Source: a phage. From it: a stretch of 64,000 nt of DNA. The notes under the pieces are model-generated. The model did not search any database and had not been told where the DNA came from. It saw only the letters and a program-made list of their open reading frames with translations. Made by a program: the position numbers and the translations under genes. How positions within the stretch are numbered: the stretch's first letter is position 1; the number at the start of each line of letters is the position of its first letter. Of the stretch, positions 1 through 64,000 are shown one piece after another. The DNA lies in assembly GCA_024875585.1 (NCBI GenBank), contig GCA_024875585.1_4107.1; one strand, 5' to 3'.

Positions 1-49
1 CGCGATTGAGGATGTTTAAAGTATTTTTGCAAAAAGTAATAAAAAGTAC

Positions 50-77
50 TTGCACGATTAAGAGATTAGAGTATAAT
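50..77 (+). promoter_or_regulatory. sigma70-type promoter, class I (AAAAAGTACTTGCA...TATAAT)
   Basis: -35-like TTGCAC, ~16 nt spacer, -10 TATAAT; module recurs >10x in window. Confidence 0.6.
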
Positions 78-122
78 TAATTACATCAAGACAAGACACC
101 TTAACTAACTGAGGATATAAAG

Positions 123-275
123 ATGAATACTTATGAACTGGATTGTTTTACTTTACAAGTAATGTCAGTATGCAGTAAAAAAGATTGGTCATCAAAGGAA
201 TTTAAAGCAGTTATTGCGTGTGCAAAACACGGCAAGACTATCAATGAAACGGCATCAATCATTGATAAACTTTAA
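123..275 (+). CDS. hypothetical small protein (50 aa)
   Basis: ATG with GAGG SD downstream of class I promoter; below ORF-track size cutoff. Confidence 0.5.
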   Translation: MNTYELDCFTLQVMSVCSKKDWSSKEFKAVIACAKHGKTINETASIIDKL

Positions 276-283
276 AAAATAGT

Positions 284-312
284 TTGACAATAGTTTTAAG
301 TACTGCGATAAT
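284..312 (+). promoter_or_regulatory. sigma70-type promoter, class II (TTGACA-N17-GATAAT)
   Basis: TTGACA 284-289, GATAAT 307-312; AGTACTG immediately upstream of -10. Confidence 0.6.
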
Positions 313-345
313 ACATACATCAACTACTGAATAGGAATAAAAACA

Positions 346-573
346 ATGGCTATCGTAATCACTCGCGTAACTGGTACTACTGGCACTGCTTCAACTGTTG
401 CTGTAATTACTAATAAGAAAGGTGCAGAATTACATTTTGCAATGGATAAATGGGCCGTTAATGAGTTTGGTCAGTGGGCAAGTGTAGAATACATTGAAAC
501 CTATCAAGTGCCATCGATTAGCTTAACTGATTTAGGTGTAGAACGTATCCTTTGTCTGGATGAATTAAATTAA
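346..573 (+). CDS. hypothetical protein (75 aa)
   Basis: ORF with SD AGGAATAAAAACA-ATG after class II promoter. Confidence 0.7.
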   Translation: MAIVITRVTGTTGTASTVAVITNKKGAELHFAMDKWAVNEFGQWASVEYIETYQVPSISLTDLGVERILCLDELN

Positions 574-581
574 AAAAGTAC

Positions 582-609
582 TTGCAAAGTAAATCGAATA
601 AAGTATAAT
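582..609 (+). promoter_or_regulatory. sigma70-type promoter, class I
   Basis: TTGCAA / TATAAT, 16-nt spacer. Confidence 0.6.
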
Positions 610-621
610 ACATTACATCAA

Positions 622-642
622 GGGGAGAAAATGGTTCTCCCC
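622..642 (+). promoter_or_regulatory. 5' leader hairpin (GGGGAGAA-loop-TTCTCCCC)
   Basis: perfect 8-bp inverted repeat between promoter and SD; same structure in >10 leaders with compensatory changes. Confidence 0.6.
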
Positions 643-660
643 ACTAAGAGGAAACTAAAA

Positions 661-804
661 ATGAAAACTTGTCAATGTGGTAAAAAATCTATTACTGGTT
701 TGAAACGGGGCGTTTCACTTTGCCAGTACCATTATAATTTACAAGTATGGGGTAAAGAATGGGCCGACCAGGTTGAAGCATCAAAGAAAGCAAAAAGTAA
801 GTAA
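661..804 (+). CDS. hypothetical small Cys-containing protein (47 aa)
   Basis: ATG after SD AAGAGGAAA; MKTCQCGKK...; below track cutoff. Confidence 0.55.
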   Translation: MKTCQCGKKSITGLKRGVSLCQYHYNLQVWGKEWADQVEASKKAKSK

Positions 805-823
805 AATTATTATCACAGTACTA

Positions 824-852
824 TTGACATAGATTGATAGTACTGGCATAAT
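824..852 (+). promoter_or_regulatory. sigma70-type promoter, class III (TTGACA-N17-CATAAT inside CAGTACTA/TAGTACTG palindrome)
   Basis: TTGACA 824-829, CATAAT 847-852; flanked by inverted AGTACT hexamers. Confidence 0.6.
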
Positions 853-885
853 AGATTTTATCAAGACAACTAAGAGGAAATTAAA

Positions 886-1098
886 ATGGCTATCATTATT
901 AAAAACAAAGTTAATAAGACTATCGTTAAACTGGCAGAAGTGAAAGAAGGTTATAAAGTATCTTGGGAGGGTTTTTATCGGACGTTTACTGATATTGACG
1001 ATGCAATCAATTACTACACTGATACGGTTAAAAACTTTGTTCGTGCTGATGTGGTTATGGCAGTGGCAACATATAAAGCATCAAAAGAAAGTAAGTAA
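886..1098 (+). CDS. hypothetical protein (70 aa); paralog of 3841..4020
   Basis: ORF, SD AAGAGGAAA; N-terminus MAII shared with 3841 ORF. Confidence 0.7.
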   Translation: MAIIIKNKVNKTIVKLAEVKEGYKVSWEGFYRTFTDIDDAINYYTDTVKNFVRADVVMAVATYKASKESK

Positions 1099-1118
1099 AA
1101 AATATTATCACAGTACTA

Positions 1119-1147
1119 TTGACATAGATTGATAGTACTGGCATAAT
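1119..1147 (+). promoter_or_regulatory. sigma70-type promoter, class III (second copy)
   Basis: near-identical to 806-870 module. Confidence 0.6.
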
Positions 1148-1180
1148 AGATTTTATCAAGACAACTAAGAGGAAATTAAA

Positions 1181-1525
1181 ATGGCTAACATCAATACTAT
1201 AGCAGCACAAAATATCAACCTGTCTTCTGTTGAAGTTGTACACATTGCCGCCCGGCGTTGGTTCCAGGCGTCTTATGGTAATACGTATTTCTCTTTAACG
1301 GTAGATGTTGAAATCAATGGCGAATTTATTGAAGTAGTAAACGTGCCGTTCCAATATGGCTACGGGGATCATTTTGACACTGTAGCAATGGAAGAATTAA
1401 GCAAGGTTATTAATATGGAAGGTAAAGAGTTTTTACGCGGTTCTTATCTTTCCCGTTTTTGCCGTGATAATAATATTACTGTTTATAGTTCTGTTAGTGA
1501 TGTTAAACGCAAAAAAGATCTTTAA
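1181..1525 (+). CDS. hypothetical protein (114 aa); paralog of 7222..7545
   Basis: ORF+SD; shares YGYG core and C-terminal VKRKKD with 7222 ORF. Confidence 0.7.
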   Translation: MANINTIAAQNINLSSVEVVHIAARRWFQASYGNTYFSLTVDVEINGEFIEVVNVPFQYGYGDHFDTVAMEELSKVINMEGKEFLRGSYLSRFCRDNNITVYSSVSDVKRKKDL

Positions 1526-1539
1526 TTAGCTTTACTTTA

Positions 1540-1566
1540 TGCAGATACTTTGATACAGTGTCTGCA
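1540..1566 (+). repeat. inverted repeat TGCAGATACTT...CAGTGTCTGCA
   Basis: ~10-bp stem with one wobble; no T-tract, so regulatory/processing site rather than clear terminator. Confidence 0.35.
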
Positions 1567-1605
1567 TAGGGGAAAGAAATTAAATCAACTTAAGAGGATA
1601 GTAAA

Positions 1606-1875
1606 ATGAAAAATATCAGTACTTTAATCGATGCAGGTACACATGTTCGTCGGTCTATGGTTGCAACCAGTTCTACAAAACAAGTAGCGAGCGGTTATCT
1701 TGTATTTGTGCACGATGGTAAACTCCTGGAACGTTCAATCAATTTTGATGTTAAAAACAATTGCCGTTTTATTATCTTTAAGCGTGAGCAATATAAAATT
1801 GATTTACCAGCGAAGCCCATTAGTGGGGCGTACAACGTTCAATCATTGTTTGAGCGTCAACCATACACCTATTAA
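1606..1875 (+). CDS. hypothetical protein (89 aa)
   Basis: ORF with SD AAGAGGATAG. Confidence 0.65.
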   Translation: MKNISTLIDAGTHVRRSMVATSSTKQVASGYLVFVHDGKLLERSINFDVKNNCRFIIFKREQYKIDLPAKPISGAYNVQSLFERQPYTY

Positions 1876-1926
1876 TCAAAACAACGTTAGCGGTCGATTT
1901 AGGCCGCTTATACTGGGGATTATATA

Positions 1927-2199
1927 ATGAATACTAATCAAGTACTGAATGAGATTGAAAGCATCATTAAACCGATGAAGCGTACTGATGCTATGTTAAC
2001 ACCGGAAGAATGCCGCCTTTATGAGCGTTACAGCGTCGAACAAGTCCAGGCAATGGCTATGGCTACCCCAGCCGTTAAACAGCCTGAGAACGCGTTACAG
2101 GACGTTACAGGGGATTATATCATCAATCCAGTACTAGGGAAGATGGAAGCAATCACCGAAGAACAAAAAGACTACTTAAGCCAGTACTTAAAAGGTTAA
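1927..2199 (+). CDS. hypothetical protein (90 aa)
   Basis: ORF; weak SD. Confidence 0.55.
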   Translation: MNTNQVLNEIESIIKPMKRTDAMLTPEECRLYERYSVEQVQAMAMATPAVKQPENALQDVTGDYIINPVLGKMEAITEEQKDYLSQYLKG

Positions 2200-2204
2200 T
2201 TAAT

Positions 2205-2414
2205 ATGCTTACTGTACAGGATAAGATCGACATCTTAAAGGTTAATATGTATGTGATTGATGCAGATCCTGAAAAAGTATTTGCATACGATGATTCTAAT
2301 CGTAGTCCTTTTTATTGTAGTCATGTAGTTGGATATGTGCCGTTATCGTATGTTATCGAAAGAGTGGTTGATTCAGCATACAAACATTTTTTAGAAAATA
2401 GTACTTGCAATTAG
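2205..2414 (+). CDS. hypothetical protein (69 aa)
   Basis: ORF 5 nt after previous stop; SD AAAGG. Confidence 0.55.
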   Translation: MLTVQDKIDILKVNMYVIDADPEKVFAYDDSNRSPFYCSHVVGYVPLSYVIERVVDSAYKHFLENSTCN

Positions 2415-2432
2415 TTTTTAGTACTGTATAAT
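2405..2432 (+). promoter_or_regulatory. sigma70-type promoter, class I
   Basis: TTGCAA / TATAAT; followed by leader hairpin 2446-2464. Confidence 0.6.
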
Positions 2433-2482
2433 GTTTTACATGAAGGGGGGAAATGATTCTCCCCAATAACAGGAGAAACAAA

Positions 2483-2635
2483 ATGAAACAATACAACGCT
2501 CGGTTTGATGTTACTATCGGCAACGGCAAAGGTCAATTCTCTTTCAGTACTCGTAAGAGTTATACAGAAAACTTCTTGCGTAATTGTGCACTGACCGCCG
2601 CACAAATTAAACATTATTTTCAGGCTAAAAAATGA
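2483..2635 (+). CDS. hypothetical protein (50 aa)
   Basis: start moved from track 2453 (ATG inside leader hairpin) to ATG after SD AGGAGAAACA. Confidence 0.6.
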   Translation: MKQYNARFDVTIGNGKGQFSFSTRKSYTENFLRNCALTAAQIKHYFQAKK

Positions 2636-2721
2636 AATCATTAGCTTATTATAGCTCGGCCCTGGTCGGTGCATTGATCGCGGCATTGTTAGTAGCTTAT
2701 CTATTCTTTATGGTGATTTAA
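2632..2721 (+). CDS. small hydrophobic membrane peptide (29 aa)
   Basis: ATGA stop/start overlap; MKSLAYYSSALVGALIAALLVAYLFFMVI. Confidence 0.45.
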   Translation: MKSLAYYSSALVGALIAALLVAYLFFMVI

Positions 2722-2859
2722 ATGAATCCTAACGGTATAATTTACAGTACTCCTAAAACGAAAGCAGATAAAGCGGAAGCACGTAAAGCGAAAGTAAAGG
2801 AGTACATCAAGCAAGGTATGACACGAAAGGCGGCGATTCTAAAAGCTAAAAATAAATGA
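2722..2859 (+). CDS. small basic protein (45 aa)
   Basis: ATG one nt after previous stop; Lys/Ala-rich. Confidence 0.45.
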   Translation: MNPNGIIYSTPKTKADKAEARKAKVKEYIKQGMTRKAAILKAKNK

Positions 2860-2955
2860 AAAAAAGTGGTTGACTTCGGTCAGCCATTTTGCTATTATAT
2901 ATTCATTGAGAGATAGCTCACTAGCCCACAGGGTGCGGGAGTGTATCTATTATAT
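2860..2955 (+). repeat. repeated intergenic element copy 1 (terminator hairpin + embedded TTGACT-N17-TATTAT + conserved tail)
   Basis: ~95-bp sequence repeated at 6270, 9275, 11565; hairpin GGTTGAC-TTCG-GTCAGCC then T-run. Confidence 0.65.
2867..2890 (+). terminator. rho-independent terminator
   Basis: stem GGTTGAC/GTCAGCC, TTCG loop, ATTTTG tail. Confidence 0.6.
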
Positions 2956-3002
2956 AAGTATTGAGTACTGAAAACTATTTTAAAAGTACATGTAGAAAGT
3001 AC

Positions 3003-3030
3003 TTGTAAACTATGTTTAAAGGCGTATAAT
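3003..3030 (+). promoter_or_regulatory. sigma70-type promoter, class I
   Basis: TTGTAA / TATAAT; leader hairpin GGGAAACGGTTTCCC follows. Confidence 0.55.
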
Positions 3031-3082
3031 GTTTTACATCGAGAGCGGGAAACGGTTTCCCCTAGTAATAAGGAATAAAATC

Positions 3083-3424
3083 ATGACTATTGCAATTGTA
3101 CAATCTAACTTTGAAAACGAAATCATCGCCCAAGCACTGCGTTTAAATGATGGTCGGGCCGAAATTAATTACGGTTTCAATTCAGGCGGTTGTGAAAAAT
3201 ATCAGTACTTTATAACTGCTGATGGCGGTGTCCTGGGTATTAATACAGTTATTGTAAACATTCAGAAAATTAATTTCAATGATCCAGACGATAGCCAGTT
3301 TTACATTGTAGGCGTAGACGTGAACTATGAGGATGACTCACTAACTGATGATTACACTGGCGAGAAGTTAGAAAGTGCATACGGTGAAGATGATTATCAG
3401 TCAGTACCGGAAGATTTTGAATAA
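3083..3424 (+). CDS. hypothetical acidic protein (113 aa)
   Basis: start moved from track 3029 to ATG after SD AAGGAATAAAATC. Confidence 0.65.
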   Translation: MTIAIVQSNFENEIIAQALRLNDGRAEINYGFNSGGCEKYQYFITADGGVLGINTVIVNIQKINFNDPDDSQFYIVGVDVNYEDDSLTDDYTGEKLESAYGEDDYQSVPEDFE

Positions 3425-3438
3425 TATTAAAAAATAGT

Positions 3439-3466
3439 TTGACAATAGATTATAGTACTGTATAAT
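3439..3466 (+). promoter_or_regulatory. sigma70-type promoter (TTGACA-N16-TATAAT)
   Basis: TTGACA 3439-3444, TATAAT 3461-3466. Confidence 0.6.
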
Positions 3467-3485
3467 AGTTTACATCAAGGGCGAC

Positions 3486-3528
3486 GGGAAGTTTTAAAAA
3501 CTTCCCTATAGGGAGAATAGTTCTCCCC
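3486..3528 (+). promoter_or_regulatory. tandem 5' leader hairpins (GGGAAGTTT-TAAAA-AACTTCCC and GGGAGAA-TAG-TTCTCCC)
   Basis: two perfect inverted repeats in leader; same pair at 5580-5623 and 9763-9804. Confidence 0.6.
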
Positions 3529-3548
3529 ACTAACAGAGAGAAAACAAA

Positions 3549-3761
3549 ATGGCTAATATCTGCACTGTACTGAAAAATGCAAAACAAGTTTTATTTTCTG
3601 ATCACGATCATTTAAACAAGGATATTACTGGCGTTCGGAATATCAAAGATGTAAAACGTGTTATGGGTATCTATTGCAATATGAAACGTGTCGGCACGTT
3701 CGGTAATAAATTTCTATACCAGGCGGGGGATTACAATTTTACACTGACTATCATTAACTAA
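3549..3761 (+). CDS. hypothetical protein (70 aa)
   Basis: ORF+SD after structured leader. Confidence 0.7.
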   Translation: MANICTVLKNAKQVLFSDHDHLNKDITGVRNIKDVKRVMGIYCNMKRVGTFGNKFLYQAGDYNFTLTIIN

Positions 3762-3780
3762 AAATATTATCACAGTACTA

Positions 3781-3809
3781 TTGACATAGATTGATAGTAC
3801 TGGCATAAT
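3781..3809 (+). promoter_or_regulatory. sigma70-type promoter, class III (third copy)
   Basis: TTGACA 3781-3786, CATAAT 3804-3809. Confidence 0.6.
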
Positions 3810-3840
3810 AGATTTTATTAAAACAACTGAGGAAATTAAA

Positions 3841-4020
3841 ATGGCTATCATCGCAAAAACTGAAATCATCGGCCTGGATTCTATCATCATGACGTTTGAA
3901 GATCAAAAAGGTATGTATGTAGTTTCCTATGGTGATTATGTTCGGGAGTATGAAACGGTAGACGAAGCCTTTGAAAGTTACATTCGCCAGGTGAATAAAG
4001 CATACGACGATTACCGCTAA
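3841..4020 (+). CDS. hypothetical protein (59 aa); paralog of 886..1098
   Basis: ATG after SD GAGGAAATTAAA; below track cutoff. Confidence 0.6.
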   Translation: MAIIAKTEIIGLDSIIMTFEDQKGMYVVSYGDYVREYETVDEAFESYIRQVNKAYDDYR

Positions 4021-4047
4021 AATATATTACCAGTACTATCAAAGCTA

Positions 4048-4075
4048 TTGACAACGTTTGATAGTACTGTATAAT
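4048..4075 (+). promoter_or_regulatory. sigma70-type promoter (TTGACA-N16-TATAAT)
   Basis: TTGACA 4048-4053, TATAAT 4070-4075. Confidence 0.55.
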
Positions 4076-4121
4076 AAGTTTTATCAACTGTAGTTAACTT
4101 AACAAAAGAGAGAGAAACAAA

Positions 4122-4265
4122 ATGATCGCACTGGATTCATTCATCGATGCAGTTCTGGCAAAAACTGGCGAGGATCTGACCGCAGAACAATACGCAATGA
4201 TCGAGCAATGCCAGCAAGACGGTAAATCGGTGAAAGATACTGTTAAGATTATCCGCAAGATGTAA
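4122..4265 (+). CDS. hypothetical small acidic protein (47 aa)
   Basis: ATG after SD AAGAGAGAGA; below cutoff; hairpin follows. Confidence 0.55.
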   Translation: MIALDSFIDAVLAKTGEDLTAEQYAMIEQCQQDGKSVKDTVKIIRKM

Positions 4266-4371
4266 GATTATAAGCCCATTAGTTAACGCTGGTGGGCTTT
4301 AATCATTTACCCTATACAATGCCAGTACTAAACCGTTTATCTCGTTAGAATGCATTACAGGACGTTTGACA

Positions 4372-4569
4372 ATGATTAGCATGAAATCAGTACAAAAACA
4401 AATAGAAACATTATCAAAAATTAAACGTAAACAGTACTCATTAGAATATAATATCAATGGTAACTATCATCTAATGAAAGAGAATAATTTTATCGTCATT
4501 GATGAATCATTGCAAATTATTAGTATAGTACTGAAAGCATTAATTAATGATAGAAAAAGGTTAAAATAA
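4372..4569 (+). CDS. hypothetical protein (65 aa)
   Basis: track ORF starts at TTG 4366; first ATG used; start uncertain. Confidence 0.4.
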   Translation: MISMKSVQKQIETLSKIKRKQYSLEYNINGNYHLMKENNFIVIDESLQIISIVLKALINDRKRLK

Positions 4570-4826
4570 TGGCAGTAGGATTCGCGAAAGATGGAGCCGA
4601 GCAAGATGAGATTAACGCAGTTATTCAAGCCGCCGTTAACCACGCTAGAAAGCAAATTAACGCACAAATAGAATCACTGATACATTGCCTCGACTGCGGC
4701 GATAAAATCCCTGAGAATCGCCGACAGGCTGTTAAGGGATGTAAGTACTGCATAACCTGCCAGGAAGATCATGATAGTACTTTTAAAAGAGATCCGCGTA
4801 ATTGTTGGCATAGATCTATGAGATAA
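4569..4826 (+). CDS. DksA/TraR-family C4 zinc-finger protein
   Basis: CLDCGDKIPENRRQAV-x5-CITCQ, the CxxC-x17-CxxC spacing of TraR/DksA proteins. Confidence 0.65.
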   Translation: MAVGFAKDGAEQDEINAVIQAAVNHARKQINAQIESLIHCLDCGDKIPENRRQAVKGCKYCITCQEDHDSTFKRDPRNCWHRSMR

Positions 4827-4833
4827 AAAGTAA

Positions 4834-4861
4834 TTGACAGTACTGAAAGATAGTGTATAAT
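4834..4861 (+). promoter_or_regulatory. sigma70-type promoter
   Basis: TTGACA 4834-4839, TATAAT 4856-4861. Confidence 0.55.
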
Positions 4862-4890
4862 GTTTTATATCTTAACTGAGGATAGAAATC

Positions 4891-5247
4891 ATGGGAATAC
4901 AACATATCACGCGGACCACTGACAATGGCGAGATCACTGGTTATCAAGTACAGGGCAAAGTAGCACAATTGCAGTACTGGTTTGTTAAACGTGGAATCAT
5001 TGCACCGGATCTTGATTATGACCGTGTAGCGTTTATTGATTCTCTTTATGTTGATCCTGATAGTCGGGGCAATGGTGAAGGTAACGAATTAATGAATGCC
5101 TTTATTGATGCTGCCGATGATTCAGATTGTATCATTTTAGAATGCGATACGGGAGAAGATAACGCCTTCAATCTTAAAGAATGGTACGAAGGTTTCGGAT
5201 TCGAAGTACTGATCGATAGTGAATATCCTATCATGATTTTATCATAG
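4891..5247 (+). CDS. GNAT-family N-acetyltransferase (putative)
   Basis: FIDSLYVDPDSRGNGEGNELMNAFID resembles GNAT motif A (acetyl-CoA binding loop). Confidence 0.5.
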   Translation: MGIQHITRTTDNGEITGYQVQGKVAQLQYWFVKRGIIAPDLDYDRVAFIDSLYVDPDSRGNGEGNELMNAFIDAADDSDCIILECDTGEDNAFNLKEWYEGFGFEVLIDSEYPIMILS

Positions 5248-5261
5248 TACTAAAAAAGTAA

Positions 5262-5289
5262 TTGACAGTACTATCAGATAGTGTATAAT
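5262..5289 (+). promoter_or_regulatory. sigma70-type promoter
   Basis: TTGACA / TATAAT; leader hairpin GGGGAAACATCTTCCCC 5302-5318. Confidence 0.55.
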
Positions 5290-5330
5290 GTTTTACATAG
5301 AGGGGAAACATCTTCCCCTACTAAGAGGAA

Positions 5331-5525
5331 ATGAAAATGGAAAAATTATCAAGTATTTTAGTACAAGATGATTTTGGTAATCCTGGAAGTGCTATCATTG
5401 TTCGGGGTAATAAAGCAACGTTTGTTATTGCTGGTGGACCTGTACAGCGTAGCATTAAAAACAATGCTGTTACTATTAATAATGTACGCTATCGCTTAGA
5501 TAAAGAATTGATTCATAAACTTTAA
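5331..5525 (+). CDS. hypothetical protein (64 aa)
   Basis: ORF+SD TAAGAGG. Confidence 0.65.
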   Translation: MKMEKLSSILVQDDFGNPGSAIIVRGNKATFVIAGGPVQRSIKNNAVTINNVRYRLDKELIHKL

Positions 5526-5532
5526 AAAGTAC

Positions 5533-5560
5533 TTGCAATTAGTTTTTAGTACTGTATAAT
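5533..5560 (+). promoter_or_regulatory. sigma70-type promoter, class I
   Basis: TTGCAA / TATAAT; two leader hairpins 5580-5623. Confidence 0.6.
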
Positions 5561-5640
5561 AGTTTACATGAAAGGCAACGGGAAGTTTAAAAACTTCCCT
5601 AAAGGGGGAAATGATTCTCCCCACTAAGAGGAAAGAAAAA

Positions 5641-5853
5641 ATGCAAGGTCAACTAATCGTTCGTAAATGGTCTGATACTAATGAAAAACCGTGGGATGTA
5701 CAATACATCGGACCGGATGGGGTATCACGTTATCAGCCAGGCGTAACGCATAGTACTGAGCAATATGCCGCCGCTCATCGTGAACGCCTGTTAGAATCTA
5801 TGCAACAGGGTTTAGGTGAAAAATTCATTCAAGATCATTGGCTGAAAGATTAA
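5641..5853 (+). CDS. hypothetical protein (70 aa)
   Basis: start moved from 5611 (inside hairpin) to ATG after SD AAGAGGAAAG. Confidence 0.65.
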   Translation: MQGQLIVRKWSDTNEKPWDVQYIGPDGVSRYQPGVTHSTEQYAAAHRERLLESMQQGLGEKFIQDHWLKD

Positions 5854-5860
5854 AAAGTAC

Positions 5861-5888
5861 TTGTGTAGTATAGAAAATAAAGTATAAT
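5861..5888 (+). promoter_or_regulatory. sigma70-type promoter, class I
   Basis: TTGTGT / TATAAT; leader hairpin 5902-5918. Confidence 0.55.
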
Positions 5889-5939
5889 GTTTAATACAGG
5901 AAGGGGAATAGTTCCCCTCCTAACAAAAAGGAAAGTAAC

Positions 5940-6113
5940 ATGATTCATGTAGAATTGTCAGTACTGAGAGATTTGTTTTATCGGATGGGTACTACTGGCG
6001 AATATCCGAAGGGTGATACTGCAAAACTTTTTGTATCTCTCGACTTATGGCAACGCGAACAATTAGTAATGTCGTGGCGTAAAGGTAAAGCAGATCGCGA
6101 GGTGAAAGCATGA
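5940..6113 (+). CDS. hypothetical protein (57 aa)
   Basis: ATG after SD AAAAGGAAAG; below cutoff. Confidence 0.5.
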   Translation: MIHVELSVLRDLFYRMGTTGEYPKGDTAKLFVSLDLWQREQLVMSWRKGKADREVKA

Positions 6114-6259
6114 AAGAATTTTTATTCGAAGTAGTTTTTATTGGTGTAAGTAGTCACCAATTGATTCGCTCAAGTGGTTATAATGTTTGCCAGGCATGGA
6201 ATAACATTAAACAAATGTACCCGAACGCTATCACATATCGCAACCCAAAACAAGTTTAA
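6110..6259 (+). CDS. hypothetical protein (49 aa)
   Basis: ATGA overlap with previous ORF; below cutoff. Confidence 0.4.
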   Translation: MKEFLFEVVFIGVSSHQLIRSSGYNVCQAWNNIKQMYPNAITYRNPKQV

Positions 6260-6269
6260 AAATAATTAA

Positions 6270-6362
6270 AAAAAGGATTGACTTCGGTCAGTCCTTTTTG
6301 CTATTATATATTCATTGAGAGATAGCTCACTGACCCATAGGGTGCGGAAGTGTATCTATTAT
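6270..6362 (+). repeat. repeated intergenic element copy 2
   Basis: hairpin GGATTGAC-TTCG-GTCAGTCC carries a compensatory pair change relative to copy 1. Confidence 0.65.
6274..6299 (+). terminator. rho-independent terminator
   Basis: stem + TTTTTG. Confidence 0.6.
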
Positions 6363-6412
6363 ATGCTGGTGGGTGTATTATCTAGTACTGAAAACTATTT
6401 GATAAAAAGTAC

Positions 6413-6440
6413 TTGCATTGTACTTAGAATCAAGTATAAT
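6413..6440 (+). promoter_or_regulatory. sigma70-type promoter, class I, with no ORF downstream
   Basis: TTGCAT / TATAAT; followed by ~80 nt without ORF before the next promoter. Confidence 0.5.
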
Positions 6441-6446
6441 GTTTTA

Positions 6447-6525
6447 CATCAGGACGGGGAACGAAATAAGTAAATCCCTGTTAAGTAGCCCAGGAGTAAG
6501 GCATACGAAAAACTCCCCTGATAAA
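6447..6525 (+). ncRNA. candidate small RNA or leader-only transcript
   Basis: promoter-driven ORF-free segment with GGGGA...TCCCC pairing potential. Confidence 0.25.
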
Positions 6526-6530
6526 ATAGT

Positions 6531-6559
6531 TTGACAATAATTTTAAGTACTGATAAAAT
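6531..6559 (+). promoter_or_regulatory. sigma70-type promoter, class II (second copy)
   Basis: TTGACA 6531-6536, A/T-rich -10. Confidence 0.5.
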
Positions 6560-6591
6560 AATCACATCAACTACTGATAAGGAAACATAAA

Positions 6592-6867
6592 ATGCGGGTT
6601 CTTCTGACAGCTAACGAAATCGAGCAAGTACTTACTACTAACCTGGAACAATGGAAACGTGAAGCAGATATCCAGGCGGTTCAATTGTTAAATGAGAAGT
6701 TAACGCCGGATGATTTAAGTAAGATTGTAGATCCTCAATTCTACGAAGATATTCACGACACCGCGTTAAGCGTCGAGGATGTACTAGATAAGCACTACAT
6801 TGATACTAATTTACAGGGTTACGGTCGTAAAAATTTTATTACTATTCACGACATTTACAATAATTAA
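6592..6867 (+). CDS. hypothetical protein (91 aa)
   Basis: ORF+SD TAAGGAAACA. Confidence 0.7.
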   Translation: MRVLLTANEIEQVLTTNLEQWKREADIQAVQLLNEKLTPDDLSKIVDPQFYEDIHDTALSVEDVLDKHYIDTNLQGYGRKNFITIHDIYNN

Positions 6868-6870
6868 GTA

Positions 6871-6898
6871 TTGACAAAGTATCTTAGTACTGTATAAT
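6871..6898 (+). promoter_or_regulatory. sigma70-type promoter, class IV (GTATTGACAAAGTATCTTAGTACTGTATAAT)
   Basis: TTGACA / TATAAT; leader hairpin 6913-6931. Confidence 0.6.
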
Positions 6899-6952
6899 AG
6901 TTTACATCAAGTGAGGGGAATGGTTCCCCTCCTAACAAAGAGAGAAATAAAA

Positions 6953-7135
6953 ATGGCTAAGTGCACTATCTGTAAGAAAGAAATCGTATTAGTTCCAAGT
7001 GCCCGTGAGCGTGCCGCTCGGTTCGGTGGCAAAGCGTCAGACTATACAAAAATGTTTACTACTCATGCAAATTGCCAGGTAGCAAAACGTTCACAAGAAA
7101 GCGTAGAATTAATGCGTAAACTTTCCAAAAAATAA
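6953..7135 (+). CDS. small Cys-containing protein (60 aa), possible zinc-binding
   Basis: start moved from 6911; MAKCTICKK...HANCQ. Confidence 0.6.
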   Translation: MAKCTICKKEIVLVPSARERAARFGGKASDYTKMFTTHANCQVAKRSQESVELMRKLSKK

Positions 7136-7138
7136 GTA

Positions 7139-7166
7139 TTGACAAAGTATCTTAGTACTGTATAAT
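7139..7166 (+). promoter_or_regulatory. sigma70-type promoter, class IV (second copy)
   Basis: near-identical to 6868-6900; leader hairpin 7181-7200. Confidence 0.6.
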
Positions 7167-7221
7167 AGTTTACATCAAGTGAGGGGAAACGGTTCCCCTC
7201 CTAACAAAGAGAGAAATAAAA

Positions 7222-7545
7222 ATGACTATGATCCTTGCCCAGAAAGTAGAACTGAAAATTGTAACTTCCTTTGACATTAAAGTTAATCGCTGGACTGATC
7301 GGAACGGTAATACTTACCACTCTTGCTACGTGTCTGCATTGATTGGTGATCGTTGGGAAGACTTGGGACACGAAACCTTTACATACGGTTATGGTACGCA
7401 AGGCGAATACACTGGTTTGGAGATCATTAAAGAAACCGTTATAGGTTTCAACCCGAAAGAAAAAGTTATTCACCGCATCGAAAAAGAGATTAACAAAGAA
7501 ATAACAGTTCGCTACTACGATGTAAAACGTAAGAAAGACATGTAA
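7222..7545 (+). CDS. hypothetical protein (107 aa); paralog of 1181..1525
   Basis: ORF+SD; FTYGYG and C-terminal VKRKKD shared. Confidence 0.7.
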   Translation: MTMILAQKVELKIVTSFDIKVNRWTDRNGNTYHSCYVSALIGDRWEDLGHETFTYGYGTQGEYTGLEIIKETVIGFNPKEKVIHRIEKEINKEITVRYYDVKRKKDM

Positions 7546-7567
7546 TAGAATCCATTTAAAGTACTAT

Positions 7568-7596
7568 TTGACATTACACAGATAGTACTTTATAAT
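7568..7596 (+). promoter_or_regulatory. sigma70-type promoter
   Basis: TTGACA-N17-TATAAT. Confidence 0.55.
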
Positions 7597-7640
7597 AGAC
7601 TCTAACTTGTAGTACTAACTTAACTAATAGGATGTATACC

Positions 7641-8036
7641 ATGATTACTAAATTCTACGCTACCCGTGAAGCTGCCCGTATTGTTGCACGCGAGGAAGGA
7701 GCGGCATTTAAAGACATGGGCAAAGATGCACCGAAAGGCCAACGCTGGAGCGTACAGTTCAAAGAAATCTCTGATATTGTGAATTCACCTGAACCAGTAC
7801 TGACAGCAGCAGAACAGAAGAAAGCTGATGAACTGGCGGCAATTCTTAACGCTCAAGATGAATTCGTCGAGGGTGCTGATATCCAGGTTGTAGTAAATTC
7901 GAATGCATGGACTCACGCGGATCATCTGGCTAACCTGAAGCGTCCAAGCGTACTGATTCGCAACCAGAAAGAGATCCGTCATGACCGTAAGGGTAATCGT
8001 GTAACAGTATACAGTAAACGCCGCCAGGTTATCTAA
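7641..8036 (+). CDS. hypothetical protein (131 aa), GC-richer than neighbours
   Basis: ORF; start ATG 7641 or 7632; host-like codon usage by eye. Confidence 0.6.
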   Translation: MITKFYATREAARIVAREEGAAFKDMGKDAPKGQRWSVQFKEISDIVNSPEPVLTAAEQKKADELAAILNAQDEFVEGADIQVVVNSNAWTHADHLANLKRPSVLIRNQKEIRHDRKGNRVTVYSKRRQVI

Positions 8037-8058
8037 TAACTTGCAGTTCTAACAACAC

Positions 8059-8083
8059 GGCGGGATCTGTTCCCGCCTTTTTT
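8059..8083 (+). terminator. rho-independent terminator
   Basis: GGCGGGA-TCTGT-TCCCGCC then TTTTTT. Confidence 0.75.
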
Positions 8084-8098
8084 ACAGGATAAACTAAA

Positions 8099-8353
8099 AT
8101 GATTAAGGTAAAACTATCTAAAGATAATATCTTGCGGGTACACTATAAAGCCCCTCAGAGAATCATCACAAAGGCCGTACAGCTTGCGAATGAGTTTATT
8201 AATGGTAATCTATTACCTAGGAAGTTAAGCAACGGAAAACTGCGTGTAATCGATGTAGACACTAACAACAGAATAGTAATAGAGAATACCGGAAAGATAA
8301 ACCTATATGAACACCAACAATATAATAAGAAAATAAAACTAATTAGTCGTTGA
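8099..8353 (+). CDS. hypothetical protein (84 aa)
   Basis: ORF+SD AGGATAAACTAAA. Confidence 0.65.
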   Translation: MIKVKLSKDNILRVHYKAPQRIITKAVQLANEFINGNLLPRKLSNGKLRVIDVDTNNRIVIENTGKINLYEHQQYNKKIKLISR

Positions 8354-8378
8354 CAGTACTCAAATGTTTTAGTACTAT
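8350..8378 (+). promoter_or_regulatory. sigma70-type promoter (TTGACAGTACTCAAAT...TACTAT)
   Basis: TTGACA-N17-TACTAT. Confidence 0.5.
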
Positions 8379-8407
8379 ATATCTATACCAACACGGAGAG
8401 AAACAAA

Positions 8408-8626
8408 ATGAAATTATCTAAAATCGAAAAGAAAACTATTGACGTAGCTATCCAACATGGTTACACATTTCGTAATGATTTACATTTTACCAATTTTCAA
8501 CAAGGGTATCGTACTATTAAAAAACTAATTGACAAAGGTTTATTAGTTAAAGTAGACAACGGCAACGGCGTTGAATATCAACCAACACAGGACGCATTTA
8601 ATTTTAAGAAATATAATATTATCTAA
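8408..8626 (+). CDS. hypothetical protein (72 aa)
   Basis: ORF+SD CGGAGAGAAACA. Confidence 0.65.
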   Translation: MKLSKIEKKTIDVAIQHGYTFRNDLHFTNFQQGYRTIKKLIDKGLLVKVDNGNGVEYQPTQDAFNFKKYNII

Positions 8627-8655
8627 TTGACAGTACTCAAATATTTTAGTACTAT
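8627..8655 (+). promoter_or_regulatory. sigma70-type promoter (copy of 8350 module)
   Basis: TTGACAGTACTCAAAT...TACTAT. Confidence 0.5.
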
Positions 8656-8682
8656 ATCTATACCAACACAGGAAAAAACAAA

Positions 8683-9267
8683 ATGCGTAATTATACTAAA
8701 TTCATCCGTACACTGTCAGAAATGGAAACCAACAAAGAGATCTTGACAGCTTGTCGGTTAGCTGGTCTGGAGATCATCGGTGCGGGGTCTTCCCGTATTG
8801 TATTCGCTTTAAATGATCGGTTAGTGATTAAGGTCGCGAATTGTGATGCAGGTGTAGAACAAAATGAAACAGAATGTAAAGTATGGAATTTTTTAGATTA
8901 TGACCGCCCTCAGTTGAAACAGTTCTTTGCTAAAGTACATATGCATTTAAGCGATCCTGATAATATGTTTATTGTTATGGATCGGTTGAGTACTGCAAGT
9001 AAAGGCAGTGTAAAGCACGTTAATGCGTGCAACGAATTAAAGTACAATATTAAACGTAATGCCATTGAACGCCAACACCGCTTTGCTGATGCACTACAAC
9101 ACGTAGATGATACATTATCAACACTAACGATTAGAGATATCAGAAAACAGAATATCGGCCAGGATCGAAATGGACTGATTAAAGTACTTGATTATGGTTT
9201 AACCCGCAATATCTGGAATCAGTACTATAAAAAGCGTGATGTAGCAGCAAGTAAGGTAACACGATAA
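8683..9267 (+). CDS. putative protein kinase-like protein (194 aa)
   Basis: IGAGSSRIVF...VIKVA (Gly-loop + Lys), RDIRKQNIG (catalytic-loop-like), LDYGL (DFG-like); from memory, unverified. Confidence 0.4.
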   Translation: MRNYTKFIRTLSEMETNKEILTACRLAGLEIIGAGSSRIVFALNDRLVIKVANCDAGVEQNETECKVWNFLDYDRPQLKQFFAKVHMHLSDPDNMFIVMDRLSTASKGSVKHVNACNELKYNIKRNAIERQHRFADALQHVDDTLSTLTIRDIRKQNIGQDRNGLIKVLDYGLTRNIWNQYYKKRDVAASKVTR

Positions 9268-9274
9268 AAAAGAT

Positions 9275-9372
9275 TAAAAAAGGGATTGACTCCGGTCAGT
9301 CCCTTTGCTATTATATATTCATTGAGAGATAACTCACTGACCCATAGGGTGCGGGAGTGTATCTATTATATA
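9275..9372 (+). repeat. repeated intergenic element copy 3
   Basis: hairpin GGGATTGAC-TCCG-GTCAGTCCC + conserved tail. Confidence 0.65.
9282..9307 (+). terminator. rho-independent terminator
   Basis: stem + TTTG. Confidence 0.55.
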
Positions 9373-9407
9373 AGTATTGAGTACTGAAAACTATTTTTAA
9401 AAAGTAC

Positions 9408-9435
9408 TTGCAATGTACTTAGAATCAAGTATAAT
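9408..9435 (+). promoter_or_regulatory. sigma70-type promoter, class I
   Basis: TTGCAA / TATAAT; leader hairpin 9450-9468. Confidence 0.6.
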
Positions 9436-9489
9436 GTTTTATATCGAGAGGGGGAAATGGTTCTCCCCAATACAATAAGGAATAAAATC

Positions 9490-9711
9490 ATGACTACAAT
9501 GACTTGCATTTACGCTTCCAATCTTCTGAATGATGCGGCCTTTAATGTTGATTCAGAATATCAATGTTATCGGGATGAAAATAAAAAAGTTTTTGTAGTT
9601 GATAATAATGGTTTCCATATTGAATTGCAATCCGGCTTCACTGGCGTTGATGGTAAATCAGTATGGGGCGTACAGGATGATAAAGGTACATATCATTTTA
9701 AACGTAATTAA
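9490..9711 (+). CDS. hypothetical protein (73 aa)
   Basis: start moved from 9457 to ATG after SD TAAGGAATAAAATC. Confidence 0.65.
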   Translation: MTTMTCIYASNLLNDAAFNVDSEYQCYRDENKKVFVVDNNGFHIELQSGFTGVDGKSVWGVQDDKGTYHFKRN

Positions 9712-9714
9712 GTA

Positions 9715-9742
9715 TTGACAAAGTATCTTAGTACTGTATAAT
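9715..9742 (+). promoter_or_regulatory. sigma70-type promoter, class IV
   Basis: TTGACA / TATAAT; two leader hairpins 9763-9804. Confidence 0.6.
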
Positions 9743-9826
9743 AGTTTACATCAAGGGCAACGGGAAGTTTTTAAAACTTCCCTATAGGGAGAATAGATCT
9801 CCCCGATACTAAAAGGAAACAAAAAT

Positions 9827-10099
9827 ATGTCTAGCTACTCCGCTACTATGATCATTAAAGATATGAACGGTAATCCTACTGCTGCTGGTGGATCATTTGG
9901 AAACATTAACTTAGATGGTCGGTTAACCATGCAATCAGCCATCAATGCAGCGAAAGAAGTTTTTAAGAATGAATGCACTGTAAGTAAGCTGGATTATATG
10001 GGATTCGCTATCGAGAAAACTAATCGTTTTGTGAACTACAAAAATCCACTGATGATTGATACCAACCTGAAAGCTAACGAAGTGGAATACTTATTATGA
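9827..10099 (+). CDS. hypothetical protein (90 aa)
   Basis: ORF+SD AAAAGGAAACA. Confidence 0.7.
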   Translation: MSSYSATMIIKDMNGNPTAAGGSFGNINLDGRLTMQSAINAAKEVFKNECTVSKLDYMGFAIEKTNRFVNYKNPLMIDTNLKANEVEYLL

Positions 10100-10287
10100 C
10101 AGTTGAAGAAGTTAAAAAAGTACTGGCAGTTCTACGCTATCATAATCATTGCAAGGTGAAGAATGATCCTGATTATCTTGATTCATCCCTTGAGGAAGAC
10201 ACATTAAACGCAATAAGCTATATGCAAACATTATTAAAACGTATGACCGAAAAGAATAGACCGGACTATATCGGAAATAAAATTTAA
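10096..10287 (+). CDS. hypothetical protein (63 aa)
   Basis: ATGA overlap with upstream gene. Confidence 0.55.
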   Translation: MTVEEVKKVLAVLRYHNHCKVKNDPDYLDSSLEEDTLNAISYMQTLLKRMTEKNRPDYIGNKI

Positions 10288-10294
10288 AAAGTAC

Positions 10295-10322
10295 TTGCAT
10301 TGTAGTTAGATTAACGTATAAT
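10295..10322 (+). promoter_or_regulatory. sigma70-type promoter, class I
   Basis: TTGCAT / TATAAT; leader hairpin 10337-10353. Confidence 0.6.
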
Positions 10323-10373
10323 GTTTTATATCGAGAGGGGAAATGGTTTCCCCTCAAGTCCAGGAGATACACA

Positions 10374-10637
10374 ATGAACACTATCGAAATCACTATCAAT
10401 GCTCACGTATACGACAACGTAGTACTGCAAACTACTATGACCGCTAATGATACCAGAACTTTGCGGAATACTGTTATAAGTGCCGTATGTGCTGCAATTG
10501 GTGATGTATCCCTGGAAAATGCAGAACATATCAACAACGGTTTCACTATGTGCAAACGTGATAACGCAAAACATATCATCGTAGAAGGTTACGGCGGTGT
10601 AGAATATAATCTTTATATGAAAAAAGTACTTGCATAG
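10374..10637 (+). CDS. hypothetical protein (87 aa)
   Basis: ORF+SD CAGGAGATACACA. Confidence 0.7.
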   Translation: MNTIEITINAHVYDNVVLQTTMTANDTRTLRNTVISAVCAAIGDVSLENAEHINNGFTMCKRDNAKHIIVEGYGGVEYNLYMKKVLA

Positions 10638-10657
10638 TAACTAAAACAAAGTATAAT
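10629..10657 (+). promoter_or_regulatory. sigma70-type promoter, class I (overlaps 3' end of previous CDS)
   Basis: TTGCAT / TATAAT; leader hairpin GGGGGAG-ATATC-CTCCCCC. Confidence 0.55.
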
Positions 10658-10704
10658 GTTTTGCATAGGGGGAGATATCCTCCCCCACTAAAAGGAGTAC
10701 TAAA

Positions 10705-10929
10705 ATGGCTAACTTTGATGAACTGATGCGGGAAGTAGCTACCCTGGCAGAAGAGAAGAAATCATTTGATTCTATCTATAACACCTCTTACCGTGATTCA
10801 GTACTGGCATGTAACCAGGATCAAAAAGATGAACTAATCGCCACCTATCATGAAGCGTGGAAGTATTACCGCCAATGGGAGAAAGAAGAAAGTGAGTCTA
10901 CCATTGACGGCCTCAATAATCTAATCTAA
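10705..10929 (+). CDS. hypothetical acidic protein (74 aa)
   Basis: ORF+SD AAAAGGAGTAC. Confidence 0.7.
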   Translation: MANFDELMREVATLAEEKKSFDSIYNTSYRDSVLACNQDQKDELIATYHEAWKYYRQWEKEESESTIDGLNNLI

Positions 10930-10947
10930 AGTTTTATTTCAGTACTA

Positions 10948-10976
10948 TTGACATAGATTGATAGTACTGATATGAT
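10948..10976 (+). promoter_or_regulatory. sigma70-type promoter, class III variant
   Basis: TTGACATAGATTGATAGTACTGA-TATGAT. Confidence 0.55.
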
Positions 10977-11004
10977 AACTTTACTAACTACAAGGGGAAA
11001 CATC

Positions 11005-11262
11005 ATGGAACAATTCACACAATATCGGGTAAATCCTCAAGCTATGGCATACGTAGAAGACCATAAAACGTTACCAGTACAAACACCAATTAAAGGCCAT
11101 ATCTATCGTGCAATGTCATGGAATCCGGCCCAGGATGGCTATAAAACCGTAGCCGTGGGTATGTACTGCGGTAATGGTGAATGGTTTGATCCTAACAATC
11201 CGATTGCACTTGATAGTACTGAAAAAATGAAATGGGCCGACTACATCGAAGATATTTCATAA
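11005..11262 (+). CDS. hypothetical protein (85 aa)
   Basis: start moved from 10972 to ATG after SD CAAGGGGAAACATC. Confidence 0.6.
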   Translation: MEQFTQYRVNPQAMAYVEDHKTLPVQTPIKGHIYRAMSWNPAQDGYKTVAVGMYCGNGEWFDPNNPIALDSTEKMKWADYIEDIS

Positions 11263-11268
11263 AAATTA

Positions 11269-11297
11269 TTTGACAGTACTAACCAGTAATGTATAAT
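11269..11297 (+). promoter_or_regulatory. sigma70-type promoter
   Basis: TTGACA-N17-TATAAT; leader hairpin with covarying GCGGGGG/CTCCCGC. Confidence 0.6.
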
Positions 11298-11352
11298 GTT
11301 TTACATAGAGCGGGGGAATAGTTCTCCCGCCAATAGTTTGGAGTAAAACATT

Positions 11353-11553
11353 ATGTCTATCGCTATCGCCCTGGTCGAAGTACTGAAAGAAGCTAAAGCC
11401 AACCTTATCGATGTACAGATTAAGGAATTGCAAAATGGCTTAATCGGCTGTACTTGTACCGCTGGTGGCCCGTCAGACTATCGGGAATTCGAATCACTTG
11501 AATCGATGGTCCGTTATCTTACAATCATCGTAGAAGATTGGAGAATCATCTAA
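11353..11553 (+). CDS. hypothetical protein (66 aa)
   Basis: ORF+SD TTTGGAGTAAAACATT. Confidence 0.65.
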   Translation: MSIAIALVEVLKEAKANLIDVQIKELQNGLIGCTCTAGGPSDYREFESLESMVRYLTIIVEDWRII

Positions 11554-11564
11554 CAAAAAAAAAG

Positions 11565-11660
11565 AATAAAAAGGGATTGACTCCGGTCAGTCCCTTTGCT
11601 ATTATATACGCATAGACAAAAACTAGCCCACAGGGTGCATAGGTGTATCTAAAATATATA
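11565..11660 (+). repeat. repeated intergenic element copy 4 (diverged tail)
   Basis: same hairpin as copy 3; downstream half partly diverged. Confidence 0.55.
11573..11598 (+). terminator. rho-independent terminator
   Basis: GGGATTGAC-TCCG-GTCAGTCCC + TTTG. Confidence 0.55.
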
Positions 11661-11716
11661 GTTAATAACGGTGAGTAACCATCTGCTGGTGGAGTGAAAA
11701 CTATTAATAAAAAGTA

Positions 11717-11746
11717 TTGACAAAGTATATCAGTACTGCAATAATG
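11717..11746 (+). promoter_or_regulatory. sigma70-type promoter
   Basis: TTGACA, AGTACTG, A/T-rich -10. Confidence 0.45.
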
Positions 11747-11799
11747 TATCTCGTAGGGCGGCAATGGTGCGACGGCCCACAAAGTTAGGAGATACACAA

Positions 11800-12132
11800 A
11801 TGAGTACTTCAATCGCTATCGTTAAAGCTTTCATCCGTACCAACGTTTCATCTGTATTCATTGACGGATTGGATCGGGAAGTAGAATACTCAATCATTAT
11901 CGCACAAACGGCAAACGGTGCTCGGTACATCCTTAATGATAGTGAAGCAAATCACTACTACTTCACTAAAGCCACTGGCTTTAAACGCATCGATGCTGAT
12001 GTAGTATACGCTAAGATGAATAAGCTGGTAGATAAGATTAACACTAAAGGTACTATCGATTTACAGTACTGGACCGAAACCGATCCAGAATATGGATCTC
12101 ACCGCTACCTGAATCCAGGTATTAAAATGTAA
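11800..12132 (+). CDS. hypothetical protein (110 aa)
   Basis: start moved from 11764 to ATG after SD TTAGGAGATACACAA. Confidence 0.65.
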   Translation: MSTSIAIVKAFIRTNVSSVFIDGLDREVEYSIIIAQTANGARYILNDSEANHYYFTKATGFKRIDADVVYAKMNKLVDKINTKGTIDLQYWTETDPEYGSHRYLNPGIKM

Positions 12133-12138
12133 AAAGTA

Positions 12139-12167
12139 CTTGTGTAGCACTTAGATTTAAGTATAAT
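12139..12167 (+). promoter_or_regulatory. sigma70-type promoter, class I
   Basis: TTGTGT / TATAAT; leader hairpin 12182-12200. Confidence 0.6.
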
Positions 12168-12221
12168 GTTTTTCATAGAGAGGGGGAAATGGTTCTCCCT
12201 CATAAATTAAGGAGTTTTATC

Positions 12222-12623
12222 ATGACCTTCTCAATCACTTCCTTCGCTGACGTTTTAGTACTGGCTCGGACTTTTGGCAAAGCTGGCCTTGAGCACGCTG
12301 TAAGTAATGGTTATATGCACCCGGAATATTGCCGCATTATCGGTAGCTGCAAACGTTGGGCCGTGTCCCGTAATATTGAGATTGAAAACTTCAATGATGG
12401 TAACAACGAATATACAGTTGATGCAGTATTCGAATCCGTTGATCTCGGCGGTATCTATAACACTAACCTGAATGATGTGCGTATCGTTCGCACGGGGTTC
12501 GGTGCTTATGATGTATCTATCCGTGAAGCGATGGACAAGGGATACATTAGCAAGGATCAGTTAGCTTACATTATGCAGCAGACTAAAGAGCGTAATGAAG
12601 CACGCACTATCTTAGGTCTGTAA
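12222..12623 (+). CDS. hypothetical protein (133 aa)
   Basis: start moved from 12189 to ATG after SD TAAGGAGTTTTATC. Confidence 0.65.
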   Translation: MTFSITSFADVLVLARTFGKAGLEHAVSNGYMHPEYCRIIGSCKRWAVSRNIEIENFNDGNNEYTVDAVFESVDLGGIYNTNLNDVRIVRTGFGAYDVSIREAMDKGYISKDQLAYIMQQTKERNEARTILGL

Positions 12624-12648
12624 GCATTACACATCACTAAACATCATA

Positions 12649-12666
12649 GGCCGCTCTCTAGCGGCC
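12649..12666 (+). repeat. palindrome GGCCGCT-CTCT-AGCGGCC
   Basis: perfect 7-bp inverted repeat, GC-rich, no T-tract. Confidence 0.35.
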
Positions 12667-12691
12667 TTAACTATATCAGGAGTACATACAC

Positions 12692-12901
12692 ATGATCTAT
12701 ACAGTATACAGCGTTCTAGGCACTATTGCAGGTGTACACGATAACGTCGATGATACTATGAGTACAGTACTGCAACAGGTTCCACTAAAGCCTAAGACAG
12801 TTAAGAAGATGACCGCACGACTAACCAGGGCGACGGCTGGCGTGGAAGTATGGCAGGACTACGGGGATACACAGGTAATCGTAAGCGTAACGAGGGATTA
12901 A
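12692..12901 (+). CDS. hypothetical protein (69 aa)
   Basis: ORF+SD CAGGAGTACATACAC. Confidence 0.6.
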   Translation: MIYTVYSVLGTIAGVHDNVDDTMSTVLQQVPLKPKTVKKMTARLTRATAGVEVWQDYGDTQVIVSVTRD

Positions 12902-12929
12902 TACGTAAAATGATTTAGTACTGATTCAG

Positions 12930-12995
12930 AAAAAAGTCAAGGCGTTTTTAAAATTATGCGTTAAAAAAATGCATAGGTAATCCCTTGACTTTTTT
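12930..12995 (+). repeat. large inverted repeat AAAAAAGTCAAGG...CCTTGACTTTTTT
   Basis: 13-nt arms ~40 nt apart enclosing smaller palindromes; sits between early module and Family A array. Confidence 0.5.
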
Positions 12996-13150
12996 GAAAT
13001 AAAAGGGATTGGACTATGGCAAAATGCGTAGGGGGGCTAAAGTGCGGGTAACTTAGCGGCTTCGATAAAGGGGTATTACGAATAAAATGTTATTGACTTT
13101 TTATATAAATCGTATAAAATATGATTGATAATAATTTTAAGGGAGTCCCT

Positions 13151-13348
13151 GTGCGTATTTTAACTCAAGCAGAACACCACGAAAGACTTATCAATAACAT
13201 GGCTATGATAATGTATAAGTCCCATGACCGTGGTATTGCCTATAAGCGTGAATTAGTACTGGAACTATTCATTGGAACTAACTTTCAGGAAAGGTATGTC
13301 AACGATTGGATTTGGTATTTAATTGAAGATATAACGAGTAAACTATGA
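13151..13348 (+). CDS. Family A small paralog (LGTNYQE-motif protein)
   Basis: motif FIGTNFQERYV; start set to GTG after SD AAGGGAG (track 13121) by alignment to paralogs. Confidence 0.55.
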   Translation: MRILTQAEHHERLINNMAMIMYKSHDRGIAYKRELVLELFIGTNFQERYVNDWIWYLIEDITSKL

Positions 13349-13539
13349 TCATTTTAAATAAAGAAGAATATCAAGAACTGTTACGTAAAAACTTTGTAAA
13401 GATTTATAATACAGACACACACGTAGAACGAATGGAGTTATACCTTTTGATTACATTGGGAACTAACTATCAGGAAAGATGGGTGATTCAATATATGGAT
13501 ACATTGAAAAATAAAATATTGTCCACGAGGAAACAATGA
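13345..13539 (+). CDS. Family A small paralog
   Basis: LGTNYQERWV; ATGA overlap. Confidence 0.65.
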   Translation: MIILNKEEYQELLRKNFVKIYNTDTHVERMELYLLITLGTNYQERWVIQYMDTLKNKILSTRKQ

Positions 13540-13745
13540 AAACTATAACACGAACCCAATCATACGGACTTATCTTGAAATACATGGACTTAATGGTGGA
13601 TATCAGCAAAGACCTGCCTAAAACTGCAATTGAAGTTGCAAGAGCAGAGATCCGCATGTTGGCTGTACTGAACACAAACCATCAGGAAGAGTATGTTGAC
13701 GATTGGATTCGATTTTTAATAGAAGATATTAAGAGTAAACTATGA
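13536..13745 (+). CDS. Family A small paralog
   Basis: LNTNHQEEYV; ATGA overlap. Confidence 0.65.
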   Translation: MKTITRTQSYGLILKYMDLMVDISKDLPKTAIEVARAEIRMLAVLNTNHQEEYVDDWIRFLIEDIKSKL

Positions 13746-13954
13746 TTATATTAACACCTGAAGAATATAAGAAACGTTTTAATTCTGTCCAGACTGAAAT
13801 ATTACTTATATACCTTTCAAATGCAGATCTTAACTTATCAAGGGTAATGGAGAAGGATTTACTTATGGGTGCATTTTTGGATACAGACTTTCAGGAGTAT
13901 TATGTAGGGGAATACTTTATTGCACTTCAGAACCACATTAAGAGTAAACTATGA
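13742..13954 (+). CDS. Family A small paralog
   Basis: FLDTDFQEYYV; ATGA overlap. Confidence 0.65.
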   Translation: MIILTPEEYKKRFNSVQTEILLIYLSNADLNLSRVMEKDLLMGAFLDTDFQEYYVGEYFIALQNHIKSKL

Positions 13955-14166
13955 TTATTCTAGAAAAATCATATCAATATACTGAACGCATCGCTGCCAG
14001 ACAACTTGAAATCCTCATAATATACGAAGAGACTTCTGATTTAAACTTAGCCGAGGTATTGGAAAATGAAATACTTTTGGGTGCATTCTTGGGAACAGAC
14101 TATCAGGAGTATTATGAGGAAAAGTATTTGTCATCTCTTGAGAAATACGTCAGGAGCAAACTATGA
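13951..14166 (+). CDS. Family A small paralog
   Basis: FLGTDYQEYYE; ATGA overlap. Confidence 0.65.
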   Translation: MIILEKSYQYTERIAARQLEILIIYEETSDLNLAEVLENEILLGAFLGTDYQEYYEEKYLSSLEKYVRSKL

Positions 14167-14390
14167 AACATTTAAGTAATATAGAGAAGAATAAAATTAT
14201 CATTGCTGTAATAAACAAATATTTTACACTTCCACAAAAAGAATGTTTATCTATAAGGGAACACAGGATAAACACCACCGAGATTCGCATGTTGGCTGTA
14301 CTGGGGACTAACTTCCAAGAAGGCTATGTTCATGAGCACATCGTTGCACTCACTAATTACATAATGGACAAATGTAATGAACATCATTAA
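14163..14390 (+). CDS. Family A small paralog
   Basis: LGTNFQEGYV; ATGA overlap. Confidence 0.65.
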   Translation: MKHLSNIEKNKIIIAVINKYFTLPQKECLSIREHRINTTEIRMLAVLGTNFQEGYVHEHIVALTNYIMDKCNEHH

Positions 14391-14601
14391 TAACTTTGAA
14401 TACGAGGCCCGTGCTAAGAGTGCCAGAAAAAAAGAGAACACCATTTACTTCACTATGATGTACTTACAATGGACTGAAATTGAAGAAAAGGTTGCTGAAG
14501 TATGGATGTTGGAATTCATGGGGACGCAGTATCAGAATAGGTTTGCGGGTGAGTATATCAATGTTCTTATGAAACAAATAGAAAGGAAGGAAAAGAACTA
14601 A
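14377..14601 (+). CDS. Family A small paralog
   Basis: MGTQYQNRFA. Confidence 0.6.
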   Translation: MNIINNFEYEARAKSARKKENTIYFTMMYLQWTEIEEKVAEVWMLEFMGTQYQNRFAGEYINVLMKQIERKEKN

Positions 14602-14690
14602 TGGAGGGATGCTGTACTTTATTGGAACTTTTATATATTCATGAACACATAGTTGCCCTCACAAATCTAATAAAGGATAAATGTAAATGA
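14601..14690 (+). pseudogene. internally deleted Family A remnant (29-codon mini-ORF)
   Basis: MEGCCTLLELLYIHEHIVALTNLIKDKCK matches N-terminal bit plus C-terminal helix of the 14163 member; keeps stop/start overlaps on both sides. Confidence 0.5.
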
Positions 14691-14944
14691 AACACTTGAC
14701 TGATGATGAACATGAAACTATAATTCGTAAACTAACCCCCATCACAAGGATAGTCTACGGTGATCCCAGCCTCACATGGAACCAAATGCGAGCTAAAGTT
14801 AATGAGCTATGGTTGCTGTACTTTATGGGGACTCAATATCAAGATAAGTTTTGCACAGAATATATCGAACAATTAACGAATGTTATACAGGATAAACTAA
14901 ATGAACGAATTGTGGAAAAATATGAAAACTTTATCAAGCATTGA
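14687..14944 (+). CDS. Family A small paralog
   Basis: MGTQYQDKFC. Confidence 0.6.
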   Translation: MKHLTDDEHETIIRKLTPITRIVYGDPSLTWNQMRAKVNELWLLYFMGTQYQDKFCTEYIEQLTNVIQDKLNERIVEKYENFIKH

Positions 14945-15173
14945 GTATCAGACTGCCCTCTTCTCTCTTCTAAACACCCTCCGCACGAACAATAAACTTT
15001 ATAATTCCCGTGAAGCTGATATTGTCAACGCTGATGTATATCTTAATAAATTTATAGGGACTAACTATCAAGAACTGTTTGTTTTACGATATATCTCTGC
15101 ACTAAGAAACGAAATATCAGATAAAACCCGCCAAGCCAGAAGAGAATGGAAGAGACAATGCAACAAAGACTAA
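14901..15173 (+). CDS. Family A small paralog
   Basis: FIGTNYQELFV; start uncertain (overlaps previous ORF). Confidence 0.55.
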   Translation: MNELWKNMKTLSSIEYQTALFSLLNTLRTNNKLYNSREADIVNADVYLNKFIGTNYQELFVLRYISALRNEISDKTRQARREWKRQCNKD

Positions 15174-15409
15174 ATCACAAAATGTATTGTAAACTATTAC
15201 AGAATCTAGGACAAAAACACTATGATACAGTATCTGAAATATTACCCTATGATATCATGCGTTTAATTCATAGTGAGGCAGAGATGCTTGTACTGATGAC
15301 CGGTACTGATAAAACAGCAATCACCAGATCGATAGAGCAATATATTGATGCACACTGTCAATGTATTAGAACTGAGATATGGAGGCGAGTAAATGAAAGT
15401 ACTGAATGA
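15146..15409 (+). CDS. Family A small paralog (divergent)
   Basis: degenerate motif MTGTDKTAIT; start uncertain. Confidence 0.5.
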   Translation: MEETMQQRLNHKMYCKLLQNLGQKHYDTVSEILPYDIMRLIHSEAEMLVLMTGTDKTAITRSIEQYIDAHCQCIRTEIWRRVNESTE

Positions 15410-15608
15410 GTATCAGTATCATTGGAGGTTACAAACTATAAGAGGGAAAGTTGTTAGTATTTCTTTAGATAAGTCTATTGCACAAGAGGACAAATGTGTT
15501 ATAATAGCTGAAATGAAGTTGGGTGTATTTGTAGGAACAAACTATCAAAACATCTACACTGACGTATTATTAAGTGCCTTACGCAACAAGGTGTTATCCA
15601 GAGAATGA
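15393..15608 (+). CDS. Family A small paralog
   Basis: FVGTNYQNIYT. Confidence 0.6.
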   Translation: MKVLNEYQYHWRLQTIRGKVVSISLDKSIAQEDKCVIIAEMKLGVFVGTNYQNIYTDVLLSALRNKVLSRE

Positions 15609-15823
15609 GAAAATTAATAGGTTACGAATATGTTAAGCTTCTGAAAACCTGTAGTATTAGCAGGGTAAAGATTCAATCTGATAAGAGTATTCCTGTTGAA
15701 CTAAAGTACGCAATGATGGCTGAACTTTATGTAGGTGCACTATTGGGGACAAACTATCAACAAATGTATGTAGACCTATGGGTTGACGCACTACTGAAAG
15801 AGGTCCAAAGTAAATGCAAATGA
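15605..15823 (+). CDS. Family A small paralog
   Basis: LLGTNYQQMYV; ATGA overlap. Confidence 0.65.
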   Translation: MRKLIGYEYVKLLKTCSISRVKIQSDKSIPVELKYAMMAELYVGALLGTNYQQMYVDLWVDALLKEVQSKCK

Positions 15824-16035
15824 TTCATTTATCTTACTATGAATATCAAAAACGTTTAAATGCATCAAGGGATATAAGGATTAAAATCTACAATAACAAA
15901 AGATTGAAATCTGAAGCCAAAAAAATCAAAATGATAGAAGCTGAATTATGCAACTTCCTTGGGACGAACTATCAGGATGATAAGGTAACAAACTATCTTA
16001 GAGAACTAATGATTAGTATCAAGAGTAAATGTTAG
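15814..16035 (+). CDS. Family A small paralog
   Basis: FLGTNYQDDKV. Confidence 0.6.
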   Translation: MQMIHLSYYEYQKRLNASRDIRIKIYNNKRLKSEAKKIKMIEAELCNFLGTNYQDDKVTNYLRELMISIKSKC

Positions 16036-16039
16036 GCAG

Positions 16040-16297
16040 ATGTACATGAAAATGATTAAATTATCTCAAGCAAAATATAAAGAACGCCTGGTGAAAATTG
16101 CACCTAGACTTAATGAAATCCATCACGGAGAAGTCATTAAACACGGAAATAAGATGATTATGAAACTTGAGTTAAAGGTGGGTGCATTCATAGGAACAAA
16201 CTATCAGGAGTATTATGTAGATGAATACATAATCGCACTTAAGAGATACATTGGAAGAAAACTATATCTACAAACTAAAGAATTGTATTGCAAATAA
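16040..16297 (+). CDS. Family A small paralog
   Basis: FIGTNYQEYYV. Confidence 0.6.
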   Translation: MYMKMIKLSQAKYKERLVKIAPRLNEIHHGEVIKHGNKMIMKLELKVGAFIGTNYQEYYVDEYIIALKRYIGRKLYLQTKELYCK

Positions 16298-16578
16298 ATG
16301 CAAGGATAATGAATATGAAAATGATCAATTTAAGTAAAGATGAATATACCGAGCGTATGACAAAAATTACGCACAAACGTAATACAATCTATCACAACCC
16401 AGAAATTCAACACAGTAAGAAAATGATTATGATGCGTGAGTTAAAGATGGGTGTATTCTTAGGAACAAACTATCAAGATACAGAAGTAAATCGCTTAATC
16501 GCGGAGTTACTACTGGAAATCAGAGGTAAGCTGTACTTTCATCAAATGACCCAACCACTGAGGTGTACTAAGAAATGA
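16288..16578 (+). CDS. Family A small paralog
   Basis: FLGTNYQDTEV; start among several nearby ATGs. Confidence 0.55.
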   Translation: MQINARIMNMKMINLSKDEYTERMTKITHKRNTIYHNPEIQHSKKMIMMRELKMGVFLGTNYQDTEVNRLIAELLLEIRGKLYFHQMTQPLRCTKK

Positions 16579-16790
16579 TCAACATCACATTGCAAGAAAG
16601 ATTCATCCGAATCAACTATGCAATTACCAAATTAGATGCTACTATAGGATTCCAAAGTCTACCGTTCCAAACAAGAATGATATTAGAGTGCGAAGCTAAA
16701 TTGGGTGTACTGTTAGGAACGCAACACCAACAACGATATGTGGAAATCTGGATTGATCTTTTAACCCAAAATGTACATGAGAAAATGTAA
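16575..16790 (+). CDS. Family A small paralog
   Basis: LLGTQHQQRYV; ATGA overlap. Confidence 0.65.
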   Translation: MINITLQERFIRINYAITKLDATIGFQSLPFQTRMILECEAKLGVLLGTQHQQRYVEIWIDLLTQNVHEKM

Positions 16791-17027
16791 ATGAAAAATG
16801 AAATGATATACTTAACGAATGAAGAGTTTCAAGAGAAGATGTTAAAAATCTATGATAATACTCTTGAGTACGTTCCAAATCAATCAATATATGAAGTGTC
16901 TGCGAATGTATTATTTCAGAAGCTACCATACGTTCTTGGAACGGATAAACAAGAATTTATGGTCAAAAATATGATTGAACATCTTATGATGAGTATTAAG
17001 GAAAAAGTGAATGCAAAAGAAAAATGA
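16791..17027 (+). CDS. Family A small paralog
   Basis: VLGTDKQEFMV. Confidence 0.6.
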   Translation: MKNEMIYLTNEEFQEKMLKIYDNTLEYVPNQSIYEVSANVLFQKLPYVLGTDKQEFMVKNMIEHLMMSIKEKVNAKEK

Positions 17028-17274
17028 AATGATATACTTAACACCTGCTGAGTTAACAGAAAGACTAGTTAAATCCAGAAGATATACAAATCAACTTCCT
17101 CACAACCCAAATCAAACCCCAGCGGAAAGGAGTGCAGAAGTTTTATTCCAATCACTACCATACCTTCTTGGAACTAATAGACAAGAGTATCATATCGAAC
17201 GTATAATTAAATATCTTAAAATTACTATTAAGGAAAAAGTAAATGCTCAAGAATTTAAAAATCCTAACAGTTAA
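17011..17274 (+). CDS. Family A small paralog
   Basis: LLGTNRQEYHI; near-duplicate N-terminus of the 16791 member. Confidence 0.6.
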   Translation: MQKKNEMIYLTPAELTERLVKSRRYTNQLPHNPNQTPAERSAEVLFQSLPYLLGTNRQEYHIERIIKYLKITIKEKVNAQEFKNPNS

Positions 17275-17485
17275 TGAATATCATAAGATTGTAATGAAAA
17301 CTAATAGTGCAATTTCTAAAAAATCAAACCCAAAGTACATACTGGAACACACATTTGAAGAACGTCAATTAGCTTTAGTTGAAGCAAAACTTCTTGCACT
17401 ATTAGGAACAAACTATCAGGAAGAATACATCAGAAAACTAATATACCTTTTAACTAAACACATCAGGAAAAGAAAAAAAGCATGA
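17243..17485 (+). CDS. Family A small paralog
   Basis: LLGTNYQEEYI. Confidence 0.6.
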   Translation: MLKNLKILTVNEYHKIVMKTNSAISKKSNPKYILEHTFEERQLALVEAKLLALLGTNYQEEYIRKLIYLLTKHIRKRKKA

Positions 17486-17712
17486 AGCACTTGACAGATG
17501 ATGAACATGGGCTTATAGTAATGGATGTAATCAACATCGAATACAAAAAGTTGATACGCTATCGTTGTTATGAAGATAAGCAACTAGTTCTAGCAGAACA
17601 GAAGTTGTTTCGACTCTTAAACACAAACTTCCAAGCACAATACGAAGAATCGTATATGTACCTTTTGGCGAGGAAAGCAAAAAGAGATTATGAAAATTTT
17701 AAGCAAAGGTGA
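17482..17712 (+). CDS. Family A small paralog
   Basis: LLNTNFQAQYE; N-terminus MKHLTDDEH shared with 14687 member. Confidence 0.6.
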   Translation: MKHLTDDEHGLIVMDVINIEYKKLIRYRCYEDKQLVLAEQKLFRLLNTNFQAQYEESYMYLLARKAKRDYENFKQR

Positions 17713-17911
17713 TTCAGTAATATTACTTATAGAGAGTTCAAATAAATTCTTAAACATAACACTGTCTGATATAGATGAAGATGATAAAGAAGTACTGAGA
17801 GCAGATTTAAGAGTACTGTTACATCTCGGAACAAACCTACAAGAAGAATATGTAGAGTACTACATTGATGAACTTAAAGAATCAGTACTGAGAAGATGCA
17901 AATGCGAATGA
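17690..17911 (+). CDS. Family A small paralog
   Basis: HLGTNLQEEYV. Confidence 0.6.
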   Translation: MKILSKGDSVILLIESSNKFLNITLSDIDEDDKEVLRADLRVLLHLGTNLQEEYVEYYIDELKESVLRRCKCE

Positions 17912-18123
17912 TTACCGACGAAGAATACCTAACAATTATAAATGGATTGTTTTTGAAGTTGTTTGTTATTAACACATCAGATATACCAGATATGGATAAA
18001 ATTATTAAGAGAAATGAAATCTATGTTCTAGCTACCCTGGGAACTAACTATCAAGAATGCAATATTAATGATTATATTAATACACTTAAAGGAGCGATTG
18101 AACTAAAATGCCAAAACCACTAG
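17896..18123 (+). CDS. Family A small paralog
   Basis: TLGTNYQECNI. Confidence 0.6.
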   Translation: MQMRMITDEEYLTIINGLFLKLFVINTSDIPDMDKIIKRNEIYVLATLGTNYQECNINDYINTLKGAIELKCQNH

Positions 18124-18323
18124 GAACAGCAGAATACATTGAACTCATGGGATTACACTTCTCATCCTTTCAGAAACTTATGCGAGAATCAAAGAATGAT
18201 TTAGAATATACCATCAGAGGTTCAGATTTAAGAATGCTTCTCACCCTAGACACAGATTCCCAAGAGAGATTTGTCAATGAGCATATTAGAGCACTTTTAA
18301 TGGAAATTAAAAGTAAACTATGA
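18108..18323 (+). CDS. Family A small paralog
   Basis: TLDTDSQERFV. Confidence 0.6.
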   Translation: MPKPLGTAEYIELMGLHFSSFQKLMRESKNDLEYTIRGSDLRMLLTLDTDSQERFVNEHIRALLMEIKSKL

Positions 18324-18535
18324 AGGTAATATCAAACCAAGAGTACTTGGCACTATTCAGGAAGAATAATCACAAATATATGGCACTTGATTCAAGAACT
18401 GATATAGGGGAACTTGAAAAAAATCTTTTGCGTTCAGAGATGATAGTACTGACACTCTTAGGAACACAACATCAAGAGAGAACTGTTGATTCATATATTG
18501 AGATTCTTAAGAAGCTTATACAGGAAAAACTATGA
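18320..18535 (+). CDS. Family A small paralog
   Basis: LLGTQHQERTV; ATGA overlap. Confidence 0.65.
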   Translation: MKVISNQEYLALFRKNNHKYMALDSRTDIGELEKNLLRSEMIVLTLLGTQHQERTVDSYIEILKKLIQEKL

Positions 18536-18762
18536 GAATCATAACACAAACAGACATATTTAAGTTAGCAAGGGAACATACATCTGAAATTGATGCTATA
18601 GTATCAAAAAGTTACAATGACCCTTATACACAAGATGTGCACTACAATGAATTATGGGTGTATATACTTTTAGGTACAAATTATCAAGAGCAAGCAGTAC
18701 AGAAGTATTTGGCAGCTTTAAGTACTGCTACTGCTAATAGTATAGGTATTAAAAAATGCTAG
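18532..18762 (+). CDS. Family A small paralog
   Basis: LLGTNYQEQAV; ATGA overlap. Confidence 0.65.
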   Translation: MRIITQTDIFKLAREHTSEIDAIVSKSYNDPYTQDVHYNELWVYILLGTNYQEQAVQKYLAALSTATANSIGIKKC

Positions 18763-18992
18763 TACTGACAGAACTAGAAATGTATCATAGATTTAATAAG
18801 TACTATCATTTACTTAAGCCTATACAGAGGATTAAATGTCCATTTGAAGAGAAACAGGTATTAATTTATGAGCATAAGTTATTTGTATCATTAGGTACGA
18901 ATGAACAAGAGTATTATTTGAAGTTGTACTTAATTACTTTAATTGAATTGATTAATCACAAAACACAGAAAGCTAAGAAATCTAAAAAATGA
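18756..18992 (+). CDS. Family A small paralog
   Basis: SLGTNEQEYYL. Confidence 0.6.
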   Translation: MLVLTELEMYHRFNKYYHLLKPIQRIKCPFEEKQVLIYEHKLFVSLGTNEQEYYLKLYLITLIELINHKTQKAKKSKK

Positions 18993-19327
18993 AAACTAAT
19001 ATTCAACTCAAGGTATACATATCTTATGAATCTATATACATCAAATGCAGTCTATGTAAAGATGTAATGGATTATAAAGGTAAGCCATTCACAATTACTT
19101 ACAGTCTAACAGGAGGCTTTTATATATCTTTTGTTGATTACGAAAATAAAATATACAAGCACATTGATATTAAAGATTTAAGTACCTTGTCAGATGAGGA
19201 ATACTTTCAAGAATCATTAGTATGGGATTTAGAGTTTCCTATGACATTAGTACACAAAATGATAGTACTAATGAAAGAAACTAAACCTGAGCCGAGTGGT
19301 TATGAAGAATTCATTATTGAGTATTAA
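18989..19327 (+). CDS. Family B paralog (E-E-x-F-Q-x-S-L-V-x-D motif protein)
   Basis: motif EEYFQESLVWD; first Family B member, embedded in Family A array. Confidence 0.6.
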   Translation: MKTNIQLKVYISYESIYIKCSLCKDVMDYKGKPFTITYSLTGGFYISFVDYENKIYKHIDIKDLSTLSDEEYFQESLVWDLEFPMTLVHKMIVLMKETKPEPSGYEEFIIEY

Positions 19328-19339
19328 GAGTACTGATAT

Positions 19340-19555
19340 ATGAAAAGATTATCATACAAAGATTACAGTAAACTTATCAGTACTTTACAACCAGAAATTA
19401 GAAGAATTAATTATCTTCCTATACCCAACGAAGAACGTGTAGTACTGAAAAATGAGTTAATATTAAAACGCACAGTAGGTACTAACTATCAAGATAATAG
19501 TGTTTGCGATTTAATTAGAGGGTTAATGATCACAATAAAGGCCAAGTGCTATTGA
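19340..19555 (+). CDS. Family A small paralog
   Basis: TVGTNYQDNSV. Confidence 0.6.
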   Translation: MKRLSYKDYSKLISTLQPEIRRINYLPIPNEERVVLKNELILKRTVGTNYQDNSVCDLIRGLMITIKAKCY

Positions 19556-19561
19556 CAGTAC

Positions 19562-19590
19562 TTGACGGAGCTTTTCATTACTGATATAGT
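19562..19590 (+). promoter_or_regulatory. sigma70-type promoter (TTGACG-N17-TATAGT)
   Basis: TTGACG 19562-19567, TATAGT 19585-19590, TG at -15/-14. Confidence 0.5.
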
Positions 19591-19619
19591 ACACTAACGT
19601 TAATCATAGGGTAGAAATT

Positions 19620-19865
19620 ATGTTAAAATTTTTAAATTTCCTTATCGTCTTGTGTATTGTTCTTGGGATTGCACCGTTTGTACTGGTGTATATGGATTCA
19701 GATGAAATGCAAAAGATGAATTGCACAAAGACGGGACAGAGTAGAGAAGAGACGATTCTTATGCCTGTTACTGTTATTGTTAATAATATGCCCATTACAA
19801 ACATGGTCCCTACCCTAACGACAACGTACCAGTACTCTTGTACAGACGGGGAGAGGTGGAGATGA
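19620..19865 (+). CDS. small membrane protein (81 aa)
   Basis: N-terminal hydrophobic helix FLNFLIVLCIVLGIAPFVLVY. Confidence 0.5.
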   Translation: MLKFLNFLIVLCIVLGIAPFVLVYMDSDEMQKMNCTKTGQSREETILMPVTVIVNNMPITNMVPTLTTTYQYSCTDGERWR

Positions 19866-20182
19866 AATTTAATATAGCAAAAACATCGAATGTATGTATA
19901 TTTGGTTATGCAGAAGAGTTAGGTGATATTGACATTCTTTTGTACAAAAAGGATGGTGTTATGCATTTCAAGTACCAGGATGAAGAGGCAGACAATTATC
20001 TTTTGCCTAATTTAGTACAAATGCAGGAAGAGGAATTATTCCAGTACAGCTTAGTATATGACATTGATATTTGCACGATGCCAGTACTAATTAATATTCA
20101 AAAAGTGATGCTCGATGTGTTTGATAGGCTAATACAAGGCACACAAGGAAGAACCATATATGTCAATGTACAAGACAATTAA
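19862..20182 (+). CDS. Family B paralog
   Basis: EELFQYSLVYD; start moved to ATG after SD GAGGTGGAG (track 19838). Confidence 0.6.
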   Translation: MKFNIAKTSNVCIFGYAEELGDIDILLYKKDGVMHFKYQDEEADNYLLPNLVQMQEEELFQYSLVYDIDICTMPVLINIQKVMLDVFDRLIQGTQGRTIYVNVQDN

Positions 20183-20375
20183 TCAAGAATGGAAGAATCA
20201 AAAGTACAGAGAATTCAATAGGAATTTTACAAAAGACGAATTGAATATAAAAACAACAGAATTTGATATGTTTATTTTTCTCGGAACACGTTCTCAGGAG
20301 CAATTTGTTCATTATTATATAAATTCGTTGCGAGCGGAGATAGTATGCAAAACAAAGGGTATTATAAAAAGGTAA
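20160..20375 (+). CDS. Family A small paralog
   Basis: FLGTRSQEQFV. Confidence 0.55.
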   Translation: MSMYKTINQEWKNQKYREFNRNFTKDELNIKTTEFDMFIFLGTRSQEQFVHYYINSLRAEIVCKTKGIIKR

Positions 20376-20611
20376 ACCAACATTTGTACGCTACAAAGTA
20401 CAGGGATTTTTGTTTAAAGGGTGGTGATGAAGATTTTTCTTTGCGATTATCAGAATTTAATCTGTTATTTTATCTTGGTACATCGGAACAAGAAGAAATG
20501 GCACAGAAATTTCTCAATCACCTTGTACAAAAAATTAATATGCAAATTTTGATGCTTAAGTTACAGGATGAGATAAATGAATATGAACCCAACAATAGTA
20601 CAGGATCTTAA
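20345..20611 (+). CDS. Family A small paralog
   Basis: YLGTSEQEEMA. Confidence 0.55.
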   Translation: MQNKGYYKKVNQHLYATKYRDFCLKGGDEDFSLRLSEFNLLFYLGTSEQEEMAQKFLNHLVQKINMQILMLKLQDEINEYEPNNSTGS

Positions 20612-20972
20612 ACAAGTAATATTCCTTTTGAATACAAGAAGTGAATTGTATACAGAGTTTAAAGAGATTAATGCATTTTATCAGAATTTTGTAATTCAAG
20701 AGTTCAGTGATTTAATTACAGATGCATTATTTGAATTATCGGAAAAATACAAAGGAACAGAGTTCAGTGTTAAAAATGTATTACGTTCTTTATCAACGCG
20801 TATAATAAAATTAGATCATTTCAAATTTGAAAATAAAGATTTATTCAGTCACAATCCAAGTACAGCTTTATATTTTATTCCTGATTCAGACAAAAATCAT
20901 CCTATTCATTACGGATGGATTTTGTCGTACATAGTACAAGGAAAGGAGTATCCTATTAAATGGAACGATTAG
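20577..20972 (+). CDS. hypothetical protein (131 aa)
   Basis: ORF; no family motif recognised. Confidence 0.5.
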   Translation: MNMNPTIVQDLKQVIFLLNTRSELYTEFKEINAFYQNFVIQEFSDLITDALFELSEKYKGTEFSVKNVLRSLSTRIIKLDHFKFENKDLFSHNPSTALYFIPDSDKNHPIHYGWILSYIVQGKEYPIKWND

Positions 20973-21120
20973 GGCGATTAGATTATTACACAATTAATAC
21001 AAATTATTTGTTGCGTAATATAAAATCCGATTACAAAATATGGATAAAGAACAGAGATAGCATGTGTTATGAATTTTATTTAGATTATGCTATCAAACGA
21101 TTTTTAAGAGAAGAACATTA

Positions 21121-21324
21121 GTGCAAAATAGTAATACGATAACATTAAATGCATTACAGGATTCATTATTAGATAGTATTAAGATGTATTACAATATACA
21201 TTTGAGGGGTGGCATTGATGATTATAATTATTATTTGAGTTTAATTGTAATTGAGCACCTTTCAGTACAGGACAGGATTTTACATCCTACAAATCCTAGG
21301 TATCCATCGATAGGTAAATTATGA
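21121..21324 (+). CDS. hypothetical protein (67 aa)
   Basis: track ORF with non-ATG start; weak. Confidence 0.35.
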   Translation: MQNSNTITLNALQDSLLDSIKMYYNIHLRGGIDDYNYYLSLIVIEHLSVQDRILHPTNPRYPSIGKL

Positions 21325-21878
21325 ATGAGATAGAGTTATTAGCACACAAGATAAGTACAATAATGCTTATCCTCAATAACAACCATCCTATATCGCAGAT
21401 AGATGGAATCCTGAGTCAGAGGACAGGTGGTAGTTTATATTTGTCCCTAAACGCAAATATCGCAAGGAAATACATTGACATTGGTGATGTTGATGCTGAA
21501 ATCGAATGTGATACAACTGGAATTGTTGATGTAGGTGCATTAATCAGTTCAAATCCTGTATCAGTATCCCCGTTGACCAAAGGTGTTAGTACAGGATTCG
21601 AAGGATATTTGTGGTATAATGCTAATGATAATTATTTTATATATCAGCATTCTAATACAAATTATGATGAAGATAAATTTGAGTTCATTGACCCTTATGA
21701 TGAAGCTGGAGTATTTCAACAATCATTAATCACAAAACCACATCAAATGATGTATCTAATGTTATTCAGTACAATGAATTTGAATCCATTAATTAATGGT
21801 TTAAAGTTTTATATTCAATTGAATTTGGTTCATGTAGTTTATGATTTATTAATGCAAGGATATAGTTATGAAGTATAA
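21321..21878 (+). CDS. Family B paralog
   Basis: AGVFQQSLITK; ATGA overlap. Confidence 0.6.
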   Translation: MNEIELLAHKISTIMLILNNNHPISQIDGILSQRTGGSLYLSLNANIARKYIDIGDVDAEIECDTTGIVDVGALISSNPVSVSPLTKGVSTGFEGYLWYNANDNYFIYQHSNTNYDEDKFEFIDPYDEAGVFQQSLITKPHQMMYLMLFSTMNLNPLINGLKFYIQLNLVHVVYDLLMQGYSYEV

Positions 21879-22170
21879 AATGATGTATACTCCAGATATG
21901 ATTTATGTTGAATTAGAAGACGATGACGACGGCTGGAATTTGATTTATTCAATTAGTTCAGGTTGGTACATGGCACATTTAAATGATAACAAAGTTACAG
22001 ATTATTTTGTAGATTTCAACACCTTATCCGATGAAGAATTGTTTCAACAACAATTAGTGATTGATACAGGTGGTTATGATGTGTTATTATTAAAAAAGAT
22101 ACAGAAAGCTGTTATTGATTTTAAGCCCAATATGTTGCAAAGGAAATATTATGACATCGAAGTACAATAA
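21868..22170 (+). CDS. Family B paralog
   Basis: EELFQQQLVID. Confidence 0.6.
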   Translation: MKYKMMYTPDMIYVELEDDDDGWNLIYSISSGWYMAHLNDNKVTDYFVDFNTLSDEELFQQQLVIDTGGYDVLLLKKIQKAVIDFKPNMLQRKYYDIEVQ

Positions 22171-22504
22171 TGTATTTGATATTAAGAAATTAAAAGAATG
22201 GGTTTATAGTATTGAAATTGAAGCAATTCCTTATCATAGATACAAACAATATGATTTATGTAATATAGATATTCGTGAGTTGTACGCATATTATCAGAGT
22301 GCATTAGAGATGCATAAGATATTTTTGAGTTCAAATTACATGACACGTTGTAATGATGCTTTTAAAGAATTTAATAATTATAATTTAGTACAAAAATATG
22401 TCGTATCAAAGTACATGTACAATCAAGGAATTAAAGGTTGTATTGAATTCAATTCGGTCTTTGCTTTAGTTGAGATAATTTTATGCAGTACATGTCTGAT
22501 TTAG
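22151..22504 (+). CDS. hypothetical protein (117 aa)
   Basis: start moved to ATG after SD AAAGGA (track 22115); no clear family motif. Confidence 0.45.
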   Translation: MTSKYNNVFDIKKLKEWVYSIEIEAIPYHRYKQYDLCNIDIRELYAYYQSALEMHKIFLSSNYMTRCNDAFKEFNNYNLVQKYVVSKYMYNQGIKGCIEFNSVFALVEIILCSTCLI

Positions 22505-22980
22505 AGTTTAGTTTAGATGCTGCTTTTAAATTTGTACACAAGATAGAAACAATATATCGTACATTATGTGCAATACGATTAGTAACATCTGAACTTGATG
22601 TTGGTAAAAGGTATCAGGTATGGAATAACACATTTCTAGACAAAGAGCGTTGTTCAACTGGGTTTAATATTTTATCATTTAATCCAAGTAATTGTTACCC
22701 AGAGAAGCATGAGCGTTATCCGAATGATGACATGTGGTTTGAGTACAAAGAAGATGGTGATATGTCGTTCATTGAAGTTCCTGATGATTTTAATGCACAA
22801 GATTTAACAGAAGAATGGTGGTTCCAGCAGAATTTAGTCCACGATGATATTGATTTATTTTTTTATGTAGTATTTAAAATGCTTTATCACAACAAGATAG
22901 TACAAGATAGTGTATTTTTTTCATGTCTATATATTGATGATTTGTACAATGAAATTCAAATCAACATGCCTGTATCGTAA
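22483..22980 (+). CDS. Family B paralog
   Basis: EWWFQQNLVHD. Confidence 0.6.
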   Translation: MQYMSDLEFSLDAAFKFVHKIETIYRTLCAIRLVTSELDVGKRYQVWNNTFLDKERCSTGFNILSFNPSNCYPEKHERYPNDDMWFEYKEDGDMSFIEVPDDFNAQDLTEEWWFQQNLVHDDIDLFFYVVFKMLYHNKIVQDSVFFSCLYIDDLYNEIQINMPVS

Positions 22981-23005
22981 GATATGGGCTTTTTTTGTTT
23001 TGGTA

Positions 23006-23034
23006 TTGACATAGAAGTACAAAACTGTTATCAT
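23006..23034 (+). promoter_or_regulatory. sigma70-type promoter (TTGACA-N17-TATCAT)
   Basis: internal promoter in Family B array; strong SD AAAGGAGG follows. Confidence 0.55.
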
Positions 23035-23060
23035 GGGTAATCATTTTAAAGGAGGAATTT

Positions 23061-23594
23061 ATGGCGAGTTTTATGGTTCCAAGTACATACGAAGATGCAT
23101 CAAGTGCAGTGCATAAGGTTCATCATATTTTTAATTTAATTATTAATGCATCAAAAAATAAAATGTATGCACCTCTAGTGAAATTTAATAAAAATGAGGA
23201 AATTTTTGTTAGTACAGAACAAACGATTTTTCCATATTTCAATAAAGATAGATTATGGTTCATGCATTCAGTTGCATTACAAAGATATAATATAACAAGA
23301 TCCAACGAAAATCATAATCCAGGATATTTGCATATATCGTTATACCATCCCGATATTGGAGAGGATGTATATTTTCAGTACAGCACAGTACACTGCCATG
23401 AAGATATCTTTGCTGCTATGCTTATTGCTAAACTGAACACCGTTGATTTGGAGTACCACAAATACAATAATAAATCATTTAAGATCATAATCCCTGCATT
23501 CATAGCTCTTTATGATTATGTGGTGCATAACAAAAAAGATGATACATATGCTTTCAATGAAGAGTATTTGGATTTTTTTAAGGAGAACATATGA
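23061..23594 (+). CDS. Family B paralog
   Basis: DVYFQYSTVHC; SD AAAGGAGG. Confidence 0.65.
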   Translation: MASFMVPSTYEDASSAVHKVHHIFNLIINASKNKMYAPLVKFNKNEEIFVSTEQTIFPYFNKDRLWFMHSVALQRYNITRSNENHNPGYLHISLYHPDIGEDVYFQYSTVHCHEDIFAAMLIAKLNTVDLEYHKYNNKSFKIIIPAFIALYDYVVHNKKDDTYAFNEEYLDFFKENI

Positions 23595-24136
23595 GCAGTA
23601 CAACAGTACAGAAAGCAATGACATTCAATGAAATTGGTGCATTTAAAGATAAGATTATTGATAGTATTGAATATTTGATTTGTTGTAACATCAATAAGAT
23701 AGATGTATATAACAAGGTAAATGGTTCATATCACACAATGTACATGACAAACAACAATGGAACTATTCCATTTATTTCGGATAGTACAATATGGTACGCA
23801 TGTGATACAACAAAATACACAGCAGGTTCGTATGTGTTAGGGACACATAAGGAATTAATTATTCCTGAGCATTGTATACAAGAAGAAGAATATTTTCAAA
23901 TGCAGTTAGTACACGCACCATTAGAGATGGTTGCTTTATATATGATACCTTATATCTCTAAATGTGTTCATGAGAATAAAGCTCCATGGAATCATGAATT
24001 TGGTTCGTTGAAGTTATTGTATAATGTTTTAGCACAATATTATGATTACAGACACGAGGGTACAATCAGCGATGTATGGGATTTTGAATCACTAAGGGTG
24101 AAAACATACACAGGTGAATTATATGTCCAGAATTAA
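23591..24136 (+). CDS. Family B paralog
   Basis: EEYFQMQLVHA; ATGA overlap. Confidence 0.65.
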   Translation: MSSTTVQKAMTFNEIGAFKDKIIDSIEYLICCNINKIDVYNKVNGSYHTMYMTNNNGTIPFISDSTIWYACDTTKYTAGSYVLGTHKELIIPEHCIQEEEYFQMQLVHAPLEMVALYMIPYISKCVHENKAPWNHEFGSLKLLYNVLAQYYDYRHEGTISDVWDFESLRVKTYTGELYVQN

Positions 24137-24737
24137 AATGTGTGATTTGATGCAGTACAGTAAAATTGCAATTCCAGTACTTAATAAAGTTCTTGATGCA
24201 TTCATTGCAAAATACCCTGAGAATTCAGAATTACGTATTCCGTTTCGTGTACCAGACATAGATGATACATTCTATGTAAATGTCAGTACACGTGGTATTA
24301 CATTGCAGCAGAAATACAGGGATACAGAATACTATGGAATAAAGTTGGATTCGGGGCAGGGTTCTAAATCATCCTATGATTTTTTTGTTCCTAATAATAT
24401 AGAGTCATGGGAAACAAACATTTCAAAGAAAGATGAAAATGATGTTCCTATTAGTGGTGAATTAAGCAATAAAGTTTTTTATTATTACGAAACTGATAAA
24501 TTCCCTGAAGAGTTATATTACAATTCAGAAATGAGTGAAGATGTAGATGCATTCATGTTTCAATTATCTTTAGTACAGGATATAATTAATGTTCAAGAGT
24601 TAAGAGCAGAAATCAATTTAGCTAAAGAGTTGTCGGACATGTTGCCACCGTTTAGTATGATTTTTTGTGAAGGAGGTTATTTTACAAAAGAAGTGTTTGA
24701 ACATTTCGTAGATGTTGTAAAAGGGTTGGATATATAG
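24123..24737 (+). CDS. Family B paralog
   Basis: DAFMFQLSLVQD; start moved to first ATG (track 24114 GTG). Confidence 0.6.
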   Translation: MSRIKMCDLMQYSKIAIPVLNKVLDAFIAKYPENSELRIPFRVPDIDDTFYVNVSTRGITLQQKYRDTEYYGIKLDSGQGSKSSYDFFVPNNIESWETNISKKDENDVPISGELSNKVFYYYETDKFPEELYYNSEMSEDVDAFMFQLSLVQDIINVQELRAEINLAKELSDMLPPFSMIFCEGGYFTKEVFEHFVDVVKGLDI

Positions 24738-24738
24738 T

Positions 24739-24969
24739 ATGCTTACTGATGATATTAAACAAAAATACCGTAAGTTTGATTGGTTCACCGACAGTTTCCA
24801 GCTTGAATTACTGTATTTGAATATAAGTGAGACATTATGTGCAGAAACACAAGATGAATTTGATGACAGAGTTCTTAACATAGTAATGCTTTCTTGCTTT
24901 AAACACTTTGGTTATTTTTCGAACAGGATTAAGGTACAAAATGCATCAACACAAGCATCATTCATATGA
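24739..24969 (+). CDS. hypothetical protein (76 aa)
   Basis: ORF immediately after previous stop. Confidence 0.45.
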   Translation: MLTDDIKQKYRKFDWFTDSFQLELLYLNISETLCAETQDEFDDRVLNIVMLSCFKHFGYFSNRIKVQNASTQASFI

Positions 24970-25456
24970 TTTTGCAATTAACATTATGAAGTTCATTCGA
25001 GCGTTGGAGGATGGGAAGCTTAGTCATAAGTACAGGAAAGAGGGTAACAATTGGTTCAGAAATGATTCCGAGTTCAGGAGTCATAACATCGTGTATAGCA
25101 ATCAGTACAGTGCTAATTACCTACAAGATGTAGTGATGTGTTTTGAATATGTATTGCAGTTCAGGGGTACAATCCAGAATGAATTAATGGATCACATGTA
25201 CATCCGATACCTTCCAATGCATAAAGATGAAAATGCATTATTAGGTTCAATATACCAACGAGTAAGGGAAATTGAGTGCAGGGATATATTAGATACAGAA
25301 GAATCGTATTTCCAGCAATCTCTTATTACTGCACCTGATTCATTACAGGCACATAATTTGTTTAATACATTACGTCAGAACATCAGTACAGACATATTTT
25401 TGTCATTATTGGATTATGATACATTTGTCAAAGATTTAGAGGAAATAGGTTTATGA
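24908..25456 (+). CDS. Family B paralog
   Basis: ESYFQQSLITA. Confidence 0.6.
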   Translation: MVIFRTGLRYKMHQHKHHSYDFAINIMKFIRALEDGKLSHKYRKEGNNWFRNDSEFRSHNIVYSNQYSANYLQDVVMCFEYVLQFRGTIQNELMDHMYIRYLPMHKDENALLGSIYQRVREIECRDILDTEESYFQQSLITAPDSLQAHNLFNTLRQNISTDIFLSLLDYDTFVKDLEEIGL

Positions 25457-25809
25457 GTATATTTTCGGTTTATATAGTAAACGTCCACAACGATGGTAGT
25501 TTAATTGAATTTGATCTAGTTGATAACGATGATAATGCATATGGTATTAAAGTGCAGGGAGATGAAGTGCAGTTCACTACAAGAACAAATTTTGAAAATC
25601 CAGTCCAAGTTCCTAATTTCATAGAAGATGAAGCTGCACGATTCCAATACGAAACGATATACGAGAATGTACATATGCATACTGTTATGCAACAAAGTTT
25701 AGTTCAATTAGTTCCTTTGTTTAAACAAAATATATATGTACATGAATTGTCGATTAATGACGTTCGCAGTTCCGTTTTGTTCGGTTCCAGGGATACCGAT
25801 GATATGTAA
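25453..25809 (+). CDS. Family B paralog (degenerate motif)
   Basis: HTVMQQSLVQL; ATGA overlap. Confidence 0.55.
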   Translation: MSIFSVYIVNVHNDGSLIEFDLVDNDDNAYGIKVQGDEVQFTTRTNFENPVQVPNFIEDEAARFQYETIYENVHMHTVMQQSLVQLVPLFKQNIYVHELSINDVRSSVLFGSRDTDDM

Positions 25810-25818
25810 GGAAGTGTT

Positions 25819-26367
25819 ATGAGTTTATTAGATACATTAGAAAAAGACCGAAGTGCAATTAAACGATTAAAAAAGCAAATTCAAAAGATTGTATACAACG
25901 TTGATAAGTTTGAGGTTCCTGGGAGAGTAGGTGATATTTCCCATACTGAGATCAAATCCCTTAAGTCAGATTTGTTGGTTAAAAATAAAAATGAGTTGAT
26001 TTTAGTTTTGAGTTCAGATATGATGGGGGTAAGATATGGTTTTAATTCAGTATCAGTGCATCCTAAGAGTGAAGGGATATATCTATCACAGGGTTTCAAT
26101 AGCAACGAGCAGAAGTGTTTTTACGATGCTGTACATGAACCTTTGAAGTTTACGAGAAGTGAAGCTCAAGCGTTATTAGAGCTATCAGACGAGAGTTTGT
26201 TTCAGTACAGTACAATGTACGACAATGACAAGCTTCGTTGTATGTACGCAGTGAAGCATTATGCACATGAGTTCTCTGGATTTGAATACCTTTTAGTTAG
26301 AACCAATACAATGTATCTTGATATGTTAGAAGAATACATCGATAAAGTTGTTAATGAGTATCACTAA
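25819..26367 (+). CDS. Family B paralog
   Basis: ESLFQYSTMYD. Confidence 0.6.
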   Translation: MSLLDTLEKDRSAIKRLKKQIQKIVYNVDKFEVPGRVGDISHTEIKSLKSDLLVKNKNELILVLSSDMMGVRYGFNSVSVHPKSEGIYLSQGFNSNEQKCFYDAVHEPLKFTRSEAQALLELSDESLFQYSTMYDNDKLRCMYAVKHYAHEFSGFEYLLVRTNTMYLDMLEEYIDKVVNEYH

Positions 26368-26528
26368 TGAAAGAGTTATTTGAAGATCAGTTCAATACCT
26401 ATGTGGATAATATTCTTTATTCCAATCGTGCCAGTCAACGAGGAAATCGTGCTTACAATATTGATTACCTATTAGTGGTACTGAGTTCACAGTACACACA
26501 CGCTGTACAGAGGATGTATTATGAATAG
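26367..26528 (+). CDS. hypothetical small protein (53 aa)
   Basis: TAATG-coupled ORF below cutoff. Confidence 0.35.
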   Translation: MKELFEDQFNTYVDNILYSNRASQRGNRAYNIDYLLVVLSSQYTHAVQRMYYE

Positions 26529-26724
26529 TTATCACGATATTGCAAAGGAGAAGTTGGAGTGTAGTTTAGATTACGGTTTAAATAATTTTCTTACATGCAC
26601 AATGTACAGGGATGAAGATTATGAACAATCCGTAATTTCGTTGCATAGATATTTCGAAATAATTTACGCAAGATATCTTAGAAGGTTAAACGGGATAGGG
26701 GATTGGAATTATGATTACGTTTGA
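26521..26724 (+). CDS. hypothetical protein (67 aa)
   Basis: ORF. Confidence 0.45.
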   Translation: MNSYHDIAKEKLECSLDYGLNNFLTCTMYRDEDYEQSVISLHRYFEIIYARYLRRLNGIGDWNYDYV

Positions 26725-26965
26725 AGAACCAGAAACAATGAGTCCATATACGATGAAAGGTTTTGAATTCATGATGGATTCGATTTTGAAGAATTCGTGT
26801 TTAGTACACAATCCTGGATGTGCTACAGTGAGGGAATATCAGGACAATGCATTGCATCGTGTAATGAATATGTACAGGAATACGAGCCGTAAGCTTTGTG
26901 CGATTAAAAGGATTAAAGAAATCAAGGCTTCTAAGATGAATAAAATCAATCCGTGTGATTTTTGA
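26711..26965 (+). CDS. hypothetical protein (84 aa)
   Basis: ORF. Confidence 0.45.
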   Translation: MITFEEPETMSPYTMKGFEFMMDSILKNSCLVHNPGCATVREYQDNALHRVMNMYRNTSRKLCAIKRIKEIKASKMNKINPCDF

Positions 26966-27001
26966 AATCTTCGTATTCATATATCATAAGGTTTAATAAA
27001 A

Positions 27002-27730
27002 ATGAAATATAAAGAATTTTGTATAAAAACATGGATGTACACTGGTGAATTGCTTACGTGCTGTAATTTGTACAAGCGTGATGTAAACTTCACAAAGGAC
27101 AAAGTTATCAAGTATGAAAATTCTCAATTTTATTTGATGGATTTTAGTACTGGGTTTCATGGTAAATCAACCGAGATGCTGGATTATACATTAATGGATG
27201 AGGCGGCACTATTTCAAGAATCATTAGTATTTGATAAGAAGTACATCTGTACATTAGAAGAGATGATTGAAATTCAGAATAAAATTAAATGTGTTCACAG
27301 GGAATGTATTGATAAATGGTGTAAAACGGGTGAAACTGATTTTAGTAATCATTTTAATCTAGGAGAAAGAGTGATGGAATTTGATTTTTTAATATCAGTG
27401 CATACATTCAAGAATACACATCAGTACTTTTGTAATTTAAACAAAGGTGATTTAATGCACAGTGCGAATGAGTATATTCATTTTATGGATGGTAAATTCA
27501 CATTCATTGATTACAGTTCATTACAATATCCACATCAAGATATGCCGGACTATACAATAATGAATGAGGCTGAACTATTTCAAGCTTCATTAGTATTTGA
27601 CAAGAAGTACATCTGTACATTTGAAGAAGTAATTACTATACAAAATGAAATGAAGGAGTATGCATCTTTGAATAAACCCAATGAAGGTATTAATCAAGAA
27701 TACAAATTCAATATAGAGATTCCAAAATGA
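27002..27730 (+). CDS. Family B paralog with internal tandem duplication (two motif modules)
   Basis: MDEAALFQESLVFDKKYICTLEE and MNEAELFQASLVFDKKYICTFEE in one ORF. Confidence 0.6.
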   Translation: MKYKEFCIKTWMYTGELLTCCNLYKRDVNFTKDKVIKYENSQFYLMDFSTGFHGKSTEMLDYTLMDEAALFQESLVFDKKYICTLEEMIEIQNKIKCVHRECIDKWCKTGETDFSNHFNLGERVMEFDFLISVHTFKNTHQYFCNLNKGDLMHSANEYIHFMDGKFTFIDYSSLQYPHQDMPDYTIMNEAELFQASLVFDKKYICTFEEVITIQNEMKEYASLNKPNEGINQEYKFNIEIPK

Positions 27731-28086
27731 CATATGATTACTCTATGTACTATTATAAGTTACCTAAAGGATGGGACTTGTGCTGTAATCTTATTAAGGG
27801 AGACTCGGAACATGAGTTGAATTTATATATGCACTACAAAGATTCTTGTTTTAAATTTATTCATGTATCACATGATGACTATGACTATGAATCTGAGAGT
27901 CTTATAGATTATACAGTACTGGACGATGGCGAACTATTTCAGGAAGCATTAGTGTTTGATAAGAATAAGTACTCCTGTACATTTGAAGAAATGGTTTCTT
28001 TGCAAACTGAAATGAAGAGATTTGAAAAAGAAAACGTATTTAATCCATCCCCATCAAGAACGAATAATTATTATTTCAATATATGA
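27727..28086 (+). CDS. Family B paralog
   Basis: GELFQEALVFDKN; ATGA overlap. Confidence 0.6.
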   Translation: MTYDYSMYYYKLPKGWDLCCNLIKGDSEHELNLYMHYKDSCFKFIHVSHDDYDYESESLIDYTVLDDGELFQEALVFDKNKYSCTFEEMVSLQTEMKRFEKENVFNPSPSRTNNYYFNI

Positions 28087-28095
28087 GATTATAAA

Positions 28096-28578
28096 ATGAC
28101 ATTACAGAGTTCATTGGAAAAAGCAAAGAAGATCCATGAGTACATGAATATGGCAAAAGAAGGTTCAGTTTACGGTGTTTTCAAAGACACAAGTACTCAA
28201 TATTTTGTGCCGGATAACCTCCTTTATAATGACTACTCAGATACAGAAACGTGCGTACTGGATACCGACCCTAAAGATTATGAATGTTTCATTGATATGC
28301 ATTATGAGTACATGGTCTATATTAATGATGCAGATATTACCATCTACAGTACTGACTGCAATTCCGATGATATTATAATTCCTAGTGAAGTTCTGAATGG
28401 CCCGTGGGATAGTGAAGAGTATTACTTCCAACAAAGTACTGTATACAATGAAGAAGTACTTGATGTTATTATAATTATGTGGTACTTTAAAAATATTGGT
28501 TCTGATAACTTCTATTTCGATTACAGATACGTAAAGAAAGCTATAGATAACGATATTAATAAACCACACGGGGGTTGA
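28096..28578 (+). CDS. Family B paralog, subfamily B1
   Basis: EYYFQQSTVYNEE...IIMWYFKNI; N-terminus MTLQSSLEKAKKIHEY. Confidence 0.65.
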   Translation: MTLQSSLEKAKKIHEYMNMAKEGSVYGVFKDTSTQYFVPDNLLYNDYSDTETCVLDTDPKDYECFIDMHYEYMVYINDADITIYSTDCNSDDIIIPSEVLNGPWDSEEYYFQQSTVYNEEVLDVIIIMWYFKNIGSDNFYFDYRYVKKAIDNDINKPHGG

Positions 28579-28579
28579 A

Positions 28580-29050
28580 ATGAGTTTAGAAAGAGCATTA
28601 GAGATTGCGAAGTTAATTGATTTATGCAGCAAAGAAATTGTATCAAATTGTCTCAATGGATATCTATTCAAGGAAGGTAAATCATATTGTCGAATGAGAT
28701 ACGATGACAGTAGTGAGTATATTCACATGTATGAAGAAGACCTTGATGATTCCGAAATAACACTGAATGGGTGTGATGTTAATCTGGAAGATAATTACAT
28801 TTACTTCAGTCGTGGTGCTGATATTTTAATACAAGAAACATCAATTCAACATGTGAATCCAGATGTATATCTTCCATATTCAGTACTGGATAATGACTGG
28901 GGAAGTGAAGAGGTTTACTTTCAGCATAATACTATCTACGATGAAGATGTGCTTGACAAGCTTGTCATTCTGTGGTACTTTAAGAACACTGATACTCCCA
29001 ACTTCTATATGGATTTGGATCTACTACGAGTTATAAAAGAGGATATATGA
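28580..29050 (+). CDS. Family B paralog, subfamily B1
   Basis: EVYFQHNTIYDED...ILWYFKNT. Confidence 0.65.
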   Translation: MSLERALEIAKLIDLCSKEIVSNCLNGYLFKEGKSYCRMRYDDSSEYIHMYEEDLDDSEITLNGCDVNLEDNYIYFSRGADILIQETSIQHVNPDVYLPYSVLDNDWGSEEVYFQHNTIYDEDVLDKLVILWYFKNTDTPNFYMDLDLLRVIKEDI

Positions 29051-29490
29051 GTTTAGCAAGTGCACTTAAACTGGCACACAAAATACATCACTTCCACGAT
29101 AACATAAAAAGTGGGTTCTATGGTGATAAAGTAAGTGCATTGGGTAATGAGTATTATCTATCAGGTATAAAGACATACTCTGATGATATTTTACTTATGG
29201 GACATGATAAAGACAATACTATACAGTACTCTTCATGTAGTCAATATACTAGTTTTATGGTATATATTCCAGGTACTAAGATTACGTTTGACACATCAAA
29301 TTCACCTGTTGACTTCGGGGTACTTGATGGCCCGTGGGGTACTGAAGAGTATTACTTCCAACAGAGTCTTATTTTCAACCAAGAAATTCTTGATTCCTTG
29401 GTTGTTTTGTGGTACTTTAAGGAATTGAATTTTGAACCATTCTTTCTTGACTGGGGAGCATGTGAGTATTTAAGTACAGGGGATTTGTAA
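29047..29490 (+). CDS. Family B paralog, subfamily B1
   Basis: EYYFQQSLIFNQE...VLWYFKEL. Confidence 0.65.
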   Translation: MSLASALKLAHKIHHFHDNIKSGFYGDKVSALGNEYYLSGIKTYSDDILLMGHDKDNTIQYSSCSQYTSFMVYIPGTKITFDTSNSPVDFGVLDGPWGTEEYYFQQSLIFNQEILDSLVVLWYFKELNFEPFFLDWGACEYLSTGDL

Positions 29491-29978
29491 TGTCGTTACA
29501 AAGTGCATTAAAAGAAGCAAAGAAAATCCATGAGTACATGATTATGGTACAAGAAGGTTCAGTCCCAGGTGTGTATAAAACATCTGATACTGAATTTTTT
29601 GTAAAAGACCGTGACGATTATGATGAGTCAGAGATATGTGCAGAAACGTTAGTACTGCACACTGATACTGGTGATAGTGATAACTGTGAATATCATATGT
29701 ACAATCAGTACATTAGTTATTGCCGTAATGAAGATATTACCATCTACAACACAGATATTGATGCTGATGACACTATCATTCCGTATTCAGTACTGGAAGG
29801 TCCGTGGGATAGTGAAGGGTATTACTTTCAGAATAGTACTATCTACAATGAAGAAGAACTGGATGTTATTGTGATTATGTGGTACTTTAAAAGTATTGAC
29901 TCCAGTAGTTTCTATTTTGATTATGAATATGTAGAGAATACAGTAGGAGAAGGTAATGTCATTACAAAGTGCTCTTGA
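29490..29978 (+). CDS. Family B paralog, subfamily B1
   Basis: GYYFQNSTIYNEE...IMWYFKSI. Confidence 0.65.
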   Translation: MSLQSALKEAKKIHEYMIMVQEGSVPGVYKTSDTEFFVKDRDDYDESEICAETLVLHTDTGDSDNCEYHMYNQYISYCRNEDITIYNTDIDADDTIIPYSVLEGPWDSEGYYFQNSTIYNEEELDVIVIMWYFKSIDSSSFYFDYEYVENTVGEGNVITKCS

Positions 29979-30402
29979 AAAAGCAAAAGAAATACATGGA
30001 TACTTTGAAGATATAAAGGCAGGAAAGTTCAAAGAAGTATACAAAGCCGAGAACGGTAACTACTACAAAGATGAAATATATAATAATTCCGTTGGTGTAA
30101 GGGTTATTCTTGAGTTGAATTCCAATAGTCCTGTGTCGTTTTCTGAATACAATAGAGATGCAGAATTCATTAGTTATGTTGAAAATGGTAGCATTCGTTT
30201 TATTAATAGACAAAAACCATTAATTTTGAATTATGAAGTTCTGGATGGTCAGTGGGATAATGAAGAGTATTACTTCCAAAACAGTACTGTATACGACGAT
30301 GAAGTACTTGAAGCATTAGTTATTATGTGGTACTTCAAGAGTATTAACTGTCCTCGATTTTATTTGGATTTCGAAGAACTTGGTAAAGATCCAGAGGTAT
30401 AG
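29956..30402 (+). CDS. Family B paralog, subfamily B1
   Basis: EYYFQNSTVYDDE...IMWYFKSI. Confidence 0.65.
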   Translation: MSLQSALEKAKEIHGYFEDIKAGKFKEVYKAENGNYYKDEIYNNSVGVRVILELNSNSPVSFSEYNRDAEFISYVENGSIRFINRQKPLILNYEVLDGQWDNEEYYFQNSTVYDDEVLEALVIMWYFKSINCPRFYLDFEELGKDPEV

Positions 30403-30403
30403 A

Positions 30404-30718
30404 ATGAAAAACTTATTCAGTGTTCAGTACGTTCCAGGTGAAATTAGTTTATTGTATCTCTTTGACCATGATAATTCATTATTACTAGTAGTAAAGAAAT
30501 GTCAAGCTAGTTCGTTTGTTGAATACATTCACGATAATGAATATATACCTGATTTTTTAGAGTGCGATTATTACGATGATCATGAATCATTTATTTTTCA
30601 GGAATCGCTAGTATGGGACAAATCGATTAACTTCTTTACGTTAATTGAATTACAAAAGCAAGTGAAGTATCATTGGGATTATTTAATTACACAGGATTAC
30701 ATTGAGATAGAAATATAA
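30404..30718 (+). CDS. Family B paralog
   Basis: SFIFQESLVWD; start moved to ATG after SD GAGGT (track 30380). Confidence 0.55.
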   Translation: MKNLFSVQYVPGEISLLYLFDHDNSLLLVVKKCQASSFVEYIHDNEYIPDFLECDYYDDHESFIFQESLVWDKSINFFTLIELQKQVKYHWDYLITQDYIEIEI

Positions 30719-30960
30719 TGACTAAAAATGAATTTGATTCACTTTGTACTGTTTATAATTCATTAACAGAAATACCTAACTTTATTAGTTATATTTCAGC
30801 TTTAAATCACATTATGCATAGTTTTGAACAATCGTTTGAAGAGAAATATGCTGGAAGAAAAGTTCTATGTCATATGCCAATGTACTTAGGAGATGGTGAG
30901 CCTTACACTACAAGTACTACATGTGAAATAAAAAATATAATATATTATTGGGTACTATAG
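30718..30960 (+). CDS. hypothetical protein (80 aa)
   Basis: ATGA-type overlap; no family motif. Confidence 0.45.
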   Translation: MTKNEFDSLCTVYNSLTEIPNFISYISALNHIMHSFEQSFEEKYAGRKVLCHMPMYLGDGEPYTTSTTCEIKNIIYYWVL

Positions 30961-31021
30961 AATTCACAGTATCCAATGGCGGTAGTTATATGTACTTTAG
31001 AGATGGAGTGGTTGAATTATT

Positions 31022-31471
31022 ATGAGTTACGAAAGTGCAATCAAGAAAGCAAATGATATTCTACGCGTCGTTCAATTCTTCAAAGAAAATCCTGAATACG
31101 TAGATGATAAAAACCAAGAGCACGATGAGAGATTGAGACGAAAAATTATCTCTTTATTTGACACTAATAAAGATAATTGGAGTCTAATTGAGTTAGCATA
31201 CGATTATATTTCATTGAACCGAAATGATGATGTAGTTAAGATAGAAAGGCATGAGTCAGAAGAATCTTTTAGAATTTCAGATATTTTATCCCTGAGTACT
31301 GAAGAAGGGTACTTCCAGGGTAGCACTCTTTATAATGAAGAAACACTTGACAATCTATGCACATTCAGTGTAATATATCAGAAATCTGTACTAGATATAT
31401 TTTATCTTGACACTGCTGAACTGCATACCCTAACCAATTTTGTTACTACCGAAGAGGCTACATTCGAGTGA
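31022..31471 (+). CDS. Family B paralog (B1-like)
   Basis: EGYFQGSTLYNEE; N-terminus MSYESAIKKAND. Confidence 0.6.
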   Translation: MSYESAIKKANDILRVVQFFKENPEYVDDKNQEHDERLRRKIISLFDTNKDNWSLIELAYDYISLNRNDDVVKIERHESEESFRISDILSLSTEEGYFQGSTLYNEETLDNLCTFSVIYQKSVLDIFYLDTAELHTLTNFVTTEEATFE

Positions 31472-32004
31472 TGAAAGTTAACATTAATGACTTTGATGCA
31501 TTACAAGATTTATCAAAAAAGATTCGCACCATCGTACCAGTACTTAAAAAATGCAGTACTGGTTTAATCGATCCTAGTTCTGTTGTCAATGAGAAGTACA
31601 ATTTTCATCGTGTATTACAGGGGACAGGTGCATTTCAGAAGTGTGAGGTACGTGAGAAACATGTAATTGATACATCGTTGTTTTCTATTGGTGCACCTGT
31701 GTCAAACAATACTATTTTCCTGGATGCCGCTGGAAATATTCAACAATTAACATTTAAGAAAAGGAAAAAGAATAATAACATTGGTGTGTACGAGATGAAG
31801 TGGGGACAGCCAGAGTTGATGCGTGACATTCACATTCCTAAGTACAATTTCAATGCATTTGAAGAACAGTGTTTTCAACTTTCTTGTACTGACCCTGACT
31901 ATGCTATCATTCAATTCTATATGGAATTGCAGATTGCATTTAATAGTAATTTGTATATTAACTTATTGGCAATGAACATAGATGAAGTATTCAAAAACAT
32001 TTAA
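31471..32004 (+). CDS. Family B paralog (divergent)
   Basis: EEQCFQLSCTD; start at ATG overlapping previous stop. Confidence 0.5.
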   Translation: MKVNINDFDALQDLSKKIRTIVPVLKKCSTGLIDPSSVVNEKYNFHRVLQGTGAFQKCEVREKHVIDTSLFSIGAPVSNNTIFLDAAGNIQQLTFKKRKKNNNIGVYEMKWGQPELMRDIHIPKYNFNAFEEQCFQLSCTDPDYAIIQFYMELQIAFNSNLYINLLAMNIDEVFKNI

Positions 32005-32200
32005 TCGAATTGAATACATGAGAACTGTGAGAGCGGTGTGGAATATATGGTACACTACTAAACCAAAAATGGATTACCATGATTTTAAGCTCTTGTTCTT
32101 TGTTGGCTCTAACAAACAGGATGTTGCAATGAAGGGTTATATTCAGCACTTACAGGAACTAATCCAGAAGAGAATATATGAAAATAATAGACCAAAATGA
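31982..32200 (+). CDS. Family A small paralog (displaced into Family B array)
   Basis: FVGSNKQDVAM. Confidence 0.5.
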   Translation: MKYSKTFNRIEYMRTVRAVWNIWYTTKPKMDYHDFKLLFFVGSNKQDVAMKGYIQHLQELIQKRIYENNRPK

Positions 32201-32369
32201 CATTGCTAAACTATTCAATATATATTCTACTAGAATGATGCAAACAGATTCATATAGTACTAAATTCAAAGAGTTGAAAGTACTGATGTACTTGGGAACA
32301 CAATATCAGGAACAAGTTATTTTAGAATATATTAATTCATTAAAGAAGGATATCCGTGATGTACGATGA
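32178..32369 (+). CDS. Family A small paralog (displaced into Family B array)
   Basis: YLGTQYQEQVI. Confidence 0.55.
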   Translation: MKIIDQNDIAKLFNIYSTRMMQTDSYSTKFKELKVLMYLGTQYQEQVILEYINSLKKDIRDVR

Positions 32370-32919
32370 TTTAGATCTTGCGTTTGAACGCATGAAAATT
32401 TTAATGCAATGCAATGAAATGCATGAGACAATCCGTCGCACCAAAGGGATTGAATATACAAGTAAACTATTCTCATACGAAAGTCGTCGAGGGATGGATC
32501 ATTTTTACTGCACTGATTGTTCAAAGTTTTCAGTACTGAAATATTATCATCCTACTGTTTCCAATAATAGTTTAATATCCACATATGACGGTGATCTGTT
32601 TAGTGTAATGTATGACACATTACATCCATCAATTTCAATATATAAAGATTGCGATAGTAGTCTATCGTATATAATTGAAGATTACTTATCTCCTAATACT
32701 GAAGAGAATATATTTCAAAACAGTGTATTGCATGATGAATTAAGTATAAAATGCATCTATATGTTCAATAAGTTAAAAGAATACGTTGATAATAATTACT
32801 TAATTGATGAGTTAGCTGTGTTTTCGGTTTCAGTTTTCAATACAAATGATGTTGATATGAAATACTATAACGAAATTTGTAAAGTACATAACATGTATAA
32901 GGAACTCTTATGCTACTAA
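32359..32919 (+). CDS. Family B paralog
   Basis: ENIFQNSVLHD; start at ATG (track GTG 32356). Confidence 0.55.
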   Translation: MYDDLDLAFERMKILMQCNEMHETIRRTKGIEYTSKLFSYESRRGMDHFYCTDCSKFSVLKYYHPTVSNNSLISTYDGDLFSVMYDTLHPSISIYKDCDSSLSYIIEDYLSPNTEENIFQNSVLHDELSIKCIYMFNKLKEYVDNNYLIDELAVFSVSVFNTNDVDMKYYNEICKVHNMYKELLCY

Positions 32920-33512
32920 ATGCCAATAAATGTTGTAGTGCAAATGTGCATTTGTTTTTTAAGAAATTGGCAAATGATATTATATATATGCAGGAAATGA
33001 TTTACCACAAACGAACAGATTTAGAAAAAGCATTAGGACAGTTCTCATTTATGCTTGATGGTGATATATTTCTACATGGTGATACATTGCGAACAGTACT
33101 GGACGGAAATTCAAATAGAAGTTTCATTTGTACAAATAATAAATTTTCTTCCCCGATGTGCCGTACTTTTTATAATCCTGATTCGGACTTATATCAAGTG
33201 TCGTATTCTAAAGGTGCAATTGAATCATCATATTGTGATAGTTCAGCTTTAGGTAAAAGTCGTCCATATATGCAATCATTTGAAATTGAACTCATCAGTA
33301 CTGATGAAGATGCAATGTTCACAAATGATATAACGATGGATCGTGAATCGGCAATGATATATATTACAAATTCTATGCATACATTCTTTCAACGATTAGA
33401 ATTTGATAATGTATATATATCAAATGTAAATATTTTCAATGATCTGTGTCAGTACTTGAAAAGTGTTTGTGATTTTGATGAAAGCTATTGTAAGCTTTAT
33501 ACTGAGGTATAA
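32910..33512 (+). CDS. hypothetical protein (200 aa), possibly divergent Family B
   Basis: ORF+SD; motif not clear. Confidence 0.5.
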   Translation: MLLNANKCCSANVHLFFKKLANDIIYMQEMIYHKRTDLEKALGQFSFMLDGDIFLHGDTLRTVLDGNSNRSFICTNNKFSSPMCRTFYNPDSDLYQVSYSKGAIESSYCDSSALGKSRPYMQSFEIELISTDEDAMFTNDITMDRESAMIYITNSMHTFFQRLEFDNVYISNVNIFNDLCQYLKSVCDFDESYCKLYTEV

Positions 33513-33517
33513 AACAA

Positions 33518-33880
33518 ATGAACACATTAAGTATTACATACTATACAACTAAAAAATTAGTTACTTGTTTAATATCATTGAAGTCAAAAAATGATGATAT
33601 GTTTGATATGGCTGCATATGAATTAGAATTATCAGAAGATGGTTTCAAGATCTATGAAGTATATAGCTATGTTCGTGAAGATGTAATTGACACTACACTA
33701 ATGCAAGAGGATGAGTTATTCCAAGAAAGTTTAGTATGGGATAATAAGTACGATTGTAACTTTGATTTCTTATGTTTAATCCAAAAAGAAATGAAAAGAA
33801 TCTTTGATAATTATCCAATCAAACGTTTCAGTACTGCACCTGAGCAATATAAAAGGATTATATTCACCTATGAAGATTGA
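33518..33880 (+). CDS. Family B paralog
   Basis: DELFQESLVWD. Confidence 0.6.
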   Translation: MNTLSITYYTTKKLVTCLISLKSKNDDMFDMAAYELELSEDGFKIYEVYSYVREDVIDTTLMQEDELFQESLVWDNKYDCNFDFLCLIQKEMKRIFDNYPIKRFSTAPEQYKRIIFTYED

Positions 33881-34247
33881 ATTTGAAGTTATTACATATA
33901 GTATAGGTGATGGTATCCGTTGCTACGTACAAGCAAGGCATATTGTTCCTGATGATAAACTGTCACCCAAAAGTTTCCTTATTACACAAGAACTCTTAGA
34001 TATTAACAGAGAGAACAAGTATACATATTATCTCACTAAGGGTTATTGTGGTTCGCGTGGATTTAATATTGTAGCTGTTTCTAGAGATGAAATTGATGAT
34101 TTAACTGAGTACGGTGAAGAAGAGATGTTCCAGTACAGTACTGTTTTTAATGAACTGGATGTGTTTCTGTTACGAAAAATACAACACATTATGCAAGAAT
34201 GTTTGCATCATAAGAGAGGTATTGTATGCGACGTGAATCTGAATTAG
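33870..34247 (+). CDS. Family B paralog
   Basis: EEMFQYSTVFN; start moved to ATGA-overlapping ATG (track 33804). Confidence 0.55.
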   Translation: MKIEFEVITYSIGDGIRCYVQARHIVPDDKLSPKSFLITQELLDINRENKYTYYLTKGYCGSRGFNIVAVSRDEIDDLTEYGEEEMFQYSTVFNELDVFLLRKIQHIMQECLHHKRGIVCDVNLN

Positions 34248-34567
34248 TTAAAGTAATGTACGCTACTCATATTAAACTACTACTTGTGAAATTTGATTAT
34301 AATATAAAACATAATGATTTCTATACGTTGATTCGTGATGAAAATTCATTCTCATTGCGATGCAACAATATACAGTGGACGATAAGTGATTTTACTTCAC
34401 TTGACGAGGGTGAATTATTTCAAGAATCATTAGTTTTTAATAGTAATATAAAAGTTGATATAGAAGCAATTAAACAGTATCAAATATTATTAAACAAAAT
34501 TATTGATTGTTATCCATGTGAAATAGGTGGTCATATGCAGTTCAAATCAAAAATGTACGAGTTATGA
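34226..34567 (+). CDS. Family B paralog
   Basis: GELFQESLVFN. Confidence 0.6.
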   Translation: MRRESELVKVMYATHIKLLLVKFDYNIKHNDFYTLIRDENSFSLRCNNIQWTISDFTSLDEGELFQESLVFNSNIKVDIEAIKQYQILLNKIIDCYPCEIGGHMQFKSKMYEL

Positions 34568-34574
34568 GGTCTTT

Positions 34575-35111
34575 ATGTTAGATAAAAAAATGAACACTGG
34601 AACTCTATACAATCATCTTAAGTTGGATACTTTCGAATCAGCTATCAGTACTGCACAAGATATTATCGATATTATTAAGTACATTAAAGAAAATAAGTTA
34701 AAATGTGTGAAAACACCCGAACGTACAATGTATAAAGATGACTGTATTCACGTATCTGTTGTTAATCCAAAAGATAAGGATGGTAATAGAGATTTCTATA
34801 ATAACAGTGAGCAGTTCGAATGTGAATATGATCCAGAATTCAGAGGTGGTTTCATGTGTTACAGTATGAAGGATACCTCACACATTGAGATACGTTCATC
34901 TAAAGGTGGCATACGTACATTAGAGTTCATTGATATAGTTTTAAATCAGGAATACTACTTTCAACTATCATTATTGTTTCCTGCATACGATTTAGGAGTT
35001 CTATTCATGTATAAGTACTTTCATGAGCACTGGAATGAAGACTTCTATCTGGACTTAGAAGATTACCAATTAGTTTGGGAAGAAATGGTAGAACTTCGCA
35101 ACCACTCTTGA
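34575..35111 (+). CDS. Family B paralog
   Basis: QEYYFQLSLLF; start moved to ATG after SD (track 34527). Confidence 0.55.
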   Translation: MLDKKMNTGTLYNHLKLDTFESAISTAQDIIDIIKYIKENKLKCVKTPERTMYKDDCIHVSVVNPKDKDGNRDFYNNSEQFECEYDPEFRGGFMCYSMKDTSHIEIRSSKGGIRTLEFIDIVLNQEYYFQLSLLFPAYDLGVLFMYKYFHEHWNEDFYLDLEDYQLVWEEMVELRNHS

Positions 35112-35137
35112 CACCCACCGATTTTTTGTGATATAAT
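35108..35137 (+). promoter_or_regulatory. promoter with TGTGATATAAT extended -10
   Basis: TTGACA 35108-35113, ~18-nt spacer, TATAAT; leader hairpin CCCTTTA...TAAAGGG 35138-35160. Confidence 0.5.
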
Positions 35138-35170
35138 CCCTTTATATTAATTTTAAAGGGTTATAACACA

Positions 35171-35647
35171 ATGTCCAACGAACTCACATTCACCAATGCA
35201 CAAAAAATAGCAAAAGACATTATCAGGGTTTATAAATTCCTTGCGAATGTTACTGAAGATTTTTTAATTGATAAAAATAAAGTTATTAAGCGAAATGGAT
35301 ACCTTTCCTTTATGGATGGGTTGCTCTATAGTTCAGATGAGTCAGCTTGTAGTATTAGAGTACTTGATACTGTACCAAGTGGTGATTTTATTTCATACCA
35401 TTTTCCAAGTTCAGATAAGTTCAAATACTACAATAGTATTCTCATAGCAGAAGACTTTGATACGATTGTAATTAACACTGAAGAAGAGTTCTTCCAGTAC
35501 AGTACTGTGTACCCAGAGAGGATTGTTTTCAGTTCAGTGATTTACACTACCCTTAAAAATGAACTAAATTCCGATAGTGATCATTTCTACTTGGACCTGA
35601 ATAATATCGATTGTATTATTGAGTACATGGAGAAAAATGGTTTATGA
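35171..35647 (+). CDS. Family B paralog
   Basis: EEFFQYSTVYP. Confidence 0.6.
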   Translation: MSNELTFTNAQKIAKDIIRVYKFLANVTEDFLIDKNKVIKRNGYLSFMDGLLYSSDESACSIRVLDTVPSGDFISYHFPSSDKFKYYNSILIAEDFDTIVINTEEEFFQYSTVYPERIVFSSVIYTTLKNELNSDSDHFYLDLNNIDCIIEYMEKNGL

Positions 35648-36147
35648 TTACTACAGAATATGATTACAATAGTGTCCTTGAATTTGCAGAAAATATATAT
35701 CGTATTGCAAAGGAGTTCAGAAGTCCTGAGCCGTTTGGTGGTATGTTCGAATACGATGAGTTTAGTTCATCAAAAGGAAGACTTGCATTTACTAATGGTA
35801 GAGGTAATCAAATCTACACAGAGTACTTTGATGACAATGACTTTCATCACAAAGCCGAATACATTTCATATTGCCCTGGGTCTGATTTGAAGATTCATAT
35901 TGAAAGAGATATAGAAAATGTATTTGTTCCATATACTGATTTAGTCTTCATGTCAGAGGAAATGTACTTTCAGGAATCATTGATTCATGATACAAAAGTA
36001 CTTAATACTATATTATTATATGGTACACTACTTAATCATTACAAATACAATCAAAGATTCTTTTTAGATTTAGTAGTATACCATCAATGTGTGGATTATT
36101 TGAATGCAAAATCAGACAACAATTCAGTACATGACCGATGGTTCTGA
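35644..36147 (+). CDS. Family B paralog
   Basis: EEMYFQESLIHD; ATGA overlap. Confidence 0.6.
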   Translation: MITTEYDYNSVLEFAENIYRIAKEFRSPEPFGGMFEYDEFSSSKGRLAFTNGRGNQIYTEYFDDNDFHHKAEYISYCPGSDLKIHIERDIENVFVPYTDLVFMSEEMYFQESLIHDTKVLNTILLYGTLLNHYKYNQRFFLDLVVYHQCVDYLNAKSDNNSVHDRWF

Positions 36148-36466
36148 ATACTTTGTTTCAAGATATGTAATAAATCACAACCATTATGTAACCTATATTC
36201 CAGAGTACAATCAATTTTATATCCAGATTTATCAACATAATGGAAAGAGAAATGATATATATTCAGAAATAAAAATCCCTGATTATAGTTCTTTATCAGA
36301 AGAGGAATTGTTTCAGGAGAGCACTATCAGTACTGAAGATGTGTACGAAATAATGGAGTACCAGAAGGTACTTAAACATTTTCATGAAACAAATGATATA
36401 CAAATAGATATTGTTAAACCGTGGTGTTACAATACATATGAGGTAAATTATGTTAGAAATGATTAA
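36104..36466 (+). CDS. Family B paralog
   Basis: EELFQESTIST; start uncertain. Confidence 0.55.
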   Translation: MQNQTTIQYMTDGSEYFVSRYVINHNHYVTYIPEYNQFYIQIYQHNGKRNDIYSEIKIPDYSSLSEEELFQESTISTEDVYEIMEYQKVLKHFHETNDIQIDIVKPWCYNTYEVNYVRND

Positions 36467-36863
36467 AATTATGCAACGCTGTCTTATTGACAAATACGGG
36501 ATATATGGATATCGTTTAAGTGCTCCTATTGACAAAAATAAAACAACCTATGTAAGCTATAATGCTGTACAAGGGTTTGATATATTCATTAGTACTAATT
36601 ATCAAATCAAACAAGCTAAAGATGTGTCTATAATGACCCCTGATGAGTTATTTCAGTACAGCTTAGTTCTTCCTACATGTATCGATTTACAACGTCTAGG
36701 AGCGATACAGAAGGTTTTACGCGAACATAAAGTACAACCCAATAAAGTCACGCACATTCCAGAAACAATCTTCAAAACTATAGAAGTAGAAACCCCTGAT
36801 TATATGTTAAGTGATGATGAATTCTACGAGAAGCACTTCCCTGGTAAAGTTTGGAGAGACTAA
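36450..36863 (+). CDS. Family B paralog
   Basis: DELFQYSLVLP. Confidence 0.6.
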   Translation: MLEMIKIMQRCLIDKYGIYGYRLSAPIDKNKTTYVSYNAVQGFDIFISTNYQIKQAKDVSIMTPDELFQYSLVLPTCIDLQRLGAIQKVLREHKVQPNKVTHIPETIFKTIEVETPDYMLSDDEFYEKHFPGKVWRD

Positions 36864-37345
36864 TGAACCGAAAGTACAGAGAAACTATGAAGTTCGCTAA
36901 GGAGTGTTTAGAGACATTTGATTTCATTTTCGATAACAAAGACTCACTTGGTCATTACTTCGTAATTACAAAAAAAGAAGATGAGAGATACAAGTGTCAA
37001 AGATTAGGATACAGTATTGAGTTATCCTTAATGAGTGATGGTATGATAAACTCCATATATGAATCTGGTAAGACAGATTACATTTCATTTAGATCATGGA
37101 GTGATAATATAATGTTCTTGAGTCCTAATGGAAGTAAATATCCATTCATTAATGATTTATCAGAAGAAAGTTACTTTCAAAACAGTTTAATTTATACAGA
37201 AAAAGAACTCAAAATGTTATTCATAATGTCGTACTTTAAAAAGTACTGTAAATTTAAATCATTATCTTTTGAGATTTCTGCGATGAAAGTATTCATTAAA
37301 AATGTAAAAGAATTAAAGAGGGCTTTTAATGTACATAGAAAATGA
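36863..37345 (+). CDS. Family B paralog
   Basis: ESYFQNSLIYT; start at TAATG overlap (track 36851 TTG). Confidence 0.55.
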   Translation: MNRKYRETMKFAKECLETFDFIFDNKDSLGHYFVITKKEDERYKCQRLGYSIELSLMSDGMINSIYESGKTDYISFRSWSDNIMFLSPNGSKYPFINDLSEESYFQNSLIYTEKELKMLFIMSYFKKYCKFKSLSFEISAMKVFIKNVKELKRAFNVHRK

Positions 37346-37871
37346 GAATGTAAAATGCATCACTGACATTTGTATAAAATTAATGAAAATTTTCATTAAC
37401 CCAAAATACAAGACTCGTTCTTTACGTCATAATATTGATGAGCATTGTACCATTAATATCCTAGGTAGTATTCTTGATGTAAAATATGATGGTAAACTGT
37501 TATTCGGTATAAGAGAAGAGAAAATGGATGATGCATTCTTTTCTTGTAAAGATAAATTTGAACCTTCTGATTATAAAGTAATTATTCGTGATGATAGCAT
37601 CTATATTAGTAGTGATTATTCAAATTACTTCGATAAAATATACACTGAAAACGTTGATTACCATTATGAAATGCTAGATTTACCAGTAACAGACATTGAT
37701 ATGGAGAGAATCAAATTTTCATTATCAGATAATGAGTACTTAGGTATACAAACATATTATTCACTACAAGGAAAGATTCCACCTGCTATGTATATAAGGA
37801 TTGAGATTGGTAATGTATTCAATGATAAGGTTATATCAATTGCTGATAAAATATTGAGGGTTGAATTATGA
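37329..37871 (+). CDS. hypothetical protein (180 aa), possibly divergent Family B
   Basis: ORF+SD AAAGAGGG; motif not clear. Confidence 0.5.
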   Translation: MYIENENVKCITDICIKLMKIFINPKYKTRSLRHNIDEHCTINILGSILDVKYDGKLLFGIREEKMDDAFFSCKDKFEPSDYKVIIRDDSIYISSDYSNYFDKIYTENVDYHYEMLDLPVTDIDMERIKFSLSDNEYLGIQTYYSLQGKIPPAMYIRIEIGNVFNDKVISIADKILRVEL

Positions 37872-38431
37872 ATGGCCATGATTACCAATTCCATAGACTA
37901 GAATTTAGACACTGTGTTGCATATGCAAAAACATTAATGTGCATCATTGACACTCTTTCATCCGAACAATTTTGTAAGGATAATGATTTATTGCTGAAAA
38001 AAGGTCGTATAACATCATCCGATATCGGTATTGAACTATTTGTTGAAATCAGTGTTGATACCGGAGACAGTACAAGGGCTGGTTGTATAGGTCATATTGG
38101 TACACATTGTTTCACATGGAATCCAAATACAAGTCAAGTTAGAATTGATTATAGAAATTCACGTTGGGTTGATCTTAGTACTGAATCAGATTTAGAATCA
38201 GTTATGTTCCAGCTAAGTTTAATTCACGATCCTAATGAACTTCTTTATATTATTACTTTCAGTTATCTGTTACAAAACTACGATAGTCCATCAGGGTTTT
38301 TCATAGAATCAGATATAGATGAAATTATGGAAGAGATTCCTAGTTTAAAGAATATTCTGGAAGAAAAAGATTTCTATAAGGACTTCAGAGATTTATACGA
38401 CATGCACTTGGAGTTATTTAAGAATGGATAA
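37868..38431 (+). CDS. Family B paralog
   Basis: SVMFQLSLIHD; ATGA overlap. Confidence 0.6.
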   Translation: MNGHDYQFHRLEFRHCVAYAKTLMCIIDTLSSEQFCKDNDLLLKKGRITSSDIGIELFVEISVDTGDSTRAGCIGHIGTHCFTWNPNTSQVRIDYRNSRWVDLSTESDLESVMFQLSLIHDPNELLYIITFSYLLQNYDSPSGFFIESDIDEIMEEIPSLKNILEEKDFYKDFRDLYDMHLELFKNG

Positions 38432-38942
38432 AGATGATATTCTAATTAGACTAGTTCAGAGTTTGATAAAGTTCGCAAATAATGATATCAATACATACAA
38501 AGTAGGTGATATTGAATTCAAATCATTTGGTATGTACGGTGATGACGAAACATATTATGCTTCAATGAAATTTCAAGAATTTCACGAGATGTTAATATCG
38601 TTATCATACGAAGATGTTGACCCAAGATGGAGTTCCAGTATTTCACTATCGAGAATGGTAATTCGTAGTAAGCATCGTTACATTTCGTCAAAGAATACTC
38701 CTAACTTGATTAATATTGTGTTGAATGAAAATACAAACCCCCTATCTAAACATGATATCGTACCTTTAACCGATGAAGCAATTTTTCAATTGCGTACTAT
38801 TTGTGATGAAGATGTGATATCATGTATGAAAATTTATGAGAAAGTTGGGGGTGATATTCCCATGAACTATTACCTAACTATAGATGAAACGTATCTCCAA
38901 GATGATGTTCTGGCGTACATTGACAGTGTTTTACCAAAATAA
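38424..38942 (+). CDS. Family B paralog
   Basis: EAIFQLRTICD. Confidence 0.55.
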   Translation: MDKDDILIRLVQSLIKFANNDINTYKVGDIEFKSFGMYGDDETYYASMKFQEFHEMLISLSYEDVDPRWSSSISLSRMVIRSKHRYISSKNTPNLINIVLNENTNPLSKHDIVPLTDEAIFQLRTICDEDVISCMKIYEKVGGDIPMNYYLTIDETYLQDDVLAYIDSVLPK

Positions 38943-38964
38943 AGACCCGTTATGGGTCTTTTTG
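38943..38964 (+). terminator. rho-independent terminator
   Basis: AGACCCG-TTA-TGGGTCT then TTTTTG. Confidence 0.7.
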
Positions 38965-38974
38965 TGTTTATGGC

Positions 38975-39003
38975 TTTACAAGAGCATTCAGGTGTGTTAT
39001 ACT
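38975..39003 (+). promoter_or_regulatory. sigma70-type promoter (TTTACA-N17-TATACT)
   Basis: follows terminator; SD GGAGG downstream. Confidence 0.45.
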
Positions 39004-39030
39004 TGATTTCAAATAGAGTTGGAGGAATAT

Positions 39031-39594
39031 ATGAGTACTGAATTAATTAAAGAAGTTACCTTACTTCTGAAGCATTGTTTTAAGTTCATTCCTGATACTG
39101 GTTCACGCCAGTACATTAAAGTTAATGAGAAATATAACATCAATATCCTTGTATCTGAAACTGCGAGCAGCTATGCTAACATTGAGTTGGATTCTGAAGA
39201 AAAATATACAGTATTACAAATCATAGCAGATGTACAACGTAAACAAGATTATCGTTCTTCATTTGACAACGATTATCTGTGTGTTTGCTCAAACTTCAGT
39301 GAGAATAAAATTGTGTATAAGAATTTATACACACATGAAGTGATTGATACATATAATTATAAAATTTCATCTGATGAATACAATGTTCTAATGTTCAACG
39401 CAAACCTTTTGTATGATGCCAGTACTGTACGCTGTTTAGAGTTAGCATATAAAATTCCAAAGATCATGGAAAGAAAAGATTTGATTCACTTTAAAACTAT
39501 TTTAAAATACAGTACAAAAGAATTAGAAGATTTAGTACAGGCTCTTAAGAATTTCATTAATGAACATGTACCTGTTAAATTAGAGGACTTATAA
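39031..39594 (+). CDS. Family B paralog (degenerate motif)
   Basis: YNVLMFNANLLYD; start at ATG after SD GGAGG (track TTG 39019). Confidence 0.55.
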   Translation: MSTELIKEVTLLLKHCFKFIPDTGSRQYIKVNEKYNINILVSETASSYANIELDSEEKYTVLQIIADVQRKQDYRSSFDNDYLCVCSNFSENKIVYKNLYTHEVIDTYNYKISSDEYNVLMFNANLLYDASTVRCLELAYKIPKIMERKDLIHFKTILKYSTKELEDLVQALKNFINEHVPVKLEDL

Positions 39595-40178
39595 TGCAAG
39601 TTGAACACATTCAAATTATGAAATTGATGCATGACATTGCGGAACTATCTGATAAGTACGATATTACTGTTCATGAGCCTATTGGAAATTATCGACTTAA
39701 AATTGAAAACAAATCACCACATCGTTTTGGTTCTGTAACTCTTGAATATTATAAAGTTTACGGTTATGAAACGGCAAAAAAAGGTTTCTGGGATACTATG
39801 GCAATGTATATCCGTACATCAAGACGTAGAGAACAAATCGGTTCAATCACGCCACATATGATATTTGTCAATGCTGTACACAGTGATATTAATCGAATTG
39901 TTGAATCTAATTTTGGTGACGTTGAGAACGATACATATTTAGAAATTCCACCAGAACTAGATCAATGTGAAGACATTCGTGAAGCATACATTTTCCAGAG
40001 ATCATTACTTGACAACTTCAATGAGTTTGAGTACTTGATGCTTTGCTATGAAACTGCAAAAGCTATTAAGACTGGGGAATTGGTAATGTATAATAATTTC
40101 ATTAACTGCAAATCCGATACACTTAAAGAGTTACACACTGCCATAAAAAACATCAAGGATACATATGAACGCTTATAG
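39594..40178 (+). CDS. Family B paralog
   Basis: EAYIFQRSLLD. Confidence 0.55.
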   Translation: MQVEHIQIMKLMHDIAELSDKYDITVHEPIGNYRLKIENKSPHRFGSVTLEYYKVYGYETAKKGFWDTMAMYIRTSRRREQIGSITPHMIFVNAVHSDINRIVESNFGDVENDTYLEIPPELDQCEDIREAYIFQRSLLDNFNEFEYLMLCYETAKAIKTGELVMYNNFINCKSDTLKELHTAIKNIKDTYERL

Positions 40179-40743
40179 TTACATGACAGAACGTCATCAG
40201 ATATTATATGATATCAGTACTAAAATGTTATCAATTGTTAGTAGTGCGAAAGAAATTGAAAAACAATACCTCATCCGTGATGTAGCAATTTCATCTAAAT
40301 GTTGGTCCAATGAATATTACGATCATGGTATTCTTACTATTTCTGGGGCTAGAAATATTTGTATTGTAAAAAATAAGAAAAAATGCAATGAAGAGTGTGA
40401 GATTAGTTCTGATATCCAAATAAAGGATGATGGAAGCTTTTCTCATCATCCATTCCATATTAGTACTATTGGTGTTTTATATAATATTAAAGTACTATTC
40501 GGTGATGAAGAGTATGTGTTAAAAGCTATCAATCCAGAATCAAGTACAGTTGAAGAAGAACTGTTCCAGATGAGCACGGTTATACCTGAAGAGGTTCTTA
40601 GTACTGTTATTTTTTGTAGTTTAATTTATCATGAATACAAAAAGAACCAGTTCGATTTCCACATGTTAGGAACGTACATCTTCAATAATTTGAGCGTAGA
40701 TCGTTTAAAAGCATTAAATTCAGCGATGGATAAGGTTCTATAA
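40165..40743 (+). CDS. Family B paralog
   Basis: EELFQMSTVIP. Confidence 0.6.
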   Translation: MNAYSYMTERHQILYDISTKMLSIVSSAKEIEKQYLIRDVAISSKCWSNEYYDHGILTISGARNICIVKNKKKCNEECEISSDIQIKDDGSFSHHPFHISTIGVLYNIKVLFGDEEYVLKAINPESSTVEEELFQMSTVIPEEVLSTVIFCSLIYHEYKKNQFDFHMLGTYIFNNLSVDRLKALNSAMDKVL

Positions 40744-41171
40744 TGACAAGAGATGATTGTTTGTACATATGGGATGTAGTTGAAAATACACTTTCAAATC
40801 CAGAAAATTATAAAACACAAAAAAGACAGCGACACAAAACATGGATAGATTTGTTCGTTGAGGACATACATGCAGTGACTATTTGGGATTCACCGAGGGC
40901 ATCAGCATCTACTCTATTGGACAATGAATGCATTGATTGCATTAATTCCACTTTTCATCTACACGGTTCTACAATTTTTGGTACATTTCTGGATATTGAA
41001 AATAAAGATGATATTGATTCACTTGCGTTACAATATCAAGTACTGTATAATACTAAATTAATTTACGATTTAGTACTAGCTTCTTATGTGTATAAATTAA
41101 TGATGAAATATAATCACATTTCAGTATCAGTTTATACCAAGGATATTCTTTCATTAAGAGACAAAACATGA
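40743..41171 (+). CDS. hypothetical protein (142 aa), possibly divergent Family B
   Basis: degenerate DSLALQYQVLYN. Confidence 0.45.
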   Translation: MTRDDCLYIWDVVENTLSNPENYKTQKRQRHKTWIDLFVEDIHAVTIWDSPRASASTLLDNECIDCINSTFHLHGSTIFGTFLDIENKDDIDSLALQYQVLYNTKLIYDLVLASYVYKLMMKYNHISVSVYTKDILSLRDKT

Positions 41172-41677
41172 GTTTATTAAATGCACGAGAATTAGTTGAG
41201 ATGTATGAGATCTTATCTTCATATAAAAATTCCCCAAAAGATGTAATTCTCAACAAAAAGTTCCATGTCAATGTTGATCATATGAAAAATATAGATATGA
41301 TTTCTTTAGTGGAAAGTAGTAAATCGGGTCTTGAGCGTGATATCATGCGTTTGATTTATATTACCAAACCATCATATACCAATGATAGTTCAATTAGTAA
41401 TGAGACGTTTTTGTACACTCCTTATACTGATTGTACTTTAGTTTCAGTGTCTAATCAGAAACAAGATAATTTCCAATTCATCTATACCAGTACTGACAAC
41501 ATTGAAGAAGTTGAATTCCAAAACAATACATTAAGTCCATGTGGTAGTGTTATAACTTTTATGTCGTATCTATGGTCATCTAAAACAAGTGCAATTGTAT
41601 ATAGTTCTAATTACACACAAGATAGTATTGTTGAATCATATAAAGCTCTGAAGGAATACTATGAAAATAACAAATGA
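41168..41677 (+). CDS. Family B paralog
   Basis: EVEFQNNTLSP; ATGA overlap. Confidence 0.55.
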   Translation: MSLLNARELVEMYEILSSYKNSPKDVILNKKFHVNVDHMKNIDMISLVESSKSGLERDIMRLIYITKPSYTNDSSISNETFLYTPYTDCTLVSVSNQKQDNFQFIYTSTDNIEEVEFQNNTLSPCGSVITFMSYLWSSKTSAIVYSSNYTQDSIVESYKALKEYYENNK

Positions 41678-42242
41678 TTTTTTTAAATGTTTAGTACACC
41701 CTATGCTTAGTGTTATGAAAAAATTACAGAATCTACCGGAAGACAACGATTACAAGTTTAATCGTTTTGATTCAGATGTGTTTTGTATTGAAATGGAAAT
41801 TAATAATAATCGTAATTTGCATTTAAAATTCAAAGAATCGTCAAGTCCGTATTACAACTTTGATATGAATTTTAAAATAGATACTGACATTGAAGAAAAC
41901 GTAATATCAAATCATACTAGCAAAAATGGTTTTAAGCATAGAACTACTATGTACAATAATAAAAATAGTATTATATCTAAATGGTTTCACCAATTCACCA
42001 AAATTGGTGAAATTGAATATAGTGATTTTGGTGAAGAGCAATACTTTCAGTTGAGTACAATTCATGAACTTCCACCATATGATTATGTTAAAACATGGTT
42101 TGATATTCATAATATAATTGATGATGCAATCAAACTTCCATTTGGGGTATCAATATCATATACTGCTCCTAAAACATTTGTTTTTACGGAAGATATGATT
42201 ATGAAAAAGATATGGGCAATTATCCCACTTATGATGGATTAA
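41661..42242 (+). CDS. Family B paralog
   Basis: EQYFQLSTIHE; start uncertain. Confidence 0.55.
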   Translation: MKITNDFFKCLVHPMLSVMKKLQNLPEDNDYKFNRFDSDVFCIEMEINNNRNLHLKFKESSSPYYNFDMNFKIDTDIEENVISNHTSKNGFKHRTTMYNNKNSIISKWFHQFTKIGEIEYSDFGEEQYFQLSTIHELPPYDYVKTWFDIHNIIDDAIKLPFGVSISYTAPKTFVFTEDMIMKKIWAIIPLMMD

Positions 42243-42248
42243 ATTTAT

Positions 42249-42274
42249 ACCAGGGGTTGACTCTGGTATTTTTG
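42249..42274 (+). terminator. weak terminator hairpin overlapping TTGACT promoter-like box
   Basis: ACCAG-loop-CTGGT then ATTTTTG. Confidence 0.35.
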
Positions 42275-42303
42275 TATGATACATTATCCTAAAGGAGAAT
42301 TTT

Positions 42304-42855
42304 ATGAACTACAATCATGATCTTTTTACATTATGTGCATCAAAATGTGTTGATGGTTGGGCAGATAAAATCAATACCATAATTCATCGATATCTCGTCT
42401 TTAGTTCCCGTGCACGAAGTGAGGGGGCTATGGATTTCAAATATACACTATCTATTGATGGTGTAACTATCCATGCAGACGAAGAACGTCTGAGCATTAA
42501 TTTGTATGATTCCTGTGTATTTGCTATTCACCAAAAGATGGGGAAAGGATGGGGTTGTAATAACATTAACTCCAAAGCTATCTTTTGGGTTGGTCACCAT
42601 CAGACAGTACTTGATCCTTCAATTAAATCTAATCTTTTATCCGATAATATGGTTTATGATTTATTGTACTCCGAAGAACAACATTTTCAATTAAGTACAT
42701 TGCATGATCTGGCACAGTACGAGGATTGTTACAAAACATTAGAACTATGCCATTCCCTTGAACTCAAAGATAAATTGATACAAGTTTACCCTTCATTCTT
42801 TCATGAAGAAGTACAATGCACACTAGAACATATTTTATATGGGTACGACAAATGA
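42304..42855 (+). CDS. Family B paralog
   Basis: EQHFQLSTLHD; SD AAAGGAGA. Confidence 0.65.
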   Translation: MNYNHDLFTLCASKCVDGWADKINTIIHRYLVFSSRARSEGAMDFKYTLSIDGVTIHADEERLSINLYDSCVFAIHQKMGKGWGCNNINSKAIFWVGHHQTVLDPSIKSNLLSDNMVYDLLYSEEQHFQLSTLHDLAQYEDCYKTLELCHSLELKDKLIQVYPSFFHEEVQCTLEHILYGYDK

Positions 42856-43454
42856 GAAAAAGTTATCAAGAAACTATTGACCTAATTAGAGAAGTTATTA
42901 AAGTGGCTCCTGGTGCGATAGCATTCAAGAAGTCCCTATATAAAAAGTATGGCTCCATGTCAAATATGTGTTGTCAAAAGAAACGTAGTAAATTCACTAC
43001 GCAGTACTGGCATGATTCTATTATCCTTAGTAATGAACATCAGCGTATTTTAACACTAGAATCTGAACCTAATGAGTACGAGGAAGGAAACATTTGTGTA
43101 CCTGATTATGATGAAATTAACTTCAACTGCGGTGATTTTGAAACAACATTATTACTTCACGAGGGTTATCCAGAAGGTGATGTATTAGCTGAGTACAATC
43201 CAAAAACTAAAATTCTCAAAAGAGGAATCCAGTTCACTATTAATAACAAAGATGATGTTGAAGCAGCACTAATGCAACTGAGTACAAGTGAACCTATTAC
43301 TATTAGTGTAGAAGAGTTATGGGGAATTATTTCAGTCCTCAATGAATGCTACAAAGTAAAATCATTGCGTAATCACACCCTTATATTGCATACTAATATG
43401 GCAAATATAAAATGTAAGCACATTCAAGAAATGGCGGTTCCAGATGGACTTTAA
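42852..43454 (+). CDS. Family B paralog (degenerate motif)
   Basis: AALMQLSTSEP; start at ATGA-overlapping ATG (track 42816). Confidence 0.5.
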   Translation: MRKSYQETIDLIREVIKVAPGAIAFKKSLYKKYGSMSNMCCQKKRSKFTTQYWHDSIILSNEHQRILTLESEPNEYEEGNICVPDYDEINFNCGDFETTLLLHEGYPEGDVLAEYNPKTKILKRGIQFTINNKDDVEAALMQLSTSEPITISVEELWGIISVLNECYKVKSLRNHTLILHTNMANIKCKHIQEMAVPDGL

Positions 43455-44037
43455 AGAAATTGAAAGTAAATTAAAGTACTTCAAAGATATCAAACTTCTT
43501 TGGGAAAAGTATAAAATTGATTACAAATTCAGTGATGATGAGACAATAAAATCCATTGATATTAATATCAAAATCAAGTTCAAGAATAATAATTATGGTG
43601 AAGTAAGCTTAAATCATACTGGTGTATCACTCAGGGACTATGATGGTTCAACACTCGCATATTTCGACTTCATTCCAGAACCAGGTGAAACACTACTTAG
43701 TGAGATAAATTCCTATGATATGGAAATATTCGGCGGGAATCCGTTACTGTTCCGACTGTCTGAAGAGTGGAGTGAAGAATACTACACTTACAAAGATGGT
43801 GTAGTACTTGACATTAATGGAGAAGTTGTGAATGACTTGGAAGAACGTTTGTTCCAAGAATTGTGTGTTTCAAATACTTCATATGCATACAATCATATCC
43901 TTGACATGTTTGATTTATATAGTAAAATAGATGCTGAAATGAATGCACATGGTATTCATTACCTTACAATTAACGACTATGCACAACTCGAAACCGCTGT
44001 GACAGCATTGTCTAAAGTACTGAAAATAGGAACGTAA
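43444..44037 (+). CDS. Family B paralog
   Basis: ERLFQELCVSN. Confidence 0.55.
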   Translation: MDFKEIESKLKYFKDIKLLWEKYKIDYKFSDDETIKSIDINIKIKFKNNNYGEVSLNHTGVSLRDYDGSTLAYFDFIPEPGETLLSEINSYDMEIFGGNPLLFRLSEEWSEEYYTYKDGVVLDINGEVVNDLEERLFQELCVSNTSYAYNHILDMFDLYSKIDAEMNAHGIHYLTINDYAQLETAVTALSKVLKIGT

Positions 44038-44038
44038 T

Positions 44039-44452
44039 ATGAAACTGTACCATGCGAGTACTGTAAAAATTGATAACTTTTATATCCCGTATGGTGGCCT
44101 TCATATGGGAGGCAAACATAGTGCTTTGGAAGCTGCATTACGCAAGCTAAGAAGCCCACTGAACGTTGTTGATGCTGATACAGTATACTTGCATACCTTA
44201 GAAGTGGACATTGATAACGTGCTTCTGTGTGAAGATTTAGGTAGTGATGATGAGTGGCGTTCACTTATTGAGAATTGCACTGCTCAAGGTTATGATGCTG
44301 TTCAGTACAAAAATGATTACGAGCCAGACAATGTTCCTAGCTTTATGATTTGGGATGCATCTAAAGTTCGCATCATTGAAGTTGATGCTATGCATATGGA
44401 TGATGCTGAAATGATTATCGAAGATTTTCTTGATGAATATGAAGGTGTATAA
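44039..44452 (+). CDS. hypothetical acidic protein (137 aa)
   Basis: ORF; no family motif. Confidence 0.55.
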   Translation: MKLYHASTVKIDNFYIPYGGLHMGGKHSALEAALRKLRSPLNVVDADTVYLHTLEVDIDNVLLCEDLGSDDEWRSLIENCTAQGYDAVQYKNDYEPDNVPSFMIWDASKVRIIEVDAMHMDDAEMIIEDFLDEYEGV

Positions 44453-44988
44453 TGTCTGACCCGATGGTAGCACTGGCACGTACTAAATTACTATTAAAGA
44501 TTGGTGAGATATTCACAGATCTTCTGTGCAATAAAATTGATATTACCGAGCTAGATATTAAGCAACCGTGGGAAGTGAGTATGTTCTCGGCGTTTCACCG
44601 ATTGTCATATAAAGGTGAAAGTGTTCTTGATTTTAACCCCAAAGCTAAATTCATAGATTATGCCGCGTTGTACAGAGCATTGCACCGAAATAGTTATTCA
44701 GGTTGTATAACAAATAACTTTGAACGAATTCAAGTTCAAACTGCATCACATGAGTTCAATGATTTACTCTATCCAGAATTTAATCTAACTGAAGAATTAC
44801 TTTTTCAGTACTCGTTAATTCTCACAAATCTAGAATCACTCGAGTACTACACAAAGTTAGTAGATATTTTTATGAATACACGACTTTCAAAAGATATTGT
44901 GATATTCTGGTATACAGAGCATGTTACGGAGGAATTGCTTACTGAATTTCTTCTAAATATGACAGCTATAAAGGAGAAGTTATGTTAG
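44452..44988 (+). CDS. Family B paralog
   Basis: ELLFQYSLILT; ATGA-type overlap. Confidence 0.6.
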   Translation: MSDPMVALARTKLLLKIGEIFTDLLCNKIDITELDIKQPWEVSMFSAFHRLSYKGESVLDFNPKAKFIDYAALYRALHRNSYSGCITNNFERIQVQTASHEFNDLLYPEFNLTEELLFQYSLILTNLESLEYYTKLVDIFMNTRLSKDIVIFWYTEHVTEELLTEFLLNMTAIKEKLC

Positions 44989-45455
44989 ATATTTTAGGAA
45001 ACATCGATACTGCAAATTATTTTATCCAAGACGCACTGTTTAATACACTACAAAAAGGTTTAGAAGTTCGTCACAATGTATACCAAGGTGATGGTTATTT
45101 CGTTGATATTGTTGAGGCACGAAAGAATACGTTTAATCTTAACATTACGACGCTTGGAAGACAGAACATTGCACGAATTTTAGTAAGTAAAGATGAAATA
45201 GTACTGAGATACAGTGCTAAGTTTATGTTGACGTACAAGAAAAAAACTGACATGTTCAGTACTAATTTATTTGATGAGCCATTTGACCTTGAAGATATTG
45301 AAGCTACCTTCTTTACTCAAAGTACTATGGTAAAATACACTGATGTTCAATTTTCATCAGACGTTATGTCTGAAACATTACAAATGATCAAGGTATTATT
45401 TTATGCATTTGAGCAATTCAGAGAAGAAAGAAATAAGGTTAACAACCACAGATGA
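44982..45455 (+). CDS. Family B paralog
   Basis: EATFFTQSTMVK. Confidence 0.55.
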   Translation: MLDILGNIDTANYFIQDALFNTLQKGLEVRHNVYQGDGYFVDIVEARKNTFNLNITTLGRQNIARILVSKDEIVLRYSAKFMLTYKKKTDMFSTNLFDEPFDLEDIEATFFTQSTMVKYTDVQFSSDVMSETLQMIKVLFYAFEQFREERNKVNNHR

Positions 45456-45816
45456 ACTAATAGAGGCGATCACTAAGGATTCAAAATACCATAAAGGTAT
45501 TCGTCTATACTTTATAGATAATGGTTCGATGGAAGGTACATACATTTATGGTTCACAATCATTGTCTTATGATGCAATGCCAGATAAACATGTTAAAATC
45601 TTTCTAGGTTCAAGTAATAAAACTTTCTTGACAATTAATGATAACAGTGTTATTATGAATTCCCTGGGTCATGACAAAGTAGAAATTGACCTAAACACAT
45701 TAGAAGAAATGGATTTTTTTCAATACGAGTGTTTAGGCGTTGACTTACATGGTATCAGTAGTGATATGATAAAATCATTAATTAAATATTTCGAAGGTGT
45801 TTATAAATGTATCTAA
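45403..45816 (+). CDS. Family B paralog
   Basis: EMDFFQYECLG; overlaps previous ORF by ~50 nt, start uncertain. Confidence 0.5.
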   Translation: MHLSNSEKKEIRLTTTDELIEAITKDSKYHKGIRLYFIDNGSMEGTYIYGSQSLSYDAMPDKHVKIFLGSSNKTFLTINDNSVIMNSLGHDKVEIDLNTLEEMDFFQYECLGVDLHGISSDMIKSLIKYFEGVYKCI

Positions 45817-46313
45817 CTAAATCGATGAAAAATTCATTAGATAATATAAAGAGTGTAATTAGTGGTGAGTATATTGCTAGTGTAACACAAACTGCTGACC
45901 AGATACAAAGTAGTTCTAGTGATTGTACTGTGATTCTCGGTTTACACAGTCTACGTTTATCAATAGTAAATAATATTGACAACACTGCTATTGTAATCAC
46001 ACCATGTCATATTCAAAATGAGAATGGTGTATATCTTCATCACATGGGAACAGTATTTTACATTTTCAATACAAACAATACACTCGAAACAATTATCAAA
46101 GAATATAATACACTTAACATTGATCCGGGTGAATTATTTCAGATGAGTACGTTGTATTCATGTGATTTTACAGATACCTCACATATTTTACCATTTTTCT
46201 TGGAAATTCTAAAGAAAATGGAAAAATTAAATCGTGAATACAATAAAAAAATGGTTCCAGAAGCTATATTAAATATTACTGATGCTATGAAAAAATATAA
46301 AGCAGTGCCTTAA
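45807..46313 (+). CDS. Family B paralog
   Basis: GELFQMSTLYS. Confidence 0.6.
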   Translation: MYLTKSMKNSLDNIKSVISGEYIASVTQTADQIQSSSSDCTVILGLHSLRLSIVNNIDNTAIVITPCHIQNENGVYLHHMGTVFYIFNTNNTLETIIKEYNTLNIDPGELFQMSTLYSCDFTDTSHILPFFLEILKKMEKLNREYNKKMVPEAILNITDAMKKYKAVP

Positions 46314-46357
46314 TAAAAAAACGCACATGGAGTGCATATGAAGATCAAGGATAGATC

Positions 46358-46831
46358 ATGGAGATTAAAACTGTTGAAAATGGGAAAATTGATGACATTT
46401 TAGACTTGGACGCATTCAAAGTTCATGATATAATGTTTAATGTGAAGGACATTATTCAATGTCTGTTTTTATGCAGCAAGACTATGCATGATTTTTTTCA
46501 CAACCCGAATACTAATGTTTTTATACTTACAATCAGTACTGAAAACTCGTTCATCATGGGTATGCCCATGAGTACAAATGAACAGTATATTGATTGTGTT
46601 ATTCGCAATAATGATTGTATTACCCCACAATCTGAAGTTCGCAAAAAGAAAAACACTTACACAATCAAAGATGATAAAATCATGATGTGTTGCAGTAAAG
46701 GATTTATATTGGACAATTTCATCGTCAAAGATAGTTATCATGACTTTAAAATTTCCGAAAATCAATCCAATGTAGTTCTTTATGCTAGTGATATCGAAAG
46801 TTTAACAGTCAAAGATCCTAGTTTGGAGTAA
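46358..46831 (+). CDS. hypothetical protein (157 aa)
   Basis: ORF; no family motif. Confidence 0.55.
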   Translation: MEIKTVENGKIDDILDLDAFKVHDIMFNVKDIIQCLFLCSKTMHDFFHNPNTNVFILTISTENSFIMGMPMSTNEQYIDCVIRNNDCITPQSEVRKKKNTYTIKDDKIMMCCSKGFILDNFIVKDSYHDFKISENQSNVVLYASDIESLTVKDPSLE

Positions 46832-46833
46832 GT

Positions 46834-46965
46834 ATGGCTAAGAAAGTAAACAATTTCGTACAGAAACACATGAATGAGTTTAACAAGCCTCAGACACATG
46901 TGGATCGTAAAAAAGAAATGAAAAATGGTAAAGTAAAACACAAGTCGAGATTTATTCTCGACTAA
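46834..46965 (+). CDS. small basic protein (43 aa)
   Basis: ATG after SD GGAG; MAKKVNNFVQKHM...; terminator hairpin overlaps 3' end. Confidence 0.45.
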   Translation: MAKKVNNFVQKHMNEFNKPQTHVDRKKEMKNGKVKHKSRFILD

Positions 46966-46971
46966 TTTTTT
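46944..46971 (+). terminator. rho-independent terminator
   Basis: GTCGAGA-TTTAT-TCTCGAC then TAATTTTTTG. Confidence 0.5.
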
Positions 46972-46994
46972 GTCTAAATTTTTGAGGATTGTAT

Positions 46995-47843
46995 ATGTTG
47001 GACATTTCAGATTTTCTTAATTTTAAAAAGTATTCAGTACTTGAACATATCAACGAATTTCTGAATTCCCCAACACCATTTGGTATCAGTACATCAGATT
47101 CATACGATGGATATAGAATCTTCCCATGCAATGACTTTCAAATTTCTGTCAAAAAAGGTTTTACAAAAGAAGTTGCAATTCGTGATGTAGTAATGTATAG
47201 CGATTCTTCTATTTCTTACTGTCATGATGTGAACAATTTTGAATCTCTTTCAACACCTAATTGTTCATACTACAAATCCCATGACACGATGATGTATAAA
47301 GAACAACATATCAATGGTGTTTCGTTCTACAAAACTAGCAGTGATAAATCATATACATCTAGAGATGATTTTGGAAAATACACATGTACTATGCACACGG
47401 ATAATGAAAAAACAAATTACACTCATTCATTCGAGTCCAAATTCCAAGAGAGTGAAGTTTCAAATATCACTATACAAGAACAGGTTTCAGAAGGCATTGT
47501 ATATCGTAGTACTGCATTCTTTCGCATGAAAGATGTTGCCACAGGCAGACCAATGATGTACAATATTGACATATACATGAAAGGTGATATATCAGAAGTA
47601 GTGATTAGTACTGGTTATCGTGAAAAATATACAGTTACAATGGAATCACCAGATGCATCGTTAGTTCACCTCTTTAACAATTTATATACATTCCAATTCG
47701 AACTTAGTTTAGACTACAATGAATATCAAATATTCGATATATTAAAAAGTAATATTATTAATAAGTTAGAATATTACTACAAGTTAGGTGGTAAGATGTG
47801 CATAGTTAATACTATGTTACATAACATAAAAGAAACATTATAA
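46995..47843 (+). CDS. hypothetical protein (282 aa), possibly divergent Family B
   Basis: start at ATG after SD GAGGA (track TTG 46989); C-terminal YTFQFELSLDY. Confidence 0.55.
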   Translation: MLDISDFLNFKKYSVLEHINEFLNSPTPFGISTSDSYDGYRIFPCNDFQISVKKGFTKEVAIRDVVMYSDSSISYCHDVNNFESLSTPNCSYYKSHDTMMYKEQHINGVSFYKTSSDKSYTSRDDFGKYTCTMHTDNEKTNYTHSFESKFQESEVSNITIQEQVSEGIVYRSTAFFRMKDVATGRPMMYNIDIYMKGDISEVVISTGYREKYTVTMESPDASLVHLFNNLYTFQFELSLDYNEYQIFDILKSNIINKLEYYYKLGGKMCIVNTMLHNIKETL

Positions 47844-47859
47844 ATCTGGAGGATTTGGT

Positions 47860-48153
47860 ATGGATACTAAATTCAAAATTATTTTTAAAACTAAGCCGTA
47901 TATTCCACATACAGCAGAACGTTTTATACCACATGATGCAGAGGAAATTATTCATCAAGATGGTACAAAGTTATATCTAGTGCCATGTTCATATGAACGT
48001 GCAGTAGAAATGTTACTCATGAATTCTAAATTATGTACAAACAAGTACATTAGTTACTTATATAATGAACATATTTTAGATTTTAATGATGAAAATATGT
48101 TTATTCTGGCAATTGAAGATTTTAATAATTGGTACAACATTATTAAAATCTGA
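47860..48153 (+). CDS. hypothetical protein (97 aa)
   Basis: ORF+SD GGAGGA. Confidence 0.65.
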   Translation: MDTKFKIIFKTKPYIPHTAERFIPHDAEEIIHQDGTKLYLVPCSYERAVEMLLMNSKLCTNKYISYLYNEHILDFNDENMFILAIEDFNNWYNIIKI

Positions 48154-48160
48154 TAAAATA

Positions 48161-48190
48161 TTGTGAACATATTAAATCTTTATGATATAA
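48161..48190 (+). promoter_or_regulatory. promoter with TGATATAAT -10 inside inverted repeat GTGAACAT...ATGTTCAC
   Basis: TTGTGA, ~18 nt, TATAAT; 8-bp inverted repeat flanks the -10; T-run follows. Confidence 0.45.
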
Positions 48191-48223
48191 TGTTCACATC
48201 TTTTTTTGATAATGGAGATATAG

Positions 48224-48610
48224 ATGAATACAAGTTCAATCCTAAAAGCAATTGGTGGTGTTTTACTTATTGAAGTGAAAGGTGAACCAAAACTGTGCTG
48301 TTTGGAAGATATGAAGAATACAAAACACTTCAGTACTGGTCAGATTTTTAATGCCATTCGTGTTCTAAATGATAAATCAATCGCTGATTATGGTAAAGTT
48401 TGGCCTGTATATCAAAACGCAGATGGTGATATCAGTTCTGACTGGAAAACCATTGAAGCAGTCCGACAAAGTTGTGATAGCGACTGGGACTTCATTGTAG
48501 AAGTATGTGACCAACTTCAAGAAGATGTACCAGAAATTGTGGAACGAAAGGAAGTTCTGGCAAATCTAGAAAAGTTCCGTCATGGAACACTACCATATGA
48601 TACAATCTAA
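48224..48610 (+). CDS. hypothetical protein (128 aa)
   Basis: ORF+SD AATGGAGATA. Confidence 0.65.
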   Translation: MNTSSILKAIGGVLLIEVKGEPKLCCLEDMKNTKHFSTGQIFNAIRVLNDKSIADYGKVWPVYQNADGDISSDWKTIEAVRQSCDSDWDFIVEVCDQLQEDVPEIVERKEVLANLEKFRHGTLPYDTI

Positions 48611-48660
48611 TCTACTTATTAAAAAATAGCTAGTTAACATTATATAAAAAGGAATTTAAA

Positions 48661-48966
48661 ATGGAAGATAATGGAATGAAATTTGATATGTTTGAGGGTG
48701 TACCTGAGTTTGATTTTAACAAACTAGAAAATGGTGAAGAGTCAGAACTCGTTAGTGTTACACTTAAAGCAGATTCTAAAAAGAAATATTCATCAACGGT
48801 ACGTTCACGTTCACAAGAAGAATATGAATCTTTCATTGAAAGTATTCATTATGAAACATTATATCATAAAGATGGAACTCCATATGAAGTACGTGTAACA
48901 GTACTGAAGCCTGAAGTGAATCCAATGGAAAATCTACGTCCTGTTTACTGCTGGGCAAGTCACTAA
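48661..48966 (+). CDS. hypothetical protein (101 aa)
   Basis: ORF+SD AAAAGGAAT. Confidence 0.65.
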   Translation: MEDNGMKFDMFEGVPEFDFNKLENGEESELVSVTLKADSKKKYSSTVRSRSQEEYESFIESIHYETLYHKDGTPYEVRVTVLKPEVNPMENLRPVYCWASH

Positions 48967-48975
48967 TAAACCAAT

Positions 48976-49004
48976 GGACGGGATTTCATATCTCGTCCTT
49001 TTTT
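48976..49004 (+). terminator. rho-independent terminator
   Basis: GGACGGGA-loop-TCTCGTCC then TTTTTTAT. Confidence 0.65.
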
Positions 49005-49017
49005 ATATGGAGATTTT

Positions 49018-49872
49018 ATGAAACTTTATCTAATAGTTGACTATAATAAAGAATATGCTGGAAATTTTTCTGAAGATTCAGAAGGACATTGTACCTCTAC
49101 TAATGTTAATGTGCGTTCCAGTAATACACATGAGCATGAATCAATTACTAATCTAAAAAATTTCATCACATATCGAGCCTTTGAAACCAATTTTTGTCGT
49201 TCGAGATATTCTAAGTTTGAGTACCCATTAATTGATGTTCCTGATGAATTGATGTTCCAGCTAATGTTAACTGGAGTTCAAGATTATGATTATATTGCTT
49301 ATAATCACATAACAAAGAAGATTTACATTGGAACATCAGTACACGATACTTCCATGTATGCATCATGCCCAGATGATCGAATGAAGCATAGAAATTCATA
49401 CTATAGTGGATCAGTTGGTTCAAATAATTCATCAAATAAAAATTCATTCTTTGAGTACGTGTATGATTACCATCACGAGAAAAAAGAACGTGAAGATTAC
49501 TGTATAGAGATTGATAGTACTAATGGATATGAAGACGTAAAAGAAGCTCTTATGCCATACATTATAGAAAAATACTACAAAGATTTTCAGTACTGTAGTA
49601 ATTTTCTAATCAGAAATTCTATTCAAATCGGTCGTCAATCCACTGCATACGCTATGTACTACAGTGATTCTCCAGTTGTAGCAGGAAATGAAAGGGGTGA
49701 TATCCTACCAATTCCACGTGAAGATATGACATTCATTTTTACATCTTTTATTGAGGATGATGAATTGTACGTTAAAAATAAGCATCGTTTCATGCCAAGT
49801 AAAATTGAGATTATTAGAAGCATCAGTGTTGATATATTAACCAATTTTACTGAAAAAACTGAATATAACTGA
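49018..49872 (+). CDS. Family B-related protein (284 aa)
   Basis: DELMFQLMLTG motif near N-terminal third; SD ATGGAG. Confidence 0.6.
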   Translation: MKLYLIVDYNKEYAGNFSEDSEGHCTSTNVNVRSSNTHEHESITNLKNFITYRAFETNFCRSRYSKFEYPLIDVPDELMFQLMLTGVQDYDYIAYNHITKKIYIGTSVHDTSMYASCPDDRMKHRNSYYSGSVGSNNSSNKNSFFEYVYDYHHEKKEREDYCIEIDSTNGYEDVKEALMPYIIEKYYKDFQYCSNFLIRNSIQIGRQSTAYAMYYSDSPVVAGNERGDILPIPREDMTFIFTSFIEDDELYVKNKHRFMPSKIEIIRSISVDILTNFTEKTEYN

Positions 49873-49902
49873 GACAAAATAGAAGTTAATGATATAATGT
49901 GA

Positions 49903-49931
49903 GGTGACAGTATATACTGTCACCTTTTTTT
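49903..49931 (+). terminator. rho-independent terminator
   Basis: GGTGACAGTATATACTGTCACC then TTTTTTT; preceded by TGATATAAT box. Confidence 0.7.
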
Positions 49932-50500
49932 AATCCTGAAAGGTTCCTATAAGGAAATGATTAAAAGCCTAATCCACTCGAAAATGTAGAGGGTAGATGA
50001 GTAGTCCTTTCAGTACGAACAGCAGATGAAACCCGTTAGATGATGGCATAGTTTGAACCACTCACGGCAATGCGGCTGTATAAAGAACTCCAATAGGATA
50101 AAGAGAGTTCCTAGATAGACATATAAGGATCGCACCTTACCAATTATCTAAGGGAGATTTCATAAGAAATATGCGGTCGGAATTATACAATATAGTTGCG
50201 TCCAAATTTTGTGAAATCAAATACAAGTACTGGTCATATGGTATTTGTATTATGTGTCGGGATGTTTAAGACCGACGACCGTTGCTACAAGAACCGCGAT
50301 AGAGAGAAACAGAGCAACCCGCTTTCGTCTCGTAAGAGAATTCGTGATATGAACTATGTGAAGGCCACCAGCGTCAAACTTTTTTGTTCTTTCCCCTGCG
50401 GGGGGGGATGAAATATGCTCAAGCAAACCTCGTCAATATTAATTAAAAGACTTTATAATACTTGTAGAATTGTACATGCACCGCATGGAGAATTCTACTG
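49932..50500 (+). ncRNA. candidate structured non-coding RNA / ORF-free GC-richer region
   Basis: ~570 bp with no RBS-preceded ORF, visibly higher GC than flanks, several local hairpins; identity unknown. Confidence 0.3.
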
Positions 50501-51097
50501 ATGTTGATTACATCAACATCACGTATATTCATTGATGTTTCCATAGGAATAATGATGGCATTTATTAAAAAAGAAAAAACTATTACTTATAAAACTTTGA
50601 ATTTTGATGATTGTATTAATCAATCACAGGACGAAAATATTTTTACTGGATATGTGGTTATTAAAGAAAAAGGATGCATTTCTTATATAAAGGAATTGCA
50701 AAATGGCATTGAAGTCACTTCAGTTAAATTACTTCCTACACAAAAACCAACAATATCAAAAGCCCAGTACGGTAATTATTTCGAGGAAAGATACAGTAAT
50801 AATTTAATAAGTGTTAAAGCTCATATTGTAAAAGGAGAACTAGAAGGAGAATATAGAAAATTCAACCCACAAGGAAAATGTGTTTGGGTTAAATACTACA
50901 ATTCAGGTGTTGATATAACATCTGAAATTATAGAGTTCTTAGGGTTGTCATGTACACCTGAAACTCTTCATGACTACAAATTTAATACTGAAGAAGAGTT
51001 TAATCTGATGATGCGTTATGGATCACATTTTAAATTTTTATATGAATATAACGTTGACAGTAGTATTTTTGATAAAATAGTACATAACTGTCTATAA
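50501..51097 (+). CDS. hypothetical protein (198 aa), possible MORN/YwqK-like repeats
   Basis: ORF+SD GGAGAA; GEYRKFNPQGKCVWVKYYNSG repeat-like segment. Confidence 0.55.
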   Translation: MLITSTSRIFIDVSIGIMMAFIKKEKTITYKTLNFDDCINQSQDENIFTGYVVIKEKGCISYIKELQNGIEVTSVKLLPTQKPTISKAQYGNYFEERYSNNLISVKAHIVKGELEGEYRKFNPQGKCVWVKYYNSGVDITSEIIEFLGLSCTPETLHDYKFNTEEEFNLMMRYGSHFKFLYEYNVDSSIFDKIVHNCL

Positions 51098-51113
51098 CAA
51101 AAGGATTTATATA

Positions 51114-51635
51114 ATGTCGAAGAAGGATACTTCGAATAAGCACTCAGTTCATTTCAGTACTGGAAAAGATAACTGGACAACCCCAAAAGATTTTTTTGAA
51201 GATTTAGATGAGTTATGGGGATTTACACTTGATGCTGCTTGTGTAGATGAGACTGCATTGTGTGATAATTTTTTCACTCCAGAAGATGATTCACTGTCAC
51301 AGGATTGGGGAAATAATATAGTTTGGTTGAATCCACCATATAGTGACTTAAAAACATGGTTATCTAAAGCTGTAGATGCATATAATAACGGAGCAACTGT
51401 AGTTATTCTTGTACCCTCAAGAACCGATACAATTGCTTTTCAGGATTATGCTGCTAAAATATGTGATTGTATTTGTTTTATTAAGGGAAGATTGCGATTT
51501 GGTATACCAGAAGAACCCGATAAGAAAACTGATTCAGCACCATTTCCTTCGTGTCTGATAGTTCTGGATAAGTACTTAACCACTGCTAAAATCAATTGTC
51601 TTAAATCTCTCGGATTGGTGATGAAGAATTTATGA
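51114..51635 (+). CDS. dam: DNA N6-adenine methyltransferase (phage Dam family)
   Basis: WTTPKDFF...FTLDAAC...VWLNPPYS: catalytic NPPY motif and upstream blocks typical of the small phage Dam family. Confidence 0.8.
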   Translation: MSKKDTSNKHSVHFSTGKDNWTTPKDFFEDLDELWGFTLDAACVDETALCDNFFTPEDDSLSQDWGNNIVWLNPPYSDLKTWLSKAVDAYNNGATVVILVPSRTDTIAFQDYAAKICDCICFIKGRLRFGIPEEPDKKTDSAPFPSCLIVLDKYLTTAKINCLKSLGLVMKNL

Positions 51636-52165
51636 AAGAAACATGTATATTATCATTTATGAGATGTAACCCAGTCCACAATGGACATGGTTTAGTTTTT
51701 GAAAAGGCCAAAACATTACAAGAACAGTACAATGCTGATTTAAAAATTTATCTAAGCACTAGTACTGACAATATAAAAAACCCACTACCACCTGAACTAA
51801 AAATGTATTATACAGAGGGATTCTATCCTTCAGTGCAAGAGAACATCTACACAGAGGACAATCTATTTGATATAATGAGAGAACTGGATGGAAAGTACTT
51901 AGATGTTCTCTTCATATGTGGTTCTGACCGTATTGATTCTTTTCAGAAAACCCTTGACACTTACAATGGGAAGTTGTATAATTTTTGTAATATAAAAGTA
52001 ATTCAAGCAGGTATTGACCGCCAATCAAGTCGATATAGCTCAACACAAATGCGTAAGTTTGCCAAAAATGAAGATTTTGATAGTTTTCGTGAGTTTTTGC
52101 CTGGAAATGACGAGAACTTAAAAATTCAATTATTTGAAGATGTTATAAAATACATGAGGAAATAA
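51632..52165 (+). CDS. nucleotidyltransferase, NMN/NaMN adenylyltransferase-like
   Basis: N-terminal HNGH (HxGH) and C-terminal SSTQMR (SxTxxR) motifs of cytidylyltransferase-fold enzymes; ATGA overlap with dam. Confidence 0.55.
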   Translation: MKETCILSFMRCNPVHNGHGLVFEKAKTLQEQYNADLKIYLSTSTDNIKNPLPPELKMYYTEGFYPSVQENIYTEDNLFDIMRELDGKYLDVLFICGSDRIDSFQKTLDTYNGKLYNFCNIKVIQAGIDRQSSRYSSTQMRKFAKNEDFDSFREFLPGNDENLKIQLFEDVIKYMRK

Positions 52166-52167
52166 TT

Positions 52168-52461
52168 ATGTCAGTACTGTTCAAAACTAATCCAGTACTT
52201 TGGGAACAAAATGAACAATCAGGATTTCGTTCCATCCATGTTGAATACAAAGGTAATACAGTAGTTGCAATTATTGCTAACAAAACTCTAGGAAAATGGA
52301 CCGCACAGGTTGTTCCTATGGGCTATTCTTATACATCTGATGAGGTTCAATTTTTAGCTGAACTTTATCGTCAAGTTCCTTTTATTATTAATGTGTTAGA
52401 AGGCAATGATACATTATCACATGAAGATGTGATTGATTTTCTTGGAAACTTACATGTGTGA
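52168..52461 (+). CDS. hypothetical protein (97 aa)
   Basis: ORF 3 nt after previous stop. Confidence 0.6.
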   Translation: MSVLFKTNPVLWEQNEQSGFRSIHVEYKGNTVVAIIANKTLGKWTAQVVPMGYSYTSDEVQFLAELYRQVPFIINVLEGNDTLSHEDVIDFLGNLHV

Positions 52462-52741
52462 TGAAATAAATCTTACAGGATATTTTTTACAAGAATCTAT
52501 GATCAAATTTAGTGAACATTTCCCAGTACTGGATGGTATCGAAATGTGGCATGTCAAACCACTGTTTCACACTTTCAGTAAAGAGCACAAAATGTTATTG
52601 ACTGAAGCGAGTAAATCAAATAACATATGTGAAATCAAAATTGGTGTAAATGTCTATAAAGGGATGGTTATCTTTTTTGACAATAACAGCAACTACTTTT
52701 ATATTGTTAAGGAGCAATACGTTGACAAATACAAATACTAA
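52454..52741 (+). CDS. hypothetical protein (95 aa)
   Basis: first ATG of track ORF 52433. Confidence 0.45.
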   Translation: MCDEINLTGYFLQESMIKFSEHFPVLDGIEMWHVKPLFHTFSKEHKMLLTEASKSNNICEIKIGVNVYKGMVIFFDNNSNYFYIVKEQYVDKYKY

Positions 52742-53330
52742 TACATACTTCCGTTATCTTCGTTTAGGTCTTTCCCTTCGACCAATCCGTGGAAAGTGTG
52801 ATTCACTCGCAGACCTTGACTATGCATATGCATTACATCATGAGGGTGTACAGTATGTATTGGGTGATTATGGTGAATTTGAAGAAACAAATGACAGTAC
52901 TGGAATTAATGCTGGTGTAGAAAATCTCAACAACATTGCAAACAGTTCGCGTCATGATATTGTGTTACAGATTCAAAACTTTATTGAGCAACACACTGGT
53001 AAACGTGTTTGGTGTTATGTCGGAACTGATGCACAAATGTCTATTTCATTCGGTAATGATGACGGATATGTCGCACAGCTAATTATGGATTTTGAATCTG
53101 AAGAGAAGTTTTTAGAATTTAAAGATAAAATCATCAAATCACTCGTTGATATGGGTATCCCAGAAGATAAAATGCCAGAAGTTCAAAACATTGATGAATT
53201 TGTTTTGATTCCATCTGATGAGAAATACGATGCTATGTTTTCTGCTCTTAATATTCCAGGAGTCATTGTGGAGTACTTTGATGATGGTGATGATAGCATC
53301 TATATCGATTTAGATGACGATGATGAATAA
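52722..53330 (+). CDS. acidic protein with poly-Asp C-terminus (~202 aa)
   Basis: candidate TTG start 7 nt after AAGGAG (track 52650); ends DLDDDDE. Confidence 0.45.
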   Translation: MTNTNTNTYFRYLRLGLSLRPIRGKCDSLADLDYAYALHHEGVQYVLGDYGEFEETNDSTGINAGVENLNNIANSSRHDIVLQIQNFIEQHTGKRVWCYVGTDAQMSISFGNDDGYVAQLIMDFESEEKFLEFKDKIIKSLVDMGIPEDKMPEVQNIDEFVLIPSDEKYDAMFSALNIPGVIVEYFDDGDDSIYIDLDDDDE

Positions 53331-53335
53331 TATAT

Positions 53336-53362
53336 AGCCCGACATAAGTTCGGGCTATTTTT
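53336..53362 (+). terminator. rho-independent terminator
   Basis: AGCCCGA-CATAAGT-TCGGGCT then ATTTTTG. Confidence 0.75.
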
Positions 53363-53374
53363 GTAAGGGGAAAT

Positions 53375-53650
53375 ATGAATTATAAATTTCTACAATATAC
53401 ATACACAATATTATTTGATTTACATCACAATGGACGATATATCAACACAATACGAGAAAACACATTTACTCATATGTTATGGATTGATTACTTAGAAACG
53501 ATTCGTGCATATTTTGTTAATACTGAGATAATCATTCGTGGTAAAAAACAGAAGATTCAACATGTTAATAGTTATGGTGGTAAATTAACTCTAACATTTA
53601 CCGATAATAATACTAATGAAATATGTTGTATCGAGTTGGTGAACATATGA
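53375..53650 (+). CDS. Family C small protein
   Basis: N-terminal FLQYTYTILFDL, C-terminal GGKLTLTFTD; SD AAGGGGAAAT. Confidence 0.6.
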   Translation: MNYKFLQYTYTILFDLHHNGRYINTIRENTFTHMLWIDYLETIRAYFVNTEIIIRGKKQKIQHVNSYGGKLTLTFTDNNTNEICCIELVNI

Positions 53651-53913
53651 ATTATAAAGATTTCCAATTAACATATAAGATTATTCGCAATCTAGCACAC
53701 AGCAATAATAGCCCTAGTCTAGAAGACACATGCACAGAAATGATCCATACGATTCGTGCAAAGATTGAAGAAAATTTCAGTACTGTTATTATTAATGATG
53801 ACCATGCAGAATTTTCTGATATAATCATTAGACGTGATGGTAAAGTTGAGGTTCAGTACTACACTGATTTTGGATTTACAAGTGTACCGTTGGAGATATT
53901 CCCTTGGGATTAA
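53647..53913 (+). CDS. Family C small protein
   Basis: MNYKDFQLTYKII; start at ATGA overlap (track 53623). Confidence 0.55.
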   Translation: MNYKDFQLTYKIIRNLAHSNNSPSLEDTCTEMIHTIRAKIEENFSTVIINDDHAEFSDIIIRRDGKVEVQYYTDFGFTSVPLEIFPWD

Positions 53914-54215
53914 ATTTAAATGATATACAATTCACTTATAAGGTACTATATGATTTGTATGATGCATACCTTGTTAGTAACAAAATAGGTTCACATAACC
54001 CAACCAAAGAACAATCATTTATTGATTTATATATTGAGTACTTAGATTCTATTGAAAACTATCTCAAAAAGAATTACAGTACTTTTATCGATGGAAATGA
54101 TACATTCGATTTCTATGGTGTGCAATCATATGATGGTATAATCCATGTTCAATTTCAGGAAAGAACCGATAGGGAATTTATCGAAATTAAAGTTGTGAAG
54201 TTGGTGAATTTATAA
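53904..54215 (+). CDS. Family C small protein
   Basis: LNDIQFTYKVLYDLY; non-ATG (TTG) start, uncertain. Confidence 0.45.
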   Translation: MGLNLNDIQFTYKVLYDLYDAYLVSNKIGSHNPTKEQSFIDLYIEYLDSIENYLKKNYSTFIDGNDTFDFYGVQSYDGIIHVQFQERTDREFIEIKVVKLVNL

Positions 54216-54225
54216 GAGGTTACAT

Positions 54226-54537
54226 ATGTTATTAAATGATATACAATTTACATACAAATTTTTGTATATCCAATTCGCAACGGTTGATGCTGGTGAATAT
54301 ATCTACAGTGAAGTTTATCGTTCGATATGGATAAAGTTTTTAGATGAATTACATGAATATTACCATGATTTGCGTATAGTTCGTAATAATAAAATATACA
54401 AATTCCGCGATATTGTTAGTCATAGCGGTAAGCTACGATTGGAATTAAGTACTGATAGTGATGTTGATTGGATTGGTGTAAATTTACTGGAGTTGGAGAA
54501 TGAAAAGCAACTTAAAGGAAATACAAGTATTTTATAA
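54226..54537 (+). CDS. Family C small protein
   Basis: MLLNDIQFTYKFLY. Confidence 0.6.
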   Translation: MLLNDIQFTYKFLYIQFATVDAGEYIYSEVYRSIWIKFLDELHEYYHDLRIVRNNKIYKFRDIVSHSGKLRLELSTDSDVDWIGVNLLELENEKQLKGNTSIL

Positions 54538-54784
54538 ATTCTTATACTTGTCATATGTTAAAGATGAGTACTATGAAAGTGTGTATTATTTTTTATGGCA
54601 ACATTACCGTACTATAGTAAGAGATTTATATCTAGGAAAATCTATCATATACAATGGTGAAAAATGTACATGTACGGATGTAGTTAGTTTTAATGGTTCT
54701 TTAACACTGTGTTTCAGATGCGATAATAATAGTGGGTCATTTTCATTAAACGTATATCAGTTAGAAGGAATAAATTTTGAATAA
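54500..54784 (+). CDS. Family C small protein
   Basis: LKEIQVFYKFLY; SD GGAGA. Confidence 0.55.
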   Translation: MKSNLKEIQVFYKFLYLSYVKDEYYESVYYFLWQHYRTIVRDLYLGKSIIYNGEKCTCTDVVSFNGSLTLCFRCDNNSGSFSLNVYQLEGINFE

Positions 54785-54977
54785 GTGTCCATATTGTAAC
54801 AGTACTCAATTAGCTCGTTTCCGTTTAGATTCAGACTGGGCAACTGGTGCTGGGGATTTCTTCCCTATTAATGATGATGCGGAATACACCGAAGAACAAC
54901 ACAAAGATTTTGATAAATCATGGCGACCGGACATTGAGTGCATTTATTGCCTTAATTGTGAGCGTGTCCATGACTAA
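54777..54977 (+). CDS. small zinc-ribbon protein (66 aa)
   Basis: CPYC-x44-CIYCLNC; TTG start, uncertain. Confidence 0.4.
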   Translation: MNKCPYCNSTQLARFRLDSDWATGAGDFFPINDDAEYTEEQHKDFDKSWRPDIECIYCLNCERVHD

Positions 54978-55233
54978 AGCTGAACTAATAGTTCATACAT
55001 ATAAAATGATATCAAGTACTGAGTTATCATATAGTGAAGATAATCCGGTACTGGATTATTTTGTGGAATTATTGAAAGACCATTATATTGGTAAATCACT
55101 GAATCTTAATAATATTAATTTCACTGTAAAGGATGTAGCACCAGGTAAAAACGTACTAATAGTATGTGTTACTTCATCTGATAACCCAGTATACCCAATA
55201 TCAATAACTTTTGAGATATTAGGGGATGTATGA
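54970..55233 (+). CDS. Family C-like small protein (87 aa)
   Basis: start moved to ATG 54970 (track 54847); MTKAELIVHTYKMI. Confidence 0.5.
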   Translation: MTKAELIVHTYKMISSTELSYSEDNPVLDYFVELLKDHYIGKSLNLNNINFTVKDVAPGKNVLIVCVTSSDNPVYPISITFEILGDV

Positions 55234-55520
55234 ATATCATTTTAATACAAAAAACATATACTCTACTAATGAAAGAATATGCTAATACTTATGATGAAAG
55301 GTGTAGTGCAATTCATAATATGTATGAATTTATTACTCAAGAGTACAGGGATTATATATATGCTGCGTTAGTGGGTAGATATTTCAGTACTAGAAAATAC
55401 CCAAAACTTCAAATAGTTGATGTTTCTTTTTATTTCAATGGTCATATTACTATTCATAGTTTAGACCAAGATTCAACAACGTACTTAAACTTTTCATTTG
55501 ATGAGGTAACATTTTTATGA
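55230..55520 (+). CDS. Family C small protein
   Basis: LIQKTYTLLMKEY; ATGA overlap. Confidence 0.55.
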   Translation: MNIILIQKTYTLLMKEYANTYDERCSAIHNMYEFITQEYRDYIYAALVGRYFSTRKYPKLQIVDVSFYFNGHITIHSLDQDSTTYLNFSFDEVTFL

Positions 55521-55699
55521 GAACAGTATTTTTTATCTGGAGTCTTTTTTCATTGGCAGTACTGACAGTTTCAGGTGCTTATTCATTTTTAACAATGAAC
55601 ACATGGTATGTTAATTTACTATTCCCAATTGTTGGTGTTGGTTTAGGATTTAGTTTACATAGTGTATGTAAGGATTACAATGACAAATACAACAAATGA
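55517..55699 (+). CDS. small membrane protein (60 aa, two predicted TM helices)
   Basis: FFIWSLFSLAVLTVSG and LLFPIVGVGLGFSL hydrophobic runs. Confidence 0.5.
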   Translation: MRTVFFIWSLFSLAVLTVSGAYSFLTMNTWYVNLLFPIVGVGLGFSLHSVCKDYNDKYNK

Positions 55700-55964
55700 A
55701 GTTCTTATTGCTGAAACAATGAAGATGATTTACTTTATTACTACGGCACAGGATTTGTCTTATCCAGTGAAATCGTTACTTAGGTCAATGTATCTTGATA
55801 TTGTAAAAGAATATTATAAATCTAAACACAGAAGCATTATTAGTGTTTATCGTGATTATGAAAGGATTCGTATTTTATTCTGGAACAAGAATCGAGTACG
55901 TTCTGAATGTGATCTAGTAGATTTTAAATTAGAGAATCTTTATTGCTATAAACAGGAACAATAG
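55680..55964 (+). CDS. hypothetical protein (94 aa)
   Basis: start moved to ATG after SD AAGGA (track 55662). Confidence 0.5.
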   Translation: MTNTTNEVLIAETMKMIYFITTAQDLSYPVKSLLRSMYLDIVKEYYKSKHRSIISVYRDYERIRILFWNKNRVRSECDLVDFKLENLYCYKQEQ

Positions 55965-55973
55965 TTTAATTCA

Positions 55974-55982
55974 TGATATAAT
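55974..55982 (+). promoter_or_regulatory. TGATATAAT extended -10 box
   Basis: same 9-mer as at 35129, 48183, 49892, 63747; no clear -35. Confidence 0.35.
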
Positions 55983-56022
55983 AAAGGGTAAGGAACAATA
56001 ATTAACACAAGGAGTGTGTGAA

Positions 56023-56751
56023 ATGCTTGACCGTATCCGTTTCGCTACAGAGATGGCGAATGAATTAAACATGGCAAATTTCCAAATGTTAACATCAGTA
56101 ATGGCTGAACATGCATGTGCTTATTCTGTAAGTGGTGTGCAGTGTGGTCAGGAGAATATGTTAGCAGATGTTTATAGTGAAGTACAAAGTAAGCAATATA
56201 GTGTAAAGACTTACAAGGACAAGTTTGTAAGTCTTTACATGAATGAAGATATTAAAGAAGATCGTAAATTCACTGATTTTATTATTGAACGTCGAGTATC
56301 GGGTGTATCTAATCCTAATGCATCAAGTGATGAAGTCTTTGCGGAAGTACTTCAAGATATATATGAAAATGAATTGAAAAGTAAGAATCATTACAATGTA
56401 CGTGAAACTAGCACAGTGCTCTTGGGATATGATGAAGACGAACAATATTATTATTTCCGTATGACTGAAGTTCCATTTGAATATAAATCACCAAACACCA
56501 CATCAGTTAAAGAATTTACTGAAAAAAGTAAAAATTACATGAAACATGAAGGTAATCGCTGTAGTGTGAATGGTTATGATGAAAATGGTGTTCATGTTTA
56601 CGAGTGGATTCATCCTAACTGTCAGACATACACCCGTTGCTTGAAAAAACGTTATAATTTAGAAGAGCATGACTCATTCTATTTTAAGGTAAAGAAACAA
56701 GATTACCGTCGCCCTGATGATTCTGAATTAATGGGGATGGTCTATTTCTAA
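56023..56751 (+). CDS. hypothetical protein (242 aa)
   Basis: ATG 8 nt after SD AAGGAG (track GTG 56014). Confidence 0.65.
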   Translation: MLDRIRFATEMANELNMANFQMLTSVMAEHACAYSVSGVQCGQENMLADVYSEVQSKQYSVKTYKDKFVSLYMNEDIKEDRKFTDFIIERRVSGVSNPNASSDEVFAEVLQDIYENELKSKNHYNVRETSTVLLGYDEDEQYYYFRMTEVPFEYKSPNTTSVKEFTEKSKNYMKHEGNRCSVNGYDENGVHVYEWIHPNCQTYTRCLKKRYNLEEHDSFYFKVKKQDYRRPDDSELMGMVYF

Positions 56752-56761
56752 AGGAATCGTC

Positions 56762-57046
56762 ATGGATTTATACTCACATGCTTGGACATTCGAACAGTAT
56801 ATTTCATTATATAATGAAATTTACAATACTGATATGTCATACTGCAATTATTTTCGCAATATGATCGATGAATATTCAAAGGAATTTAATAGTTTATACC
56901 TTTATGTTAATAAAGAAGTTACACATAAGACTATGAATAAAACAGGTACAATTGATGAAATTTCATTTGATTCCTATGGTGTGTATTTCTATATTACATT
57001 TTCTGATGATACTTTAGGTATACACACTTATAGTGAGTTAAAATAA
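56762..57046 (+). CDS. Family C-like small protein
   Basis: C-terminal DSYGVYFYITFSDD. Confidence 0.55.
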   Translation: MDLYSHAWTFEQYISLYNEIYNTDMSYCNYFRNMIDEYSKEFNSLYLYVNKEVTHKTMNKTGTIDEISFDSYGVYFYITFSDDTLGIHTYSELK

Positions 57047-57053
57047 AAATATA

Positions 57054-57077
57054 GGCCAGCGTTTGCTGGTCTTTTTT
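57054..57077 (+). terminator. rho-independent terminator
   Basis: GGCCAGC-GTTT-GCTGGTC then TTTTTT. Confidence 0.7.
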
Positions 57078-57090
57078 CGCAGGTACAAAG

Positions 57091-57393
57091 ATGATCAGTA
57101 TAGATTTAATTGATAGTACTATAAAAATGTTGGCTGATTTAGTGAGACAATCCAATGAAACTTTATACCAATCAATGTATAAAATGTTTGACCGATACAT
57201 CAAGGATTGTAACATATCATTATATGGACTTGCTGTTGATATAGACGATTACTATGGTATTAATACTTCATATGAAACAGGAATTTTAATTGGTATTAAT
57301 ATAAAGATGGGATATTATCCTTATTACTGTATAGGATTACCAGATAATACGTTGGTAGAATATCCAGCCAGTACTATTAAATTAAGAGGATAA
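57091..57393 (+). CDS. hypothetical protein (100 aa)
   Basis: ORF after terminator. Confidence 0.55.
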   Translation: MISIDLIDSTIKMLADLVRQSNETLYQSMYKMFDRYIKDCNISLYGLAVDIDDYYGINTSYETGILIGINIKMGYYPYYCIGLPDNTLVEYPASTIKLRG

Positions 57394-57400
57394 AACTAAA

Positions 57401-57979
57401 ATGAATGTATTAGAATTAAGTACGAAGCTGATTAGTATGCGTAACGAGTGGTACGATTGGTTTTATAATGGTACTGATATGGATTTTTCAAAATATCCAT
57501 TTATGGAATCAGGATGTGATTCAAGATACCGCTGGTTGAGCAAAAGTGGTTCTGGTTTATTCATTCGTGTTGATGATAGTGGTCGAGGAATTATAAAAGA
57601 TTTCATTCAAGTTGAAGAACTCGTCTATGATAATTGGGGTGATAACGATCCATACCTTGGAAATATGATTTATGTAAGTGAAAATGATTGCATATTCGTT
57701 ATCCAGCGTCATGGTGATTCTATGTTTTATGTAGCGGACAACAATACACCTGACGGTGCAGCAGCCGATGGACTTATGCCTAAGATTGATATATTGGAAT
57801 TTGGATTACCTGAGCATTTTCAGATTAGTACTTTATACGATATCCCACCACTTGAGTTCTTTGAAGAATTTAAATTATACTACAATGAACTTCAAAAATT
57901 GAGTTCTGAACATCGAATTGAAATAACAGTCAAGTACATAGATGGGACAAAATTAACCGATACGGGGATAGAATTTTGA
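57401..57979 (+). CDS. Family B paralog (distal copy)
   Basis: PEHFQISTLYDIPP. Confidence 0.55.
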   Translation: MNVLELSTKLISMRNEWYDWFYNGTDMDFSKYPFMESGCDSRYRWLSKSGSGLFIRVDDSGRGIIKDFIQVEELVYDNWGDNDPYLGNMIYVSENDCIFVIQRHGDSMFYVADNNTPDGAAADGLMPKIDILEFGLPEHFQISTLYDIPPLEFFEEFKLYYNELQKLSSEHRIEITVKYIDGTKLTDTGIEF

Positions 57980-58665
57980 TTAAAGATTTAGATAGAATTT
58001 TATATGTACTAAGGGGTGTAATTACATTACATCCACACATCAATCGAATTGAAAGTACATTTCAGTTGGAGTCAAGAGAAACTCAATATTCACATATATC
58101 AAATGTAGTTGGCTCACTTAGTACTGAAGACTCGCCTTACGATATTTGTGTATGTGAAGTACAACCAAGTTCGGATCTTGGATTTGCTATTTTTGATAAA
58201 AATCAAAATCTCATTAGTATGTTTCAGTGCAATAATCCTTTTTGGAAAACATGCCTGTATCCAGAGTGGGCTATGCTTGATCCAACCAAGAGCACCATTA
58301 AAGTTTATGACTCTAAAAATGATGAAGTCGTTATTGATTTGGATGAGTCAATGTCCGAGGAAGAACACTTTCAGCTAATGATGATGCGTGCTATGCCTGA
58401 ATACAATGCAATGATTAACACTGTGCAATACATTAAGGATACCATGCCATCATTGCGTACACATGAGTTTTGTCATCCGGTATTGTATGAACATTTAGAT
58501 TTAGATTTCAGTACTATTAAATTTAAAGATAGTGTCATTGAGTATATCCAAGAGGTTACTAAATTCGATTTCATTAGTACAATGAATAATAACCCTGAAA
58601 CAAATTTCAGACGACAATACAATGAATCTTTGTCTAATGGACGTGATACAAGTTGGTGGAAATAA
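57976..58665 (+). CDS. Family B paralog (distal copy)
   Basis: EEHFQLMMMRA; ATGA overlap. Confidence 0.55.
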   Translation: MIKDLDRILYVLRGVITLHPHINRIESTFQLESRETQYSHISNVVGSLSTEDSPYDICVCEVQPSSDLGFAIFDKNQNLISMFQCNNPFWKTCLYPEWAMLDPTKSTIKVYDSKNDEVVIDLDESMSEEEHFQLMMMRAMPEYNAMINTVQYIKDTMPSLRTHEFCHPVLYEHLDLDFSTIKFKDSVIEYIQEVTKFDFISTMNNNPETNFRRQYNESLSNGRDTSWWK

Positions 58666-58666
58666 T

Positions 58667-58930
58667 ATGAATATTCAAGATAGATTACAATTACTATACA
58701 CTATTGAACAGGCTGCTTTTGAACTTGTTAATAAAATCTCCGAAGAACTTCCCAAAGGAACTATAGTTCGTGTACGTGAGAGGGATTATGAATCTGGAGA
58801 AATTGAAGAACTAGTACTGACCGTGAATAAAGTAACATACTATGAATCTGAGTTGGCTATCCAATGTAGATCGGAAGATGGTAAAATATACTATTATGAC
58901 ACTGGTGTAGATATAGAGGTAATAAAATGA
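58667..58930 (+). CDS. hypothetical small protein (87 aa)
   Basis: start moved to ATG after SD GGTGGA (track 58622). Confidence 0.55.
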   Translation: MNIQDRLQLLYTIEQAAFELVNKISEELPKGTIVRVRERDYESGEIEELVLTVNKVTYYESELAIQCRSEDGKIYYYDTGVDIEVIK

Positions 58931-60069
58931 CCCTTTTGCAAATATATGAAGATTTAATGCACTTGTGCAATACAAACGATGCGTTCTTTTATGTGGATCA
59001 TAAAAGTCCTGCTGGTGGAACGTATCGTGTATTCAGTTATCGTCTAGCATCATATACTGATTTCATGCAACCCAATGCATTAGAAACCCGTGGATCTATG
59101 TGGGAAATTGATGAAGAAGGTAATATGATTCGTTGTGCTGCTCGTACTATGAAAAAGTTCTTTAATGCTTACGAGAATCCTGCTACAATGTTCCCTGCTA
59201 ACACCACATGCGATGACATTGCAGTAGTGATGCCTAAATTGGATGGTTCAGTGATCAGTACTTACCGTGACAATGATGGTGAGATTCGTTGTAAATCACA
59301 TACTGCATTGTATTCTGACCATGCGATTAACAGTACTCGACTTATTAACGAGAACCAGAATCTATATCAGTACATCGATGAAGCTGAACGTTTAGGTTAC
59401 ACAGTTAATATGGAGTATACAAGCCCAGAGTACCGAATTGTATTACCGTATCAGGTAGAACAATTGTTTGTGCTGAACGTTCGTCATCGTGTAAGTGGTG
59501 AGTTGCTATGTGGTAAAGCATTACGTGATAAGTTTCCATGTCTTTCACAGTACAGCACTAATATGACAGGAAAAGATATTCATCACACTTTTCCTGTGCG
59601 AAATTCATTCCGTGAAAGCGTTGATGAAGTTCATAAAATGCTTGACATTGAGGGTTTTGTTTGCATTTTAAAAGATGGGACAATGTGTAAAATAAAGACT
59701 GACTGGTACAGTTCATTACATCTTACAAAAGATAGTATTATTATTGATTCTCATTTATATGAAGCTGTATTAAATGGTTCAAGTGATGATTTAAAACAAT
59801 TGTTCAGTTCTGACGAATATGCTATGCAAAAGATATTAAGAATGGAACAGTTGGTTTTTTCGTGCTATAATGCATTACAAGATGAAGTAGAAAGCTTCGT
59901 CAATGAACACAAGCACTTAGAGCGAAAGGAATTCGCATTGAAGGTTCAGACGTGCTTATCTAGTGAACTGAATCGTCAGGGCTTGGCATTTGCAATGTAT
60001 AATAATAAGAAAGTTGATTACAAAGATACACTTATCAAATACATGAAAATTATACTAAAAGATTTTTAG
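58927..60069 (+). CDS. rnlA: RNA ligase 1 (T4 Rnl1-like, ATP-dependent)
   Basis: FFY.D..S..G.TYR.FSY..ASY N-terminal block, nucleotidyl-lysine motif PKLDGS, and overall colinearity with T4 Rnl1 from memory. Confidence 0.85.
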   Translation: MTLLQIYEDLMHLCNTNDAFFYVDHKSPAGGTYRVFSYRLASYTDFMQPNALETRGSMWEIDEEGNMIRCAARTMKKFFNAYENPATMFPANTTCDDIAVVMPKLDGSVISTYRDNDGEIRCKSHTALYSDHAINSTRLINENQNLYQYIDEAERLGYTVNMEYTSPEYRIVLPYQVEQLFVLNVRHRVSGELLCGKALRDKFPCLSQYSTNMTGKDIHHTFPVRNSFRESVDEVHKMLDIEGFVCILKDGTMCKIKTDWYSSLHLTKDSIIIDSHLYEAVLNGSSDDLKQLFSSDEYAMQKILRMEQLVFSCYNALQDEVESFVNEHKHLERKEFALKVQTCLSSELNRQGLAFAMYNNKKVDYKDTLIKYMKIILKDF

Positions 60070-60099
60070 TACTAACTAGCCTAAGCACAAGGAGAAGTG

Positions 60100-60354
60100 A
60101 TGGCTAAACCTAAGTATAAAAATGACGGTTCCCTTTCTCCAACTGAGTTCAGGAAAATACAACAAGAAATCGATGAATTACAGCACAAACGCTCAATGAA
60201 AGGTGTGAAGATAAGTAAGAAGAGAATCGAGAATACTTTCGGATGTAGTAGTACTGAATATAAGAAGAAAAGGAAACCGAAGGGTGTTAAGCCGAGAATA
60301 CATGATGTAACTCGCTATACATCAAAACGTGAAAATAAATTTGATCCACTATAA
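60100..60354 (+). CDS. small basic protein (84 aa)
   Basis: ATG after SD AAGGAGAAG; Lys/Arg-rich. Confidence 0.55.
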   Translation: MAKPKYKNDGSLSPTEFRKIQQEIDELQHKRSMKGVKISKKRIENTFGCSSTEYKKKRKPKGVKPRIHDVTRYTSKRENKFDPL

Positions 60355-60363
60355 GGAGTTCAT

Positions 60364-60594
60364 ATGAAAGTTGAAGTTCAGCATAGTATTGTTCAAGATA
60401 TGTCTGTAGTTAAATTTCTTTCATTAAAAGATTACTTTAGATGTATCAAGTTCCTAGAAGAATCTCATTTAAAATGGACTCCATTAAAGTACAGTTCATC
60501 CAAAGACACTGCTAGTATTCGTTGTGATGAAGCTGTACTCGTAAAAATCTCTAAAAGATTTGGGATAGGTAAAGTGAATGAGCACAGTAAATGA
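60364..60594 (+). CDS. hypothetical protein (76 aa)
   Basis: ORF+SD AAGGAG. Confidence 0.6.
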   Translation: MKVEVQHSIVQDMSVVKFLSLKDYFRCIKFLEESHLKWTPLKYSSSKDTASIRCDEAVLVKISKRFGIGKVNEHSK

Positions 60595-60832
60595 ACTAAA
60601 ATACTACAACAAAATTGCGGATACGTTTATTACTCATTTATATGAAGAATTCAGTAGTATCCGCAAGGAATATACAGGTAAATGTATTTTATATAGTTCT
60701 TATCTTAGTGGAAGAATTGAACGTGCTTACATTACTAAAGTGAAGTTTTCTGATGATTATCAATTACTATTTGAATTGGATGATTGTTTAGTCATTGAAG
60801 CTGATTTAATAGTAGATGTGCTGAACAATTGA
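60578..60832 (+). CDS. hypothetical protein (84 aa)
   Basis: ORF overlapping upstream gene by 17 nt. Confidence 0.5.
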   Translation: MSTVNELKYYNKIADTFITHLYEEFSSIRKEYTGKCILYSSYLSGRIERAYITKVKFSDDYQLLFELDDCLVIEADLIVDVLNN

Positions 60833-60838
60833 GGACAT

Positions 60839-61153
60839 ATGAATAAAGAACTTGCATATAAGGGTATCGAAAAGCTAAAGTTCGTTGAAAAGGAACTAAT
60901 AGAATCAGTTGAAACAATGGTTGAAGATTACGTTTTTGATTTTAAGAAAACATTAATTGGATGTAAAGTCAAATGCTGGGATCATACCATTAGAGAATGG
61001 TTCAGTGCTATAATTCTTGATGTTAAAGTATCTCGAACTGGTATTGGTAACTTAGTAAATGGTGAATGCTTTGTATACACTGAATACAATAACGGTACAA
61101 GACACCTTTCAAAAGGATGGCACAATCTCGAAGATGTAGAATTCATTGAGTAA
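60839..61153 (+). CDS. hypothetical protein (104 aa)
   Basis: ORF+SD GAGGACAT. Confidence 0.6.
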   Translation: MNKELAYKGIEKLKFVEKELIESVETMVEDYVFDFKKTLIGCKVKCWDHTIREWFSAIILDVKVSRTGIGNLVNGECFVYTEYNNGTRHLSKGWHNLEDVEFIE

Positions 61154-61165
61154 CAAGGAGTAATA

Positions 61166-62098
61166 ATGCCAACTATCACCTTAACAATTGGGTTGCCTGG
61201 GTGTGGTAAAACTACATGGGCAGTGCAAGAGATTAAAAACGCCAAATCTAAGACTATCAACATCAACCGTGATGATATTCGTGAATCTATGGCGGGGTCA
61301 CATGATGCTTACAAATTCAACGATGCTAATGAGCAGTACGTAACTACTTTACAGTTCAGTGCAGCAAATTTAGCAGCAGAGAATGGTTGGAACATCATCA
61401 TATCCGATACGAACCTTAAACAACATTTCCGTGATCTCTGGAAAGTATGGGCTAAAGATAATGATTATGATTACAAAGAAAAGAACTTCTATGATGATTT
61501 TGTACCTAATGAAGACCGTGGTGCAGATGTTCATGAATTCTTTAAGATTAAAGAGTTCGTAAAACTTTGTAAGAAATATAACCGCCAGCGTGAGCGTTCA
61601 GTACAAGATAATATCATTGACACTATGGCAGATACTTACTATTATAGTAAAGCAATGCACATTGGTTACTATGGTAATTCAAGAGAAGCCGCTGTTATCG
61701 TTGATATTGACGGAACTCTTGCTCATAAATGGGGTCGTAATCCTTACGATGAAAGTACTGTACTACAAGATACACCAGATGAAGAAGTTATTTTGTCTAT
61801 TATCGCTGAAGCAGTTTTCCATAAACGTAAGATTATTGTAATGAGTGGGCGTACTGAAGGGTGTCGTGCAGACACAGAACAGTGGCTTAAGAATTGGGGT
61901 GTTCCTTACGATGCATTGTTTATGCGAGGCATCGATGATAAACGACCCGATGATGTGGTAAAATATGAGTTGTATATGAATAACGTCGTGCATCATTACG
62001 ATGTTAAAAAAGTATACGATGACAGATCACAAGTCGTATTCATGTGGCGTAAACTACTTGGATTAAAAGTGATGCAAGTTGCAGAAGGAAATTTCTGA
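61166..62098 (+). CDS. pseT: polynucleotide 5'-kinase / 3'-phosphatase (T4 Pnk-like)
   Basis: P-loop GLPGCGKTT, NINRDD, and HAD-phosphatase motif DIDGTLA; colinear with T4 Pnk from memory. Confidence 0.85.
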   Translation: MPTITLTIGLPGCGKTTWAVQEIKNAKSKTININRDDIRESMAGSHDAYKFNDANEQYVTTLQFSAANLAAENGWNIIISDTNLKQHFRDLWKVWAKDNDYDYKEKNFYDDFVPNEDRGADVHEFFKIKEFVKLCKKYNRQRERSVQDNIIDTMADTYYYSKAMHIGYYGNSREAAVIVDIDGTLAHKWGRNPYDESTVLQDTPDEEVILSIIAEAVFHKRKIIVMSGRTEGCRADTEQWLKNWGVPYDALFMRGIDDKRPDDVVKYELYMNNVVHHYDVKKVYDDRSQVVFMWRKLLGLKVMQVAEGNF

Positions 62099-62105
62099 CA
62101 CAAAA

Positions 62106-62129
62106 GGGATCAATGTATGATCCCTTTTT
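62106..62129 (+). terminator. rho-independent terminator
   Basis: GGGATCA-ATGTA-TGATCCC then TTTTTC. Confidence 0.75.
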
Positions 62130-62147
62130 CTTTTAAGGTATATTATA

Positions 62148-62324
62148 ATGAATGTAAAAACACAGATGTTATTACAAAAAGAATACTTAGAAAATATAGA
62201 AATGTTCTATAGATTGTCTTTATACGAAAATAAACATAAAAAATATAACTTTTCTAAACAACTAACCACAAGTACTAATGATTATCTATTTTCATCAATG
62301 TTTTATGTGAGAGGTTTATTATAA
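62148..62324 (+). CDS. hypothetical small protein (58 aa)
   Basis: ORF below cutoff; TAATG overlap with next gene. Confidence 0.4.
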   Translation: MNVKTQMLLQKEYLENIEMFYRLSLYENKHKKYNFSKQLTTSTNDYLFSSMFYVRGLL

Positions 62325-62581
62325 TGGATAAATTTCACACAGATATAACACAGATAGGTAATCTTATCAATAGTCTAATTACTGATTTAGAAGAAAAGTA
62401 CTTAGGTCGAAATGTATACGTTGAAATGTATGAAACATATGGTGTTATTGATATGATTTATTACAGTGCATTGAAGTGTGAAATACGTTTAACAGTATGT
62501 TTGTTTGAAAAAGATACATTCAACAGAAGTACTGCAATTCGTCAGGTTGGTGTAGATGACATTGAATTATATGAGGAATAA
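62324..62581 (+). CDS. hypothetical small protein (85 aa)
   Basis: ORF; resembles neighbours (KYLGRNVYVEMY). Confidence 0.55.
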   Translation: MDKFHTDITQIGNLINSLITDLEEKYLGRNVYVEMYETYGVIDMIYYSALKCEIRLTVCLFEKDTFNRSTAIRQVGVDDIELYEE

Positions 62582-62835
62582 TGATGTTTGAACAGGACGT
62601 AGAGCTATTCAAAAGACATATTGAATATTTGACTGTTTTAGAGAATGATTTAACCACAAAATACAAAGGAATTAGAGTCCAGTGTTGGTATGATGACTGG
62701 GATTATAAAAGGGAACTTACTATTGACCGAATTTATTTCAGTGATGGTGTACTGAATGTACATGGTGTAAATGATTTTGGTCATTCATATACATATTCTA
62801 ATAATGCTAAATTTAAAAGGATCTGCAATGAATGA
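62581..62835 (+). CDS. hypothetical small protein (84 aa)
   Basis: ORF; KYKGIRVQCWY resembles neighbours. Confidence 0.55.
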   Translation: MMFEQDVELFKRHIEYLTVLENDLTTKYKGIRVQCWYDDWDYKRELTIDRIYFSDGVLNVHGVNDFGHSYTYSNNAKFKRICNE

Positions 62836-63130
62836 ATATTATCATAATTTATTCGATTACATAAAACTAATAGATGATCTTTCTTTTGAATTTCTCAGTA
62901 CTGAAAAAGTTGATGAACCTCTCTATTATGATTGTATTAGTTCACTGTGTTTAGATGAAAAAGAGATATTAGCAAATAACTTACCATCCACGGTCTGTGT
63001 AATCAATGGTTCCAAGGCTGTGGTGTCTGAGGTTAATTTTCATAAATCACTTAATACAATTGTTTACAAGTTCGATAACACTTGGTTTAATCACGTAACT
63101 AGTAATATTAAATCTGTGAGATTTTTATGA
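62828..63130 (+). CDS. hypothetical protein (100 aa)
   Basis: start moved to first ATG (track 62771). Confidence 0.5.
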   Translation: MNEYYHNLFDYIKLIDDLSFEFLSTEKVDEPLYYDCISSLCLDEKEILANNLPSTVCVINGSKAVVSEVNFHKSLNTIVYKFDNTWFNHVTSNIKSVRFL

Positions 63131-63423
63131 ATATAAAAAAATTATTTGAACAAGTAAATTTATTGTACTTGTGTTCAGACGGCTCAGATAAGGAATATAG
63201 TGAAGTTTATTTAGAACTATTTAGAACTGAAATACATCTAATTCGAAGATACCTAATTGATAACAAAACTGAAGTAAAAGTTAGATACCATAATGGTACT
63301 TTAAAGAATGGTATAATTATTGGATTGATAGTTACAAGAATGTCCAGTAATATTAAAGTTGCAGTAAGATTAATGACTGATGATGGTGTCTACACAATAG
63401 AAGCTAATGAGATTATATATTAA
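63127..63423 (+). CDS. hypothetical protein (98 aa)
   Basis: ATGA overlap. Confidence 0.55.
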   Translation: MNIKKLFEQVNLLYLCSDGSDKEYSEVYLELFRTEIHLIRRYLIDNKTEVKVRYHNGTLKNGIIIGLIVTRMSSNIKVAVRLMTDDGVYTIEANEIIY

Positions 63424-63729
63424 ATGGATATACAAACATTCAATAAACTAAAGTACTATGATAATGGTTTTGTATTAATAATTAACGAACTTGATAGTAT
63501 ACCATACGAATATCATAATCAAGTAATGAATATAGTAAAAAATATATGTGAAGAACTAAAAAGTATATTTAAAAATGAATATGTTTATGATTTAGGTAAT
63601 AATAGAACAAAACTATACATAAAGAAATTCTGGGGAACACATTGTGGTTTGATGGTCGATTTGGGTTTAAGTTTAGACAATAATTTCGAATCATGTTCAT
63701 TATATTTGGACGAAATGAGAATCTCATGA
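63424..63729 (+). CDS. hypothetical protein (101 aa)
   Basis: ORF directly after previous stop. Confidence 0.55.
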   Translation: MDIQTFNKLKYYDNGFVLIINELDSIPYEYHNQVMNIVKNICEELKSIFKNEYVYDLGNNRTKLYIKKFWGTHCGLMVDLGLSLDNNFESCSLYLDEMRIS

Positions 63730-63746
63730 GACATAAGGACATTCGG

Positions 63747-63766
63747 TGATATAATTTGATTATATC
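63747..63766 (+). promoter_or_regulatory. TGATATAAT -10 box within palindrome GATATAAT-TTG-ATTATATC
   Basis: extended -10 consensus embedded in perfect 8-bp inverted repeat; SD AAGGAG follows. Confidence 0.4.
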
Positions 63767-63786
63767 ATTAATAAGGAGAGGTTGAA

Positions 63787-64000
63787 GTGAATGGGTCGTT
63801 TTTAGAAATACTAGAAAAGACAACTGGGATGCTTTCAAGTTCACTAATGCACATTTTCAGTACTAGTAATTTTTACGATTCGCGTGTGTTAGATGTAATT
63901 TGTAATAGCTATGTTGAATGTGTGTCTAATACAATATGTCCATTTAACGCTTATTCAAATGATGGTGTTGAAAAGTTTATTATATCCAAGATTCAATGTG
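63787..64000 (+). CDS. hypothetical protein (5' partial, runs off window)
   Basis: GTG 8 nt after SD AAGGAGAG; open frame to window end; adjacent ATG frame stops after 4 codons. Confidence 0.4.
   Translation, partial: MNGSFLEILEKTTGMLSSSLMHIFSTSNFYDSRVLDVICNSYVECVSNTICPFNAYSNDGVEKFIISKIQC

Follow-up and report, generated by a model that had tools for sequence, protein, structure and literature searches.

A nested inverted repeat near the predicted right end of the direct terminal repeat of an Asteriusvirus jumbo phage: a putative terminator within a conserved boundary module

Introduction

Long direct terminal repeats (DTRs) are found in T5-like, SPO1-like and Rak2-like phages as exact repeats of about 20 kb that are full of early genes. 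To our knowledge, the signals that define the ends of such repeats are poorly known in any phage, and the duplication of a 20-kb repeat during packaging is a standing question. Long DTRs have been published for fEgEco12, Sharanji, G17, vB_Ec-M-J, fENko-Kae01, CBB and PA5oct. The DTR of Asteriusvirus is already published, and the palindrome examined below is of a known kind. Reported repeat lengths are 20,993 bp in fEgEco12, based on PhageTerm and restriction digests (PMC13070987), 20,668 bp in Sharanji, based on PhageTerm (PMC11895373), about 20 kb in G17, based on coverage (PMC6563267), and 19,736 bp in fENko-Kae01, based on PhageTerm (PMC11218385); the repeat annotated in CBB has 22,456 bp and is coverage-based. 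PA5oct, a related jumbo phage, shows high early transcription of its terminal-repeat genes (PMC7318152). The literature on the ends of fEgEco12, Sharanji, G17, CBB and Kae01 gives repeat lengths, and describes neither the boundary sequence nor the CT/TAGCG end, the module of about 150 nt or the palindrome that are reported below (a slash marks the cut throughout).

Several better-described systems offer points of comparison for a palindrome close to a chromosome end. Textbook intrinsic terminators have loops of 3-8 nt. For phage T7, duplication of the terminal repeat primed by a hairpin has been proposed as a model, as has, for a long time, the Watson-type model of priming from staggered nicks; we know of no demonstration of the latter for long repeats. 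End processing at the T7 concatemer junction requires a pause. In phage lambda, the binding sites are all found to one side of where the DNA is nicked, and R3 and R2 are brought close to each other by a bend (PMC4856287). The injection-stop region of T5, at the right end of the left terminal repeat, extends over 1.66 kb and contains about eight ordered DnaA boxes and many repeats (10.1101/866236).

The locus described here is a non-coding gap in an Asteriusvirus genome that carries a perfect inverted repeat. Like the long-DTR phages above, this phage would have an exact repeat of about 20 kb full of early genes, and the gap would be the inner (right) edge of that repeat, corresponding to the physical right end of the virion DNA.

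Results

The window is the whole stretch of phage DNA that was analysed, 64,000 nt of contig GCA_024875585.1_4107.1 (GenBank assembly GCA_024875585.1). Based on megablast matches of 87-92% identity over 2.5 kb, it comes from Asteriusvirus, the 121Q / PBECO4 / G17 group of E. coli jumbo phages with genomes of about 350 kb, and over the 281 nt surrounding the gap its identity to twelve records is 95-97.5%. The repeat part of the window contains densely packed small genes on the plus strand, with near-consensus sigma-70 promoters of a fixed design, agtactaTTGACA...agtacTGtATAAT. The last operon of the DTR starts from the sigma-70 promoter at 11717 and comprises genes at 11764-12132, 12189-12623 and 12692-12901, the third of which (plus strand, from the ORF list) encodes a protein of 69 aa and is the last gene of the DTR. 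It is followed by the gap at 12902-13150. The initial annotation had described a gap of about 250 bp without open reading frames, which agrees with the ORF list, and had called it locally more AT-rich; this applies to 12902-12999 (27.6% GC) and 13076-13151 (22.4% GC) but not to 13000-13075 (48.7% GC), nor to the gap as a whole (32.4% GC vs 33.1% for the window). Towards the end of the gap, a promoter scan identified a plus-strand sigma-70 promoter, TTGACT-16-TAAAAT at 13093-13120, for the first gene outside the repeat (the 'Family A' array). This promoter is kept in all Asteriusvirus and in EJP2, and is deleted in Salmonella phage SD-15_S21. The first gene of the unique region, at 13151-13348 on the plus strand, has a GTG start at 13151 after AAGGGAG, where relatives have ATG, and a shorter form of it is annotated in 121Q, G17 and others. 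For transcription from the 13093 promoter, an ATG at 13121 would lie upstream of the expected start.

The gap almost certainly contains the right boundary of a DTR of about 20-21 kb and would thus be more than a junction between two gene modules. In the annotation of vB_Ec-M-J, direct terminal repeats are given as 1-21525, and window positions 12880-13160 map to 21352-21633 of that record. Exact terminal recurrence, with 0 mismatches, extends over 21,525 bases in vB_Ec-M-J, 20,107 in E9.1 and 20,668 in G17, all of them phage-oriented records whose second copies may be the depositor's duplication. The right ends of these three records all read ...GGGTAACCT (longer: ...GCGTAGGGGGCTAAAGGGCGGGTAACCT), and the internal copy continues with TAGCGAC. 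The counterpart in the window is ...GGGTAACT/TAGCGG, which places the homologous cut point of the window's own phage, as a predicted right chromosome end, at 13053/13054 (±1). Via alignment, the published repeat lengths of fEgEco12 and Sharanji map to the same position. Moreover, the annotated ends of Kae01 and CBB fall exactly at CT/TAGC and the Kaldavass record ends at the aligned ...GTAATGCT; hence three further lineages agree on the end. The consensus of the cut in Asteriusvirus, Kae01 and CBB is GTAAySCT/TAGCs, and the motif is also present in EJP2 and XbC2; the window is one C shorter at this point than its relatives (AACT/TAGCG vs AACCT/TAGCG). Synteny breakpoints, which the initial annotation had proposed to compare, gave a consistent picture, with homology breaking just after about 13060-13072 in PBECO4, the Salmonella SD phages and Turkey5/JNE01. 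The window carries a single copy of the repeat. The sequence of the left terminus (AGTAGGCAGAGGAAGTCTGCC; expected left end AGTAGGCAGAGG) was searched for and not found in the window, which therefore begins some 7-8 kb inside the repeat.

The 69-aa protein has tblastn homologues in 53 phage records (Asteriusvirus, the Kae01/Munch group, the RaK2/K64-1 group, XbC2 and Kaldavass), with 32-42% identity in EJP2, Munch / 7t3 / fENko-Kae01, RaK2 / K64-1, XbC2 and Kaldavass; CBB also has a homologue, which is unannotated there. In every lineage checked but RaK2, this homologue is the last gene before the repeat end. RaK2 has the homologue with another gene directly 3' of it, and a recognisable downstream module was not found there. 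Neither the 69-aa protein nor a conserved DNA word of 22 nt had matches in IMG/VR.

Downstream of the 69-aa gene, a non-coding module of about 150 nt has the same order of blocks in all checked lineages but RaK2: GGATTTAAGTACT, an A-run with GTCAAG (the left arm of the palindrome), the box AAAATGCATAGGTAATCCCTTGACTTTT, about 21 nt, GACTATG, about 35 nt, and TAAAGG-GTAAC-CT/TAGCG. The box, identified by cross-lineage comparison at 12966-12993 on the plus strand, consists of the 3' part of the palindrome's spacer and most of its right arm. The box shares 21 identical nt with Pectobacterium phage CBB and 18 (GGTAATCCCTTGACTTTT) with Erwinia phage Kaldavass and Xanthomonas phage XbC2, despite a neighbouring protein that is only about 33% identical. 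There is one copy of the box per repeat and none at the left boundary. This right box has decayed in EJP2 and CBB. The left arm is the most variable piece of the module; Kaldavass, Kae01 and CBB have it, XbC2 has a decayed homologue, Turkey5, JNE01 and EJP2 are without it, and the spacing between the arms ranges from 9 to 40 nt between lineages. The block GATTGGACTATG, with the core GACTATG, lies at 13007-13018 on the plus strand, about 21 nt after TTGACT and about 35-37 nt before the repeat end. It is present in all Asteriusvirus, including Turkey5 and JNE01, and in Kae01/Munch, and takes the form GACTATG, GACCTATG or GCACTATG in XbC2, Kaldavass, EJP2 and CBB. The cut-site block itself, CTAAAGTGCGGGTAACT/TAGCG, occupies 13037-13058 on the plus strand. 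The blocks nearest the cut (GACTATG ... TAAAGG-GTAAC-CT/TAGCG) are the universally retained part of the module. Judged by these alignments, the site at which the repeat ends is conserved, and so is the box to which the palindrome's right arm belongs. A packaging site had been among the functions initially suggested for the palindrome; the gap does hold the predicted right end of the DTR at 13053/13054, but what the relatives all keep are the cut-site blocks and not the palindrome.

Two other sequence elements of the gap were considered. An imperfect palindrome centred on AGTACT (TGATTTAGTACTGATTCA, 12911-12928) is kept in all Asteriusvirus relatives. A role for it in marking the repeat end was rejected: CAGTACTG occurs 37 times in the window, and the AGTACT motif is a component of early promoters genome-wide, so that the element is not specific to the gap. 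GTAATC repeats common to both boundaries have 40 matches in the window, too many to be meaningful at the right boundary.

The palindrome itself consists of a left arm, AAAAAAGTCAAGG (an A-run followed by GTCAAGG), at 12930-12942 and a right arm, CCTTGACTTTTTT, at 12983-12995, which would supply the 3' half of the stem and a U6 tract. The arms, located by an inverted-repeat search, are separated by a spacer of 40 nt and are complementary at 13/13 positions, as the initial annotation had stated. Chance does not account for such repeats: the window contains 5 perfect inverted repeats with arms of 13 nt or longer and a loop of up to 60 nt against 0.14 expected, the null being first-order Markov simulations with a maximum of 1 in 100. 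In folding analyses, the RNA fold of 12890-13060 had z = -3.4 and the DNA fold of 12925-13000 z = -4.6, with 0/200 shuffles as good in either case. Within the spacer, both RNA and DNA folds gave an inner hairpin, UUAUGCGUU-AAAAA-AAUGCAUAG at 12954-12976 on the plus strand, in which 12954-12962 and 12968-12976 form 9 RNA pairs including 2 G-U (-7.1 kcal/mol). At the DNA level, it is a mere 5-bp TATGC/GCATA repeat (the slash here separating the two halves). Of the nested smaller palindromes described initially, the inner RNA hairpin thus exists, but it is weak and, as shown below, not conserved. The arms do not belong to a repeat family, since CCTTGACTTTTTT with up to 2 mismatches retrieved the two arms and otherwise chance-level matches (6 vs 3.5 expected). 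A known RNA family was also dismissed, the best Rfam match being bglG-cis-reg with 24 bits vs a gathering score of 80 (E = 0.09), which we took to be a chance hit.

An alignment of 15 phages was used to assess conservation within the genus. Both arms are invariant in the main Asteriusvirus clade, so that covariation is uninformative there, and the whole gap is 88-95% identical. In MJ, TH47, Turkey3 and CMSTMSU, the T-run is interrupted by a T-to-A change (TTTTAT), and the 5' arm of the inner hairpin is altered with no compensation; the structure of the inner hairpin is therefore not conserved. The divergent pair Turkey5 and JNE01 is without both arms and the box AAAATGCATAGGTAATCCCTTGACTTTT, and retains AGGGATTGGACTATG, GCGTGGGGGG, GGGTAACCT/TAGCG and the downstream promoter, including the GATTGGACTATG block and GTAACCT/TAGCG. 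The part of the gap inside the repeat (12902-13054) is better conserved than the flanking genes in 121Q, PBECO4, ph0011 and ELP22, with 94.8% in 121Q compared to 87.1% and 87.6% for the flanking genes, and is not better conserved than them in UE-S1, TH47, CMSTMSU, Turkey3 and MJ.

With slightly better than even confidence, we read the inverted repeat as a putative intrinsic (Rho-independent) terminator that closes the last sigma-70 early operon of the DTR. The RNA of the 11717 operon would form a two-tier hairpin, in which an outer stem of GUCAAGG and CCUUGAC is joined by the inner hairpin as a helper, followed by U6. Host RNA polymerase would let go of the transcript around 12996-13000, early transcription would thereby be held back from crossing the repeat boundary, and the next module would use its own promoter at 13093. 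The core hairpin has a predicted free energy of -15.9 kcal/mol, within the usual range for E. coli and phage intrinsic terminators, and is followed directly by the U6 tract (12990-12995). With these terminators, including those of the upstream A-tract type, the element shares the A-run, the G-C-paired stem and the U6 tract, as well as the placement past a stop codon and ahead of the next promoter: it lies 29-94 nt past the stop codon (12901) and 98 nt ahead of the strong 13093 promoter, and all genes are co-directional. Only four of the plus-strand runs of five or more T in the first 20 kb directly follow an enclosing hairpin, the most stable being that of the palindrome.

A scan for hairpins and U-runs covered the homologous stretch of nine phages. 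In most lineages tested, the sequence from the stop codon to the repeat end includes a hairpin with a terminal U-run: Kae01 has a nested hairpin with a U-run (-16.5 kcal/mol), and Kaldavass and XbC2 have hairpins with U-runs of -10.0 and -7.5 kcal/mol, respectively. Turkey5 (AAUGCGUAAAA...UUUUAUGCAUU+U4, -8.6 kcal/mol) and EJP2 (AAGUACUG...CAGUACUU+UU, -9.8 kcal/mol) form theirs from unrelated sequence. Weak hairpins, above -7 kcal/mol, were found in JNE01 (-4.3 kcal/mol) and CBB (-6.1 and -3.7 kcal/mol). In addition, one stem pair is compensated, being C:G in Kaldavass and G:C in XbC2 and the window. A structure kept by replacement and compensation, as this pattern would suggest, is what a terminator predicts, and this is why a terminator is the preferred reading. 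Several observations speak against it. The 'loop' has 40 nt, partly occupied by the 9-pair inner hairpin, in comparison with 3-8 nt in described terminators, and because it is so far beyond that range standard predictors miss the hairpin: no terminator is annotated in the gap in the G17 (ARNold) or UE-S1 records, and a consensus terminator scan made no call in the gap. The T-run is interrupted and the inner hairpin damaged in the MJ group, and the substitutes in JNE01 and CBB are weak. Unlike in described terminators, the 3' arm is conserved in sequence across lineages, and the second direction has no evident use. The initial annotation had recognised the shape of a bidirectional intrinsic terminator; the A-run, stem and T-run, with the -15.9 kcal/mol core and U6, bear out the terminator shape, but bidirectionality would be without purpose because every surrounding gene is on the plus strand.

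Discussion

The palindrome itself is probably an ordinary terminator, and it probably sits inside a cis-acting module read by the end-processing machinery, to which it may contribute. Across lineages, the right arm and the 17 nt preceding it have kept their sequence. An RNA hairpin alone needs no such conservation, so that a DNA-level function is indicated as well, and the overlap of the right arm with a deeply conserved box makes a second role in end recognition possible. In a rival explanation that we consider rather unlikely, the arms would be paired recognition boxes for the packaging or end-processing machinery, similar to lambda cosB, and would form a hairpin only incidentally. A nuclease would be positioned at CT/TAGCG by two inverted copies of TTGACTTTT with a bendable A/T-tract spacer, 58-124 bp to one side of the cut. 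These candidate boxes lie at -58 to -70 and -111 to -123 from the cut with an A/T-tract spacer between them, and this geometry resembles the cosN-I2-R3-I1-R2 arrangement of lambda (PMC4856287). As in lambda cos (cosN - I2 - cosB with R3, I1, R2 and R1), conserved blocks are found within about 125 bp to one side of the cut, a pair of related boxes flanks an A/T-tract spacer, and the module stays on the packaged DNA. The conservation of AAAATGCATAGGTAATCCCTTGACTTTT across lineages next to a protein of about 33% identity, the constant order and spacing (box, about 21 nt, GACTATG, about 35 nt, cut) and the restriction of the module to the right boundary, with one copy per repeat, all favour such boxes. 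However, Turkey5 and JNE01 are without arms and box yet retain GATTGGACTATG and GTAACCT/TAGCG, the right box has decayed in EJP2 and CBB, the left arm is the least conserved piece, and an arm spacing of anywhere between 9 and 40 nt is easier to reconcile with a hairpin than with a rigid protein dimer. Lambda cos also differs in having cohesive ends, where the present phage has a 20-kb repeat with two cut points, and there is no homology to the lambda sites. Nor is an IHF site supported: the candidate in the right arm (12978-12990), a one-mismatch match to the consensus, is at chance level, with 229 such matches vs 207 expected from shuffles.

The remaining explanations have less in their favour. 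That the element is a functionless relic, an inverted duplication of a -35 / hairpin cassette retained solely because the clade is young, is improbable. Hairpins containing TTGAC abound in the repeat, for example AAAGGGATTGACTCCGGTCAGTCCCTTT at 2870, 6278, 9286 and 11577, neither arm has a usable -10 element, and the 88-95% identity of the gap in the main clade means that the invariance of the arms says little. On the other hand, a homologously placed left arm occurs in XbC2, Kaldavass, CBB and Kae01, one pair is compensated, perfect 13-nt repeats are about 35 times rarer under the Markov null than observed, and 12902-13054 outconserves the flanking genes in several close relatives (121Q, PBECO4, ph0011, ELP22). 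Still less probable is a role in linking the repeat boundary to DNA entry or to transcription. The element could act as a T5-like injection stop, where transfer halts once the early-gene repeat has entered, or as a pause like that at the T7 concatemer junction, where a stalled polymerase marks the place of end processing. The T5-like layout, with small early genes under host promoters and palindromes in the non-coding inner edge of an early-gene repeat at its right end, and the position of the terminator-like element next to the cut are consistent with this. In contrast to the 1.66-kb T5 region with its ordered DnaA boxes and many repeat families, though, the gap measures 250 nt and has no DnaA box and a single repeat pair; two-step injection is not reported in the literature on the terminal repeats of these phages, and Turkey5 and JNE01 are missing the element. 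Duplication of the repeat from a T7-type hairpin primer was discarded as well, the palindrome being on the wrong side, inside the terminal repeat, where its right arm ends 58 nt before 13053/13054. We give hardly any credence to a replication origin, which the initial annotation had listed as an option, or to a divergent promoter/operator pair formed by two outward-facing TTGACT hexamers. The low GC content of 12902-12999 (27.6%) and the TTGACT in both arms, a 5/6 match to the -35 consensus, would suit them. Yet the cumulative GC skew, a check proposed at the outset, rises monotonically with no inflection near 13 kb, and DnaA boxes and iterons were not found in the gap, which leaves only an AT-rich stretch for an origin. 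DnaA boxes (TTWTNCACA) are absent between 3199 and 14849, and the window total of 13 equals chance expectation (13.25). As for promoters, no -10 element lies 16-18 nt from either hexamer (ATTGGA on the plus strand, TAAATC on the minus strand), and the minus strand encodes nothing; neither arm forms a complete promoter with a -10 at 16-18 nt on either strand, in the window or in the other lineages.

Returning to the terminator within its conserved surroundings, we put forward as a tentative and rather unlikely proposal that the palindrome is part of a cross-lineage Rak2-like 'right-end module' new to the literature, in which the terminator-like hairpin/box, GACTATG and GTAAC-CT/TAGCG would jointly direct end processing; a polymerase stalled or terminating at the hairpin could help to mark the site. 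The comparison allows the repeat end to be predicted to the base in a phage whose record has no such information. CT/TAGCG and the module of about 150 nt, common to jumbo phages of Escherichia, Klebsiella, Salmonella, Erwinia, Pectobacterium and Xanthomonas, are targets for mutation and binding tests, and the end motif permits the correct orientation and trimming of many Rak2-like records that were deposited permuted or collapsed.

The sequences flanking the two boundaries offer a lead on how the repeat might be duplicated. Their geometry would fit opposite-strand nicks 20 kb apart, each leaving a ...GCTA-3'OH that primes strand-displacement duplication of the repeat, as in the Watson-type model. 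This idea of staggered nicks is a lead and not a result, because it concerns a match of 4-5 nt in three homologous lineages whose ends were determined by others. Outside the repeat, the left flank reads ...CCACTA/ in Asteriusvirus, and in Kae01 and CBB it reads ...CCGCTA/. The corresponding sequence at the right boundary, taken from the opposite strand, is ...TCGCTA/ in Asteriusvirus, ...TGGCTA/ in Kae01 and ...TCGCTA/ in CBB. Inverted copies of GCTA, with the cut at the same position, bracket the repeat (...GCTA/ repeat /TAGC...), the left copy being ACTA in Asteriusvirus.

Motifs and non-coding DNA at the ends of the terminal repeat

The terminal repeat is flanked on its outside by inverted copies of one short motif in three lineages, reading ...C[A/G]CTA immediately before the repeat and TAGC[G/C]... 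immediately after it. The left-hand copy was located at position 2894 of the E9.1 sequence piece L005, 2371 of the Kae01 piece L020 and 425 of the CBB piece L028, and the right-hand copy at 13053/13054 of the window, where the slash denotes the predicted cut. This inverted arrangement fits staggered nicks on opposite strands. The left terminus itself opens with a short palindrome that varies by lineage, being AGTAGGCAGAggaagTCTGCCgTACT in Asteriusvirus (L005 2894-2920) and TATCTTCTctgtataAGAAGATA in Kae01 (L020 2371-2393). In E9.1, the left boundary is straddled by approximately 2 kb of non-coding DNA (L005 2300-4600) containing 12 CAGTACTG sites, GTAATCA repeats that are phased at 10 bp and occur to the left and right of the cut, and tandem repeats of 16 nt resembling CGGCTAAACGGCTAGA (L005 3700-3795).

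Variation at the right end among relatives

The right-end module of the window deviates slightly from that of all relatives at three places: G6 instead of G5 (13031-13036), AACT/TAGCG instead of AACCT/TAGCG at the predicted cut (13050-13054), and, in the first gene outside the repeat, a GTG start codon where the relatives have ATG (13151). The 13-nt inverted repeat of the gap is replaced in Turkey5 (L008) and JNE01 (L009) by unrelated AT-rich sequence, which holds a second copy of the cut-site motif ACCTTAGCG. In Turkey5, 81 nt that reach from the 3' end of the last repeat gene into the beginning of the gap are also duplicated in tandem (L008 1519-1680). In Salmonella phage SD-15_S21, the first gene outside the repeat has lost its sigma-70 promoter by deletion (L010 1690-1700 versus window 13072-13146), and transcription of the gene array there would therefore have to come from a different promoter or from read-through. 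The SD records also fall short of the others in length by 20-40 kb. For CBB, a 66-aa open reading frame lacking annotation (L022 492-692; KU574722 22091-22291) was found to be homologous to the gene that closes the terminal repeat in the window.

Promoters, hairpins and inverted repeats within the window

In the terminal repeat, the early promoters (window 284-11717; for example at 824, 3781, 6871, 9715 and 10948) have a fixed layout of agtactaTTGACA, spacer and agtacTGtATAAT with an extended -10. Much of the strong excess of the palindrome CAGTACTG, which occurs 37 times in the 64-kb window, is explained by this shared design. At four intergenic positions (2870, 6278, 9286 and 11577) lie near-identical elements, AAAGGGATTGACTCCGGTCAGTCCCTTT-GCTATTATAT, each with a 12-pair hairpin that covers both the -35 hexamer and the spacer of a sigma-70 promoter. 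They thus look like a terminator and promoter in one; their homologues are annotated as terminators in G17. The last two genes of the repeat have a GC-rich hairpin, GGCCGCTCTCTAGCGGCC, between them (12649-12666). It has neither a U-tract nor a nearby promoter, and may therefore serve in RNA processing or stability. Four further inverted repeats that are perfect over 13-15 nt and enclose loops of 8-50 nt (4031-4069, 48117-48151, 51837-51912 and 56202-56239) were detected, far more than expected by chance.

Follow-up and report, generated by a model that had tools for sequence, protein, structure and literature searches.

An E. coli jumbo phage of the Asteriusvirus group (PBECO4/121Q-type, Rak2-like) carries, next to its terminal repeat, a lineage-specific multigene family of about 30 tandem paralogs, which we call Family A and whose ~70-aa products are predicted to fold as three-helix bundles. 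The explanation that fits best, which we hold tentatively and at slightly less than an even chance, is that the array is expressed early and polycistronically and supplies a repertoire of small scaffold proteins whose diversified surfaces would bind host factors. All positions refer to the window, the 64,000-nucleotide stretch of phage DNA that was analysed, and each individually located gene, promoter-like site and hairpin lies on the + strand.

An array of small paralogous genes

The Family A HMM matched 28 consecutive ORFs from 13121/13151 to 20611 (E 1e-18 to 3e-27), while it gave no matches on the - strand of the window and none among reversed or shuffled control ORFs, showing that the tandem paralog array proposed in a preliminary description of this DNA is genuine. 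All 28 clear ORFs are intact and encode proteins of ~70 aa. The array (13151-20611) additionally holds a degenerate ORF that is probably also a member, as well as a deletion remnant, and two outlying members were found at 31982-32200 (E 8.5e-8) and 32178-32369 (E 5.4e-14), within the array of a second family, Family B. Counting the 28 clear genes, the probable degenerate member and the two outlying members gives 30-31, in agreement with the earlier figure of about 31. The array start had also been placed correctly at 13151, with a GTG codon here and ATG in the phages fEgEco12 and vB_Ec-M-J; homology supports this start, and the sequence and the comparison of phages place a Shine-Dalgarno (SD) motif, AAGGGAG, at 13139-13145.

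The first seven genes (HMM E values in brackets) occupy 13151-13348 (1.6e-20), 13345-13539 (3.5e-20), 13536-13745 (6.6e-23), 13742-13954 (6.3e-24), 13951-14166 (1.3e-19), 14163-14390 (4.3e-26) and 14377-14601 (5.7e-23). They are followed at 14602-14686 by the remnant of a deleted member, coding ...HEHIVALTNLIKDKCK up to its stop, for which an intact 52-aa ortholog (OG30, P0134) is present in Sharanji and SD-15_S21. Gene 8 lies at 14687-14944 (5.6e-27) and gene 9 at 14922-15173 (5.8e-21; the longest ORF starts at 14901). The next ORF, 15146-15409, scores only 4 bits against the Family A HMM and has GTDKTAI in place of GTNYQE, with loss of the invariant Q. It is intact in seven genomes, and hhalign placed it in register with Family A (P=0.0025, compared to 0.1-0.6 for control ORFs), making it, as judged from the alignment, a probable degenerate Family A derivative and the 29th array member.

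Genes 10 to 17 follow at 15393-15608 (1.7e-23), 15605-15823 (5.3e-25), 15820-16035 (3e-26), 16052-16297 (3.2e-27), 16321-16578 (2.6e-27), 16575-16790 (4.5e-22), 16803-17027 (9.4e-21) and 17029-17274 (7.7e-23), and genes 18 to 25 at 17243-17485 (3.9e-22), 17482-17712 (6.3e-18), 17690-17911 (7.3e-23), 17902-18123 (6.9e-25), 18108-18323 (2.6e-20), 18320-18535 (6.3e-23), 18532-18762 (8.5e-23) and 18756-18992 (1.5e-22). Beyond a short Family B gene (18989-19327; B HMM E 3.3e-14) lies gene 26 (OG26; 19340-19555, 9.4e-23), an ortholog of which was searched for in Sharanji and SD-15_S21 and found in neither. An unrelated 81-aa gene with a hydrophobic N-terminus (19620-19865; phrog_8826) and a second short Family B gene (19862-20182; phrog_13866, B HMM E 1.8e-14), with a strong SD at its ATG (19862), precede genes 27 (20160-20375, 1.1e-21) and 28 (20345-20611, 1e-19), which close the array.

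Family A proteins follow the consensus M-K-I-L-T-x-x-E-Y ... E-x-x-L-x-x-L-G-T-N-Y-Q-E-x-Y-V-x-x-Y-I-x-x-L-x-x-x-I-x-x-K, in which the Q and one L are invariant and the T nearly so. The profile phrog_4148 was matched by 29 of the 30 members in the window at E <1e-3 (best 5.7e-27, profile positions 1-72 of 74), and on this similarity Family A is the same protein family as phrog_4148 (sub-cluster phrog_28039), entered in PHROGs as a cluster without function. Comparison with PADLOC, Pfam, the PHROGs functional categories and PDB sequences gave no significant match to described defence or anti-defence families, and in the literature searched we found no paper on the array architecture, genomic position, fold or evolution of the family.

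Position and predicted expression of the array

Window positions 1-13052 belong to the direct terminal repeat (DTR; ~21 kb in all), whose inner boundary (13052/13053) was located by alignment with the DTR ends of fEgEco12 and vB_Ec-M-J. In fEgEco12 the DTR ends at 20,993, with termini confirmed by restriction digests (PMC13070987), and the annotated end in vB_Ec-M-J is 21,525. The first Family A gene begins ~100 nt past this boundary, placing the array in unique sequence, and the array lies next to the DTR likewise in vB_Ec-M-J, fEgEco12, G17 and Klebsiella phage Muenster. Encoded outside the DTR, the Family A genes differ in this respect from T5-type pre-early genes, which lie in the terminal repeat.

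The array is far more compact than the DTR, with a median intergenic gap of -5.5 nt compared to 79.5 nt. Overlaps were found at 24 of its 31 junctions, 13 of them as ATGA and 11 as longer overlaps of 7-32 nt, the remaining seven junctions being without overlap. By consensus scans, which were used for all promoter and terminator calls and which also place three 11/12 matches inside ORFs, there are two intergenic promoter-like sites in the array and 25 in the DTR. The first is a predicted sigma70-like promoter at the array head (13093-13120; TTGACT-16-TAAAAT, 10/12), kept in three phages, and the second, with a TG extension, lies at 19562-19590 (TTGACG-17-TATAGT). The same scans gave no + strand terminator-like site within the array; the first is a hairpin 3' of it at 22968-22989, behind which a promoter-like site lies at 23006-23034.

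The overlaps, taken with one conserved promoter-like site ahead of the first gene, only one further intergenic site (19562) and no + strand terminator-like site before 22968, fit long polycistronic transcripts with translational coupling. This agrees with one half of the earlier proposal, in which a long polycistronic transcript was to be read by re-initiation; the other half needs widening. SD-like pairing at the array starts averages -4.5 kcal/mol compared to -1.9 at random codons (p=2e-7), and SD-like sites are kept at about half of the starts, so that re-initiation need not be the sole route of translation. In the related phage PA5oct, host RNA polymerase transcribes the DTR genes highly and early (PMC7318152); by analogy, the array is probably expressed early as well.

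A conserved predicted core with variable surfaces

AlphaFold (AF2) modelling of gene 13, in its longest-ORF version (16040-16294), yielded a confident three-helix bundle (pLDDT 96.3, pTM 0.81), for which the search for structural neighbours returned none that was informative. In the model, the G-T-x-x-Q-E loop bridges to the N-terminal strand. Conservation within the family is confined to the hydrophobic core and this loop, while the paralogs span pI values of 4.4-10.0 and net charges of -7 to +10; their surfaces are diversified.

Proposed function

Under the explanation we favour, host RNA polymerase would transcribe the array in the early or delayed-early phase, producing one or two long polycistronic mRNAs, to which read-through from the many promoters of the DTR possibly adds. 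Stop/start overlaps and residual SD sites would couple the translation of the genes, so that all members are synthesised jointly. Inside the cell, the products would act as small binders that share a scaffold but differ in the host target to which each is tuned. Rather than being virion components, such binders would serve host takeover or the neutralisation of host defences.

The functional analogy comes from early and pre-early takeover clusters, namely the pre-early genes of T5, which lie in its terminal repeat, the early genes of T4 and the host-takeover module of SPO1. These resemble the array in comprising many small genes in the leading part of the genome, with host-type promoters and products that subvert host proteins, but they hold unrelated genes, whereas Family A consists of 30 paralogs of one fold. 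In contrast to T5, the array begins just past the end of the terminal repeat, and the individual promoters here belong to DTR genes, not to the array. Among large eukaryotic DNA viruses, the ASFV families MGF110/360/505 and the poxvirus host-range families, which act in host interaction and immune evasion, are likewise tandem paralogs near genome termini with copy numbers that vary between isolates. They share no homology with Family A, however, and serve viruses of another host domain; their amplifications are of the recent "accordion" type, whereas the Family A paralogs are old (mean identity 25%) and probably form a translationally coupled operon. The expansion of one small domain to about 30 copies in a single giant phage genome has a precedent in Bacillus phage G, which has a zinc-ribbon family of ~35 copies whose function is only guessed (Iyer et al. 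2021, PMC7824862). Family A differs from it in being a predicted three-helix bundle encoded by contiguous, overlapping genes, probably an operon, beside the terminal repeat.

In these 350-kb phages more than 80% of genes are without known function, and ~70 genes of the window belong to just two families. Because Family A is real, under selection, probably early and confidently predicted to have a simple fold, it opens a large part of the genomic dark matter to experiment. More speculatively, and with less confidence than we place in the account of Family A itself, the two unrelated families (~30 A and ~40 B genes, ~10% of a Rak2-like genome) might form, as early post-DTR operons, a combinatorial repertoire of intracellular binders with folds lacking solved relatives, one host factor or immune system per paralog, and be a phage counterpart of the ASFV and poxvirus families. 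Should the paralogs indeed each inactivate a host factor or defence, the array would offer a wealth of new small inhibitors, and it could help explain the broad host range of these therapy-candidate phages.

Relationship to Family B and other alternatives

The Family B array spans ~20.6-46.3 kb of the window and comprises 40 members of 100-240 aa, encoded by overlapping genes and with no known function or structural neighbour. Both families are lineage-specific tandem arrays in the post-DTR region, and both HMMs agree with the interspersion noted earlier, that is, two B genes within the A array (18989-19327 and 19862-20182) and two A genes within the B array. Interspersion is stronger in Klebsiella phage Muenster, where 13 A and 28 B genes interleave within a 40-kb stretch, and a 4.5-kb metagenomic contig mixes three A with seven B genes. 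This neighbourhood could mean that Family A works with Family B as one functional system, its members being adaptors, inhibitors or cognate partners. We regard this as unlikely, although the strongest of the alternatives, because the genes show neither 1:1 pairing nor a fixed order and because fENko-Kae01, a phage of another genus, carries a 23-member B array directly after its DTR, with A absent from the 43 kb examined. Family B is thus more widely distributed and does not need Family A.

Somewhat less probable still is a regulatory role, in which the small proteins, helix-loop-helix and HTH-like, would bind nucleic acids and tune transcription or translation of phage or host. The L-G-T motif between two helices superficially resembles an HTH turn, and roughly every second paralog has a basic pI, above 9, but the spread of net charge speaks against a uniform DNA-binding role, and neither an HTH profile nor an HTH structural neighbour was matched.

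The suggestion of common ancestry, with Family A representing the Family B fold in minimal form, was not supported by comparison and is very improbable. In its favour are the co-location of the families and a common motif, an aromatic residue followed by an invariant Q with a hydrophobic residue at +4. The resemblance ends there: the flanks are unrelated (L-G-T-N in A and S-E-E-x-Y in B, whose signature is EE-x-[YL]-F-Q-x-S), and hhalign of A against B gave a probability of 0.2% over one aligned column in two independent alignments. The models differ equally, Family A being all-helical and Family B alpha+beta (pLDDT 85.5), with a six-stranded sheet between an N-terminal helix and C-terminal helices, and the motif Q opens helix 3 in the former and ends a short helix in the latter.

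The polymorphic internal protein genes of T4 suggest that Family A, being small, polymorphic and coded near a genome end, might comprise packaged proteins injected with the DNA, an idea to which we give very little weight because the phAPEC6 orthologs gp462c-489c are absent among the listed rows of its 62-protein virion proteome table (PMC7247149). This absence is weak evidence, since small proteins can escape detection by MS.

Selection on individual paralogs

Nearest paralogs are adjacent genes in 43% of cases compared to 7% expected, indicating at the sequence level that the array grew through local tandem duplication. Copy number ranges from 26 to 30 per phage, and the members sort into 34 ortholog groups, 19 common to all seven genomes and 15 patchy. 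From these comparisons, the array gains and loses members between phages. Together with the deletion remnant and the degenerate member, this patchiness might be taken for a sign of decaying or selfish filler, duplicated ORFs without current function. The selection data leave such an interpretation scarcely any room. Orthologs are 1:1 and syntenic in seven genomes, with 70-100% identity compared to 30-55% to the next paralog, and pooled dN/dS is 0.36-0.40, with a value of 0.11 for the G-T-x-x-Q loop. The Family A genes are therefore real and under purifying selection, and the paralogs are old and individually conserved, with 19 groups retained in every genome despite a mean paralog identity of ~25%. 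The family persists across two genera.

Source phage and gene content of the array

The window matches the PBECO4/121Q-type jumbo coliphages (genus Asteriusvirus), with Escherichia phage UE-S1 as its closest database match (95.7% identity), and the region is present in 36 Escherichia and Salmonella phage records. Every gene under the match is annotated as 'hypothetical protein'. ORF listing revealed + strand ORFs of 64-96 aa in an uninterrupted run, carrying the L-G-T-N-Y-Q-E motif (Family A). An HMM built from the array ORFs matched 28 ORFs in the interval 13121-20611 (E 6e-18 to 3e-27), plus a further two at 31982-32200 and 32178-32369, all on the + strand, while reversed or shuffled ORFs gave 0 matches at E up to 10. 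In the family alignment, Q and L are invariant and T is nearly so, with a mean column identity of 28%.

In addition, a probable degenerate member is the + strand ORF at 15146-15409, found intact in seven genomes. It aligns with Family A weakly and in register (hhalign P=0.0025; control ORFs 0.1-0.6), and the invariant Q is missing. An 85-nt 'gap' at 14602-14686 encodes ...HEHIVALTNLIKDKCK*, which is what remains of the C-terminus of a deleted member; Sharanji and SD-15_S21 keep an intact 52-aa ortholog of that member. Three non-family genes lie within the array, namely two short genes of Family B, another tandem paralog family of this phage (18989-19327 and 19862-20182, B-HMM E ~1e-14 each), and an 81-aa gene whose product is hydrophobic at its N-terminus (phrog_8826). 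Taken together, the ORF run, the HMM matches with their controls, the remnant and the degenerate member bear out the preliminary description of about 31 paralogs at 13151-20611, including their motif.

Many Family A matches stem from E. coli genome assemblies, in keeping with reports that assemblies of bacterial genomes can contain genomes of lytic phages (PMC12768965). On three Asteriusvirus contigs (~350-kb phage) inside such assemblies, a gene at 10001-10810 encodes a 269-aa protein (P0163) in which an N-terminal Family A domain is fused to ~200 unrelated residues.

The array follows the left terminal repeat

When the boundaries of relatives were aligned onto the window, the direct terminal repeat (DTR) ended at ~13052, which makes the Family A array the first unique-sequence block after the left DTR, transcribed inward. 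The DTR annotated in vB_Ec-M-J covers 1-21,525, with the array start following at 21,594/21,624. The first array gene of fEgEco12 begins at 21,091, and the DTR of this phage measures 20,993 bp, as PhageTerm together with restriction digests confirmed (PMC13070987). The G17 array stops 20.7 kb short of the record end, in agreement with the ~20-kb redundancy of that phage. A location inside the DTR, first suggested by the Sharanji record coordinates, is ruled out by the annotated and experimentally confirmed DTR ends; the start of the Sharanji record is not the physical genome end. The 8.3-kb terminal repeat of UE-S1 is probably mis-assigned, according to the fEgEco12 paper (PMC13070987).

Expression signals

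Promoter, terminator and Shine-Dalgarno (SD) signals were predicted at consensus level. The window's share of the DTR (1-13052, the inner portion of the repeat) contains 39 small + strand genes spaced by a median of 79.5 nt, and the gaps between them carry 25 near-consensus sigma70-type promoters, many scoring 12/12. These sites typically lie 30-50 nt upstream of the next start, at about one per gene or two, in sharp contrast to the promoter-poor downstream arrays. Within the Family A array, median spacing is -5.5 nt, and just two promoter-like sites were found between genes. The first, TTGACT-16-TAAAAT at 13093-13120, is conserved in three phages and is followed by AAGGGAG and the array start at 13151 (GTG in the window phage, ATG elsewhere); the second, at 19562-19590, lies upstream of the 81-aa gene. 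Going downstream from the array start, the first terminator-like hairpin on the + strand lies at 22968-22989, and a further promoter-like site follows it at 23006. Across the region as a whole, promoter-like matches are no commoner than in shuffles, and their informative part is the placement and 12/12 quality in the DTR gaps.

With starts defined by homology, the 31 junctions comprise 13 ATGA overlaps, 11 longer overlaps and 7 non-overlapping junctions. Anti-SD pairing upstream of array starts averages -4.5 kcal/mol; random codons average -1.9 (p=2e-7), whereas the DTR genes reach -5.4. The overlaps, the sparse promoter-like sites and the lack of an earlier terminator-like hairpin make long polycistronic transcripts with coupled translation plausible, as the preliminary description had proposed, but, given the SD-like pairing, direct ribosome loading could occur at many of the starts as well. 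No Asteriusvirus transcriptome was found in the searched literature; in PA5oct, a relative, the host RNAP drives strong early transcription of DTR genes (PMC7318152).

Identical 28-nt hairpins (AAAGGGATTGACTCCGGTCAGTCCCTTT) at 9279-9306 and 11570-11597 carry a TTGACT -35 box within the stem, followed by TATTAT, and resemble elements that are terminator-like and promoter-like at once. They have a related hairpin near 12980-13012, just upstream of the DTR boundary.

Selection and evolution of Family A

Most array genes have 1:1 orthologs in Sharanji and vB_Ec-M-J, where synteny is kept, with 70-100% amino-acid identity to the ortholog versus 30-55% to the second-best paralog. Pooled over ortholog pairs, dN/dS is 0.36-0.40 (Nei-Gojobori); the overall value across seven genomes is 0.36, with 0.11 for the G-T-x-x-Q loop and 0.32-0.45 for the helices, and no positive selection was detected at this coarse per-segment level. 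The array members are real genes, and the reading of the array as junk DNA is highly improbable. Between genes dS ranges from 0 to ~0.96, a spread that fits mosaic exchange between phages.

Paralog identity averages 25%, with a maximum of 53%. The immediate neighbour is the closest paralog for 43% of genes versus 7% expected (p<0.0002), a signature of local tandem duplication. No tandem repeat of gene-length period was found in the array at the DNA level, implying that the copies are too old for one to survive. Copy number is 26-30 across the seven genomes, falling into 34 ortholog groups (OGs), 19 universal and 15 patchy, with synteny kept. From this distribution, the low paralog identity and the absence of a surviving DNA repeat, we conclude that the array is old and mostly stable, with slow birth and death of members.

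The adjacent paralogs starting at 13742 and 13951 (window 13742-14166; OG4 and OG5) are each other's closest relatives (49% identity), and their order is reversed in Sharanji and SD-15_S21, possibly because the neighbours recombined or underwent gene conversion, or because orthology is ambiguous. The UE-S1 array (136351-146740) is without OG4 and has several shortened annotated CDSs of 110-180 nt, which may be sequencing frameshifts.

Possible function and relation to Family B

Searches of Pfam, NCBIfam, PADLOC, PHROGs categories and PDB sequences for known-function homologs of Family A gave nothing above noise, and Rfam gave no matches. Orthologs gp462c-489c of phAPEC6 are absent among the rows examined of the phAPEC6 virion proteome table (PMC7247149), which argues for a non-structural role; injected internal proteins are a very doubtful reading. 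The best fit, tentatively, is a repertoire of binders that would act inside the cell in host takeover or against host defences. The features that together favour it are small size, a stable helical scaffold, diversified charged surfaces, the early-type position and promoter, presumed block co-expression and presence/absence variation.

Partnership with Family B, two of whose genes lie inside the array, is unlikely, and a role as nucleic-acid-binding regulators somewhat more so. The preliminary description had also suggested, from similar Q-E cores, that Family A is a minimal version of Family B; hhalign in two alignments and the fold comparison both went against common ancestry, leaving it with hardly any credibility.

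No description of the Family A array was found in the searched literature, including papers mentioning Asteriusvirus. The RaK2 paper notes only that paralogues make up ~10% of gene products (PMC3622015), and 22 paralogous ORFs are mentioned for CBB (PMC5259590). Like the ~35 zinc ribbons of phage G (PMC7824862), Family A is a large single-domain expansion in a jumbo phage genome, and we therefore regard the array as a new, uncharacterised case of a known phenomenon.

Other paralog sets

A 242-aa Family B gene at 27002-27730 contains two tandem B cores (…MDEAALFQESLVFDKKYICTLEEM… and …MNEAELFQASLVFDKKYICTFEEV…), pointing either to duplication of a domain within the gene or to two adjacent genes having fused. 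In fENko-Kae01, 17145-17630 (ENKO_077) is a weak Family B match (E 8.5e-4) that carries the annotation 'identified with LC-MS/MS analysis' in the record of that phage, a hint that protein-level detection may be feasible for one B-like protein or more. Another small paralog set consists of four genes (91-103 aa) at 53375-54784, and a pair of 107-114-aa genes within the DTR (1181-1525 and 7222-7545) forms a further one.

Follow-up and report, generated by a model that had tools for sequence, protein, structure and literature searches.

The window analysed here, a stretch of 64,000 nucleotides of phage DNA, contains between two members of a tandem gene family a 29-codon open reading frame (14601-14690, on the + strand) that is best explained as the decayed remnant of a small paralogue, here called X, whittled down by small deletions. 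We give a probability of about 0.7 to this explanation, which includes the propositions that the peptide is most likely functionless and that the DNA still carries the start signals of the neighbouring genes. Intact X, a 52-residue hairpin by its predicted structure, sits between genes B and C in part of Asteriusvirus. In the lineage of the window and phage UE-S1, 69 nt have been deleted, with the loss of most of helix 2 and of the family motif, leaving helix 3 alone in frame. The survivors are the 5' ATG, which overlaps the stop codon of B, and the last 57 or so nucleotides, which double as the Shine-Dalgarno and ATGA region of C. Ribosomes probably still traverse the mini ORF as a by-product of these overlaps. 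The locus offers a clean, datable case of the loss of a member from a translationally overlapping array of tiny phage genes.

The mini ORF and its array

The window was placed among the Asteriusvirus jumbo coliphages (the 121Q/PBECO4/G17 group, which also includes SP27) by megablast of 13100-16300, and over this span phage UE-S1 is the closest record, at 94% identity. The ORF at 14601-14690 is surrounded by a + strand array of about 30 small paralogues that extends over some 7.5 kb, and whose stop/start-overlapping genes were treated as an operon. An HMM made from the window members finds 31 matches in the window, 26 of them contiguous ORFs from 13121 to 18992 (the remnant itself among them) and five further off, at 19340-20611 and 31982-32369. 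Overlaps occur at 24 of the 26 junctions in the array, and 11 of these are of the 4-nt ATGA type. Literature searches that covered papers on 121Q, PBECO4, CBB and Sharanji and a comparative genomics survey of jumbo phages turned up no account of the array.

The array members, of about 64-96 aa, belong to PHROG 4148, a family of unknown function that full members match at 1e-15 to 1e-23 over positions 1-73 of 74; neither Pfam nor NCBIfam returned a significant match for it. An AlphaFold2 (AF2) model of the member at 14163-14390, called A' below, was built from an alignment of 27 window paralogues and predicts a three-helix bundle (pLDDT 93; helices 6-21, 31-45 and 52-73). The only strongly conserved motif of the family, GT(N/Q/D)xQ (GTxxQ for short), forms the turn between helix 2 and helix 3, and its T and Q are invariant in the 27 window members. 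Foldseek returned no solved structure below E = 3 from the PDB, and from BFVD only uncharacterised Asteriusvirus paralogues. At the nucleic acid level, Rfam had no family in the whole window, the predicted RNA fold of 14570-14720 was not more stable than shuffles (z = -0.30), and promoter and terminator counts in the array were not above shuffles. The best sigma-70-like matches in the array (11/12 each) lie at 14696-14724 and 17491-17519, as TTGACT-17-TATAAT and TTGACA-17-TATAGT, and both sit in the 5' ends of paralogues that start with MKHLTDDEH; since the overall promoter-like count does not exceed that of shuffles, these sites may be due to chance. A further promoter-like sequence, TTGACT-16-TAAAAT (13093-13120), directly precedes the first array member. 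The true start of that gene is probably the GTG at 13151 (vRILTQAEHHERL), which has AAGGGAG upstream, rather than the ATG at 13121; relatives have MRILTKEQHHERL there.

The mini ORF, whose product is MEGCCTLLELLYIHEHIVALTNLIKDKCK, lies between B (14377-14601; 74 aa) and C (14687-14944; 85 aa), both of them family members. As the first-pass annotation had read, it overlaps both neighbours: its ATG (14601-14603) begins on the last base of the TAA that ends B (TAATG), and its TGA (14688-14690) overlaps the ATG of C (14687-14689) in an ATGA that couples C to the remnant. Its own translation start region (14584-14603) consists of AGGAAGGA (14584-14591), a 9-nt spacer and the ATG within TAATG, and is unchanged in the aligned phages with intact X. 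The start region of C (14674-14690) falls within the 3' end of the remnant and consists of AGGA (14674-14677), again a 9-nt spacer, and the ATGA; the junction AATCTAATAA(A/G)GGA(T/C)AAATGTAAATGAAACA is kept in G17 X, in the 3' end of SP27 gene A and in the window. In position the mini ORF resembles the other array members of PHROG 4148, being on the + strand with stop/start overlaps on both sides. In other respects it departs from the family: it aligns only to the third helix of the fold, lacks an in-frame GT(N/Q/D)xQ motif, and its 29-aa product has no match in PHROGs (E <= 0.01) or Pfam. The family HMM made from the window members matches it in helix 3 only (E = 3.9e-4).

Gene X and its deletions

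Gene X is a 159-nt ORF encoding 52 aa (MVFINISDQLDTKLEVEQSEGWMLYFLGTSHQNFYIHEHIVALTNLIRDKCK) that lies between B and C and overlaps them, like the mini ORF, through TAATG and ATGA. Eleven phage records contain it, among them G17, JP4, slurp01, Sharanji, CRJP21, PBECO4 and four Salmonella SD phages (records include G17_00606 / QBO62095.1, JP4_CDS0397 / XHY54033.1 and PSLUR01_00222), and it also occurs on metagenome and Logan contigs. X covers positions 27-72 of the 74 in PHROG 4148 and has a second match to phrog_28039 (53 positions). Its AF2 model is a two-helix hairpin (H6-25 and H32-51, pLDDT 87), laid out as helix 2, GTxxQ turn and helix 3. By this restricted profile match and the hairpin model, X itself already lacks helix 1. 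A full-length X was found neither in 50,697 phage records, nor in a search of 5.8 billion proteins, nor in the fetched loci, where a full-length parent was sought among all ORFs. Of the two halves of X, the N-terminal one most resembles B (50% over 22 aa) and the C-terminal one A/A'.

Intact X is conserved. A diverged allele of it, P0003, which is 77% identical in amino-acid sequence, is found in the A'-B-X-C context on six Logan contigs. Between this allele, as carried by contig L010, and the X of G17 there are 22 substitutions and no indels; the dN/dS is 0.32, and the adjacent A' and C give 0.5-0.6. By these sequence comparisons, X looks like a maintained, conserved gene. One X variant on a 517-nt ENA contig (P0002) has lost its stop codon (...KCKWNTW..., 73 aa), and may be either a genuine allele or the result of misassembly.

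The mini ORF is orthologous to X and differs from it by deletion. It occupies the same position, between B (MNIINNFEYEARAK...) and C (MKHLTDDE...) with the TAATG and ATGA overlaps, and it is homologous at the nucleotide level: in blastn, 57 nt of the window ORF match G17 X at 94.7% (E = 1e-20) and another 24 nt match it at 95.8% (E = 1e-5), and an alignment of the remnant to G17 X matches at 82 of 99 aligned positions (score 121, reached by 0/500 shuffles). The C-terminal 17 residues differ from those of G17-type X by a single K/R exchange. Unlike X, the remnant has 29 rather than 52 codons, with the end of helix 2 and the motif out of frame; 69 nt are gone, which leaves the net change in frame and the interior frame-shifted.

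From an alignment of the window, UE-S1, JP4, G17, L010, L011 and L016, the loss of 69 nt can be read either as deletions of 54, 4 and 11 nt, which needs no substitution, or as deletions of 58 and 11 nt with one substitution. The larger deletion, of 54 nt or alternatively 58 nt, has its junction at 14603/14604 and in the 54-nt reading removes X codons 2-19. The 4-nt deletion would concern a tandem GATG, which is present twice in G17, three times in L010 and once in the window (14608-14611), and this repeat is a likely slippage site for a frame-shifting deletion of 4 nt. As a GATG tetranucleotide repeat inside the coding sequence of X, it can be located at L003 1790-1800, L010 3090-3100 and window 14604-14611. 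The 11-nt deletion (junction 14629/14630) removes the SHQN part of the GTxxQ motif and restores the frame. In either reading two frame-shifting lesions cancel, so that 14604-14629 is out of the ancestral frame and 14634-14690 is in it. All told, the remnant lacks 23 codons of X, namely codons 2-19 and two short stretches flanking the motif, and a further nine codons are scrambled.

The DNA between the two junctions (14604-14629) is what is left of the end of helix 2 and of the GT motif. Ancestrally it encoded EGWMLYFLGT; the ancestral frame would now read GGMLYFIGT and then a stop, and the frame of the mini ORF reads CCTLLEL over the motif DNA. The GGAACT of the motif persists but encodes E-L, and the codons for xxQ have been deleted. 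Similarity of the 5' part to the motif region, which had been pointed out before, does exist in the DNA, since 14607-14629 matches the motif region of C at 20 of 23 positions (a score reached by 1/500 shuffles), but it lies in the wrong frame. Downstream, 14634-14686 (YIHEHIVALTNLIKDKC) encodes helix 3, as assigned from the AF2 models, in the ancestral frame, and its orthologues are the 3' ends of X and of the fused gene A of SP27-type phages (see below). Of the three helices of the family fold, two are present in intact X and one in the remnant.

Gene conversion from another paralogue was considered as the source of the junctions. Neither junction 20-mer recurs in the window, even when three mismatches are allowed, which rules out such copying and argues for plain deletions.

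Carriers of the allele and competing explanations

The 29-codon allele is carried by the window, by UE-S1 and by seven Logan assemblies from different runs, and it is open in 9/9 carriers. Its presence in the other eight argues that it is not a sequencing artefact. The UE-S1 remnant differs from that of the window by one substitution, six of the seven Logan remnants are identical to it, and the seventh (L027) has two substitutions. These three nucleotide differences amount to two variable sites, one of them common to UE-S1 and L027; both change the encoded residue and fall within the scrambled stretch 14604-14629, and the helix-3 codons are unchanged among carriers. The Logan carriers were found by exact match to the C protein of the window, a biased sampling that makes the invariance of the 3' part uninformative. 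One of them (L025) is 100% identical to the window over 2658 nt. Intermediates with a single deletion, from which the order of events could be read, were not found in phage records, in the metagenome scan or among the Logan carriers.

Gene callers have missed this leftover: the UE-S1 record does not annotate it, and it was called in none of the Logan contigs. Annotators should label it a remnant of X rather than a new gene. An apparent 52-nt "extra" in UE-S1 probably arose from the joining of a paralogous piece to the match; on alignment, UE-S1 has the same allele as the window. The UE-S1 record also annotates fragments (1387-1566 and 1631-1777 of L001) in a region (1339-1777) that holds intact A' (1339-1566) and B (1553-1777). 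Scans of IMG/VR with gene B and with the helix-3 DNA found no Asteriusvirus loci, and two pattern matches there (L008 and L009) are presumed chance. A pattern scan of metagenomes found two true X loci (L016 and L017), one chance match (L018) and the 13-kb contig L019 (JTFO01002478.1). In the latter, positions 1-150 alone match B-X, with a break in the X motif, and the rest is without an Asteriusvirus match; it is probably an assembly chimera.

The remnant lacks the parts that are conserved in X, a gene under constraint, and qualifies in this sense as a pseudogene. It probably derives from a gene for a functional two-helix protein; we infer that this function has been lost, and the retained 3' end is most simply ascribed to its second role as the start region of C. 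Several observations nonetheless count against decay: the Shine-Dalgarno sequence is plausible, both overlaps are kept and all nine carriers are open; two compensating frame-breaking deletions would fit selection for an open frame; and the helix-3 codons are constant among carriers, though these were sampled with bias through C. One might suppose that the ORF survives as a relay, in which an open frame was selected for translational coupling from B to C and the second frameshift became established by bringing termination back to the ATGA. With either frame-shifting deletion alone, translation would stop before C, at a TAG about 36 nt ahead of its ATG for the 4-nt deletion and, by our own reading of the sequence, some 45 nt upstream in the case of the 11-nt deletion, which makes a relay conceivable in an array so rich in overlapping junctions and for a net loss of 69 nt that is in frame. 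If this were true, a dying gene in such an array would shrink only by frame-preserving steps, a premature stop would uncouple the genes downstream, and two compensating frame-shifting deletions would be the signature of a coupling constraint. This explanation is unlikely, however. Among random pairs of frame-shifting deletions simulated in this stretch, 47% keep the ORF open from ATG to TGA, so that compensation is unsurprising; C is preceded, 9 nt before its ATG, by an AGGA of its own; and disruptions are tolerated elsewhere, as in the in-frame TAA of 121Q gp321 and the frameshift in B of contig L026. On these grounds the open frame does not count as evidence of selection. The missing single-deletion intermediates likewise give a relay no help.

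That the 29-aa product acts by itself as a micropeptide, with helix 3 pairing for example with the paralogous three-helix proteins or with their targets, is less credible still. A Shine-Dalgarno sequence and a start codon are present, the allele is widespread, and helix 3 is in frame with one conservative K/R change and two synonymous changes relative to G17 X. Yet two of three helices and GTxxQ are gone, the first 11 residues are frame-scrambled and hold the only variable positions, the conservation of the 3' part is equally explained by the start signals of C and the biased sampling, and many relatives do entirely without X. In a weaker variant of the relay reading, the surviving helix-3 peptide might still interact with its paralogues. 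The first-pass annotation had proposed a different origin, in which a full-length duplicate of the gene at 14163-14390 lost its middle by unequal recombination, and this we consider very improbable. The similarity on which it was based is real: 14634-14690 matches the 3' end of that gene at 48 of 58 positions (local score 60, reached by 0/500 shuffles), and the other array members of the window score at most 28 against the 3' part of the remnant. "Near-identical" overstates a match of 83%, in which only a 23-nt core reaches 21/23 identity. More tellingly, the remnant is closer to G17 X (82/99, score 121) and to SP27 A (49/57) than to 14163-14390, its 5' part matches the motif region of X and not that of A', and the N-terminal half of X is itself most like B, not A'. 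The parent is thus the 52-aa orthologue, with the same neighbours in G17, slurp01, JP4 and PBECO4, and no full-length copy was found at this slot in related genomes. Measured against X, what is missing is codons 2-19 and the stretches flanking the motif rather than the middle of a full-length gene, and the junctions, which have no paralogous donor in the window, are those of small plain deletions (54 or 58 nt, possibly a GATG unit, and 11 nt) and do not look like a footprint of unequal recombination.

Fusion, turnover and mosaicism in the array

The likeness of the remnant to A' is accounted for by shared helix-3 ancestry and a probable short patch of gene conversion. The helix-3 segment of A' (14325-14381) singled out in the first-pass annotation is paralogous to that of X and shares with it a patch (CATGAGCAC, encoding HEH). 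This HEH stands just before the shared core in A' of the window, JP4 and UE-S1, as it does in X, and the A/A' genes of SP27, Turkey3, G17 and L010-L015 have VAH or IAH at that position. To judge from this pattern, a short gene-conversion patch probably passed from X into A'.

Unequal recombination, although not the source of the remnant, would explain a second and independent loss of X. SP27 and Turkey3 lack B and X; their gene A (72 aa) ends in ...HIVALTDLIRDKCK* and is ATGA-coupled to the next gene. The nucleotide sequence at the 3' end of SP27 A resembles A' as far as CACATAGTTGC and X beyond that point, and the remnant matches this end at 49 of 57 positions. The fused state, with B and the 5' part of X gone, is seen in about 19 phage records. 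The first 186 nt of SP27 A are 98.9% identical to A' of L014/L015, 83% to that of G17 and 73% to that of UE-S1, and the fused gene therefore nests inside the diversity of A'. The SP27-type fusion is most likely the derived state, with B and the 5' part of X deleted by recombination between the two helix-3 segments, a polarity that mosaicism could confound. The fused gene resembles the remnant in its X-derived 3' end and in its junction to the next gene. The two differ in that recombination between A' and X eliminated B and left a full-length, functional-looking gene, whereas small deletions left the remnant with B retained. X is evidently dispensable, since SP27-type genomes do without B and the 5' part of X.

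A degraded family member inside a coupled array whose turnover continues, as first suspected, is indeed what the comparisons reveal. About 36 Asteriusvirus records show at least five arrangements of the slot between A and C: empty (SP27); filled by another member, T (Turkey3); B with 52-codon X; B with the 29-codon remnant; and B without A or X (121Q and A4). The Turkey3 member (L006 1854-2072), a 72-aa protein MKDINTQEYLKRLEQGK...HITALKCHVRDLGK, likewise has the helix HI.AL...RD..K before its ATGA, so that whichever gene precedes C always carries such a 3' end.

The array is strongly mosaic, with pairwise identity in 40-nt windows swinging from about 50% to 100%. Between 13950 and about 14585 the window is identical at every position (100%) to L016 (OEQX01000020.1), a contig in which X is intact and C is G17-like; starting with the remnant, and within the compared span of 13950-15175, the window follows UE-S1. 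The crossover is hidden inside the invariant gene B, and a marker G at about 14586 sides with UE-S1. B is 97-100% identical in nucleotide sequence across the window, UE-S1, JP4, G17 and L010-L016 (dS 0.03-0.06), and the genes flanking it are only 72-88% identical (dS 0.2-0.6). Loci compared for B include window 14377-14601, L002 1553-1777, L003 1501-1725 and L010 2801-3025. The near-invariance of B could reflect a recent allele sweep, a recombination hinge or constraint at the nucleotide level. Diverged B alleles occur in 121Q (about 75%) and A4 (87%).

Decay and turnover of tandem multigene families occur in other large DNA viruses, from the "gene accordions" of poxviruses to the hyperplastic regions of T4-like phages. 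By analogy, the array described here appears to share with such families presence/absence polymorphism, recombination between repeats and leftover fragments; it differs in that its genes are tiny and translationally overlapping and that no copy-number amplification was observed. The decay of X is thus a new instance of a familiar event, ordinary gene decay in a fast-recombining array, and its practical impact is modest because the family is without known function. The interest lies partly in the two independent ways in which X has been lost, by small deletions in the window and by recombinational fusion in SP27-type phages. More useful leads are found nearby, in the 52-aa two-helix form of a three-helix family, in the near-invariant B and in the extreme mosaicism of the array.

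Two further loci came to light in these comparisons. Gene B of L026 (880-1130) is a variant with a 1-nt frameshift in a run of A, and it too may be either a genuine allele or a fault of the assembly. 121Q gp321 (L005 1174-1383) carries an in-frame TAA (MKTITRTQSFGLIL*YMDLMVDISKD...), and the record annotates only its 3' 49 codons; it is either another decaying member of the family or a sequencing error.
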